Of a stretch of DNA of 64,000 nucleotides, positions 1 through 64,000 are shown one piece after another; the first letter of the stretch is position 1; each line of letters starts with the position of its first letter. The notes under the pieces are model-generated. The model saw only the letters and a list, made by a program, of their open reading frames with translations. It ran no database searches and was not told the origin of the DNA. Both the position numbers and the translations under genes were made by a program. Source of the DNA: Lytechinus pictus (lineage: Eukaryota); the NCBI RefSeq assembly GCF_037042905.1, contig NC_087251.1, forward strand, positions 45,138,001 through 45,202,000, written 5' to 3'.

Positions 1-3000
1 CCCCCCTTTTTTAATAGACCCGTCGTATTGAATTGCAGAAAATTTCCCGTTGTAACAATTTACAGAATGTTTCTATTATTTTTTTTCTGTGAAATCTTCT
101 GTTTTTTTTATTTTTATTTCTTCCTGTTAAATATTGTTTTTTTTCTAACTGTGTAAAACTTTTTGTTGTATACCACAATTCGTATGAAAAATACAAAACA
201 ATCTCGATTCACTGTATCGAAGAAAAATGGCAACGAAGCCCGATGCTTCTTTACAGCTTTATAACGAACTTTGGTGAAAGAAAGTTGGTTACGATACTGA
301 CAATACGCTTCTTATAATCCTCGCACGGACCAAACAGATCATGCACGGGGTGACTGAAACTGCCGAGAGACAATCTGGTGCAGGATTTTTATTTGCTCTA
401 TCATTTTTGGTGATTATTCGAGTGTCTCATTTTTTTTCTGCGTCAAGGCCAACTCTTTATTTCCTATGAATAGATTAACAAGTTTTTATCCTCTCTCCCT
501 TATAGGCATATAGTTTGAACAGTAAAAAATAATAATTTTCATGAGTTATTGTGATGATTTAAACCTTATCACTTGTCAAAAATTTCTTCTTTATAATCCC
601 CCAAAGTTCCTGCATGCACAGAGCTCGCGAACACCTGCAATCTTACTGCACTGTGAAATCTTACATGTAATGTGTAAAGTGGCAGAAAACTGGTATTTGG
701 TGTTTGAAACCTAACAAATTTCCTATAAAAAACTTTCCCCTTTAAAAGAAAAAAAAACATGATCTGTTAAATTGCAGAAAATGTCCTGTTATAATTTTTG
801 TCTTCAAAATCTCCTTTTTTAACAGTGTTCTATAAATATGTTAGACATTTTTAGTAATAATGAGCTTATCGTTGTTTTCAAGGCCTTTTCAACTCACAGA
901 CCATGTATTTTACCAACTACGATATAGCAAGCACTACATGAAATATTGTCAGCAGAATTAATAGGGAAATGACAACACTCATATAATCAGAAACAGATAG
1001 ACAGAAAAGATAGATAAAGACAGAATCATTACATTGAAATCGAAAAAAAAAATCATAAGCATATATAACAAGCAATACACGCGAAATTGGAAAAGAAGGG
1101 AGCAAAACATATTTTTTTACGGTTGTAAAATGAATAGAACCAATATAGTACATTTTACCCTATAATATGCTGTTGAAAGTGATTATATCCAATTAAATGT
1201 AAAAAAAAATTGTTTAAAGTTTACATGAACCTGTTTTAATTGGATTCATGAGTTTCTAGAAATCAACCACATACTCCGTAGACCTATATCCTCTGAACAG
1301 AGAAATTTTGCATCTATTTATGTATATTGATGCATGGATATATGAACATTGTCATAAACGAGGAAAAACAGGATTATATAAATAAATACATGCATACAGG
1401 TTGATATCAAGACAGGACGATTTCAAAAATTGTGTAGATTTTGTAAGTATTGTGATAATAAATTAATTCAAACACATTAACGTTATCATTCCATTAAAAG
1501 GCAAACTTTTGCTAATAATATAGCAGTAAATCATCAAACTACATTTGTAATAAGCGAGGGTAAGTGGTGAAAATTACAAACTTTAGATCCTATTCAAGTT
1601 CCAATTGTAGGTTTCTATTGGATTAGATTTGGACGATTAAAGGAATTTTGGATGTGTTTTTTTTACCATGGTTTTTTGTCTCAATAATTTCTTTGCAAGC
1701 CACGTTGGGTCATTGTGTAGCTTAATATTCGATATGTTTGTACAAATGCTAATGGTAGATTAAATCTTGCATATCAAATCACAATTTCAAGTGCTAGCCA
1801 CTCGTGTTGGAGTGTGCAGCGATGTAAACTGTCAGCGTTTATACGTGACTAAAGCAGTATTGAAACTTTTTTTTGCAATAGATTGCAATTTTTCCACTCC
1901 AACACTCCCTAAATGCGATAAGTAAGAACATTTTTTGTACTATAAGTTTCTCTTCTCATTTCTGTGACGGCGTCCCGTTTTTAAAAAGCAGCAATCCCAA
2001 GAAAAAAAAAATGAATAAAAATATGAATAGGCCTAAATAAATGATTAAAAACGACTCAACTAAGCCACCAATTTGAAAGCTGATCTGGAAGGCGTTATGA
2101 TGTTTATCGGACTTAAAAATGTATTAATATTAATACTATTTGAATTAATGTCTACTTTCGTCTTCTCCGGATTTCATCAGTCCTCATAATGAACTAATCC
2201 AAAACTAAACTGCTCAACCATGCAAAGTAAACATATACAACATAGTGAATATTTTGAGATATATTTATTTGCGCAAAACATTCTCCTTTCTACAGAAATA
2301 GAAACTCGGTTGAATAAAAGTGACTTAAAAAACAGGGATAATCTTGACGGACACCAGCTCACAAGCTCAATAGTTACGACGCTTCGGTCTTCATAATTAT
2401 GTACAAGACATATAGTAATGAAAGAAAATAAACTTGGTAGTCTCACCATAAGTTTGATGATTGAAATGATAAAATGAATTGTTTATACCATCCAATAAAG
2501 GGAGATGATGATTGTGATGTCGCTTTATGTCCGATTTCATTGCATGTCTTGAACTTAAGCACGTATGATAATTGCTACACCCATTTCAAAGATAATTTTA
2601 GGATGCAAAGCAATTTGCACATTATGCACGCGCCATTTTCTCAGCCCATAATGCGACTCTTAAGTCATTTTTGCCTCGCTCTCTGAAGTATTCTTAGTCG
2701 GTTAATTGGAATTGAATATAGGAGAGACACGTGGGAGCTAAAGTGAATGAAATGGAAAAAAAAACCGAGGCAGATCGCAATTATGACCAGGGAATGGAGC
2801 TCGTGGAAATGGCATTCGTGTCAGTGTCACGTTTGGCCAGAGAGTGAGGCGGTGAGTGAGAGGCAGTGTACGCCGGCCGGTGCCCACTGATCAGATAGTG
2901 GTGACCACGATGACTCGGTTTCACAAGAATGGTCTCACTTTCTGCTTGAATTGGAATACCAGAAATCCATTGCTTGTGTTTAAGATGCCTTTGGGACAGT

Positions 3001-5149
3001 TCCTCATTCTAACTTCCAATCTGATTTAATGATAATGTTTATCAAATAGGCTGGCGAGGCTCTTTGAAATTAGTTTACTATATGAAGATTTAGAGCATAC
3101 GAGCCTAGATGGTAATCATACCTTTTCGTGCATGGTAGCTGGTCATGCATAATATTTGATGTGATAATATCTCCAATATTATTAACAGGCAAAACGTTCT
3201 CCAATACAGGGATACTGAAATCTCCTTTAATCAAATAAATAACAACCCGAAAAGTTATATATAGGCCTACTAACAATCTGGGAGCCTACAAGTAGACTAT
3301 ACAGTTTTGCCCGAGCATACTTTTTGAAACTACAGTTGTAGAAAAAATATACTGGATTACTGGTATACGAAACATTTTCAAATTGTGTAAACTTCTTTAG
3401 ATACCAGGAGTTTTTCATTTGATCTGTTAAGTCATTGTCATGAAAAAGATGGGATTATGTGTCTGTCCCTATCAGAATAATAGCGTTTTACTTTTATCTT
3501 CGGGGTTTTCTTGAGGTGGGATATAATGAATCGTATTTTGACGTACGCCGTCAGGGCTCGACACACTCCCTGCCCGCCCGCCTGCCGCCCGGTCGGCGTC
3601 CTTGCACTTCACCATTCCGCTACACTGCTCGGAAAATGATGTACAACATTATTCTAACATTCATGAGTCGATAACATGTTTTCTAACAATGCGATACGTA
3701 CCAGTGCTGTTGCATGACCCACGCTCGTTGGTCGTATCCCTGCGGCGGGCAAGCCCCGTTCGCCGAGCCATAGACGTCCGCTAGGCCCGGCCCAAGTTGG
3801 TGGTGTTCGGCATAAGGCATAGTGGCCCACCCGCCATGGTGGGTAGGGGCCGCGGGGACACTATAGGCCTGCGTGGTGAATAACTCCTAATTAACACCAC
3901 AAATCAAACACAAGACACCACAAAATATATCCTCCTTTCCCCTTTTTTTTATCCTTGGCAGTTGGATTACGCAAATATCTACCAATTCGTCGGCGTCCAA
4001 ATGTTCACAAGTGTAGAAGAAAAGGGGGAACACGTAAGCCTAAGAATTCAATCCCGGAAAGGAAAAAGTCATAGTTCCAATTCTTGTCCAGGGATTATTT
4101 GAAGTAGTATTGAAGATGTTGAAATATGATCGCGTAAGTGAATCATAAGAATGGTAATAGGTGATTTTGGCGACAAGTGTTACATTAATACACCCAGTAA
4201 CTCAAGGAACAATACGCGTCACCAAACTTTATTTGAACGTAGGCCTAACCGAAAAAGTAATAATTAAAAAAATAATATTGCCGGCATGCATGGCAGTAGG
4301 ATAGTAGACTCCGTGGTCCCACACATTACTAACTGGCTCGGTGGAAGCCGACCCCAATAAAACTGACCACGGAAATCAATTGAAGTGGACGCTATCTTCT
4401 GTGAAAGTCCATCGATGTCATCCTTCCAACATTGACAAGATAGCCGGCAAAAAGGGAAGAAAAATCATCGGTGCACGCTCGATAACCAATAACCGTGGCA
4501 ACCAAGAATCTAGGGGCACCCCTCTCAGGCTCTCCCTCTCTCTCCTTCTCTCTCCGCCCGTCTCTTTTCTCCCTCTCTCTATTTCTCTCTCCCGCCCTTT
4601 CTCCATATATCCCACTCGTACAATTCGAAAAACCTTTCCTCCTCTCCTCAGTGACAAATGCATTCTCTTTTTCCCCCTTATTATTATTATTTACCACGCA
4701 TTACCCATCCCCTCACCCCTACAGAATTAAATGGTCGAACCCTAAATTAAAGATAAGACTTTGTAATAATTTCTATATTATGTGATTATTGTTTGCATTG
4801 AAAATGTTTCATAGACTCATTAAATTGTGTTTAAGATCGAGAATCTTTTATTATTTTGTTTATTATTCATTACCATAATTCCCTTCACCTTTTTGAGTTC
4901 CATGATTTTTTATTAATACCAATATCCGAGAATATACTGGTAATATAAACACATTAGCGGATCTGAATATTGATATAATCCATTTCAAAGGAAATAAATG
5001 ATTCTGAATTTTTTTCTTTATTCTTTTTCTTTCTCCTATTTTGGTTACATGATTACATTCATTAAATTTTATCAACCTATTTGACTTAATTATCTATTTA
5101 TCTAATTCACATTACATTAATATATTCATCCATATACTTTTATATTTTG

Positions 5150-5378
5150 TTCTCTCTCTCACACACACACACACACACACCCTCTCACATACCCGTGCGC
5201 GCGCTTAAGCTCACACTGATACAATCACACACCCACATCTACCCCCACACACTCACTCTCCCTCTCTGCTCCCCCTCTCCCTCAATTTTATGTTCACTAC
5301 ATTCACCCGCCAACACACTCACACCCACACAATCTCTGTAGTTTATGCCTGGGTTTACACACCCACGGCATTCATTCA

Positions 5379-5413
<35 letters not shown>

Positions 5414-5638
5414 GTACACCCTCACTCTGTAGGTGATTATTCTTGGGTTTATTCACTCATAGTCACCTTTCCACCTCCCCCCTCACACACACACACTCAC
5501 CCACTCTATGTAGATACCCGGTTTGTCATCCACATTCACTCTCTCACACGCAAAGACAAACCCACACACACACACACTTTATCTTTCTCTGCAGTTCCCT
5601 ATACCTGGGCTTACTCATCCACAGTCACCCACCGACCA

Positions 5639-5671
<33 letters not shown>

Positions 5672-5835
5672 TCCCACTCCAGTTGACTATACATCGGTTT
5701 ATTTACCTCCATTCACCCATCCACCATACACACATGCACCACACACACACACACACACTCTCTCTCTCTCTCTCTACCCTTCCAGTTTACTATCAATATT
5801 CACCGACTCTGCATGTACCCCCTCCCCTCTCTTTA
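5150..5835 (+). repeat. (CA)n/(CT)n compound microsatellite region
   Basis: Direct inspection. Confidence 0.9.
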
Positions 5836-6610
5836 TCTGTAATTTACTATAACTGGGTTTATATTTTCATCCCTATCTCTACAGTGTATCTGTTGTGTTT
5901 TATTTGTTTGAATCCATGTTGATAAAACAAGCATGGTATCAAAGTTTAAGTGCATAAAATGAAGAAAAAAAGTAAAAGGAAGAGTAACATGAATGTTACA
6001 TACAGCGCACGCATGCACAAACACATCAAAGTACACTATCCTTGTCATTTGTGTCTGTCTACGACCTTTTTTTGTGTGTGTCATTTGCATGTTTAAAAAA
6101 AAAGATCTTCCCCTTTTCCCTTTTATGTATGTAGTGCACGGTATTTGTCAAAGAGACCTGAACTATATATACATGGCATGTTGACATCGCGGTTTATCAC
6201 GCTAAACATGAACACCTAGGCAACATTGGACGAGCAAAGGTTGAAAAAAAAAAGGATAAAGGGATAAAACGAGAACAATGTTATGCACACATAGATATGA
6301 CGACAGAAGAACATAATACGGAAAGGATCAAGTTCAATACGTTAGATCAGGATATCGGTACGGGTCATAAAAACCCGGTTTTAAACGTTGTAACTTGTGT
6401 AAGCAAGAACAGAGGGGTGTGAGAGGTGGATGGTGGTAGGGTTTTATATAAGAGAAGAAGACAATTTGGTTGAATGAGTTTGCTATAGGCGTGTTGCATG
6501 TCAGTGTCCAAAGCAGCCAAGTCCACCCAAGCGAATGTTCATTCATCGTTCATAAAAAAATTCCCCCCCCCCAAAAAAAAAGAGCAAAATCTGACTAGGC
6601 CTAATAGTGA

Positions 6611-6815
6611 CTTTTTGTTTACCTTATTGCTAAGAAAGCATGAATGTATGTAAACAAGCAATCAGATGACCGACAGCTTAAGGTCCTCTCCGAGGGACCT
6701 GGTAATGATGATTTAAATGCCTTACCAAAGGACACTATAGCTCACTAAGTAGGGATCAAACCCGGGTCACCGGAATCCGAAACCCCCGCTCTAGCGACTG
6801 AGCTTTCGCGCCTCC
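6611..6815 (-). mobile_element. tRNA-derived SINE
   Basis: Minus strand GGAGGCGCGAAAGCTCAGTCGCTAGAGC (A box)...GGGTTTGATCCC (B box), followed by GTGTCCTTTGGTAAGGCATTTA, the conserved post-tRNA SINE core motif. Confidence 0.75.
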
Positions 6816-6956
6816 TGATGTCAAATAATGCAATATGATGTAAAATAACATTGAATTAAAGCATTTCTAAAGTTTAGCTTCGTTTTGCATAATTTGCACA
6901 GCATGGACAACGAGTGCAAACTAAGAAGCCCAATTATGTCATCCAGTGAGTGTCTA

Positions 6957-7147
6957 CACTCTAAAAAGGTTTACACAATATTGGGTTAATTGGGAACATG
7001 CAGCATGCAGGTTGGGTTAAAAGATACCCAATATTTGGTAAATTTTACGCAATGTTGTGTTGAAATAGCCCAATATGGGGTGAAAATATACCCAGCAAAC
7101 ATGCATGTTCCCTTTTTACTCAATATTGGGTAGAATTTTACTCAGTG
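6957..7147. mobile_element. Palindromic MITE with CACT...AGTG termini, TA flanks
   Basis: TA|CACTCTAAAAAGG...AATTTTACTCAGTG|TA, with internal inverted repeats (gggaacatgca / tgcatgttccc). Confidence 0.7.
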
Positions 7148-7149
7148 TA

Positions 7150-7317
7150 CACTCTAAAAAACGAAGTGCTAATTCAGCTCTTAAAGAGCGTGTATAGTGA
7201 CTGCACTTCGGAGTGCTGATTTTTTAGTTCAAATTTGAACGAGAAAATCAGCACTCCGAAGTGCAGTCACTATACACGCTCCTTAAGAGCTAAATTAGCA
7301 CTCCAGTTTTTAGAGTG
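7150..7317. mobile_element. Near-perfect 168-bp palindromic MITE with CACTCTAAAAA termini, TA TSD
   Basis: The two halves are reverse complements (gagcgtgtatagtgactgcacttcggagtgctgatttt / aaaatcagcactccgaagtgcagtcactatacacgctc). Confidence 0.9.
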
Positions 7318-7634
7318 TATAATGATTTTGCCGCTCACGTGCTTAATACAGGGAGTTGGGGGTTCTCCCAACTCCCTTATTTAAAAAAAAAATTTGAGTC
7401 CGAATATGTGCAAAAACTTAATTCTTGTTTAAAATTTAGGCGGAACTTTGAAAAGATACATGTCCAAGATTTGTCTTCAGATTCAAAGGCAATAAGTTGT
7501 TTGTGGCGAGGAGGGGAAAGGGCTGATTGATAAAAAGAGAAAAAAAAAAACAGTTCGACGGTCGGGATGTACCGAGGGGCAGTTTTGAGATAAGTTTTAA
7601 GAAAGGGGAGTTTGAGAGATTGAAAGGGAGAATA

Positions 7635-7935
7635 CACACTAAGAAATAGGGGTGCAAGAAAGGTGCAACTTAGGTTTAACTTGGCACCTTTAAAAGTGCA
7701 GACCACAATGGGAGCACCTTTAACATGTTTAAGGTTTAACTTTGTACCTTTCTTGATGCAAATAAGCACCTATGGGGTGACATTCTGCACCTTGTATGAT
7801 TTGCACCTTTCAGAGAGGTGCAAAGTTGCACCTTTCCAAAAAGGTACAAAGCTGCACCTTAAAGGTTTGCCCAGTGTGACATCTGGTGGTCTGCACCTTT
7901 AAAGGTGCAAAGTTGAACCTATTTTCCTTAGTGTG
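7635..7935. mobile_element. MITE with CACACTAAG...CTTAGTGTG termini and internal AAGGTGCA/TGCACCTT repeats
   Basis: TA on both sides; many short subterminal repeats in both orientations. Confidence 0.8.
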
Positions 7936-10900
7936 TATATATAGAAATAAAGAGAGAGAGAGAGAGAGACTGTGAGTGGGAGTGGGCCGGGGGGGGGGCT
8001 GAGAAGTTTATCTAACTATAGACGTTCAAAGTCTTATGATCGATTCGATATATGATTTCGATAAGGAATGGAAGAAAATACATCTCATTTCATAAATTTG
8101 CCGATGACAACATAATTTTACTGACGATGTTGTGGCACCATACACTCTTCATATTCTACACATATTCGAACCCACGACACTCTGATAAAAAAAAAAAACG
8201 AGAGTCAGTGTTATTAGACAACAGCACTCTCACCGAAAAAAGGCTGAGCTATCTTCGATGTTTTTTAATAATAATCAATTTTTTTATTATTATTTCATTG
8301 TTCGCATTATTTTTATCTTCCTTGTTTCTTTTTTTTTTAATCGCATTTTTTTCTTTAACTTTAAAGAAAATTTGATGTCATACAAATGTAATTATGACAC
8401 AACTTTTTCCTCCGAAGGATATCCCTTTCAAAGAAGCATTCAAAGTATTTTTGATATTAAAAAAAAAAATCCTTACAAAAAAAAACTTGGAAAAGTAAGA
8501 AGTAAAAACAGGCAAGTCTAGATAAACAAGGTTATTATCCTTCATCGTTTTAAATCATCAAGCGCTTCGTTAAAACTACCGGAACCAGTTTATAATTGTG
8601 GCTTTATTCAATGGCATAAAAGCCCATAGAGAGGATTAAAGGAGATTGTGTACACCCATTACGTGACGCGGTGAATCAAATATTTAATAGGATCAATATC
8701 TCGTGTAAATTACTAATGCTTATTAAAGGACTTAATCCGAGATTGAACATAGTTATACTGATGGCAAATTGCTTCAATGATTTTTATGACTGCATTAAGA
8801 AAAACCGCCCTTCTGAATGATTTTTTAAATAATCGTTGAATCTCTTAAACGATAAAGATAAAGAAATGAAGGAGTACAGTGAAAGGTTATTATTGAATTA
8901 TGATTTATTACATAAATCTTTAGATTTAGATAAAATGTATTCACGAGTTAATCCCAGTTATATGGGTTCATGGATGAAAAATAATTTTAATGTGCAGTTT
9001 CTATTTACCACATTAACAAGACAACCTTTAGTACAAGGTGTTTTTTTTAATTTGAAATATTATTTTAAAATACGAGTAATTTGCTCTTGATGTTAAACAC
9101 TATAAGAATCTAAATCTTCTTCAAAATAACCATCACTTGAAACACAATGATTATAGGAAATTCAATTGTATATCCAGCCCCATTGCTATAGGCCTACACT
9201 AAAAAATTGTGTAGAAAATTTATCTCATTACTGTATCTTGCACTATTTTTTAATAAACCAAACTGAATAAGAAATATTTCATTTTTAATAGCAGTTTCAT
9301 AAAACATAAGCCTATATACACCACAAATCCACACTCTCTTCCTTAATAATTTCATTATCAAATGATTGGCATGCCAATAACTGAAAAATTCCCATGACAA
9401 AATAAATCGATAATGACGGAATAGATGATATTTCGTTGAAATCTTGAATTAGAATTGGTAAATTTAGCGAGTGAATTCTCGACGGTCAGGTCACGGACCA
9501 AGCGGCCGAGAGTTCCCCGTGGTCAGTTGGTCATTCCCCGGCTAGCGCATGGTCAGCCAGGTGTGATACAAGGCGCGGTCGCTGTTTAACGAATTTTTCA
9601 AAACGCATGGAGCAAATGTGAGCAATGATGGTTTAATGTGATTTCCACATATCTATTTATTCAGATCCTTCACATCGATGATGACAAATGGGGGGGAGTT
9701 AGGGTGGTTGGGTATGGATTTTTACGACTCTTATTGCAGAAAAAACGAGGTTAGTGAACCAATCTTTGGCGATTGTCTGCGAGTTCGACAGACATAATCA
9801 ATTTCCCGCCTGTTACAGGTGATTGTTTTTTACTATCAGTTAGAAAAAAATATATAAAAACAAGTGCTTGAGAACTATAATGTACTAGTATACAAATCCG
9901 GTCAATGACTCAGTATTGGAATCATGCGCAAAGCGAAAATATGGGCGCTTTTTCTCTTTTCTCATCTTTTCCTTATTGGCGTTTTGCATATCCTTACCTT
10001 CACTGTTGAATTAAACAAAAACTTGATTCAAAGTAGTTGGATTACTAACTTGAATATGTTTTTGCATGCTTGTTTGTTTCCCATAAGGCAATACCGCACA
10101 AAATTTGTTTTTATCATGACAGATCACCCAACGCAATGTATAAACCTTGTGGCCTGATTAGGATCCCCTAAATTTGGAAATAATACAAAGTATTTGATTA
10201 TTTTAGAAGCGCAAAGGACGATTTCATGTGTCCTCGCATTCATGGTGAGAAAATGTTAATAGGGTTCACTGATATTGATTTTTAAAAAAAAGTTCACTTC
10301 TCTTGTCACGATTTGCTTTTTAGAACAACCACACACTTTGCACTAAACAACATGTTGTTTCACACTCATCGTCTCATTAAAATCAGTGCTAAGTATCCTC
10401 AGAGCGAACAGAAGTGATAACAGGATCGAACTTCAACTGTTGCTGCCTTGAGAAAGTCTTCATTTCTTCGTATTCTCGCAATTGGGGAAGCTTGCAGAAG
10501 AAATCAGTTTGATAAATTTGACTATGAAAACAAGCACTTTTTGATGAACTACACAGTATCTCAAAATCACATAAGTTTACTATAGACTCATGATTATGAA
10601 GATAAACTTTTTGAAAGAAATTATAGTTTTGACGATTTGACAAGGTGAAACAAATTTATTTGTCACTTTTTTATGAGCAATGAATTACCTTAATTCTTTA
10701 CCAAATTGTCATGAAAACAACTGTCATCTTATTCTATTGAACTGACATAAAATATGGGCGTTGGGGCTTTGCCCCCCCCCCCCAAAAAAAAAAAAAAATA
10801 ATAATAATAAAAAAAAATAAAAATAAAAAATGTCCACGACAAATATTTTCTTGTTTAACAAAGGGAATGAAAATGAGAAGGTGTGATTATATTTTTTTAA

Positions 10901-11634
10901 TATGTTAAATCCTATCACAGAATAAGATTTTTAAGGTCAAAATTTTTGCTCTTTCGCTTCGCTCGCTTTTTAAGAAATTTTGTCACAGACGCCATGTTGT
11001 GCACCTCAAATTTTGGGCTCATTACGCCACTGATTGAACTGTATAAATTAAAGGTTGTTTTTTTTTATTAAAAAAAATATATATATTTTTCATTTTAAAG
11101 TGAACGATTTGATAAAGACAAGTTGAACTTGAGACTGAACTCTGTGAGGAAATTCCTGGAGGGGAGGATTGTGTAGAAAATGTGATGGGGGAGACAGGAA
11201 TGATCAGAGATTATTAGCACATGCTTTTCGTATTGATCCCATCATTCCAACAGGCGAGGTTTACTTCCGCTAACCGTAACCTTATCCACACATTGCATGC
11301 TGGGTAAATTAATCACGTGGTATTGTCTTACAAGGAAAGCGACACTAACTCTTACAGCTTATCAAAGCTATACACTCCGATCAAGACTTTCATGTCATAA
11401 TCAAATACTAAAGGAAACTTCCTTTCTTGCAAAGTACAATATCCTACCCAAATGTTTTAACACTAGGACTATTCGTAAAATTTACATATTTTTTTAGGGG
11501 GGGGGGGTTCTTTCTATTCATTCCGTAACATGGCCCTGGGACCAAAATCACCTTCATTTCGAAAAAAAAAAATATTGTTTTGCTTGTCAAACTTTTTAAA
11601 CAAACCAGCACACCCCTTTTTCAACCCTGATGCG

Positions 11635-12007
11635 GGTAAATTACCAATTCGTCTACTGACAACTCGTCCACTCACCACATGGTCTACTTTCATTTAGTCT
11701 CATGCCATTCCGTCCATCTACATGTCGTCTAACAACCATTTCGTCCAATAACCATTGGGTCAATCATCACTTCGTCTATGACCACTTCGTCTCATAACCA
11801 GTTGGTCTAATATCCATTTTGTTTTCATTCATTTTGCACAATTAATACTTAATCCAATTATTGGACCAACTGGTTATTAGACGAAATTGTTAGTGGACGA
11901 ATTGGCAATTAGACCATGTGGATAGTGGACGAACAGATGGTAGACCGAATGATAGTATACGAACTGGCAATTGGACGAATTTGCATTAGACGAATTGGAC
12001 GTAAACC
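11635..12007. mobile_element. MITE with GG...CC termini and 8-bp TSD CTGATGCG
   Basis: TSD at 11627-11634 and 12008-12015. Ends are ggtaaattaccaattcgtcta / tagacgaattggacgtaaacc. TTCGTCYA repeats fill the left half and their complements the right half. Confidence 0.85.
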
Positions 12008-14759
12008 CTGATGCGTACTCGAATCAGCAATGGACAAAATGTACAAGTATTCTTTAAAACTAAAAGTTGTACTTGACAACGTGAAGTTAGCCACACACTT
12101 GCCAGACATGGCTGCCGACTGTGCCAACGAGGCTGTTAAGCTAAGCTTAAAGCGCTTTAATGTTGGATTCAGAGAATCGATCATCAATCGTCTCTTATTC
12201 GTTACAAATTAAACATGTATGTATTTGGTAATTGGAACACAATTGTGATTTTTTTTGCGGGGGGGGGGGTTAGTGCAGCGACTGTGTTCGAAATTAATAC
12301 ATGTTCGTTCTGTGGACCACCTAACGTTGAGTAAAAAGGTTTCTTAATAATTTAACCAACAAAGTGTGGGGGAATACATGCCAAAATTTGGACTGCACAC
12401 GATCCAAAGCTGGTTAAGAGTTGGTCAGAAATTGACTAAGAAAATATTTAATGTGATGTTTTTTTTTGTTTCAATATGAATTAGTTTTTAGCCTGATTTA
12501 CTTTTAAAAAATAATTAAGTGATTTATTCAAGTAACATGAACTGAACATTATAAAAATGTTTTACAAATTAAAAAAAGGGTATGCATATATCAAAATTCA
12601 CAATAAGGTAATATTATATATTTATATAAAAAAAACCATGATATAAAGTCAAACGATGAATATATATTGGTGAGCAATGACATGGTTTAACAATTTAAAT
12701 GAAAATCGTAATGATCACGAATGATATGAAATATTACAAATATATGTTAAACAATATTTGCAATATCTTTCTTAGATATACACATCAATTAAAATCTAGA
12801 TATTTGATGTTCCCAGGCAGAGCTTGTGTGATTGAGATTTGAATGAGTAATTTCAAACATGTAAAGTTAGTTACTATTCATCCATTAATCAAAAAGTAGT
12901 CATAATCTGGACTTATCAAATGAAAACACTTGATACGGAGTTTTAATAGAGCCTCTCATGAACTTCCCAAAGAAGATGTGTTTTTTTGCCCAGGGGCATG
13001 ATATCTCGAAGTGAAAGAGGGAGTCTGAGAAGAGTTAGGAAGGAACTCGGAGGAAAATATTAATCCGCGATTAGCTGGGGATTAGTGTAAGATTTCTGAC
13101 ACTGAGACTCAGACGGGCTAATCTCACGCCTGTCATGAATAGCAGCTTATCTGCTCCTAAACCAATCATCAATGGTAAGATAATAAATCATCAGTCTGAG
13201 TCGATTTACTAAATTGAGACACATTATCAATGTCTATATACAACCAGTGGCGTACTGAGCCAACAACTTTGAGGGGCGAGACACGGTGGATGGGGAAAGT
13301 TTTTTATCAAAAACGAGCGAAGCGAGAGAGTAATAATTGACCTATTTTATATTACCATCTCAGATCGTGCGTAGATTTTGACATAATATTAAAAAAAAAA
13401 ATCATATTTCACTATTGTTTCTTTTCCTTTATTTTTCTTTTTTTTCTTGGTCATGAAAATTTTGGGTGTTCAAGGCCCCCTCCCCCATCGGCGCGCCGGT
13501 GTACAAACATGGACCTATTAATAGGTCCATGGTACAAACCACCATTCCTTGTGTGGTAACAACTTACGGAGAATGGAATGCTTGCAACAAGTTAGCTAGT
13601 GTTGAAACAGAAATATCAAATAAGATCCAAGATCGGTATACGAACATGGCTTTACGCAGTGAGGGGGAGTTGAGGTGGGAAATTGCCCCAAGAAATGTCG
13701 AAAAAATTACCCCAAAAAAAATCAAAAAATTCACCATAAGTGTGCACAAAGTCTTTCAATTATACTTTACAAAATGCAAAAGCGCTCTCATAACAAACTC
13801 GATCACTTTGCTCCCTTACTGTCTAGTTTCTTCGATTTTTTTTTTTTTGGGGGGGGGTGTTTTGCCCCAACCCGGAAAAAATATCTGCATGCGACCATGT
13901 ATACGAAAGGGAGCCCTAAAAAGCGCGCAGAATGATATTTTTCAATCTCTTACAACGATCTAATTTTATCATTGTATATAATACCCGTAAGTGTTCAACA
14001 AATGAAAGGTAATGACTCTTTAATATGCGCCGATTTCAGAGAAAAGCGGGCATTTTTGTCCAAGACGTTTGATTATCAAAGATAGGAAATGAATCAATTA
14101 AACTTGGATACAATAACAAGGCCTTGTTTGCTTGTTTGTTTGTTTGCTTGCATATATTTCTGCGTTCAAAAACACAATACAAAAATATTTACAATTACAA
14201 TATACAAAATAATGCACAATATAAACAATGTAGTCATATTACATGATAAATACAAATAAGGGTGTGAGTATAAATTAATCTTTTATAAATGTAAACACAT
14301 GTATATAATGTAATAAATGAACGCAGGAGACCGCCATCGTGAGCGGTTAGGCTTGAATTGATGGCGGCCTCATAAAAAGTAACCTTAATAAAAGTAATCC
14401 ATCACCCTTGTGAACATGAATGTGTTTCAGTTGATATTATCATCAACGTGATCAAGGTGAATTTCAAAAAAACATTATTGAATGATAACGTTATTATTAT
14501 TCAAACAGTCAGTCTTTAACATCAATTCAGAAATGTTTCTGTAGTTTTAATTACTGAAACTATTGTTCTTTATGCCTCTCATTGAATAAGCGAATGTGGT
14601 GGTGTTGTTTTAAACAGCGTTAAACTATTTATATTATGTACTGTGTGAAATACTTTTCTTACAACTTTCAGAACTCTTCACAATAATTTTTTTTTTCAAT
14701 TCAACATATTTTGTTCCAAATTACATATTTTCCAAATAACATATTTAGTCTCAGTCTTG

Positions 14760-14865
14760 ATAGCCAATAGCCAATAGCCAATTTTTTTATAAAGCGCTTT
14801 TCCCAGAATGGCTCAAAGCGCGTCACAGCATATTATTACCCCGGTCATTAGATTCATTTCAATCC
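14760..14865 (-). mobile_element. SINE/LINE 3' end fragment
   Basis: GCGCTTTGAGCC...AAAGCGCTTTATAAAAA followed by a short (TTGGCTA)n tail on the minus strand. Confidence 0.4.
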
Positions 14866-17800
14866 AACCTAAAACTTCTATTTTGGGGTCATGATCTGTC
14901 CTGTTTTCCTTAATTGAAAATAAAACATAAAATTCATTCTCATAACCTTTTTTTTTTCTTTAGAAGCTTTCTTGTGTCCTGTATTTTGTCCTTGGTCTGT
15001 GTTTTTTAAAAAATAAATTCTTTGTTGCTTGTATCTCTTTGGGGTCAAATAATATTCCTTCCTCTTTTTTCTTCTCCTCATTCTTATTCTTCTTCTACTT
15101 CTTCTCCTTTTTTTTGGGGGGGGGGGGGTGGGTAGCTTATAAATGAATCCCTACTCCACAAATATTTACTGATCTTTCATATTTTCATTTGTGAATACAA
15201 TCTGAAAGAAAAAGCGTATATTAAATAAACATTTTAATTTACCCATAATTTATAAATTCATTTATTTTATTTAAAAAAAGTTACATCAGATCAGCTTGTC
15301 ACTGACTTCTCTTTCCAATTAAAGTTTGAGTATAGAGCTTGTGAAAGACATGCTTAATTAGTAGATAATCAATCTCTGGATTAAAACTTAATCGCTCATA
15401 AATTCACAGTTGTCATTCAAAATATAACTTCAAACGAATGTGGAGGAATGAGAGGAAGTTCACTTGCGCGCTCGCCGCACACAAATACAGACACACACCA
15501 TGGCACATGGCACAGGAGGGGGGGGGGCAAAAGAATGGGGATTTGAAGAATACCAAGGAAAAAAGATAGAGAAGAAAACAATAAAAAAACTACAACATCA
15601 ACAACAAAACAAAAGTGAATAATAAGAACGGCGCGTGATATTGTTAATCAGCTTTTCAAAACATATGTGTGTTTTATTGAGTATAATGCAAACAGAATAC
15701 AATAGGCACAAAAATGGTTTTATAGAAAAACAATAAACACGTAAAGCTATTACATAAACTTCCAAATAATGACTAAAAAACAATAAACTATCATAACGGG
15801 AAACAGGTGAGTATAGGCCTAGCTATTATCATCATAACTTTGAAGGGTGTTGTCCGATTGGTTAAATATGTGTCACGTGATCAATCTTAGATTTGCCCAA
15901 AAAGGTGAGGTTCGATTTGCTTTACGCTAATCTGTCAAAGTTCTCAGCTGTGATAAAAAAAACTCTTATGAAACGTTACCACTATTTGCAAAAGTGCGTT
16001 GCCCTGTGTACTATCTGAGTTAAAAGTTCGTTAAACTTAGGGCAAACCGTGGCGGGCACAAAGAAAAGATTGAACATTATTTCAGTTTATGTAATTTTTG
16101 TCAATAAAAATATAGATATTCTCTCCTTATTTTAATTTTTTTATCTAATATGTATTTATTTATTTATTCGTATATTTACTTATTCTTACTTATTTCATTT
16201 CCAGGCAAGATAATTACAAACATGATAAATATAGTACAAACATTGCAAGAATAGTTTGAAAATGAGCACTAGCCAATGCCTGGGGATCACCTAAAAGAAC
16301 TGAAAATTCTGTCGAGAGGTTCTCCATATCCGCTGTTGCCCTAAAGTAAAATATATATAAATATAAAAATCATAATCGAACTTTGAAATGAACCTTCATT
16401 GTGATATAAGAGCAAAACAAATAAAATTAAAGACAAGCAAAGAAGAATGCAAATTAGATCAAACCAGCAAGTAATGCATTAATTTTTTATCAAGTTAGAA
16501 AAAAAAAGAATGGTAAGTCAATTGGTTGAACTTTGAGAGTATGAAAGGGAATTTAAATGACATTTATTTATTTATATATTTATTTATTTATTTATCTATC
16601 TATCTAATTTTATGATTACATTGCTGTTGTTGTTATTTGGTTTTTAAAGACTCTCTAATTCGTAAAAGATACATTATTAGATATTTTCAGATATGGATTA
16701 TAAAGCAAATAATCACATTCTGATTTCAGATGATGAGACACGCGAGTTAAACTTTCGCTCAATGAAATTATTTGCTTGCTCTTCGGCAACTATGAATAAA
16801 AAAAAATCGATCGCGCCTCCAGTTCCCTTCGCAATACATTAATAAAAAATGAGTGTAGCGGATTCATACAAATTTACATTATGAAAAAAGAAGAAAAAAA
16901 AACATTAATGCTTCGCCGAAATTAGGAGTCTAGTCAGAGGTAGAATATGGCTGTAGAAAAAAAAGTTGCATGACTTAAGAATTTCCTGAGTGAAATGGTG
17001 ATCTACTGGAGTTCAAAAAAAGTAAAGAACGGAATCAAATTAGCAATGGAAATTTTAAAAGTAATCGAGTGACATTTCCGCTTTGCTAATATTGTAGTGA
17101 GCTAAGATTATAAAGACAAAAAAAATCCATACATAGGTCAAAACAGAAAGTTCGTTTCACCCGGCTTATTTTATATTTTAAGCAATTCTTCTTCCTTTTG
17201 AATGTATATCTCGAAATGCTCCTTTTCGATGAGGGGGATGCAATGTGAAAATATCACATCTGTATAGCTACAGTCACACCAGAGCAACCGACTCCAAACC
17301 GACCGATGTGATGTCATTGGAAATAACGTAACAGATTTGATCGGTGCGGACTTGGGATTCGCTGTTGTGACTGCGGGCATAAACTACACACAGATGAACC
17401 GACTATAGACAAACAAATCTACTGGATAAAGGTAGACGATTAGGTGGTCTGTTTAGAGTTTGGAGTTAAACTCAATCTGGTAGGGGGTATTGATGTATAC
17501 CAGAAGGGGCGGGGCTACGGGGGTGGGCAGGGGCGACAACCCCCTATGATTTTTCAAGAAGTGAGAAAAAGAAGAAAAATTGGGGGGGGGGGGGTAGGCC
17601 GGGGGTAGGAAGGAAGAGGAGTATAAAAAGGAGAGGTCTGGGTGATTCAAATGAGAATAGAGTGACGTCACCTTGGTCGTCTCCCCCCCCCCTCTCTGTC
17701 ATCAGGAAACCTAAAGGTCCTAAATCAGAAGGGAGAAGGTCTACACCCCGCCCAGCACTGACCCTTCCCCCTCCAAGTCTTCGCACAAGCATATACCAGC

Positions 17801-18499
17801 ATTATTCTTCCGCTCTCAGACTAGGTGTTACGGGGAAACATTCGTTGCCATCCGACTGCACCCACACTTGTTTCATGTATTCGTGCACGGTTTTTGAGAC
17901 AGCATCATGTTCTGGAGGAGTGAGGGGGTAAGAACAGTTCATAATTTGCCTTTTCTCACACAAAAGGCGAACCTACAGTGACCCAGGAACGGCGCATGTT
18001 CTGATGACCCTACCCCGAAAGGTCAGACAGAAGGGTCAAAGCAGAGTCACATTTTCGAACATGAATGATTACTGCCGAGGAACATTCGTGTCCTCTTACT
18101 ATATCCCTAACACACAGCTAGTCTTACGATCTAGACACCAACTGGTAAATAAAGCCACACTGAGAAATTTACCAAACATAGACTAATTACATTTACGCAA
18201 ATTTGAAAAAAAAATTAGGATACTGGTAGTTTCTTTTCTTTTTTAAGTGATGATTAATGTATGTTTTTCAGATAAAATATTGATGCAATTTTTAACATCT
18301 AGAAATTTCAGGAAAGAAAGATGGAAGATATTTGTATTCAAAGAGGCTATTTATGCAGACTAGACAATGTTCTCTTCGATTGTAGGGTGTCTCGTTCGGT
18401 TGATATCAGTGTGCAGAATTATAAAAGGACGCCAGCTCTTATTCTTGGAGGGTTAACAAAATATCCCTTATACCTGCAAGAAGGTAATAAGGGTATTAA

Positions 18500-18662
18500 C
18501 AGGGGTCACGAAAGGGAGGGGGCTGCGGGGGCTCCAAACCGTGTACAAAAACGTAAAAATGACCATCCGAATATGATTTTTTTGCATGGTCATCCCCTCC
18601 CCCCCCCCCCCCCCCCACTTTCGGCTCAGCCCCCCACTTCCAAAACCGTTCCGCGGCCCCTG
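18500..18662. repeat. Short interspersed CAGGGG...CCCCTG element (related copy at 22871-23007)
   Basis: Both copies share AAACCGTGTACAAAAACGTAAAA...TTTTTGCATGG and the terminal inverted GCGGCCCCT. Confidence 0.6.
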
Positions 18663-19465
18663 TGTTATGTGTTTCTTGTTCAATATAGATAAACCTGGTT
18701 ACATCCTCTAGCATGAGCAATTGATTTGTGAGACACTTGCCTTTTTTTCGACACAACTCGACGTTAATCACAACACAAAACAGCATTAACAATCACAAAA
18801 AACAACGACACAATTGAGAATAAAAAGCCAAACATTTTAAAAGAAATAGCATTGTTATATATGCCTATAATGCTTTGATAAGATTGCTAGTTTGTTTGTA
18901 TATACTTCCAAATAAGAACAAAAATATATACTCATATATGACTGAAATTAACAAATCATGTAAAATATGCCGAATAGCCATTTTCAGCGGCATTTACAAA
19001 ATGCCACTATTTTTCCACTTCCTTTGAGAGAAAATAAATGACTCCCAAAATAAGATAACAAGACAATAGCGCAGGTTAATATTGATTTATTGTTGGGAGC
19101 AGGAATCGGTTATACTTGATATCTATCCCGAACGGACTGGATTCTTATGATAAGAGAAAAAAAAATTAAATGAAATATGCAAAGTGGTGACCTCTTTATA
19201 AACTTATCATTAATTGTTTAAGAATTAACGATCAGTTTATAAAGAGTGAATGAAAATTTGTATTCATGTACCAATTCCTTCAAAACTATACCGCCATTTT
19301 TCATGTTTTACTTTATTATCATGATTATCATAAAATTGGGTTGAATATAACGGGGTTTTTTTCACCGTGCAGCACAGAGAGCTCTGGAAAAAAATAAACC
19401 GCTTTAAAATAGGCCAAAATAGTTTGATTATACTGGAGAAATGCGGGCAGTTTTTCCTCAACCGT

Positions 19466-20016
19466 AAAGGGATGGTCCAGGCTGGAGCTATATATTTCTT
19501 AATAAATAGAGTAAAATTCATAGAACAAAATGCTGAAAATTTGATCAAAATCGGATAAAGAATAGCAAAGTTATTGAATTTTAAAGATTTGCCTTATTCA
19601 TGTGAAACATGCAGTTCTATAGGCACGTCTTAATGAAAAGGTGGGCTGATGATGTCATATCCCCACTTGTTCTTTTGTATTTTATCATATGAAATTAGGT
19701 TTATTCAAAATATTTCTACCAAGAACTAAAACAATTGGATTGACAACTGATTAAGTTCATTAGTTATCATGTATTGCCGCAACTTAATGGAGACAAATCA
19801 TTTATACCCATGTATGAAAAAGTGAATCAATTATGATTTCATGTATAACTTAAGAAAAAGGAAAGTGGGGATATTAAATCATCAGCCCACTTAATGAATA
19901 TTCATGATAATGTGCATATAACTGTTTTCACAAAATATTGATAAACTTCAAAATTCAATAACTTCGTTATTTGCTGTCCGATTTTGATGAAATTTGCAGC
20001 ATTTTGCTCAGTGAAT
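19466..20016. mobile_element. Palindromic non-autonomous DNA element (AAAGG terminus, right end truncated)
   Basis: aaaatgctgaaaatttgatcaaaatcgga...aagttattgaatttt pairs with aaaattcaataactt...tccgattttgatgaaatttgcagcatttt; internal gggctgatga / tcatcagccc. Confidence 0.7.
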
Positions 20017-20099
20017 AATTTATAATCCTAGCAAGTAATATTTTTATTTGGATGACAATAATTTGCTTGATAACCATTAATTGTCTGAAAGTTAATTGA

Positions 20100-20920
20100 T
20101 GCGAACATATTACTAATATCGTTTGTAAAATATCTCGGGCAATAGGTTGTGTAAGGCGGTTTAAGCACTTACTGTCCTTTGATATTATGAAGAAGCTGTA
20201 CTTTTCTATGGTTTTACCTTACATTGATTACTGTATTACATCTTGGGGAAGCAGTGCAAAAATACATTTAGATAAGATACAAAAACTTCAAAATAAATAT
20301 GCCAGAATGCTTTTGAAAAAAATTTATAATACATCACAAATTTCTTTGTTGCAGTCACTGAAGTGGCAATCAGTAGATCAGCGTATAAAATATCAGTATT
20401 GTGTTCTTGTATATAAAATAATGAATGATTTAGTTCCAAATTATTTAAAACCTTTAGTATGTAAACGGCCCGTGAAATACAGGACACGGTATTCTTTACG
20501 ATGCCCCCTTCAGCTTCCCAAAGCTAGAATTGAACATAAAAGAAAATCTTTCGCATATGTCGGACCCAAATTATTTAATGCACTTCCTTCAAATTTACAA
20601 GTTTGTACCTCCTTGTTAGTTTTTAAAAAATGATGCAAAGCCTTTCATACGAATTGATACGAAATGATATTCCTTTGATTTACAATGCTATGTATGTTTA
20701 AATTGTCACTTCCCACTCTATATTTTGCTGTTAATTGTTTCTGATGTTAGATATTTTGTATTTTGTATTTTTGATGTTGTTTGTTGTTGTTGTTCATAGT
20801 TATCTTGACATGTATTTTAAACTGCAGGGCGCCTTTGTAAAGCAGTTTTAAGAACTGAACAGGCCTACCCTGCAGTATAAAATAAATAAAACAAAATAAA
20901 TAAATAAATAATAAATAAAT
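20100..20920 (+). mobile_element. 5'-truncated LINE (CR1/L2/Crack-group) 3' end
   Basis: ORF 20187..20633 (LYFSMVLPYIDYC...WGS...LQKLQNKYAR-like...SFAYVGPKLFNALP) is typical of the region C-terminal to the RT domain of ORF2. It is followed by a 3' UTR and an (AAAT)n tail at 20878-20920. Confidence 0.88.
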
Positions 20921-21799
20921 AAGTTGTGCTAACGCTTAATCGGTCTCAAACGTTCCTCAATATGATTATTTTATTTTATGTATTCTTCAACTCGTGGTTA
21001 GAGCAATTAAAAGATTAAAAGGTTGTGAGTTCAAATCGCATCTAAATCTGCCATTATCTCCAATTTAACCCAAAAATAAGAAATAAAGGCCAGAGCGTAT
21101 TTTCTGTCGTTTCTCTAATGGTCAGCCACTATGACTGTTTATCTAGATGTAAAATGTTTTATGTGTAATTGTTACGTGCCAGCTTGGCGTTAATACGACG
21201 GAAAGCTGTTTTGCTGAGTTCCTAAGGAGTTACCCCCACAGAAACTCCAAAGAAAATGTGAACTCTTCACAAAAGAGTGTGAAACCTAACGTAGATGGCA
21301 GTATTATCTGATAATACGAATGTCAACATTCATCTGTCTTTGGATGAAATTAAAAAGCAGAATACTCGGCTCAGAAAAAAATACGGCAAAATAAGTGCGT
21401 CCTAAAATCATAGATGGCGTTGTTTGAAATAAAGATCAAGAGAACATTGAGTCCTGCTGCATCTTTGCTAGATCGTACGATAATTGTACAGATTCACGAT
21501 CTCCGTATAGCCTCTGCGATTTGGTTAAGAGTGGATTTATATGAATTTCCGTAGATCGTAGTCTTTTTTTAAAGTAATGTTTTATTTCTCTCCAAAAAAA
21601 AAAAAAAAAACATATATTAGAGTACAATCAACAAAACATTTTCACTTTTCATATAAAAAGAAATAAATAAATTGATAATTGTTTAAACATAATGAACATG
21701 CAAGATAATTCAACTGAAGGTCTGAGAGACGTTTAATCTGTCTTCAAAACACCCCCTCCCCCCTTCATCTAAAGCACCAGCACAAAAAAACACGATCGG

Positions 21800-22137
21800 A
21801 CACACACACCAACCCAACACCCGCACAATCCCCCCCCCACACACACACCCTCACACACACACACTCACACCCGTACACCCTTGCACACCGCACACCACCC
21901 CAACACCCGCACAATCCCCCCACACACACACCCTCACACACACACACACACATCCTCACCCGTACACACACCGCACACCACCCCAACTCCCGCACAATCC
22001 CCCCACACACTCACACCCGTACACACACCGCACACCACCCCAACACCCGCACAACCCCCCCACACACACACACACCCGTACACACACCGCACACCACCCC
22101 AACACCCGCACAATCCCCCCCACACACACACACCCTC
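21800..22137 (+). repeat. C/A-rich minisatellite, ~60-bp unit
   Basis: CACCCGTACACACACCGCACACCACCCCAACACCCGCACAATCCCCCC repeated 4-5 times with variable CA tracts. Confidence 0.9.
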
Positions 22138-24469
22138 GGAAGTACACAGCCCCCTGTACTATCATAAATCCATGATGTCCGTGCCTGCCTCGCCACCTCT
22201 ATTGGTGAAAATTTTCCCATTTACTGAGATGGTGCACTTAAGTGCCCCTCTCTTCTGCTTCTTTTTTTCTCCTCATGTTCATTTTTTAAATAATATTTTT
22301 GTTTTATTTCTTGAGGTGAGGGGGTTTATTTTTTAACACATCCTACGATCAATAAACTACATAATGGGAATTGGGTATCATACGATCTACATACGATTTC
22401 CGAGGATAATGTTACGGTGATATCTGAGCTAAAAAGCACTATCTCCTTAATACCTTCGTACGATATCTGTACGATCTCTGTGCGGTATCTGTTGGCTTTG
22501 TCTTTGGCCCCACATAATTATGCCATGGACATGAAAGCGTACGGTGAACGTAAACAATGTTAACATAAAAATAGTAGTCCGTAGGCTATATACCTTCGTT
22601 TCCCTCTAAAAATCGTCAAAGTGGAAGTTCACGCTGACATAGGTTTATTGTAAAAATAGCAACAACAAAAAATAATGAAAATATTGCCGAAGGTTCAAGA
22701 AAAATCCATCAAAGAATAAAAAAGCTATAAGAATTTTGATTATTTGATTTGTGACAATTTTAATTACTAGTATCCATCACAAAGTCATGATGACAAATAT
22801 AACTAGTCATGAAAGATAAATTCAGTGTGGTTAGACTCGATCGTATATGCTTCTGTAACTACGACACTAACAGGGGCCACGGAACTGGGGGAGGCATTTG
22901 CCCCCATTTGTTTCCAAAACCGTGTACAAAAACGTAAAATGACTATTGATTGTGAGTTTTTGCATGGCCAGCCACCCCGCCCCCTTCTAAACCGCTAAGC
23001 GGCCCCTTATTGATATCCGGGCAAATAATTTTTTTTGGGGGGGGTGCTTGGAGTGATGATCTTTTTGTTTTTGTCTTGTTGGTGCACGATGTTGCTTGCT
23101 GGTTAGAAAATTTTGAATAAGGCCCTTTTCGCCCCCCCCCCTCCCTTGCTGGTAAATCCAGAATCTGTCGCTGGGTATATTAATGTCGACTGAATCATCA
23201 AACATAATATGGTTTGAATGTTATTTGAGCTAACGAATGTCTAGGTGAAATGTATAGTCTAGGTGATTGGTGAAAAAAATGTTCAGAAAATGGTACAAGC
23301 ATGAAAATCGGCACAAAGGTAGAGTAAGTTATTCTAAACATTTTTAGCAGGGGGTGCCAACGTGAGTTCACCAAACATAGCAACAGTTGCTAGGTAACAT
23401 ATTTACCTTAGTAACTGAGCTTAATTGGGCTTGAGTAACATTTTCATAAGCGATATGTCCTACAAATTTTAATCTAAAGCATGTTCTTTTGTATCACAAC
23501 AGTTTTGATCCATTTATTCATAGCAACGGTTGCTAAGGTACCCTCTTCCGTAGCAACAAATTCTATATCTTAGTTCAGATCATTATAATCTACTCAGAAT
23601 AGCTCAGAAATTAAATCTGGCCCATAGATTCATCATGTGATGAATGTTTCCATAGGTAGACTTAATGAGCACCATAGCAACCGTTGCTAAGTAACATTTT
23701 CCACGGTAACAATTATTATAGGGTATCTTTTTATGATTATATATAATTTCTATTAAAGCATTAATACATTAATCACGACAACCAAAGAACAATGTATACA
23801 AGCCCATGCGAAGTACCAGTTGCTAAGTAATATGTTTTCTGTGGCAACCAATGGTTAAAGGCCGTATGGTAAGATTATTGATGTGTTAATCATATAGGGA
23901 AATAATAGATGCTTAAAAGTTAAACCGTGCACAAATTAAACTACCTCATGATATGGTTCATAGTTCCAAAGACGATGTATATAGGTTCCATATTATTGGT
24001 ATAATAATACTTATTGCATGTTAAAAGAACTTCACCTTTTAACACCAATCTTTATCCATTTGGAAACCATATTATGGATTAACCTAAACATATGTAAAAT
24101 ATCCACCCTTGGAATAATTCCACAATATCAACATTTAGCAAGAGGTCACTCTTGTAGAAGAACGCTTAAGAGAACTCCCCATGAGGTCATGGGTACTTAC
24201 AACCTAAATATCTCTGATCTTGGAGAGATAACCACGAAGAGATGACCACCAAGAATTGACTGAGTCACCTTAGTTTAGAATTATTTCAAACACATAAATC
24301 TTGTCAGAACTTAATTTTCAAATGAGTGATTGGATACCACTTTTTCCCTTGCTAACAGTAGTCGTTCGCTTGAAAGCCAACACACTTTGCCTTGGTTTAC
24401 CCACTCCCTTCCGTAGTCTGCAATGAAGATCATATTAGTTCTCCATGTCGTTCCCAAACCGAATGCCAT

Positions 24470-25500
24470 GGGTAGGAGTTGATTTTGACCAGGCGTTTTG
24501 ACTTAGATCAATCCTTCGCAGCTGCGGGAAAGGTCTGTTAGAATTGATTGGGACCATTCAGTTCCGTTTCCTGGCCTGTTAGCCTGGATCCTGCAGCTAC
24601 ATGATCTATCATGAGTTCTGCAGACGTTGATTTGTACCTGTTACTTCCGATTACAGGTGTTTTGACCTGGAACAATCCTGCAGCTCCATGATCTATCATG
24701 ACGTGAAAGATCCTGCTAGAGATAATTTAGACCCGTCAGATCCGTTTCTATATAGGCATGCTGGCCTGGATCCTGGAGCTAAATGACTTGATCCTGACGA
24801 AGTTGATTTGGACCTGTCCGTCCTTTTTCCAGGTGTTTTGACCCGGAACAATCCTGCAGCTCCAGGACGTGTCATCACGTGAAAGATTTCGCAAAAGTTG
24901 ATTTCCACAAGCCAATTCTGTTTTCAGGCATGGTGGCCTGGATCCTGCAACTCAGGGCTCTATCGTGAGTTGAATGCTTGTGCAGAAGCTGATTTGGACC
25001 TGTCCGTTATTTTTCTAGGTGTTTAGACCTGGATCGATCCTGCAGCTCCAGGACTGAGCATCACTTGAAAGATCTGTTAGATTCGACTTAGACCATCAGT
25101 TCCGTTTCCAGGGGTGTTGGTCTGGATCCTGCAGCTACATGATCCATTGTGACTTCTGTAGAGGTCGATTTGGACCTGTCAGTTCCTATTCCACGTGTTT
25201 TGACCTGGATTAATAATGTAGCTCTGGGATCTATCATGACATGAAAGATCTTGCTAGAGATGATTTTGACATGTCAGTTCCGTTTCTTGGAATGTTGACC
25301 TGGATTCTGCAGCTATATGATTGATCTATCATGGCTCGATCCTGCAGAAGTTGATTTGGACCTGTCCTTTCTGTATCCAGGTGTTTTGACCTGGATCAAT
25401 CCTACAGCTCCAGGATCCATGACTTGAAAGCACGTGCATAAGTTAATTCGACCTGTTAGGTTCAATTGCAGGTATTTTGGCCGGGATCTTGCGCTTCAAG
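24470..25500 (+). repeat. Diverged tandem array, ~90-bp subunits forming ~180-bp dimers
   Basis: CCTGG...ATCCTGCAGCT recurs about every 85-100 bp; GATTTGGACCTGTC recurs about every 175-186 bp. Confidence 0.8.
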
Positions 25501-25553
25501 ATCGATCTTGACTTGGTAGATCTTGCAGGACTATGCACATCTGACTTTGCCAT

Positions 25554-25977
25554 CTACGTATATAAAGTACTCATGATATCAGGTTGGCTCGACGCGATCC
25601 ATACTCGGCCACAGAACATTAGCATGAAGTTCCGATATGCTTCTTCCTTCCATATACATCCGATACTTCTTGGCATGTCCAACTCAGATGGAAATGATTC
25701 TGCTGATGGCACTACCACCTTGTCTCGCAATATAATTTCCTTATGGAGAGAAATGTTTCTTACACTTTGATTGATGAACAAGTAATTGTCCCACCGAAGA
25801 GGATGATGACTGTAACTTTCTTGATATATTCCTCTGTTGCATCTGATATTCTTTGTCGAGCATACTGCATGTTTCACAGTGGTCTTGCTTTCTCGCACTT
25901 ATGATTAACCCAGACAGTCTTAACTTAAATTTTGGACTAAATATATCCCCTACTCTGAGAAGGCATGTGCTACACAT
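25554..25977 (-). pseudogene. Frameshifted coding relic inside the transposon (CxxC motif, possible transposase fragment)
   Basis: Overlapping ORFs 25741..25977 (FSPKFKLRLSGLIISARKQDHCETCSMLDKEYQMQQRNISRKLQSSSSSV) and 25554..25898 look protein-like and lie inside the TIRs. Confidence 0.35.
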
Positions 25978-26499
25978 AAAATGTATGTTCGATTAGTTCG
26001 CTAGAATTCTACCCAAAGTTTTAAGCTATTGGAAACTTACACTGTAAATATAATTGATATATTTTCCTTCATTATCTAGAAACTGTTGCAAAATATCATG
26101 TAAATTATGACTCAAGTGTCCAGCATTATGATCAAATAAAAGAAACACATACAGTGGCAATTGTTCCTAGTAAACTTGGGATTAGAATCATTGTGGTTTT
26201 TTTTTTTTTTTTTTTTAAGATGCTGTAATATAATGGACAAGAATGATAAAAGAAGTCATCTCAAGCTGGTTGGAAAGCTCTGTACCAACACTTTTTCATT
26301 GCTTTCCATTTTCCAGCCATACTTTTTGATGTCTTGGAACAACATACAATATCTTGCATATTACCGCTTCATCTTCATGATAGGATGCGACGTTAATAAT
26401 AAGTGTCAATTACAGAGATAACCATTTCTATTGAAATATGTTGCTGTATAATCGAAAAATGTACTGCTTCGTGACGTATTCACAAGTGGTACATGGATA

Positions 26500-26885
26500 T
26501 GCAGTCGATGCTTGAAGCTGTTTCAGGTCTACTGTCCATGCTATACATTGAACATACAGTCAATGCTGCTTGGGGCTGTTTCAGGTCTACTGTCCATGCT
26601 ATACAGTGAAAATACAGTCAATGCTGCTTGGGGCTGTTTCAGGTCTACTGTACATGCTATACAGTGAACATACAGTCAATGATGCTTGAGGCTGTTTCAG
26701 GTCTACTGTACATGCTATACAGTGAACATACAGTCAATGATGCTTGAGGCTGTTTCAGGTCTACTGTACATGCTATACAGTGAACATACAGTCAATGATG
26801 CTTGGGGCTGTTTCAGGTCTACTGTACATGCTATACAGTGAACATACAGTCAATGATGCTTGAGGCCGTAAGGTCTACTTTACAT
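26500..26885 (+). repeat. 58-bp tandem repeat, ~6.5 near-identical copies
   Basis: GCTGTTTCAGGTCTACTGT at 26517, 26575, 26633, 26691, 26749 and 26807, with a partial copy after. Confidence 0.95.
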
Positions 26886-28732
26886 GCTCTTCAAGTTAGT
26901 CAACAATATCAAACTTACCGACAAGTGTGTGGGCATTAATCGCCATTGCTTCCCAATGATGCTTTGTCATTAGGGAGCGATTAGTTCATACCAATCAAAT
27001 TTCAGCTTCCCTTTGCCCTAAAAGTTTATCTACTACCATACCATGTCTCATTTTCATAACAGGCGAGATCCTATAGAAATGTAATCATAAAATAGTAAGC
27101 ACGTTCAATGACACAGTAATGATTTTTGTTGGTGTGTTAGCTGTGTCATGTATGAATAAATAATATGAAGAAAAAATCAAAATAATCAAACCATGCATAT
27201 CAAAATTAGGTTTGTTACCTAGATACCATTATTATGCAGATATTATATTATTTGAACTACTATGTATTTTTCAGGTTAATGAAATATTTTTTACTCCCAG
27301 GTTTCATACGTTGACCTATTATTTTACCATTTCCATTCAAATATTATGACCAGATGTTGTATATAGTAATATTATCTATAGTTGCTATGGAAAATGTGTT
27401 GCTTAGCAACTGTTCCTGTATATGGTTGGAACGTTGCTTGACTTGTGATTGTAAAATTGGCAGTTCGAAGTCAAAATAAAGTTTTTAGAATGTAGATAAC
27501 ACCCCAAAATGCTGGTTGCTACGGTAAATATGTTACCTAGCAACTGTTGCTATACGAGGACAGATCAGGTTGGCACCCCCTGCTAAAAATGTTCAGCACT
27601 ATTTACTCTACCTGTCAGCCAAATTTCATGCTTGTACCATACTTTGAACAATTCTTGCTAATTTTTGCACGGATCATCCAGACTATATTAGCTCTGTGTG
27701 GTGTAGTAATTGCATAGACCATAAATACATGATGAATTAGTGTCACGTGATTGTCATGTTATCATCAAACTGATTTCATAAAACGTATACGGACTGCGAT
27801 ATAGGCCTATAGGAGTAATGTGACTCAATTAGTAGTTCACGCGAGTCCAATTTTAACTCCACGTTATTGCAAAAGTAGAGACAATAACTGGAATTGGAAT
27901 AGATGGATGATTAAATAAATTGAACTAAACAAACCCTTATAAAAACAGATTTAAATGAAAATATATATTTGATACCAATTTTGATCGAGTGGCAAGGCAA
28001 TATCATCACGTGGTATCTGATTAATGACACGTAATTTTGTCTGTACATAAAATCAGATTTTACTGGTATAGTAGTTTGGATGAGCATGAATTTTTTTTTT
28101 TTTTTTTTTTTTTGGGGGGGGTTGTTAAATGATACAGTGAAATGAAATGGCGTAGATTAAGATTCAATCTTAATTTCTTTGTAAATCAAAATGAAGCACA
28201 TAATAACATAATAATAGGCAACTGAATAAAACTGATAGAAACATAATAACATAACAGATCATGCCGATGCAATTGAATATGAAATTCGAACCAGATAATG
28301 TCAAATTATAAAGGATCGAAATGATGAAGAGGGACAAAAGTAAAGCAGATTCAACCAAAATGTATAATGAACAAATCAAATGAATATAAATGTAAGACAA
28401 TACCTGTCAGAAGTTGGACCAAAACCTACAGTAGGCTTGGGCTATTGGTAGGCCGATGTGTACACGGTACATTCAGTATAATTATTACTGGAAATGCAAG
28501 AATCAAGGAGAAGGCGTTAAACAAGCCAGTCTATAGTAGGCCCTTTAAAAGAATGCACTTGAGCAGAACAAGTTCAAACTACATTACAATCACGACAAAG
28601 GAAGGTATTTTCTTTGGTTGAATAAAAAGGGGAAGGTGCTTTCTCCCACCAAGGAAGCCCCGTTTTATCAGACAGTCACCATGGTAACAGTAGTTATCAG
28701 CCAATCAAAATCGAGGAAAGTTGTTAGATCTG

Positions 28733-28903
28733 GTGGGTGTTTCATAAAGCTGCTCGTAAGTGAGGAGCGACTTTACGAATGACTGGTGATCATTTCTTGT
28801 GGTAAATGGTATACACCGAGTGTTAATTGGTGACGATTCAGCGCGTAAGAAAATATCACCAGTCGTAATTCTTAATTTATCAACGACTTTATGAAACACC
28901 CAT
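28733..28903. mobile_element. Harbinger-like MITE with 3-bp CTG TSD, nested in another MITE
   Basis: TIR gtgggtgtttcataaag / ctttatgaaacacccat; CTG at 28730-28732 and 28904-28906. Confidence 0.8.
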
Positions 28904-29894
28904 CTGACAACTTGTTAGACAAATAAATATTGATGAAATGAAAACTATCCAGTACAATACCGTTTCAGCACACGGCCTTTTTCTCCACTTTTCATTTCCC
29001 CCTATCCCCGAGCATTCTACGTAACGCGATAGGCTACTTGTCATTTCATCATGTTCAAATCTTGATTTGTTATAAGTCCGATTATTTTTTTTGTATTAAG
29101 TAGTTTTTATTGACAACTTCAATTCATATACAAAATAAAATATATATAACAAATAGAAGTTTGATGTCTTCACAAATTGGTAAATACCTTGACAACTCAT
29201 AAATTTAACATCATTTTTTCTTGAATGTTACAATAAAACACAATGTCAGACATCTTCCAATACATAATTATAAATAACATGGATGATAATAATATGCATT
29301 GAGAATAAGAAGATTTTTCAGTGTCAAATAAAAAAGAGATTTTCCAAATACACAAAAATAAATCATTAATAAAACCTAAACGAATTGAAGCCTGAAGATT
29401 ATTAATTGTTATGATCGATTTTATGTTTATGATTGGGGATGTATCATCTTTTTTCCCCTGTTTATTTTTTATAGACATAAAACTCCGTGTATCATGGACA
29501 TGGGAAGCGGGGGTTGTGGGGTGGTGAAGCACCCCCCCCCCCCCCAGGATTTGTGTGTGGATGTTGCGTGTGCACCCCCTGGAAATCGGGAAGGTATGCT
29601 AAAAAGTAGAAATTGAACAAAAAAAATCACCTTCATTTTGTAGTGAAACCTCTTTTGTCTGTCAATTTTTTTCTTCCAAATAAACACCCCCGATTAAAAA
29701 AAATAACGTTCCAAGTGCCCTGCTTTTTAGTCAATTTCAAATGCATAGGCCTATCACACTTTTAGATTGTGTCATAGATCATTTCATGTAGTTAGACAGT
29801 CCCCTTATAGTCATGAAGTATGATTGAAAGTGAAGTTGAATCAAAGTTGCATGCTAAACGTGCTAAAGGTCATTGTTATTACGCCCATCCTTGA

Positions 29895-30075
29895 AAGATG
29901 ACGTAATAATATAAATCTTGAAAAGTACAAAGCCGGGCGACTGCGTAAAGAACGCTTATGAAAATGCGCCAATAGCATGCCAGCGCTCAAAAACGGCGCA
30001 GCGCCATGTGACCACGCCCTGGTAACAGCCTCATCCCTCACGCGCCCTGGTAACAAGTGTTTGTAAACAAACCCC
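29895..30075 (+). promoter_or_regulatory. Candidate promoter of the kinase gene
   Basis: CpG-richer patch with TGACGTAA (~29899) and CCAAT (~29969). It also has two copies of CGCCCTGGTAACA (30015, 30043) and TGTTTGTAAACAA (30058-30070), about 750 bp upstream of the first coding exon. Confidence 0.35.
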
Positions 30076-30827
30076 ATTCTCTGTGCAAAATTGCTCTCTT
30101 GAGAACCCACTGCCAAATTCTTGACAGTTTTCACTAATTTTGCTTTCACTTTTCAAGTCATTTTTGCTAATTGTCAGGTCAGTATCATATCGTTGGATAT
30201 TTCTTGATAATTCGAGCAAAGTTTGGAGAAAAAATGATGAATATTTAAAACTTAGTGAACAAAAATGTGACATGACTGTCAAATTTTATGTTTTCGATGA
30301 CCGTCGTGCATCAGTTTGAGAGGTCTGTAGACTACAATAGGGCCTAGGAATATAGCATAAAAAGCGATGTGTATTCAAATCAAATTCAAATTGAGAAATT
30401 TGAGTTTCATTTGATTTTTAATCTAACTTAGGCCGATAGACTAGATCTAGGCCTAGATAAATTGTATCGCAAATCTTTGCTAACAGTTAGGCTAGATCTT
30501 ATATAAAATTCAGATCGGCATGCTAAATTCAAGAATACGAAAGCGATAAATTTCATAATATTGTTAAGTAGTGTCTCACAAATTGAATTTCACTTATCTT
30601 TGTAGATCTAGACTAGATTTATTTTGACAAATCTATAAAAAGAATTAATTGTCTAAAGTTTGGGACATCTAGATCTACGCCCGCCATGCATTCTACCGGT
30701 CACGTGACTGAAACACACGTTTGAATTTCTATTTCTCTTTTTCCTTTTCAATTCTACTCTCTTTCCAATTTCTATCATATTAGAACAAAGTTTCTTTTAG
30801 TTTGATCACGGGAAACATATTTTGACG

Positions 30828-30938
30828 ATGTATTGCAATCGACTTGTCCGTCCCCCTACCCCCTGGGTCCTGAGACCAGTTCCCCGTACTGGGTCAGCTT
30901 CTCCGGCCATCAGATCACCGATGGTTAATTCCATGGAT
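30828..30938 (+). CDS. Kinase gene coding exon 1 (MYCNRLVRPPTPWVLRPVPRTGSASPAIRSPMVNSMD)
   Basis: ATG at 30828 in a GC-richer block; donor GAT|gtaag, phase 0. An acceptor tttcttttag at 30800 suggests an upstream non-coding exon. Confidence 0.6.
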
Positions 30939-33900
30939 GTAAGCAAATTATATGCAATTGATATGTAAATGAAATAAAATAAGAATGAAATAAAAATAAA
31001 ATGAAGAAATAAGTACCAGACTTATCTCTATGTTGTCTTATCTTAGAGGATGACATTACATTATGATTGAACAATAATGATATAAACTTTTATAAACGAC
31101 ACCATAATTATGAATTGACTGTAAATCAAGATTAATAATAGAACATTTGCAAACAGCAAAGTGATAGATAATTGAATAAATAATTAAAGGAATAGATAAG
31201 TAAATAACAGTTAATGAATAAATCAATCAATCAATAAAAAGTAAATGAATGAATGAAAATAAATAAATAAACAAATAACAACAGAATAAATGAATGAATG
31301 ATTTATTGACGAACGAATAAATAAATAGAAAAAAAATTACATAAATGAATGAATAATCAAATGAATACATGGAGGGAAAATAGACAAATAGATACATGAT
31401 TGAATAAAAAATGATAAATACATAAATAAATGAAAAATAAACAAAGTAAATGAACAATTAAAAAAATAAGATTATAAATGACTAAAAAGAAATGAATAGA
31501 CAATGAAAATAATGTAACTACTTCTCAAGCGTGCAATGTGGTGTAAATTTAGGACACGGCTTCTTATGCATTTTTGGCATACAGTCACTAAATTTGTTTT
31601 TTACAAATGGATAAAAGAAAAAAAAACACCTCAGAGGCCGCTAAATTTGAAATATTGAAAATATTATACATAGGCCTAAAATGGTAGGTTAATAATTAGA
31701 TAATTCACATATTGAATTCACGAATGCTTTCAGTTAGGCTTTTAAATGTCATCAGTGTATTATCTTTAAAAAATAATGATCAATTTTAAATAGGAGCTGT
31801 GTCGGTCTCACCAGGATCCAACTTTTTCCCCATCCACCATCTCTCCCAACACATCAGCTGGCAACATGTCGGGCAAACTGCTTTTGCAGTGCTTGCAACA
31901 ATCCCTGGAGAAACAGCAACTTCAGGAAAAGATTGCTGTACGTCTATTTACAATCTACCATGTAGATTTTACTTACAAGTACTTTTCAATTTTAGGGGAA
32001 AATCCTTCAAAAGAAATAATGATAACATATTTTTAACAAAAAAGGTCTACTGGTATATTTTACAAATAATAGTGGAGAATTCAGCATTGCTTGGTTTTTC
32101 AGATATAGACCTCTATGAAATGAAATAAAAAGTGAAAGAAATATATTGTTAGTGATAGAATTCTTGTTTTATTCTTGACATGTGAAACATAACATTTATT
32201 TCTTTGTTCAAATCACAGAGCCTGGCTTCCCAGCTTGGTGTTGGACCTGATGGAGACAGCGCAGACCTCCTCGCTAAGATCAACTCTCTGGTGACAGAAT
32301 CAGAGGGAAGGAGGCAACAGGCAGAGAAGAAGGCCAAGGCTTTCCAAGATCAGTTCCTGGACTCAAAGAGCGAAGTCCAGATCTTGAAGATGGAACTGGC
32401 AGAGGCCAGAAAGCAGAGAGATGCTGCTTTAAAGAATCTTCAAGTAAATACTTTATTATTTTTTCCCCAATGATTTAACCAGAAGGGATGCAAACTTTTA
32501 CTGGACTCATGCTTTTTGGAAATAATTTCTTTCATATTTTGTTGTGCTGAACAATACCCCAAATTTTCTATTTCATCAAACAATGTAAAAGTTAGAATCT
32601 ATCCAGTGTGAAATTTTGATAGATTTTTTTTTCTATTTCTGTTTTCCAAGGATATGACTTGGGAGCCAGTTGAGAGCTCTTCTCCTGCCGATGGAGCAGC
32701 TACCAGAGGCTCTTGGTAAATGTCGAATAAATTGAAAGAAATACAAATTATCAAAATTCATAATCAAACAAAGGAAAATATGTGTATACATAAAAAAGGA
32801 AATAAGCCCAGGTCACAAACTAATAAATTATATGCAGGGCAAAAAAGGGTAAATTACAGATATAACATAAATGATAATTGTATTATTTTGATAGCTGGCA
32901 GACGTATACCAATTTGTTCGATTAATAAAGGTTACTTAAACAATTAATGTCAAAATCTATTGTCACCTATATAGGTATTCTGGAGACAACCCCCAGCTAC
33001 TGTCTTCAGCACCATTAGACCGTGGAGTAGCACCCACCTCTACACCAGTCACAACACCATACAACCCATCTACACCAGACACAGCACCATACAACCCATC
33101 TACACCAGACACAGCACCATACAACCCATCTACACCAGACACAGCACCATACAACCAGTCAACTCCAGACACAGCACCTTACAACCCGTCAACACCAGAC
33201 ACAGCACCTTACAACCCTTCGACACCAGACACAGCACCATACAACCCACCTACACCAGATACAGCACCCTACAACCCATCGACACCAGACACAGCACCTT
33301 ACAACCCACCTACACCAGATACAGTCCCCATTGACACCATGCCATTACCCCTTGCGTAAGCATTAAGTTAACAATGCTATAAATCGAAATTTTTGTAAAA
33401 ATCAAACCAAACAACAACATAAATCATGTATCATAATTATAATAAATGATAGATCTGCAATAAAAAACATTAAAAGGGTGAAAAACAAACAAACAATTAA
33501 AAAAAAACACTCGCGAAAAATGCCATGTTTCACTTCTGACGCGGCAACTTGAAAATCTTTATTATTACTATTATTTTATTTATTGTGAACAAAAAACAAC
33601 ATGTAACATGGATGGGTTCACAATTTGTCAATTACAGACAACCAACACCTAGCCCCCAGGCCAGTGGTGCTGAAGCAGCAGTTGGTACCCCTCCAACAGT
33701 ACCACTCTCTGCTCAAGCCCCAGTGGTTCACCATCAAACACCAATCACAGCCTCACGGTAAGTAGACAAAAACCTTACGAGTGACAGGACAATATTCAGC
33801 AGCCAACTATATCTATCCGATCACTGTACTGCTGCTTACTTGATTTCTGGTTAAATACAGGTGCACTAAAAAAAACTTATTAAAAAAATGAAGAAAAAAA

Positions 33901-35380
33901 AACAACCAGTGCCCCAATAGTTTTGTGAATAATTTAGGACTTTGAGACTGCAGAGAAATGGATGTGATTTATCCACACCTCCGCTTCGACAGATAAAAAA
34001 TACTTTAATTAAAAAAGTAAAACTATTATGATCATCATTATTATACCATTTTTGTAGACCTACACCAGTGAGCTCAGCTGTTGGTGTTGCCACATCTCCT
34101 TCTAGCGGTTCAACTGCCCCTGCCCTCGTCCCGGCATCTTCTTTCGTCCAGGCAATGGGCGATCTGAAGTCCTTCCTTCCAGGAGGTGGGGACGTCTTCC
34201 TGGGCAGCGGAGTAAACGGAACAGTTCATCTCTTCCGTCATCGTGTGACCAACCATCCCATCGCACTGAAGACATTCGAGCTCCCCAACGATCTTGAGGA
34301 GATGACTACGAAGGTTGGTTCTCTCTTATTAATAAACGCTAAAACGGTTAGAGCTTCGCATTAGACAGTATAAGGCGAGACAATGAAATCTTAAAATACT
34401 CAAAGAACTTGTTTTTATTTGCATTGATTTGCATTTCGATAGGTCAAGGTCATCCAGTCCGAAGCTCTCATCCTCGACGTTCTTGGTAGAGAGGAGTGCT
34501 TCCCGACTTTCCTTGGATGCTTGGAGATAAGCACAGGAACGATTGGCCTTGCGATGGATTTCATCGGGGACACGACTACGGGAGAGACCTGGACACTCAG
34601 CCGTGGCATGAGAGAGTTAGTACTGAGTCAACAAGAGTGGTAAGTTGATGATTTATTCTAACTCTTCATCATAAGGCTTGAACATGTATAAATCTTTATT
34701 TGGATTTTTTCACGTTCCATCACCTGTCTTCTTTTCCTCCGGTCTTTTCTTTTCTTTTAGGTTCAGTCTGGCTCTCGACATTGCCAAGTCACTTGGGGTG
34801 ATTCACGAGAAAGGCTTCTTGATGAACGACCTCAAGGAAGACAACTGCTTGCTTCGAAAGGCTACATCTGGACGATGGCAAGCGGTTATCGTGGACTTTG
34901 GGCTGGCTTGTTCCCGAACCGAACCCTTTTCCTTCTGCTTTTCTACTGATGATAAAGAGAAGTACCGAAGAAAGGTATGTTTAACATGTTGGTCAAATTA
35001 AAAACTTGTCGATACAAATATTTATGGTGCTTTATTGATAATCTTTTCATTTATTCAATGTTTTCTCTCTAATTTGGATGTCAGTAAGTCAAATGATAAT
35101 CGAATGGTTTTAATAAAACAATTATCATGATATGATTTACACTTTTTTTATTTCATATTTACAGGAGATCTATACCCACATTGCCCCAGAATGCGCCCTC
35201 GATGACCATCCGATCTCTGTCTCGAGCGACGTGTTCCAGCTCGGCCGTCTGTTGACCCTGATGGGAGATCGTACGAACACCGCCGATCTCACCGCCATCG
35301 GGAACATCTGTCGGCTTAATACCCACCTCTGCCGACCCACCATCGAAGAGGTCGTCGACGAGATCGAGAGGGTAATGTAG
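30828..35380 (+). CDS. Multi-exon protein kinase gene (coiled coil + Pro/Thr/Tyr decapeptide repeats + C-terminal ePK domain), about 642 aa
   Basis: Ten exons have GT-AG boundaries and phase-consistent joins: 30828-30938, 31794-31937, 32219-32443, 32651-32715, 32975-33355, 33638-33757, 34058-34313, 34443-34639, 34761-34974, 35165-35380. Total 1929 nt = 642 aa + stop. Kinase motifs: LGSGVNGTV, IALK, alphaC Glu (QSEAL), LMNDLKEDN, IVDFG, HIAPE, SDVFQLG, CRPT. Confidence 0.88.
31794..31937 (+). CDS. Kinase gene exon 2 (ELCRSHQD...LEKQQLQEKIA)
   Basis: Acceptor aaatag|, donor GCT|gtacgt; 144 nt, phase 0/0. Confidence 0.75.
32219..32443 (+). CDS. Kinase gene exon 3 (coiled coil, SLASQLGV...RDAALKNLQ)
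   Basis: Acceptor tcacag|, donor CAA|gtaaat; lies within ORF 32204..32473; heptad-like E/K/Q/L pattern. Confidence 0.85.
32651..32715 (+). CDS. Kinase gene exon 4 (DMTWEPVESSSPADGAATRGS)
   Basis: Acceptor tttccaag|, donor TG|gtaaat; phase 0/2 matches both neighbours. Confidence 0.75.
32975..33355 (+). CDS. Kinase gene exon 5 carrying nine YNPSTPDTAP-type repeats
   Basis: Acceptor tatag|, donor GC|gtaag; 381 nt, phase 2/2. The 30-nt tandem units at 33060-33329 are open in this frame. Confidence 0.85.
33638..33757 (+). CDS. Kinase gene exon 6 (Pro/Thr-rich linker)
   Basis: Acceptor ttacag|, donor CG|gtaagt; 120 nt, phase 2/2. Confidence 0.8.
34058..34313 (+). CDS. Kinase gene exon 7 (linker, Gly-loop, VAIK-equivalent IALK)
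   Basis: Acceptor tttgtag|, donor AAG|gttggt; encodes LGSGVNGTVHLFRHRVTNHPIALK. Confidence 0.9.
34443..34639 (+). CDS. Kinase gene exon 8 (subdomains III-V)
   Basis: Acceptor gatag|, donor TG|gtaagt; encodes VKVIQSEALILDVLGREECFPTFLGCLEISTGTIGLAMDFIG... Confidence 0.9.
34761..34974 (+). CDS. Kinase gene exon 9 (subdomains VIa-VII)
   Basis: Acceptor ttcttttag|, donor AAG|gtatgt; encodes IHEKGFLMNDLKEDNCLL...IVDFGLA. Confidence 0.92.
35165..35380 (+). CDS. Kinase gene exon 10 (subdomains VIII-XI, stop)
   Basis: Acceptor ttacag|; encodes EIYTHIAPE...SDVFQLG...CRPTIEEVVDEIERVM*. Confidence 0.92.
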   Translation, partial: EIYTHIAPECALDDHPISVSSDVFQLGRLLTLMGDRTNTADLTAIGNICRLNTHLCRPTIEEVVDEIERVM

Positions 35381-37250
35381 GCACTCACTGCATTTCAAGA
35401 GATATCAAATCATTTCCCAAGTTCACATATTTCAAAATACATTTTAAAAACACATCAAGTTATAAGACATTTGGATTAAAGCTGTATAAAGTATGCTTAT
35501 TTAAATTTCACATTTTATTCAAGACACAGATGCATATTCACAAAATTATGTTGTTTGATTACTCTAATAAATATTATATTCAGATAAGTCATGTTTTCAG
35601 AATTCCTTGAAATCATGAAAATTATATGCTTCTTTTCATCTTGCATCAAACATGCAGTAGTAACACTAAATGGCAAAATGAACGAACAAACAATATGTAA
35701 AATTATAATTAATTCTTTAAAGTGTAAAAAGAGGGTATCACTTCTCACTTTAATTCAACATCTTATTCACAACAAGTTATAAAACGAATATTCGAAAAAT
35801 AATTAAAAGTCTGAAGAAATTTTGAACATGATTACCAAAAAAGACAAACGGTCTATTCTGTGTTTGGTTCTCCCTTTGGGTTCTCCCCTATATTACAAAA
35901 CACATGAATGAATTTTTTTCTGCTCTGAATCATCTCTACGTGCATTATCCAAAGAAAAATTGAATTTTAAAAAGTATGAAAATTGAAAGTTTAACAAAGC
36001 AATTAGCAATGATGTACGTTTCTGATAATTATGAACTTTTTCCACAAAAAAAACCAAACACCTGTACTACAAATTACAAATATGAATTTTGACTAAACAG
36101 TAGAATTTCGCAGGGAAATTGATTTGATATCTTTTAAAATGCAGTGGAAGGTGAGTATTGTAAATATTCTATTGAATACTATTTTACTTTAGAATTCTCA
36201 TAAAGCTGCTCGATATTACAATTATGATTGATATAGCAGATTGGACAATACAAGGTCCCTAGTTGCATACATGTAAAACTTACTATTCGGGTAACATAAT
36301 TATTCATCCAATGGTAACTACTATGCTAGTATTGCTCAACATTTGATTAAAAGCTAGGTTGATCATTGAACATGTGGGGATTACCATTGGATAGCAAATT
36401 AATTTTGAAGCAACCGGGTTCTACCCATAAACCATTGCAGTGATATCAAACTTGCTCGTTCAAACGGAAGAAGTTCTGCAGAATTAAAAAAAAAATCACG
36501 GCTTTAGGAAAAAAAATATTGATTTGATTTGTGATCATTCCATTTCCAGTTCGAGTCGGTCAGGGTAATTTGTATGTAGTCTGCAGCCAAAATATCCTGA
36601 TCGAAACTTTTACCATCATATTTACTCATCAACTTGTTGAAAGTTAGCTTCATACATGTAAATCAAACCAAGAAAGGGGCTTTTACAATGGTATGAAAAT
36701 TCAGGCCACTTTCTTCAAAAGAAATGGTTTACCCAGCAAACTATTAAACGTAAGTATCATATTTCATTGCTAAAGATCAAATCAGCCGATCGAGAACGAT
36801 GATCATCATCTGAATTTCCGTTTCAAAGCAAACTAAATATAATGAAAGACAAAATAGTTCGTTGCAACTTGTAAAATATATACACAAAAATATAATAATA
36901 ATAAACATGAATCGCTTGATGTCTTAGAAAAATGAAACAAGAATTGATATTGAAATGAAACTAACTGAATAAATATTCAGAAGATTTCCATTCACTGTTG
37001 ATTATACGGAGATGGAGCAATCGGTATCGAAACCGAAGGTAGTCCATCACGGTACAGAGCGGGGTGGGGCTCTGTACACAGGGGCGGCGCCCGGTTAATT
37101 TTGATGGGAGGTTGGGGTGTGAGACGACATTATGAAGATGGCTTTTTTTCTCAATTGAATCAAAAGAAACATAGCAATTACTTTTCATTCTCTTCATTTC
37201 CCTTCTATTTCTATTTTTACTCTCCCCCAATTTTCACTACTTGAAAAAAA

Positions 37251-37441
37251 AAATTAGGGGAACACCCCCTGCCCCGCCCCTTTTATGGTGCCGCCCGGCC
37301 TGTCTGTACAAAATGTCGAAGACATGTTTTTCTAACAATTATTATCAAAATTAGGGGAACACCCCCTGCCCGCCTCTTCTGTGTTGCCGCCCGGCCTGTC
37401 TGAACAAAACGTCGAAGACATGTTTTTCTAACAATTATTAT
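37251..37441 (+). repeat. Tandem duplication of ~96 bp
   Basis: aaattaggggaacacccc...gccgcccggcctgtctg...gtcgaagacatgtttttctaacaattattat occurs twice. Confidence 0.85.
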
Positions 37442-38597
37442 TTTCGTAGGGTATGTGTTGTAATGGGTCAGTCATGAAGTGGACTAAAAATAACTTCTCT
37501 CCTTCCTTTTTTAAAGGCTATGGCTATATGAGGAGGAGGAGAAGGGTAATTAGAAAAAAAAAAAAAATTGTCCAGAGGTGGGATACATGGTGTGTGTGCG
37601 CGTGAAAGGGGAAGGTCATTCAGGGGGGCCGTATCATTAACGGACTAGTAGACGTTTCATCCGACTAAGTTTGCTTAATTCGATAGTTTCCATAGTAACA
37701 AGGCTTCCCAACCATTGGAAATCAAGGAAAATGTCACATACAATCATAGGATATAAAGAGTTAGAAATATGTAATTCCCTTATGATACTTCGTTTACGCA
37801 TTTTATTATAAGGATTATTTACAAAATTGCACATGCATGGAGGAAAATAGTATGCGTTTACTTCATACATGGATTTTTTTTTCCTTCTCCTTCTTTCTTC
37901 TTCTTATTCTTCTTTTTCTTTTTTCCCCTCTTCTTCTTCTCATTCTCATTCTCCTCCTCCTCCTCTTCCTCCTCCTCCCACTCCTTACTATACAAACATG
38001 TTTTATCTATCCGGGTTTAATTTTCGAAAGCGTTATATGACTCCTCGTTTAAAACTGTATATGCATATGTTTTTCTTTTCTTAGAACATAGAAATAAAAA
38101 GTAATTAATATCATTTAAAATATGGGTATGTGAGAAACATTTCACGAAAATGCAGAAATAACTTGGCTTATATAAGTCTGATTACAGGCTGCTGAACATG
38201 AGTTTATAATTTGAAATACTATTTTGGGGGTAGTGGATAATCGAATTAATCCATTTCCTCTAATCCCCTCTCACTTACTGGTTATTAACAATCCGATCAT
38301 TGATTACGGATCTATTGGGTGCTAATGGTGTAATGAATGACGACAACAGTTAGACATCAGTCTGCTTCGCTCAGCATCAAATGACCCCCCGCCCAACTTC
38401 CCCAAAATATAAAATGGTGTAAAACAGTTATAATTATTATCATAAAGAAAAAAATACATGAAAATTCAAAGGGAAAAAAATAGGGAGAATATCAAACGAA
38501 AAGCAATTTAAAACAAAAATGTATTTTTCATCATCAAGAATTCAGAGAATCGAAGGGAAATTAAACTTTTCTGGAAAGAAAAACTTATGATATTAAG

Positions 38598-39240
38598 TGA
38601 ATGAATGAATGAATGAATTTATTTATTAACCAATGCAATGATAATAACAATTTACAAGTTTACAGCCAATTAGTTATGAATACATAGAAAAGCAAGGATA
38701 ATAGGAACCAGAAAATAGCATGAATGCTAGTCAAGTCTGGCCCCTTCTAGTTTAGGCAGATAGAAATATGTTTTTTAACTTGTTAGTTAAGAATAAACAA
38801 TCGTGAGTTTACTAAATATACTCTGTAATATATTTATAAACAATGCCTACATAACAATTAAACAAAAAATAACAGTATTTAAATATGGAAGATATATAAA
38901 TGATAACAAAAATACCGTATAGATGATAACACAAAATTATTTTTCCAACAGATGTTCAACAACAGCTTTACGAAAACTTGACCTTGATGGTTTCTTTCTG
39001 ATTATGATAGGTAGCTCATTCCAAGAAGTTGTGCTTACATAAGATAAACTCCTTTCCCAAGCTTTTCAATCAATATTCGCAGTAGAACAAAATTGCAATT
39101 AGATTTCAAAAGGGTGTTTATTTTTTCTGAAAAGTTTATAGCAATCAATTTCCTCATAATTTTATGTCCATGTTTGAAGTACCTTAAAGGTTTCAAAATA
39201 ATATAGGACAAAGAAAGATTCTGAATTTTACAAAAGTGTA
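38598..39240 (-). mobile_element. Degenerate LINE 3' end
   Basis: The minus strand encodes KAWERSLSYVSTTSWNELPIIIRKKPSRSSFRKAVVEHLLE (~38945-39065), a LINE ORF2 C-terminal motif. It ends in AATAAA plus a (TTCA)n tail at ~38598-38625. Confidence 0.65.
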
Positions 39241-40029
39241 TTATTACCCACAGATACCCCTCGCCTGTCATACCTGTGATGTGAGTCTGTTACCTTGTAA
39301 ATGACAAACGGCTTCTCTGTGAGGAGGATCGAAAAGGTATAGGAGCAAGAAGGGGATTAATAAAGTACATGAGAACTATTCCCCAATGATTAAAACAAGG
39401 TTCTCATCGTACTATAATGAGGTACTATTTATCATAGCAATCGTTGTCATGGAGCAGTGATATCATGTCCTTAAAAATCATAATGTATTGGATTTAAACA
39501 ATGATAATTCAATTTCAATAACTTCACATTATATACGTTGACATTTACGTAATGAAATTGGCGTAAAAAATAGGGGGCACAAAACGAGGTATAGGGAAAA
39601 GGTCTAAAAAGTAGCGAACGAGCAAAAAAGTTGACGGTTTAATTGAAACTATAATTTCATAAAAATAGTCAGAAAATAATATCATATTTCACACTTATTT
39701 ATTTTCTCCTTATTTTTTCTTGGTGGTGGGATTTTTTTTGTGAAGGGAGTGGTACTCTAGTTCATCAGCCCCCTCCCTTCTACGCCAGTGGAGTATTCGT
39801 TGGTACGGTAAGGAGAATAGATTCACACAATTTAGATTCACAAGTTAATGATAGTATATCTCCAATTGTATCATGGTCAGACGACGGAAGAAATTGAGAG
39901 AAACTCAGAAAAAAGATGACCCCGCCCACTCCCATCCATCAAATAAGGAATTCAGTGAATGGCTTCAAGCAGATATATATTTGATAATATTTCTGTAATG
40001 ATATCGGTAATGATAAGTTCATGAATGAT

Positions 40030-40036
40030 TATTATC

Positions 40037-40068
<32 letters not shown>

Positions 40069-40110
40069 CGTCGTCGTCATCATCATCATTACCATCATCA
40101 TCATCATCAT
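40030..40110 (+). repeat. (CAT)n microsatellite
   Basis: Direct inspection; a (TAT/CAT)n tract also lies at 41097-41148. Confidence 0.9.
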
Positions 40111-41574
40111 CTAACATGAATATGTCGAAAGAAAGACTTGAGCAGCATGTGTATGACCATGATGACTGAAAATTATTTTAGACACCTAGGTGCCGACAGA
40201 GAACTCTATAATGATCATGATAATGTGCGAAAATTATCACTCAACCGTTATTGTCTCGTCAGTCTCAAGTTGTCTACCATTTTCTCTTATCCTCATACTG
40301 TATGTAAACTTCTAACACTTTGATATAAGTATATATTCCCTACAAAGTATCAAAAGTTTATATCAGCCCTGATGTTGTCAGGTCAGATATTTTGTGCAGT
40401 TATAATTCATAATTTATTTCATTCCGGTAACTGCCCATGCGTGGATAGAGGGGGGGGGGGGGCTAATTTATGTTCTTTAAATTATTATTATTGTTATTAT
40501 TATTATCATCATTATTATCATAATCGTCTTGTTTTTTTTGTTTTTTTTTTGGGGGGGGGGGTCCTCATCAAAGTTAGTTTAAGTTACAATGTCCCTGTGG
40601 GTGGTGAAACGTGTCTTGTTTAGTTATGTGCTTGTATTTTTTGTGGGGGTTGCTTTGTTTTTGTTTGTTTGTTTGTATTTGCTTGTTATTTTTTTCCCCC
40701 TCTCTCACTCTGGTAAATTATGGATCCACCCATGGTTCTGCCTCTGTTCACAAAAAGGAGCAATTGTTCGGCTGCCTGACGCCAGAAGTGAAAAAACCAA
40801 AGTAACTTACTGTTCTCAATAAAACAAAGTATCAATGTAATGCAGGATGTGGCGATGTCACCGATGCTAAAAATAGAATGGCAATTCAAAAGTAGTCCTA
40901 ATATGTTCCGGAAAATGTCACTGCAGTTAAGTTCAGAAAATGTCATATCTTGACGAGCCAAGTATATGACAGGATAATTATCCCATGCAACATAAGTAAT
41001 TTTCTTTTAGTTATGAAGACATCGATTTCAAGGGGTGGGGACTGTTGTCATCATGGTCAGTGCTATTGGATCCCACGATCTGACCATGAGGTCAAACATT
41101 ATTATTATCATTATTATCATTATTATTATCATTATCATTATTATTATTTGCTTTAATTTCAATCTCCATTTGAATAAGAAAATGATAACCAACATCATAC
41201 TACTTTTTTATATATTTTTATTAACTTTTTAGAATGATTCATTAAAATCCCAAAAGACTTAACCCCTTCACTACGATACCTATGTGTCACGTGTTCATAG
41301 CTCTTTGTCGATGTCATAAGTGACTATGAGCGGAAGTCAAATTAACAGGGGAACAGTGTTAATATGATTATATTTACGATTCCTTTGTTATCTAAAGCTA
41401 ACTGTTGAGAACGTATGGGTTAATACAAACTGAATCACTGGGCAAACAGCCAGCCAGAAGGGGCTCAGAACGCATTAGACCCATGGAGGATACCATAGCT
41501 CCGTGATTAGACCTTGTACAAGCAATATAAACTATCTGATTAGTGGGTAGAAAGTTTTTTCAATCACGCCCTGC

Positions 41575-41625
41575 TATATGCTTATTGGCCGACTACAGAG
41601 ATTTAGGAAGTCTCTATAAACACCA
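41575..41625 (+). promoter_or_regulatory. Candidate CCAAT/TATA promoter for the orphan coiled-coil gene
   Basis: Reverse CCAAT (ATTGG ~41584) followed about 30 bp later by CTATAAA (~41613). Confidence 0.25.
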
Positions 41626-42298
41626 TGAAAAAATGATTTCTGACCAGATCAGAGCGGATTGTTGATTCAGAAAGACTGGGATACCCGAGTTGAAATTAGT
41701 TTTACTGCAGTGCCTTGCAGAACTTGCTTCTCGCTGGGATATCGTATTCGTTTAAATGATTTAAAGAAGAGAAGAAATATTAGCCTCAGTCTTAGTAATC
41801 AAATTACTTTGATTTCATCAAATTATGCGACTGATCGTTTTTATTGAAAGATACTCAACTCGACAAAGGCCTACATCAAACTTCGAGATGTATTTCATGT
41901 TGGGTTGAATCCTAATACAAAGTTTACCTCCATTGATCTATCTGCGTGGAAATTGGCTGTTATTTATTGCACATATCTCGCGAATCATTTTCTAAGAACA
42001 CTCTGTTGATTGAGGACCGTCAGAGAGTTTATTTTTATCATCGAATGTTCTTTCGCGATGTTTAGACATCACCTCCGCAGTTACATGGGTGAGCGAGATT
42101 AATTCCAACCGGACATCTCTATTTCGACCATTTCGACTCCATATATATCAAGACCCGGACGAACGTCATATTCGGCGTTCAATCTCTGACCTGTCATTGA
42201 CGGCTGTCAGATTCATTCCGCTCGGCACCTATACCTGATTTTTAGGAGAGCAACGCGTTCACCCAAAACAAGCAAAACGCGTTCACGTTTATAAGGCG

Positions 42299-42741
42299 AT
42301 GCTCGCAGAAACGACCTCGGTTCGCAGGAGAGAGAAACCGCCACAGTTCACAGTCGACCGCCGAGCCATGATCATCGAACGCACCATGCAGCAGCCCCCG
42401 CCGCCAGAGTACGCGACCTTCGTCGAGATGAAACACATGGCGGGAAAAGTGGCTGTTCTCCGGGAGAAAACCTGGGAGCTCTACACCAAACAGATGACCT
42501 TGGAGAAGAGTTTCACCACCACGGGAGATGGTTTCTCGCAGCTGAAGTCCCGAGTGAGTAGCTGCCACTCGGTGAGCGTCAAGCTTAAGAAAGAGAATTG
42601 TGGGATCGAACGTGAGGTGGGTGAACTACGCGGAGGGATGAGAAGTTTGGCAAAGAGAGCCGACACCCTCAACAAACGCCTGGATGAAATCGATCAACTT
42701 ATCCTGATCAGGAAGTCAAGGAATGGCGAAGATTTCAAGAG
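42299..42741 (+). CDS. Orphan coiled-coil protein with PPxY motif, exon 1
   Basis: 148-codon GC-rich ORF in an AT-rich context, with an ATG start, PPPPEY and a heptad-like C-terminal half. A strong donor AG|gtaagg lies at 42741/42742; unspliced, the ORF stops at 42745. Confidence 0.7.
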
Positions 42742-43350
42742 GTAAGGTTTTTAATATTCATCGATATTTTTTTTTTTCGATTCTCGTCGTTTACAAACGT
42801 GACAACCATATTTGATTCCCATTTAAAAAATAATTTTATGCCGATCTACCTTTTGCCACTTTCACAGTTTTTCCCCCTCCAAATCCATGTATACCTGCAT
42901 ATTCCCCCCGATATTGTCTTAACATTGAAAATATTGGAAAGCACAGAACTTTCTCATGAACAATGTATTAATATTTTGTGGAGAGTTGAAACAGGAGGGG
43001 TCACCACTCTACGAAATATAATTTCCATTGTTTACTTAATTTACAAGATCATTATTGATTTAAGCATACTCGGTTTGTAGGATAAAACAATCACTGTCTA
43101 AAAAAAAATCAACAATGGCGTGGTTGCCAAATAACAATAAAACACCAACGTATATAAATATATATCATATTACTCACCATCCTTGCTGATTTCAATATAT
43201 ACAGATTTATTTTTAGTACCTTGCTTTCAAAAGAATCTTGGCTCAACATCTAGTATTTCTTAATCATCTTGTTGTTCAGTATTGTTTTATAATTTTCATC
43301 CTCGGTTATTGTTTGATTGGTCAATGAAACGTGTGATTGTTCTTTGACAG

Positions 43351-43426
43351 ATTTGGACGGATTTTCCCGCCAACTGGACAGCGCCTGTCACTGAGGAGGA
43401 AAGTTGGCTCATTTTTAGCGACATAG
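43351..43426 (+). CDS. Candidate terminal coding exon of the orphan coiled-coil gene (RFGRIFPPTGQRLSLRRKVGSFLAT*)
   Basis: Acceptor ttctttgacag| at 43350; a phase-2 join to exon 1 gives 24 further codons then TAG. Confidence 0.4.
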
Positions 43427-46400
43427 ACAAGAAGAACTTTAGAAAGGACTTTCGTCATCAAGACTACATCTTGGTAATTTATATCGTTGAGACAAATAGG
43501 ATTGTGGTGTGCAGACATTCAAATTTGAAACGACCAGTGATCTTATTCAAGGTAGGCTGGAAGAAAAGTACACAATCATTTAGACGGATGTTCGATTATC
43601 TGTTGGCCAGAATCGACTGACTGGACACGCTTGATGCTGTTTCTATGGCAACACGTCAGTTTTAATCTCGCACCATCAAAGAGTTTTCGACCAGAATCTG
43701 TTTAATAAGTGAGCAGAGCATTTTCCGGCAAGAAAAGGAGGTCCACAGCTTTTTGTTCTTCGAAAGTTATATATTCTTATTTTGTACAATCTAAAGAATA
43801 TTGTGGTGATGGTTACTTATTGATAACTATTCAATTGTATAATAGACAATAATTTTGCATGCAATTAATACTTACATCACAAAAAGTCTTTCGATATGTG
43901 GTTTGGGCATTGACCTATCGAGAATTTCAAAGATAAAGAGCAACACTCTTCTTTGTAATTTGTTTGATTGTATATAATTATGACAAGAATCACTTAACAA
44001 TATTTTATAATTATTTGAAGTTGTCGCGATGTAATCGCAATAAGAGTGTTTTGAAATTGATTTAAATATGCTGAAATGAACCTTTGAAAATAAAGTGAAG
44101 AACGCCCTCCAAAGTAACCATAGTAACATAACGTTGGCACACGATTGGAATTGATAGTTGATTTTATGATTCACCTTTGGTCTTAAGTGTAGTTTAAACC
44201 TCGTTGATTTTTCAAGACATCAAAAAACGTGATACAGGATTTCTTTGCGTGCATTTAGGTTAATGTTAAACCTCGATTTGTTAAAAAGAACAATAATTAC
44301 GATTACACCACGTTGTATTATCCGCAGTAATTTATCAGGGCAATATCTCCCTCCCTGTTTAAGAATGAGACAGAAAGTCCGCATCAAGATTTCTTTTTTA
44401 CAACAAAGGTAAAAATGTAACTAGGAAAACATTACTCTACAGTTAAGTTCCGTTTGGTCAAGCCATTCGAATTTGTTTTACATTGATTGATATTCATTCA
44501 GTTCATGATGTCATTTAGGTCATATTTAAAAGAACATAAAAAATGTCAAATCTATCTAACACAATGTAGAAGAATTCATGATAACTTTATCTAAGTTGTT
44601 TGTAACGTACGTGATATAGGTTCTTTCAAGGTCGACGATCTCTGGGCCCTACGGGTTCGATCTAGGGGTGCCTATGACGTCATGGAGTTGCCAGGCAAAA
44701 ATTTTCTCGAGTAAAATCAACTTCACACAAGAGTTGAACCGAACGTCTCTTCTCCTCTTCAGGAAAATAAATCGAATCAATTGAAAAGAGGAAATTGTGT
44801 TACGGATTACGACTACAAATAGCTGCGCCGTGTTGAAAAGTGGTTTATAGTTTGCATGTACAGAGGTGATAAAGTCAGATTAGCCTGTTTTAATCCTGTG
44901 GATCTGAATAAAATACTCTGAAATATAATATGGAGCTGCTGGGTATTGATAAAATTTCTGTTAATTACCACCTTGCTCAGAAAATTGTTTAAGAGCTGTT
45001 CATAGTACGACATTATTGACATGATTGATAGAGGTTTTTCTGAAACCCTTTCCGCATGGAGTGACTTGTACGTAAAGAAGCATTGACATTAAATATTAGT
45101 TATTCCTTAGTTTGTTTGTCTCATGAAATAATGTGCTTGGATTCCATGGAAATATGATAGTTTACTACTCTCTCTGTCGAAAATTATGTTGTTATTTTTT
45201 TTAAATCATCGTATAGCTAATTAGCTGTCTGTATGCCTATACATTATTTTGTTTCTACCCGTATTCTATTGTATTTTGTAAAGTGCACAGGTGTATTTAG
45301 CGATTATGTCTGTTTAATTTTAATTTGTAAACTCTTCAACAGACGTGCCAAAATTCAAACTGAAATTCTATGTATGCACTAATATAGAATGCACATTATA
45401 GCAAATGACGTCGAATTCGTACTGAGCTATATAAAAAGGGAAGGGGTATTGCGACTAACTATAGGTAAAAGAGTGATTTTGACAGCAACGAAACTTCGTC
45501 AAAACTCTTGTGCCTGTTACAGTGAGTAATTTTTGTGGCATTGTTGCCATGGTTTCCTAATGATCTGTCATTAGCAGTTGTATTCTATTCCTGTCTTTGT
45601 TCTAACCTGACATCTTCTTGTTGGATTTAATCTTGTCCAGGTTAAAACTTAGTAAGATATTTGTCACTTGATATAAAGTTTTGTGTCTGTTCTTATTGAA
45701 ATTGAATAAAATTTGTTTAGTGTTTCTGTTTCGAACAGGATGGTCCAAGCTAGGTATGAAAATGTGAAACACATGTTCTTTCCTTATGTTCAATTATTCT
45801 TCCGACATTTTTTAGGAATCTAGGGGCTAAAAGGAAATGTGGTTATGCTGATTTTAATCAACCAATCCCCAGAGGTCCTTGCTATTCTCCCCTCCCTGGG
45901 CAAATGTTTTTATTATTTTAATGACAGATTCCTGTTTCTTCATCTTCTCTTTGTCTGTATCTTTTTAAGTATCATTTTTTTGGGTGTGGTTCTCTTGCCA
46001 TAATGAGAGTGTTTCTTCCACGCATTTCCAGTTTCAGTTTCAGGTTTGTATTTTTTAAAACTTTATTATTGATCAGATTATCCAATTTATGAATACTTGA
46101 ATACGACTGTGTATAATACGATAGTGAGTATATCATAAAATTGTAAAAATAAGAAAAAATCATAATGCATTATATCAAAATGGTTTGTTTCAAAGACGAT
46201 ATCAAAATGGGGTCCGTGTAACTTGAGACGCAAATTAGTTTAAAAATTAAGGGAAGATGTCCGAGTCCATGACAAACAATAAAAAAGATTTATATGAAAT
46301 TTAATATTAATTATACCGTACATCTTTATTTTTCGTGTTTCCAGAGTTTGTAGAGATACGAATTCTTATAGGGATAAACGGTACCATCTACCACTTCACG

Positions 46401-47301
46401 CTCTTGCACTCGGCTAGGAATATAATATTACCTTTTTTCTGACAGTTGCGTTCCCGATCTTTTTACGCAACCGGAAAATGAAATCATAATCTTAATGACT
46501 GGGTTGAAGTACGAAGTAGGGCACATCTAAAATTAGGTCAACACTTTTCACTTGGCAAGCATCGATCTGGAATTAAATGAAATACGGTGACGAGGCTGAA
46601 ATACTCTGATAGTATGAAATACGATGGTTTATAATGATTATGAGATAATACACCACCGGATCCAGATGCTATATTAGGCGTATTAATAGTAGAAATATCG
46701 AGAGGGCATTTTACAGGAAATAATATATTTAAACATTTAATTTAAATGATGAAGTACTAAATGTCTTGTGGTCATTATGTTGCACGCTTTTCTGACTGAA
46801 CCGAAATTCTTTTTGACAAAATGGTGCAATCGTATATGTGAAGAATATACATGATGATGAGGAAAATGCTTGTATATAGTGTGCAATTGAAATAAAATAT
46901 GATATTGTAGAGTAAATCGTTTCCTTCTGTGACATATTTATTAAAAAATTAGTTGATTTTGGTACAAATAGATATAGATTTGTTCGTGTATAAAAGTTCG
47001 TGTCTGGGGAAGAATTTCATTATAAAAATTGCGATTTTCACCAAGAACTGGCTAATGAAGCCCCTGCCTTGCTTCTGATTGGCTCAGAAAAAAATATCAG
47101 TAAAAGTCGATCACTTTTTGTTTCATGTGCACTCCACCGGTCTGGGAGATAAATACGCAGAATAAAAACTGGGTTTCAGATATAGTAAAAAAAAATAGTG
47201 TATAATATAAAAAATCACAGAGCACTATTATAGTCTCGATGTAAGACTGAGTCATGCATTTTACTTGATACGAATAATAACTTTAAAATTCTGTAATCAG
47301 T

Positions 47302-47617
47302 GGTCCGTATTCTGAAGTCGGGTTTAACTTAACCTCTGGTTTAAAGTTGTGGTTTAAGTATGGGAAGCCAAAAGTATCAAAATTATTTATTAAGTTGTAC
47401 GTTTCTTATATATGTTTACTGTGCTCTTTCCTGATTCATCGATGGTGAAGACAATAATCTGTTTATACTTCTTAGACAATTATGAATGATTTGTGAGCCA
47501 AATGAGCTGAAGTATGATATCTCTACTGTTAGTGATTCATGTAACAATTGGCTCTCCATACTTAAACCACAACTTTAAACCTGAGTTTAAGTTAAACCTG
47601 ACTTCAGAATACGGGCC
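47302..47617. mobile_element. Harbinger-like MITE (GGCCCGTATTCTGAAGTC TIR), AGT flanks
   Basis: TIRs of ~30 bp; AGT on both sides; a second copy lies at 61879-62189. Confidence 0.85.
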
Positions 47618-49295
47618 AGTGAATTTTTCATTTAATGTAATTTTTCATCTCACTGTAACGTATCTCACGAATTCTATTTATATAGAGTGGGGCTGAAAGA
47701 CAGAGATGACGAGGAAAGGAGGTTGGAAAGTAGAAAGAAAGGGGAGAGAGAGAGACGGGAATGGAGGGATGGAGACGGGGAGAGAGATAAAAGGAAGGGA
47801 GAAAGTGATAAAGAGAGAGAGAGAGAGAGGGGGGGGGGGGTGAGGTTCGGTGTATCTTTGTTCACTACCAAAACTTTTGCGGGGCGCACAGCACGGCGAG
47901 TGCGGCAAAATTTCTTAAAAGTCCCGAGTGAGTGAATCGAGTGAGGAAAAATTTGACCTTTATAAAGTGAAAATTTAATTTTGTGATAGATTTTGACATG
48001 ACAAATAACATCATATCTTGCCCTTTTCCTTTTCTTACTTTTTTTCTTCCCTTTCTTGGTCTTGGAACCTATTGAGGGGGCATCCCCCCCCCCCAAGCCC
48101 CCATATGTCATAGTGTTTGTTGGTTATGATAGCGACAGCTCTTTTCGTCGTGATCACTGGAATATATTCTCAGAAGTCTAATTCGTTGAATTTTTTTTAT
48201 TTTGTGAATGTAGGAACTGTTATAAAGTCTATATTGCAATTATCGATTTGTGATGGAAAGGTAAGAAAATCGAAAGAAAACCCAATATTTTTCTTACCAT
48301 TCCCTCTATGACCCCCCAACCAGCTTGAATTATATATATATATATATATAGATCGAATGCCTGAATTTAGTTTCTATACATTTATTTATATCAGTAGGAA
48401 GTATAATTTGACCAAACACTAATCAATTCAAGGCTTTTAACGTCAAGAAATTTGAGAAGTTTGACGTGTGTCTAGAAGGTCAACATTAAATCAGATACAA
48501 GGAAAAAGGGAAGGAAAAATGTTGGAGACGGGACTTCCATGTATATTTTCTTTAAAAATGACCTAATAATAATCATAAAAAGTCATTGCGATGGTAAAGG
48601 TCAACTTCTCCCAGCAAAATGTTGATTTGAATAAATAGATGATGGATTTTATTTTTAGTTATTCCAATTCTCATTTTAATTCCATGCAAAGAGGTCATGA
48701 TTAGCAAGGATTAGTAAACGTAAAATGGGAAGGGGGGTCCTGCATTTTTTTCAGCGTTCTTGGAGTTATATGACATGGCATGATCTAAGTTATAAGATGC
48801 AATCACCTTGAACATGCGGAAGCTGAGTATCCGCCATGTATGTTTCAAAAATAAGGGGAAAAAAGTCAAAGCATCCCCCAGAAAAACAAGACAAACTAGA
48901 GACTATTCTCTCCTCTCCCTCCCATCCTACCCCCCCCCCCCCCTTTCTCTGCTCCATGCTCGGCTGTGCTATGATCATAGAGGTGAATTTATCCATCAGC
49001 TCTATGGCTATCCGTTCTGATTGCATCTTTGATAGCTCGCAGCTACATTGAACATGTTTAATTTGGTCAAACTATTTTTAATCAATCCACCCCCCTGTAA
49101 TTTTCTTCTGTGCATAAACCCCCAAAATTGAATCTTTCCTTTAACATATTGGACCAACCATACCTGGGTTCAAGGTTCTTTTATACCGTGAATGACAGGG
49201 GACAGAGGAGAGGGTAAGAAGGGGGTATGATACCGAAGTAGGAGAAGAAAAAGACAGGTGCATGATGATCTCCAATGAGGTTATACAGGTAAAGA

Positions 49296-49715
49296 AAGGC
49301 CACTGCACACCTAACGGCTGGTCCACGATCCGATCTTTGAACAAATCGCATTTAGCCCATTTTCTGAAAATGTGAATGAGAAGTATATTTTTTTTATTTG
49401 AGGTTCAAATTAACTGTAGGAATACTAATTAACAACTCTGTATGATTACAAGACTATATTTTGGAGTAAAGGCCAAATTAGATTCAAGCCGTAGCCAATT
49501 TTACAAATGCTGTGACGTCAATACGACTAGATATTAAATTCGCTTTTATTATAGTAAGGATGAGAGCATAGTCACAGATTTGAACATAGGTATTCTTACG
49601 ATGATTTAGAACATTATACAGTAAGATATTCTATGTCTCAATATTCGCATTAAATTCTACTACTTTGTATTCCAAAATCGGGTCGCAGACCAATCGTAAG
49701 ACGTGCCATGGACTT
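49296..49715. mobile_element. Degenerate MITE (aggccactgcacacctaacggctggtc...gaccaatcgtaagacgtgccatggact)
   Basis: Imperfect terminal inverted repeats. Confidence 0.45.
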
Positions 49716-52700
49716 AAGAGATTGATTATGCGCGCTAAATTAATTATGAAGGGATTGATCGTAATCATTCCTTTATTTAAAAAAAGCAGTGTACAAATGA
49801 AAAAAAAGTATTAAAAAATAAATATAAGTAAAAACCAGGTCCATGAACCTAACTGGTTAAAGGCCGGTTGAAATGGACATAAAAAGCGATTTTACAAAAT
49901 AAAAAACCAACATTTAACAGTGATTGCAAAAGAAGGCAATCATACTATAAAATTAAAAGAAGCGAGTTTACGGGGGGGGGGGGGGGGGGGGCTTGTTTTT
50001 TTTTCTGAACATGTAACGTAACAGTGTACTTTAACAATTAAAATTAATTGTATGAATGTGCAAAATCACAACATTCGTGAACTATACAGTATATGTCCTT
50101 TGCGGGATTATTTCATCTTCTGATAAAATCTGAATACGAGTTCGATATACTTTGATTAGATTCCCTTGATAAATAGTTTTTGTTGTATTTTCAATTTCTT
50201 TACCATAAATGCTATCATAATAATAATTGTTGAAAGTAGGAAAAAGGTTTCACAAAGAAAATTAATTTTTTAATATTACTAAATCTGTATTTAGATTCCA
50301 TTTTTTATCGTATGGACCTACAAGTAACATCGACACTTTAGTAATCTTGATCATAGTTTCAAACGTCTTTAAAAGAGGGGGGGGGGGTATAATCATGGAC
50401 CTGGTATAGTAGTGCAAAGGGCAAATACTGGAGAGAAAAGTCAATTTCATGTCAAATTGTAATTAGTGTATAAACGGCCTCAAATTAAAATTCCCAAGGC
50501 TCAACCGATGAAGAAGATTAGTTAGTGATCATCATTCACTTAAACCGTCCATTATTCCAGCAGATAAGCAAATAATGTCGTGTCACCCAGAAGGCACAAT
50601 ACTGTACATCTGATTACTACATCATGAGCTCTCTGGGAGCTGTTGCCAAGTTTGAACAGCGCCACCTCTAATTTTACTTTGGACATTTGCAACATGCAAA
50701 TATTATTTTCTTTGCATGTTCACCCTACAAATATTCCCCATTCTCTCTTGACTTTCAACCGAGCACCCTTTTTACATCTATTCCCTTCCACAATTTTTTC
50801 TCTCTCTCCTTTTTTATCTTTCTCTTTATATCACCCTCCCTCTATCTCTCATTGCACACATATTGAAAAGGGAGGCACCAATCAATCAGTCACAAAGTAA
50901 CTACTGAAAATAAAGAGTGACTTAAGAAAATAACAAGAAATCCAGAAAAAAAAAATTAATGTTTCTTCATTTTTTATTTCTCCAGGTTCCTGGTTGGGTT
51001 GGTCGAGTTAACCACATCAGAATTTACAGAAAATTGCACCTTACCAAAAATAATAATCAGCATATTACAACGTACTTGTATACAGCCTTATCTCTTGTAC
51101 TTTACACTATACAAACTTACATAACTTAATTTCCATTTACACTATGTACCCTCGTATCATATATACTTACATCCTTATCAATACATATTTACATACTTTG
51201 GCCTTAATGTACAATAATAATCCTATCTTACAATAATGTTACATAACTTACTGACATAGATGCATTAATACTGCCTTACAAAATACTGCTTAAATGCTGA
51301 GTTGGTGGTATTGCAGATTAAAATAAAGGTCAAAGATAAGTCCCTCGGCTTGGGTGACTGTACGACTTAATCACCAAAACATAATCCCTAAAATGTCCAT
51401 GCTATCATAACAACAATGATAAAACATGTTTTGTACTCTAAGATAGTCACTCTATCAAAATAATTAGTTCACTTACCTTGATATATAAATATCGCAAGTC
51501 AGAGATGATCAGATATTTCATCACCTTGGTAGACAAGACTTGAATTTGCATTTTCTTCATTACATTTTGCCATTAATATGAATGGAAGGAAAATTCACAC
51601 TCCATAAGCAATCATAAATGCATAACAACCTGCAGCTTGACATGGCATTTCCTTGGATATTCAGTTTTAAAAACTTTTTAACATGATTTTGGAAGATAAC
51701 GCGATAATCACAAGTGATCAGATTTTGAGGTAGCGTTTTGTGTATTATCAATCTTTGTCGGTGGTATCGTATCAAGAGACAAATTTCAACAAATACACAA
51801 AGACTTCACTTGTTATCATAATTTTCTTGTCACATTCACAGGTAATAATCAGGATAAATCCTATATTTCATATCAAAATATAATAGAGTTGTTTCATTTT
51901 TCCCCCAATCCTAAGCCACTCCACATAAGGGTTTGGACATATATATTTCAAAAGAACTCAACCATAATTTCCAAAGTGGAGCCATAAACATTGCTGTAGT
52001 TATTTTTTATAACTTTATATCAAGATGGTATATATAACAAAATATCTCTGATACCTCGTTGCTGGTGTCTTACCCGTAATAGCACTTTAATTTCAATCTG
52101 CAAAATAATATCTGAACAAGATGCAATATACTAGTATAGCATCAAGGTTTTGGCAATAAATTTGGATATCTGATCTTACACTCAGCACTAAAGTAAATAA
52201 AATATATAATCCTTAAAAAATACTATCCTTATAATAAAACCTGCATATGAACTGAACTGTTTTCATTATACGTAAAATCCTAACTATTATAGAAAATACG
52301 ATAAAACTTCACAAACCTCTTGATAATTTTTACCACATAACCCCAATGCATAAAGGTTGATAATACAAATATTGCAATAACTTACTCTTACCCTGACTTA
52401 ACTGCTTCACAGCACATTACATAAAACTTACCATAAACTCTACACTTACTCACATTAATAATACTTAGTATAAAGATAAACACACCGAACCTAGATGTAT
52501 ACTTTGCGTTATAAATACTGATGAGGATCGAGTTTGGCACTTCAATTTTCTTTCTGTTTTTTAAAACAAGTTCAAATCCCCCAGCTGCAAAGCTTTGATG
52601 TCATCAACATCTATATTTGGTGTATTTTGCATAAATAGTACATTTTTAATTAAATACATACTCTACCAGCATTATATACTTCTACCTTGAAGACATGCTT

Positions 52701-52906
52701 TGTCTCTTATTATCCATTTGGCTACTTACAGAATTAAATAACCAACATGATACATGTGAATTAATCCATACGGCATCAGCAGAATGGAAAAGTCTAAAAA
52801 TCTGAAGAGTATTTTGAGAGATGCCCTTTGTAAACTCTCTAAATTCTCTTTTTTTTTAGTTTTCCTCCAATGTGAATCATTCATGCATTATAGATCACAT
52901 TTCAAA

Positions 52907-53317
52907 CAGGAAAGCATTTCACAAATATTTTTTTAAGACTAACTAACTTGTCATTTCATTGAAATCCTTGGATTTGATTGGCCGAGATTGACCAGATTCT
53001 GACTGTTACTATGGTAACTGTCAGAAATCGACACCTTGTTTGTGCTGACAAGTTTCATGAAATGGTGCTCAGGGAAGCATTTCATGAAACATAGTGACAG
53101 TCACTATCTCTTATAAGTCACTGAAATTCTTGCATCAGATTGGCTCAGAGCAAAACTTGTTTCATGAAATGGTGCTATGGGCTGCGTTTCATGATAGGTC
53201 TAGTCAGACATTTTATCCGACAGTTACTCTGGTAACAGTGCCTCTCAGCCAATCATAATCAAGGAAAGTTGTCAGACCTGACAACTTGTCAGATGAAAAT
53301 GTTGATGAAACGCTCAG
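52907..53317. mobile_element. Three stacked short MITEs with TTTCATGAAA-type TIRs
   Basis: Repeated gcatttca...tttcatgaaatggtgct units abut each other; the third unit matches the host element at 28655-28940. Confidence 0.55.
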
Positions 53318-55669
53318 GTCTTGTTACTGCTGTTCACATACACGAGTGCAAAGGGTAGTATGCACACTTCCAGCATTCATCGCTTTGGTCTGGACTGATA
53401 CCGCTATGAATACGATTCACAAAAAAAGACTGAACGTGCCTTTCAACTACCTGCATCCTTGGATTGGGTGAAGTTACTAATAAACTTTCATTATCAACTT
53501 CATGCAATATAAAGTTACATCAGTTTGAAAGAGAATACCTTTATTGTTCACTCCGTTTTTCAGCAAAACTCAGTGTGGTCATTTTGTTGTTAAATTCATA
53601 ATTATTCCATCATTTTACTCCTCGGGTATCACTGATGAAGTACTTACATGTATGATATTGCCATGTATTCCAAGTACGTTTTAAACTTCACACACACGCT
53701 GTTTCAGCCACTTTTATAGCGTCCATGAATCAGACAACATACTGTCATAGTTTCTATAAGATATTTCTTATAAACATGAAAAATCTATTTTCAAGAAGAC
53801 TTCTGAATGAGTAAAAAGCAACACAGCCAATTTTTTAGAGATGCTGGTAGTTTCCCGATGATTCTGATGGAAGATAATGTTATACCTCTTAGGAAGATAA
53901 TGTCTTAACCTTACCATATCCTTACAATAATCTCTACTGCTATCATGGCTACTACTGTAATAAAGAAAAAGTACGAAAAAAGACCCCAAATAAATCCTAA
54001 TATCTTAAGCTAATTTAGAATAACTTAAACATACCCTAGCTTATCACAACCGTAAAATAAAGAGTAAATGTGCAATTATATTTCTGTATTCATTCTTCAA
54101 AACCACTGGAGAGTCACAGATGAAATAAGAGGTATTGTTAATGATGAATAGCTGAAAAGGCTTGAACAAGATAAACAATTAATTTACTCATAATGGAATG
54201 ATGCTTAGAGAAGTATGAAGACCGAATGGGAGGGGTATGGACGCAGCCTCGGTGGTATTCAAAATCAGAAGTTTTACATCGAGATTAAGCTTATTTCCTA
54301 ATCCCTATTTGGGCCAGTAACGAAAGTCGATGTGATTGAATACAAGGCATACTTTCGCGATAGATTGCATTGATCATTATGCACAATCAATCATAAATCT
54401 CAATTGTATAATCGACTGCTAATCTGTGTTCATAGCATACAGGCCCATGATTTTTAAAACTCTGCAGATGGACTCCAATCAAAGATATGTTATGAATATC
54501 CACACGTATAAGAGGAGAGTTCTTTACATGCTTCCTCTGTGTCCCTTGGAGAAGACGTTAAGCTGTCGGTCCTCTGGTTGCTTGTTTTACAAGTATACAT
54601 TCATGTTTTCTTAGCAACCAGGCAAATTCACCATGGCCACTCTCGACCTACATCCCATTGCAGTTGACTACATTCTACATCAAAAATAGTTAATCACTTT
54701 AAGAGATAGATTACTAAAATACTGTACTAATACATACCAAATTGTTTAAAATGAGAGAATACATGATCTGTTTTTAACGATACATTTCAGACAGTTGGAC
54801 AAGACTTTGACACAATGACAACAAACATTTAGAGAAGGAAAGCATTTGATCTATAACAACATCACCTTACAAGGAAACACTTTTTAAATAAGACTGAGCT
54901 GGATATTGTGACACTAGCTTTAAAATTCAAGAAAAAAATAAGTTATCAGATGACATCAATACACAATGCAACAATGTATACTAATATTTTAGTACATGAC
55001 AAAAAAACAACCCTCCAAATGAAATATTCATTTAAAATTCATTACATGTAACTTCAATTAAAAAATATATATATATATGATGAAGCATAATTACAAGGTT
55101 TATGTTTACATTAAACATTTAGTAAATACGATATCTGGCAAGATGGTATCCAATACATGCACTGTAATGTTGCATGTAATATTGTGTGTGTAATGCGGGT
55201 GAACTGTGAAAAAATTTGTAAAATAATTTCACCATCAAACAAAATGGGGGGGGGGGTGGAGACTTCTTTGGATAGTAAGATGTTTACTAGGGTAAATTTG
55301 GGACAATAAAAAGAAAACAGAAGAAATATAGAAAAGAAAATAAAGGTAGTAGAAAATAAGGAAGGTTTGAATGAGGACAGTTGAGGAGCAACAGAAATGC
55401 AGGCTGACGAAGCAGAGACAGTAAATGCCCTATTAGCATGTAAGAAAATTAATAGAATGTAAAGGAATAAAATAGAAGAATTGAGAGATATTGGGAGGAA
55501 AAAAGAATAAGATGTGAGAGTGAGAAAATGAAGGGTTTTGAAAACTGAAATATCAAGGGATGGGATTTTGCTAAAGATGAATGAAATGAGATGTGGATGA
55601 AGAAGTGAAAAGGGTGCAATAGTGTTAAGATAGAATTGGTGTTGGATGAAAATTGAGGTGGAATTGTGT

Positions 55670-57105
55670 TAGGAATGGGTTAAACAAGGAGATGGGTGGG
55701 GTGCTGAAGGCTTAAAAGGTGTGACTGTGCTGAAGATAAAATGGGATGAGGGGATGGCAAAGGAATGCAAGTGTGCTTTTCATGATGACGATGATGATGA
55801 AGATGATGGTGGTGGTGATGATGGTAATGATGGTGGTGGTGATGATGATGATGATGCTGGTGGTGATGATGATGATGTGGATGAGGATGATGATGGTGGT
55901 GGGTAATGATGAGGTGGATATAAAACAAGAATGGGGTGAAACCTTGGTGGGAGTGGGTTAGAGATGTATTAAACGAGGAGGGATGGGCTGAAATATTGGA
56001 AGGGTAAGATTGTGCTAAAGATTGAATGGAATGAGTGGGGGTGTGTCGGAGATGGGTTAATTAGGGAGGTGCGGTGGGGGTGAAACCTTGGATGAGTGCA
56101 TCTGTCTCAAAAGATGGAATGGGATGAGTGGATGAAACAGGGGTAGGGCTGTGTTAGAGATGGGTTAAATAGGGAGGATGGGTAAATATAGTATTGGAAG
56201 AATGCGATTCCCTTCAAGACAGTATAGGATGAGAAGATGAAGGAGGGGTCGGAGTTGGTTAGAGATGTATTGAACAGGGAGATGGGGTGAAATCTTGGAG
56301 AGGTGTGATTGTGTTAAAGACGGAATTGGAGAATGACAGAGCTATGAGTGGGAGTGTGTTAGAGATGGGTAAAACAGGGAGGGGTGGGGTGAAACCTCAG
56401 ATGGGTGTTATTGTGTTGAAGATGGAATGAGGCGAGTGGATGGCAGAGGGGTGGGAGGGTGTTAGAGATGGGTTAAATAAGGAAGAGGGGTGGGGTGGAA
56501 GCGTAAAGGGATGTGATTGTGTTCAAGCTGGATTGGGATGAGAGGACGACAGCAGAGGAGTGGTGAGTGGATGGCAGAGGGGCTCCGTAGTGTGGTTAGA
56601 GATGGGTTAAATAAGGAAGAGGGGTGGGGTGGAAGCGTAAAGGGATGCGATTGTGTTTAAGCTGGATTGGGATGAGAGGACGACAGCAGAGGAGTGGTGA
56701 GTGGATGGCAGAGGGGCTCCATAGTGTGGTAAGAGATGGGTTAAATAAGGAAGAGGGGTGGGGTGGAAGCGTAAAGGGATGCGATTGTGTTCAAGCTGGA
56801 TTGGGATGAGAGGACGACAGCAGAGGAGTGGTGAGTGGATGGCAGAGGGGCTCCGTAGTGTGGTTAGAGATGGGTTAAATAAGGAAGAGGGGTGGGGTGG
56901 AAGCGTAAAGGGATGCGATTGTGTTCAAGCTGGATTGGGATGAGAGGACGACAGCAGAGGAGTGGATGAGGTGAGTGGATGGCAGAGGGGCTCCGTAGTG
57001 TGGTAAGAGATGGGTTAAATAAGGAAGAGGGGTGGGGTGAAAGCGTAAAGGGATGCGATTGTGTTCAAGCTGGATTGGGATGAGAGGACGACAGCAGAGG
57101 GGTGG
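55670..57105 (+). repeat. Purine-rich minisatellite: ~5 near-identical 134-bp units (56461-57100) preceded by diverged ~100-bp relatives and a (GAT/GGT)n tract
   Basis: GTTAGAGATGGGTTAAATAAGGAAGAGGGG at 56461, 56595, 56729, 56863 and 57003; degenerate versions at ~55670, 55957, 56050, 56153, 56258 and 56358. Confidence 0.92.
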
Positions 57106-60100
57106 GTGTGTGTTTGTCACGATGGTGATGACAAGATGGGATAGCAGGAGGGTGATGGTGAAACATCGCTGGGGTGTGATTGTGTTAAAGATGGAATGGG
57201 AAAAAGGCAAGAGGAAGGGGGTGAGGCCTTGAAGGGATGGGGTGACGAGTGAAATGAAGTGAAGATTTTAGGTTAAAGCTGGGATACGATGAGAAGATGG
57301 AATGGGTTAAGGGAGGGAAATGTAGCAAGTATAATGATAGAGTTATTCGTTATGTGTTATGCGCTATACAAAAACCGACCATTATTATTATTATTATCAA
57401 TGATGAGTATACATATATTTTGGATAGAATAAGTTGGATTATTTGAGTATTTGGAAAGCAAAGGAGAATTCAGAAGGGTACAAAACAAATGAAGTGAGAT
57501 GGCATGGAGAGAGAAGGCATAGTAAAATGAAGATTAAATATGAGATGAGAAGGAGAGAGGGGTGACATGTGCTTTAAGGAGTTAAGCAGTGAGATGGAAG
57601 GGGGAAAAGGGGTGCATCATACAGAGGATGGGGTGAGGTGATGATATCTGTGACATATGAAGGAATTGATTAATTTGTGGTGCAATGCAATAGTGTAAAG
57701 TACAGAGCAAGAGCACAGGGAATGATTATATAGATGGACCGACTAAGGAATAGCTATGCAGGAACTGAGGGAGGGAACTACATTGTGTTGAGAATGGTTT
57801 GGGGTTGGAAAGATGGGGAAAATATGTGAGTGTTGGAAAGGTGGGGCTGTAGAGGTGAAAAGGCAGTGGGATGGTTATGAGACAGTGATGGTGGTGAGAG
57901 GGGGAGGGGAGGGGGTGTTCTGTGTTTAAAATGGATGGCAGGGAGATGGAAGGTAGTGACACGAAGGTGCAGTATGCAATTAATAAGTGGGTAGTTTGAG
58001 GCAGATAAAGGGTTGATAATATTGTATGCGGACAATGAGTAGGGAGGAAGGGCAATGTGCACTTTGTAAGAAAATTGGGAGTTTGAAAGGCCCATGGGAA
58101 TAGTGTTCGTTCGATATAGAAAAATTTAAAGGAAATGAGGGACACACTGTGTTAAAGATGGATATGTGCGGAGTTAGAAGGAAAGAAGAGGGTGAAACTG
58201 TCTAAGGATTGAGTAGATAGGTGAAAATATACAAGCATTAATTTTAAAATGGAATAATTTATAAATATATGGCAAGAAATGAAAACATGTCATGAGAATC
58301 ATTATGAAATGAAAGTAAAAGAGTGCTTGTAGAACGAGCATTACCAGAGGTCAGACGGAAGATGTTTGGCGAATGATGTACTAGAACACCAGTCACAGGA
58401 CAATGGATGCAAGAAGAAAAATGAAATACATGTACAGGAAATCGGGTCTTGAGGAAATCTCAGCGAAACAGGTAAAATCACAGATGACAATGGATTAGGG
58501 AGCGTTGTGCTACGTAACAGAGACAAAGGGAGAGGTAGTGAATGGACAGGATAAGCAATAGACAGGGGTGCAGAGTGAATGATACATAGTATGGTGGCAG
58601 GAGGAGACTATGAACTAAAACGACCTCAATGAAAAGGGACAGGTTTGAACAAAAGACAGAAAGAATGCTAGCGAGGTGTGAGATGGTGGACAAGAAACAT
58701 GCTGGTTATCAGATGATGTGAAAGTAATAAGAAATGATGATAAATGCAATGATAAATGCAATGATATCAAGAGAAGGGAAATGAGGGGAGGGGTGAGGTG
58801 GATTAAAAAAATGTGGGAGATAGAAATAAAGTGAGAGAGAGAGAGAGAGAGGGCTCAGCAAGAGAGTGAGGGAATAAGAAATGGAAGAATATTGAAAAGA
58901 TGACAGTCTAACAAAGAAAAATAAAGAAAAGCAGATGAAGAGAAAGAGAGAGAGGGTGAAAGGAAAAGGATGATAGAAAGACAGATATGAAAATAGATGA
59001 AAATAGAGAGAAGGGGGGGGGTACATATATACAATTCTAAAAAGAAAAATATCTCAAAAACAGAAAAAGGGATAACCATTGAAGAAATAGAAAGGGGACA
59101 GTGCAAAAGAATACATGAAAAAGAGAAATACATGTAAAAGACAGAAAAGCAAGAGACAGAATAACCCATATAGCAGCTTTTTTTTGGCAGAAACAATGTA
59201 TTTTTCTTCATAATTTTGGCAAGAACGCTTGTCGTATGTCTCCAAATGTATATTTCCTGTTGTACACCAAACCAGGAAGGATATGCCTCCTATCTCCATT
59301 ATACAGCTAGACCATGGTGTTATTATTCAGAATAATAATAAGTCAATGGCTGGACCTAACAAAGCCCCTGACAGAGCACAGGAAACAAAAACTTAGCTAT
59401 AATAACAGAAGAGAGAGAGAGAGACAGACAGAAAGAAAGACGGAAACAAAAGAGAGGTAGACAGAGAGAGGGAGAGATACAGACTGAGATGGGGAGAGAT
59501 GGCGAGATACATACAGAGAGGGAAAGAGAGATACAGAGAGGGAGAGAGACAGAAAGAGGGAGACAGAGATAAAAATCGAGACAGCAAAAAAGGGAGACTG
59601 TAAAACACAAAGATACAAGAATGCAGATTGAGGAAGGTTGGGACAATTAAAGATTTTAGTTTTTACCCTGATTTTACTATAACTTCTTTGCTTTCTAAAT
59701 ATAATTCAAGCACAATTTAGTTCACTTTCTTCATTCTTCAACTCTCAACACAATTAAATGGCATCATGCCAATACGGGATGGTATTCTTGATATTATTCT
59801 TTGAAATTATTCAAATCAAGCAAATTATTACCAGGAAATGAAGCACAACATGAAAGTGAAAGTGTCTACGGTACTCAACAAATTAAAGAATCGCATACAC
59901 ACACTACACATACACACAATATATAATGATGCATACACAAAAGGCTTGATTTTGGATGTTCTTAAGTATATCCACATGTACTGGCACATCTCAACATCCA
60001 ACATAATTTATATCTCATATACAAATATCTCTTTAAAATATACATATTTATACTATGTACAGGTTGAGATGTATGTTACAAATATACAATGAAATATACA

Positions 60101-61111
60101 AATTTTACATGAGATCTTACATATATTACAGAGTTAATAATTCAATTAAGAAATATCATACAAGTAATATACAAGCTATTTACAAGCAATATATTTCATG
60201 AATTTTTCTAAACTGAAATAATGTAGCAGACTTCACTGACACAGCGAGATCAATGAGACCATTAAAATGAATCTAATTTTTCTGTAAAAGAATGCCATAC
60301 TACTATCCAGCTCAGTTGATTAAGAGAAAGCGACAGACAGATAACGAGTACACAACACACTATTACTGGACATAAAGAAACAAAAAGTATGACAAATATA
60401 TCAATAAGTGAGCGCAAGAAATGTTTAAAACATGGTTTCAGCGCTTATTCTATACCAATGTCGTTCATCTTCAAAACGCTGGTACTGACGCTCAATTCAA
60501 AGAAGTTTTTTCTTACGACATAACAAGATAACATTTACACCGTTGTAAACAGTCACAAGCAATCAATACAAGGAAGATTATATAAGCGCTCAACGTTTGA
60601 AGACCAAGAATGGTCACAAGGCATCAATGTAGCTTTACACAACTTTGGTATCCAGAAACATGGCAAATATATATATAGTTCCACATCAAACTATACTCTT
60701 TTATTCCACAAAGCAGAAAATAACTCTGATAAAAAATAGATTGCCATTTCAATTAAGCGTGATAATAAGTTTATAGACTCACTACAAACACTATCACACA
60801 TCCACAGTTGATTCTAAACACTAATTGTGAAAGAAACATGGAAAACATCAAATAAAATGATGGGAAATTTATGAAATGAAAGATGAATTTCTTGTTCTAC
60901 AATACATCGCACACTAATAAATATTTCTCACAATATATCACTATGGAAAAGGAAAACAATATTGAAAATATATGATGAGGTTGAAAATATATGACGTTGA
61001 CATTCATAAAGCAAAATAAAATATTGACATCAAATGACATCAAAGATAAATGAGGCGAGTTTGTAAAATGAGTTGTATACCAATTACGTTGTCAGTTCGG
61101 TGGAAAGGGTT

Positions 61112-61492
61112 TCACACCGGCGGCGGCCCTCTGACGTAGCTCATGACCGGGCCCGACGCATCCAACATGAGGTTGTCGGTGAGCGACAGGTAGCAGTCGC
61201 CGTGGTACGGTACCACCATGGACGGGAGCACCAGGACCAAGATGGTGCAGAGAAAGAGGAGTAGCTGAATGGGAAAGGCCACGCCCAAGACCCGTCTTGT
61301 GAAGGACTTACTTTGCTTCGGGAGTTCGTACTGCTCGCAGGCATCCTTGGCGTCGACGACGGTTCTCTGGGTGTGGTGGTGTGGGGAGTGGGTCGCGCTA
61401 CCGGGATGGTCCACCATGTCCATGTCTTGGTACTGTCTGGGTAAGATGGCGGGCTTCTGGTGTGCTTCCAACGCTTCCATCGAGGTAATCTC
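61112..61492 (-). CDS. KASH-domain protein, last exon (nesprin/klarsicht-type outer nuclear membrane anchor)
   Basis: Acceptor gatgcag|GAG. The C-terminus FTRRVLGVAFPIQLLLFLCTILVLVLPS...DCYLSLTDNLMLDASGPVMSYVRGPPPV* gives a basic juxtamembrane segment, a TM helix, a luminal Cys and a terminal PPPx, the KASH signature. Confidence 0.93.
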   Translation of the reverse strand, partial: EITSMEALEAHQKPAILPRQYQDMDMVDHPGSATHSPHHHTQRTVVDAKDACEQYELPKQSKSFTRRVLGVAFPIQLLLFLCTILVLVLPSMVVPYHGDCYLSLTDNLMLDASGPVMSYVRGPPPV

Positions 61493-61878
61493 CTGCATCA
61501 AAAACATGGTAGAGTGAAATGAAAGCAATTTTATTATTTCATTCATTATTATTCATATTGGTACATTAGCAATTGATTTATGCATTTAATCTCATTCATT
61601 CAAGCAGCTGCTAGTTCGTAGAGCTCATGACTAAAATGAAAATTATTTGATAATTAGATTTTTGAAAAAATGATAAAAGGGAATAGTGACACATTGGAAG
61701 TTGTTTTTTTGTTTTTTCCCAGCACAGTATTGATACATAAGAAAATGATTTTAGATATAATCTCATTCAAGCAAATAATAGTTAATATTGCTCAAGACTA
61801 AAATTACAATACTTTTTAAATTTGCTAGCCTTAATCCATTGGGCCTTAGGCCTGATAACACTAGAGCTGTGATCTATA

Positions 61879-62189
61879 GGCCCGTATTCTGAAGTCAGGT
61901 TTAACTTAGACCATGGTCTAACTCTGTGCTAAAATTATGGGGAGCCAAAAGTGTCAAATTTTTTATTAAGTTGTATGTTTCTTATGTTTACTGTGCTCTT
62001 TCCTGATTCACCGATGGTAAAGACAATCATCTATTCATACTTCCTAGACAATTATGAGTGATTTGGGAGCCAAATGAGCTGAAATGTGATATCTCTACTG
62101 ATAGTGATTTATGTAACAATTGGCTATCCATACTTAAACCACAACTTTAAACCTGAGTTTAAGTTAAACCTGACTTCAGAATACGGGCC
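61879..62189. mobile_element. Second copy of the GGCCCGTATTCTGAAGTC MITE, in the last intron of the KASH gene
   Basis: Perfect ~30-bp TIR and internal similarity to 47302-47617. Confidence 0.85.
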
Positions 62190-62642
62190 ACTGAATTTAA
62201 TTTTTTTAATGAAATTCAAATCATGTGTTCCACATGTTAATTTGAAACAAAAAAGATAAAGTAGATTTGAAATGCTTGTTTAATAATTCCTTGAACAGGT
62301 TTCAACTATGTTTCAAGTAAACTAAAATTTACTCCCATTTTTAAAAAAGTAAAAAAAAGAGGAATATGTATACATATATTCAGTTACGATTTTTAAACAA
62401 AAATTATTTTTCCTGGCAACCTATGTTTTACTAGCTATGCTTTATAACAGGTTCCTCATATTTCACATTATTGCATTTCTTTGTCAAACAGAAAATGATA
62501 TTTTCGTCATTATGCTTTTTACATGTTCAATAATATGTTTATTTTGTGGAACATGAAACAATAAAAATCAAATCAAATCTGATTTCCATCTCATTATGTT
62601 TGAGAGCACATATCATTAGACATAATCGAAATGATAACTTAC

Positions 62643-64000
62643 CTCAATAATAGGAGTCATATGTCCACCTTCAGAGTGCAAATAGTCCGGTGAGACAGTG
62701 ATTGGTGTGCAGCCTTGTGTCTCGGCATCCCGTACCCTGCCATTCTTATCCATCCACAGCACGATGACATCCTTCCAGCTCCCGACCTGATCCTCCTCCA
62801 GGTCTTCCGCCTCCAGGTTCTTCCCGCTCTTCAGTTCTTCCACCAGGGTGTTGGTCGCCTCCATCAGGCGGTCGGTGTTATCGGTGCCCTGGGAGTCCAG
62901 CTCCCACTTGGATTCCAGTTCCTCGGTGGACAGTAGGAGATCGTTGACCTCCTTCTCCAGCCCCATGATCTCTTCCTTCAGAGCAGCTTCCTCGGGGCTG
63001 TCCTCCGCAGGAGGTGGCACCGACCACAGGTAACACTGCTTGTGCTTCTGGGTGCTCAGGTACTGGTCCAAGTTACCTTCAGAGCAGGCTTCTGCGATCT
63101 GAGAAACGTAACTCATATAGCCCGACTTGTTGAGGGAAGTGTCATTCTCATCCACGACGGTACAAGGGCTGTCAACTTCGGAGAGCTTCAGCGCGTCATG
63201 GGTCGACTTCTCGTCGTCGGTACTCAGCAGCGAGTTGAATCCTGTATCGCAACTACCTGTACAGCTGCCTTCTGTCTGTACCGACTGCGTGTCGGATACA
63301 GAAGATCCAGACTTTCTCTTGTTGCGTTTGTTCTTCTTTGACTTCTTTCCTTGCTCAGGACTCATGATTGCACTCTCTTCCTCGTTGTCTTCTCCCTTCA
63401 GTGCTTTCGATAAAGTATGCTTCACGGCAGCCTGAATACTAGCCAATTCAGTGCAGTCTCTATCACAGTGTGCTTCTCCCGCTGGCCACGTGAAATTGAA
63501 ACTACCAGTACAAGTTTGCATGTAATCCCGCCATAGAGAGTGGCTGAGAGGAAGTGAATCACTTAGCGTTGTATTGCTGGCTGCCTCAATAACTTCCTGT
63601 AAGCCCTCTGATTGGCTACAACTATCTACTTCCTCCATGGAATCTGTTTGTTCGCCTGCGGAGCTTCTCTCCTCCACTGAGTCCAAATCCTCATCATAAC
63701 TTGGCACCATTCTACGGACAATGTTGGACACGATATCAAAACTATCGGACAAGGAATGGGACGTTTTCACTTCTGCTCTACCCAAAGCATCTGAAAAGTC
63801 AGAAAATCTGGAATTTTGCTCAGGACTTCTGTCTTTTTCTTCAGGTGCTATCTGATGCACAAGTTCAGTCACAAAATCCAAAGACTCATACATGTGACTT
63901 AGACTAATACCCGTTATTTCTAAAAGATTATCCTTCTCTTCCTCCTTTTCAGTTGGACCATTTGACCACTGGGAATGTCTCCTCTGACCCAAACTGTGTC
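62643..64000 (-). CDS. KASH-domain protein, large penultimate exon (acidic Ser/Glu-rich, short coiled coil); continues beyond window
   Basis: The 458-aa ORF frame is open to the window edge. Donor GAG|gtaagt at 62643/62642 is phase 0 and joins in frame to the KASH exon. Confidence 0.9.

Follow-up and report, generated by a model that had tools for sequence, protein, structure and literature searches.

Non-RD kinases such as IRAK/Pelle and RIPK act in innate immunity, and members of the ROCK/MRCK/DMPK group, like the coiled-coil-bearing FES/FER, dimerise by a parallel coiled coil. The proline-directed kinases of the host, MAPK and CDK, have a consensus that P-x-T-P sites fit. Kinase genes also travel with mobile DNA, the fungal IS3EU elements bearing alpha-kinase genes (PMC12730594). 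Here we describe a kinase gene found in a 64,000-nucleotide stretch of the sea urchin Lytechinus pictus (the window). Its product is a member of a widespread and apparently unnamed non-RD family of marine invertebrates (referred to here as xND). The explanation we favour, and consider probable though by a modest measure, is that it is a dimeric, tethered Ser/Thr kinase of this family and that proline-directed kinases of the host write its TP repeats.

All ten exons lie on the forward (+) strand. Exon 1 (30828..30938, aa 1-37) encodes an N-terminus rich in Pro and Arg and holds the probable start codon, exon 2 (31794..31937, aa 38-85) contains Met62 (31866), the RefSeq start, and the first coiled-coil helix, and exon 3 (32219..32443, aa 86-160) the main coiled-coil segment, predicted to form a parallel in-register dimer. 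A low-complexity linker begins in exon 4 (32651..32715), carries the repeats in exon 5 (32975..33355), continues as Pro/Thr/Ala-rich sequence in exon 6 (33638..33757) and ends in exon 7 (34058..34313), where the kinase starts at Met382 (34155) and its Gly-rich loop and beta3 Lys420 are found. Exon 8 (34443..34639) supplies alphaC Glu441, the hinge and alphaD; exon 9 (34761..34974) the catalytic loop M521-N522-D523-L-K525-x-x-N528, the DFG at 545 and an activation-segment helix; and exon 10 (35165..35380) the APE (Glu580), alphaF Asp593, a shortened C-lobe, Arg628 and the stop codon. The resulting layout is coiled coil (aa 62-162), linker (aa 161-382) and kinase (aa 382-642), and no second copy of the gene was found within the 64-kb window. 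The initial annotation had proposed an intact ten-exon frame of 642 residues, and this is borne out: the introns are GT-AG in 9/9 cases, the spliced frame of 1929 nt gives 642 aa plus a stop, and RefSeq XP_063957593.1 (Lytechinus pictus) equals residues 62-642 at 581/581 positions, so that the RefSeq model must have the same junctions across exons 2-10. That record is without exon 1 and the first 61 aa. As exon 1 is kept in S. purpuratus XP_011683352.1 (P0014; 54% over 39 aa, E 7e-5), where Leu occupies the position equivalent to Met62, an upstream start is plausible. Judged on its sequence, the gene appears to be a genuine sea-urchin protein kinase gene, correctly modelled, and the RefSeq label "mucin-1-like" is a misnomer.

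The catalytic residues are all present (K420, E441, D523, N528, D545, E580). Among family rows, the Lys is kept in 141/156, the alphaC Glu in 145/156, the catalytic Asp in 153/156, the Asn in 156/156, the DFG Asp in 154/156 and the APE Glu in 150/156, several of the misses being gaps in partial proteins. The RD arginine occurs in 1/156 rows and Asn in 131/156; here Asn522, rather than Arg, precedes the catalytic Asp, which removes the protein from the RD class. HRD thus reads MND, and the Met, which replaces the conserved His in 20/156 rows, could reduce activity. This substitution, together with the name "mucin-1-like", is what might be said for a dead kinase, for two halves that are separate genes, or for a mucin-like glycoprotein in spirit. 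We consider all of these extremely improbable, since every catalytic residue is kept, four urchin species have gene models in which coiled coil and kinase are likewise joined, and simple hydropathy gives no signal or membrane segment. Indeed, by this simple measure no hydrophobic segment was found at all, the top 19-residue hydropathy (1.38) lying within the kinase and the N-terminus scoring ~0.

The domain had initially been called atypical, a description that does not hold, as the fold is that of an ordinary, bilobal eukaryotic protein kinase (ePK) with Z ~24 (Foldseek TM ~0.7; VIA Z 24.6, rmsd 2.4, 226 aligned) and not RIO, alpha or PIKK. Six close paralogs matched Pfam Pkinase and PK_Tyr_Ser-Thr, with Pkinase above cut-off on those 90% identical (E ~1e-14), and none of the six matched an atypical kinase (RIO, alpha, ABC1, PIKK) at E up to 0.5. 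The nearest solved structures are the tyrosine kinases FES, SYK and JAK2, effectively tied (Z ~24, rmsd 2.1-2.5, ~225 aligned, 20-22% identity), and no solved relative exceeds 22% identity. A single-sequence search of solved structures gave no match, and the best solved match of the kinase profile (E 4e-13) spans profile positions 15-173 only. Membership of the tyrosine-kinase class was rejected, the loop reading DLKEDN instead of DLAARN/DLRAAN and His, not Trp, standing two before the APE. The GT motif of Ser/Thr kinases before the APE is likewise absent, so that the specificity call is left to Lys525 as its single residue, and from sequence the enzyme is probably intracellular, active, and of Ser/Thr or dual specificity. 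From the alphaF Asp to the alphaH-alphaI Arg the span is 36 residues here and in the family median (n=145), as against 62-73 in five canonical kinases. With three C-terminal helices in the AlphaFold model (pLDDT 88.9), the C-lobe is ~30 residues shorter than canonical and probably missing helix alphaG, and a kinase of that kind poses a clear structural question about how substrates dock.

The absence of a fitting canonical metazoan family, noted at the outset, is in keeping with our careful tree of 59 hand-picked rows (no mixture model, a few rows imperfectly trimmed), all gathered with one and the same profile. In it, 51 xND rows stand apart from 8 canonical kinase rows with support 100/98, the 8 having come from search results and forming a small outgroup with no curated set of named families. 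A FastTree version took in 163 of 175 domains, 12 near-duplicates being dropped. Members share the xND loop, the short alphaF-to-Arg span, a full-length profile match and a place in one clade, and at 50% clustering the family counts at least 54 representatives (urchin-profile E no higher than 1e-30). The expression "lineage-specific kinase", used in the initial annotation, has to be given up, because members occur in the urchin Diadema, the sea stars Asterias, Patiria and Acanthaster, Lingula and the coral Oculina, besides Lytechinus and S. purpuratus. The urchin sequences form a clade of their own (99/92), separate from a coral-type clade. RefSeq paralogs (XP_054764818.2, XP_041453603.1, XP_041485923.1, XP_030855840.1, XP_072169495.1) have coiled coil, linker and kinase in common, are 51-94% identical to the L. 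pictus kinase domain, and bear, as do other family members, automatic names that are inconsistent and misleading. Protein records place L. pictus paralogs on contigs of 49.7, 70.6, 57.5 and 26.3 Mb, and the gene is a Lytechinus pictus host gene, one among several dispersed paralogs; the arrangement of coiled coil, Pro/Ser/Thr linker and kinase reaches back to Diadema. In the Atlas search, the kinase found its top match, whether ranked on features (0.99) or on structure (TM 0.85), in a cnidarian-rich cluster that has no name, and the N-terminus yielded leads only (all <0.9). A viral origin gained no support: among viral contigs the urchin profile recovered 0 loci and a broad profile 6, all weak and partial, and identity to viral structures by fold was at most 19%. 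No description of the family was found in the literature covered, most subscription papers, including that on the sea urchin kinome, falling outside this coverage, and a search by six locus ids of RefSeq members found no paper.

That the coiled coil may oligomerise the protein had been suggested earlier, and modelling of the N-terminal segment supports self-association. The homodimer model scored 0.52 versus 0.01 for the best of 3 controls, against a mark passed by 21/30 solved homodimers and 0/23 single chains of microbes, by 17/29 and 0/30 of eukaryotes, and by 7/16 animal homodimers (1/7 without an older solved relative); its runs agreed in at least 88% of contacts, with pLDDT of at least 78. 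Coiled-coil dimers belong to the textbook repertoire, so this pass may reflect generic likeness, and a crude heptad score adds weak support, 26/72 long family N-termini being coiled-coil-like versus 9.2 in shuffles. The model thus supports the N-terminal ~100 aa as a predicted parallel coiled-coil dimer. The linker that follows (aa 161-382) is 50% Pro/Ser/Thr, with 18 S/T-P sites, 8 of the form P-x-S/T-P, and has 3 basic and 17 acidic residues.

Within the linker lies the repeat array (33060..33329 (+), aa 211-300), nine 30-bp units encoding YNxxTPDTxP. Nine YNPSTPDTAP repeats had been reported at first; the number stands, though only 6 units are exact and 3 are variants. The same repeats had been counted as part of the kinase architecture, from which they must be removed: four Lytechinus genes have 6-9 copies, S. 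purpuratus has 0-2 and Diadema 0, so the array appears to be a recent amplification in Lytechinus only. Close paralogs differ in repeat number and sequence, a point against the reading we favour. Elsewhere in the family, unrelated repeats are found in the same region (a 21-aa coiled-coil repeat in P0019, one of ~105 aa in P0027). The repeats could be a mere spacer: a minisatellite within the coding sequence, making a disordered linker longer, constrained in its composition and conveying no specific phospho-signal. This is a possibility we find doubtful, although it would accommodate a copy number of 0-9 across the urchin clade, the unrelated repeats of other members, and the identity of units 1-3 at the DNA level. 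What it would not lead one to expect is that 9/9 units, though variable at third positions, agree without exception in Tyr, Asn, Thr-Pro, Asp, Thr and the final Pro, or that TPxTAP is present 2-4 times in S. purpuratus paralogs. Non-synonymous changes make up just 3/12 distinct variants, against a 73% share of non-synonymous sites (p=0.0007, counting non-independent repeat variants as independent), and the peptide appears to be under purifying selection. A mimic of the RNA polymerase II CTD or of the Spt5 C-terminal repeats (Y-x-P-x-S/T-P), docking transcription or RNA-processing factors, is very unlikely. The Y1-P3-T5-P6 spacing is that of the CTD heptad, we take the unit to resemble the Spt5 repeats, and coral-type N-termini are very basic, suggestive of the nucleus; yet the period is 10 rather than 7, the L. 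pictus protein is without a basic tract, none of 147 other family matches contains Y-x-P-x-x-P more than once, and a literature search for the motif together with Spt5 gave nothing. Since the P-x-T-P sites fit the MAPK/CDK consensus, other kinases most likely write the repeat, to go by its sequence, and it would be a strip for multi-site input or docking rather than the kinase's own dedicated substrate.

Six bp past the kinase stop begins a 761-bp stretch (35386..36146, no strand assigned) with 33-nt inverted repeats that are 88% complementary, a CACTG start and a CAGTG end. It folds with z -2.5 (20 shuffles), shows no target-site duplication by eye, and may be a non-autonomous element situated within the 3' UTR or past it, the kinase gene lying outside its inverted repeats. 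In the window, neither inverted repeats enclosing the kinase gene nor a transposase or shared element genes near it were found, and the L. pictus copy was on these grounds rejected as DNA-transposon cargo.

The coral-type relatives, for which 43 of 63 metagenome loci were accepted as family loci, present another picture. They fall within the xND family, clustering with an Oculina protein (96/94), are intronless and largely single-ORF, and recur near CACTA/Mutator transposases, THAP and Ulp1 genes, a resemblance to transposon cargo that we regard as a new lead. A catalytic transposase domain at Pfam strength adjoins 3/43 loci, a raw count with no background rate: Transposase_21 at L043 (E 5.6e-20), a Mutator transposase at L051 (E 4.6e-22) and DDE_Tnp_4 (6e-10) with THAP (5e-11) and Ulp1 (3.5e-4) at L046; L031 has a THAP neighbour (E 1e-5). 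One unnamed C2H2-finger partner gene is common to 14/43 loci and a weakly RAG1-like segment (Pfam E 0.005) to 4/43, the latter an unconfirmed assignment that matched no solved structure, and in at least 8/43 the kinase is broken over several ORFs, as expected of decaying copies. Such observations would suit the proposal that large DNA transposons carry xND kinases and exchange them, as a means of modifying proteins of the host or of the element, for instance to blunt silencing, and that the urchin genes descend from such cargo and spread, together with their introns, from one chromosome to another by moves at the DNA level; the IS3EU alpha-kinase genes are a precedent for a kinase as cargo (PMC12730594). 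We think this unlikely. Beyond the kinase, none of 1700 ORFs (0/1700) of the retrieved loci has a match in the window, no inverted repeats surround the L. pictus gene, and the urchin clade stands apart, with 10 exons and a layout unchanged from Diadema to Lytechinus. Six coral-type loci scanned gave no convincing termini or target-site duplications (their contigs are short), 21/43 are <4 kb, and L036 and L040 are called CACTA-like on the strength of a weak resemblance to L043 (E 3e-4); compared directly, the L036 exon and the L043 transposase showed no significant similarity. Term counts in PMC4411706 and PMC6431247 gave no mention of kinases; kinases of this sort may already be listed in Repbase or in supplementary transposon catalogues. 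If the coral-type members are cargo, canonical-fold protein kinases are carried by animal transposons, and elements would have a testable route for manipulating host silencing and seeding new signalling genes. A composite, in which an undescribed non-RD kinase family without alphaG is accessory cargo of several DNA-transposon superfamilies in corals, was domesticated and expanded in echinoderms, and in Lytechinus gained a selected tandem Tyr/Thr-Pro strip through which MAPK/CDK signals of the host tune a dimeric kinase, seems to us decidedly unlikely.

In the dimeric, tethered kinase that we prefer, two kinase domains would hang off the coiled-coil dimer via acidic, disordered tethers of 220 aa. 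Because the RD arginine is missing, switching would not be expected to go through activation-loop phosphorylation, and control may instead come from dimerisation, location or the state of the tether. The family's extra activation-segment helix may stand in for the lost alphaG docking surface, and the repeat would be an older TPxTAP unit of one to three copies, amplified in Lytechinus. Both L. pictus and L. variegatus lend themselves to experiment, so knock-out and phosphoproteomics are feasible.

Set beside known systems, the protein belongs in the ePK superfamily, with TK/TKL/STE nearest, and shares its bilobal fold, Gly loop, Lys-Glu pair, DxKxxN, DFG and APE; it differs in the xND loop, a long helical activation segment and a C-lobe ~30 residues shorter. 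Its nearest ePKs are MINK1/TNIK/MAP4K4 by sequence and FES, SYK and JAK2 by structure. Assignment to STE20 GCK-IV (MINK1/TNIK/MAP4K4) was rejected, the kinase being C-terminal here, without a CNH, and the match covering only the N-lobe to the DFG. With IRAK/Pelle and RIPK it shares the lack of Arg before the catalytic Asp, and the family is expanded in an immune-gene-rich animal, but it has no receptor domain, and none of the searches brought it specifically closer to IRAK or RIPK; exons and paralogs gave no death, CARD or RHIM Pfam match, and this assignment too was rejected. The likeness to IS3EU alpha-kinases is that the coral-type gene recurs beside transposases of several superfamilies, whereas the kinase superfamily and the host kingdom are different, the six coral-type loci scanned gave no convincing element ends and the urchin copy has no transposase neighbour. 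With ROCK/MRCK/DMPK and FES/FER it would share dimerisation by a parallel coiled coil, modelled here; in contrast to theirs, this coiled coil is N-terminal, short and separated from the kinase by a 220-aa disordered linker, in a protein with no F-BAR, SH2, PH or C1 domain and no family-level sequence affinity to either group.

The ten exons at 30828..35380 of the window splice, through nine introns that are all GT-AG, into a 642-aa open frame, whose residues 62-642 are exactly identical to the Lytechinus pictus protein XP_063957593.1 ("mucin-1-like"), and the architecture given in the initial annotation, a coiled coil, repeats, a linker and a C-terminal kinase, is right. Sea-urchin proteins were matched by the exon 9 query, and the longer model is probably better than that of RefSeq, since exon 1 is kept in a S. 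purpuratus model, which likewise starts there and has Leu at the position of Met62. The gene is real, the fold is known and the kinase family is apparently unnamed. The catalytic residues are complete (K420, E441, D523, K525, N528, D545, E580, D593 and R628), with MND in place of the HRD motif, and the AlphaFold model has an ordinary kinase fold (pLDDT 88.9, pTM 0.86). Tyrosine kinases are the nearest solved structures by fold (effectively tied, Z about 24), but at just 20-22% identity, while likeness to the best solved match by sequence, MINK1 (E 4e-13), is confined to the N-lobe up to DFG. Distinctive features are a 36-residue activation segment containing a helix and a span of 36 residues from the alphaF Asp to the alphaH-alphaI Arg, versus 62-73 in five canonical kinases, a shortening that suggests loss of alphaG from the C-lobe. 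Non-RD kinases have been linked to immunity.

When 1.84 billion representatives were searched with a profile, 150 matches were listed, 54 of them at E <= 1e-30, and most family matches have an HND or xND catalytic loop. Members identified by name belong to Lytechinus, Strongylocentrotus, Diadema, Asterias, Patiria, Acanthaster, Lingula and Oculina, a minimum range, as names were looked up for 10 of the 147 new matches in one listing. The kinase is old and widespread, not lineage-specific as first proposed. Catalytic columns are conserved over 156 family rows, the RD arginine occurring in one. In a 59-row tree, 51 family rows separate from eight canonical kinases (support 100/98), although the outgroup is small, leaving some chance of membership in a named family; the gene lies within a 15-row clade (99/92) whose named members are urchins only. 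As a rule, members combine an N-terminus that is coiled, basic or rich in Pro/Ser/Thr with a kinase at the C-terminus, and a Pfam scan of 60 long members found extra domains nearly absent. Two proteins, P0012 and P0030, join the kinase to an unrelated enzyme-like N-terminus and to PDS5, respectively, and are probably mis-joined gene models. In the subclade of another relative, P0056, the catalytic loop is tyrosine-kinase-like, with Ala replacing Lys (5 of 156 rows), and substrate specificity may therefore vary within the family. Neither the family as such nor any of six of its loci turned up in the literature searched, subscription papers and supplements being beyond reach.

The repeat array (33060-33329) comprises nine 30-bp units encoding YNPSTPDTAP-type decapeptides. 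Nine of its 12 distinct variants are third-position and three residue-changing, although non-synonymous sites make up 73% of the total (p=0.0007, treating as independent variants that are not), a paucity which argues that the peptide matters and is under selection. Four Lytechinus genes have 6-9 units and S. purpuratus genes 0-2 full units with 2-4 TPxTAP cores, while Diadema and one more distant L. pictus paralog have none; the array arose by recent amplification of a motif that is older. The repeats noted at the outset are present and selected, but as a genus-level ornament and not as a conserved part of the kinase design. With eight P-x-S/T-P sites that conform to the MAPK/CDK consensus, host proline-directed kinases are the likelier writers, and no sign of proline-directed specificity was seen in the window kinase itself. 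The repeat bears some likeness to those of Spt5.

Residues 62-162, the coiled coil, are conserved among urchin paralogs, their final portion also in Diadema. The two-copy model is a parallel in-register dimer with 3-4 contact spacing, scoring 0.52 versus 0.01 for the best of three controls (contact agreement at least 88%, pLDDT at least 78), and clears a pass mark that 21 of 30 homodimers from microbes and 17 of 29 from eukaryotes (one of seven lacking an older solved relative) also attain, as against none of 23 and 30 single chains, respectively. This prediction supports self-binding and backs the proposed oligomerisation, although coiled coils may pass through generic likeness.

The kinase gene is single-copy within the 64-kb window, where no inverted repeats enclosing it were found and a comparison with 1700 ORFs of related loci gave zero matches outside the kinase; L. 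pictus paralogs are spread over four contigs of different lengths, which indicates that intron-bearing copies were dispersed as DNA. Directly past the stop codon, 33-nt inverted repeats with CACTG-type ends surround 695 nt (35386-36146, 761 bp in total), a stretch that excludes the kinase gene and is possibly a non-autonomous CACTA-type element or a 3' UTR stem. Elsewhere, 142-nt inverted arms (82%) about 4.1 kb apart (23274-27656) hold a 176-bp tandem array (24558-25417) and a 58-bp minisatellite (26507-26888), and a palindromic MITE-like 340-bp repeat has two copies 88% identical (47297-47642 and 61879-62216). Other ORFs noted are one of 168 aa, coiled-coil-like, with sub-threshold Pfam matches only and a likely splice donor at its end (42239-42742, +); an acidic one of 460 aa running past the window edge (62619-63998, -) and another downstream of it (61144-61497, -), both without significant Pfam matches; and one of 177 aa without a Pfam match (20100-20630, +), which looks like what is left of the C-terminus of a LINE reverse transcriptase.

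Of greatest interest is a pattern seen beyond the window, the repeated occurrence of family members next to transposases. A metagenome scan gave 63 loci, 43 of them with family members by profile score, mostly intronless and with basic N-termini; of the eight included in the tree, seven cluster with the Oculina protein (96/94) and the remaining one, from L038, falls elsewhere in the family. These coral-type kinases look like cargo common to several element superfamilies. Among 92 of at least 170 listed neighbouring ORFs scanned in Pfam were a CACTA Transposase_21 (locus L043), a Mutator transposase (L051), THAP, DDE_Tnp_4 and Ulp1 (L046) and THAP (L031), with SAM and C2H2 genes and a multi-exon gene of weak CACTA likeness at L036 and L040. 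Kinases are broken at no fewer than 8 of the 43 loci, and a segment with weak RAG1 likeness occurs at four. An unnamed two-exon partner gene, with a C2H2 finger and a 165-aa domain without a Pfam match, usually head to head with the kinase, recurs at 14 of 43 (among them L026:7740-9058 and L016, L018, L020, L028, L031, L034, L035, L037, L042, L046, L047 and L052). One 10-kb contig, L016, carries two broken kinase copies in opposite orientations (981-2294 and 4889-6033). Against the cargo reading, element ends were not found at the six loci scanned, contigs are short, and the urchin clade is separate from the coral-type kinases. As shared cargo, the latter would resemble the TET/JBP and alpha-kinase genes of fungi, likewise reported as shared among element superfamilies (PMC12730594).
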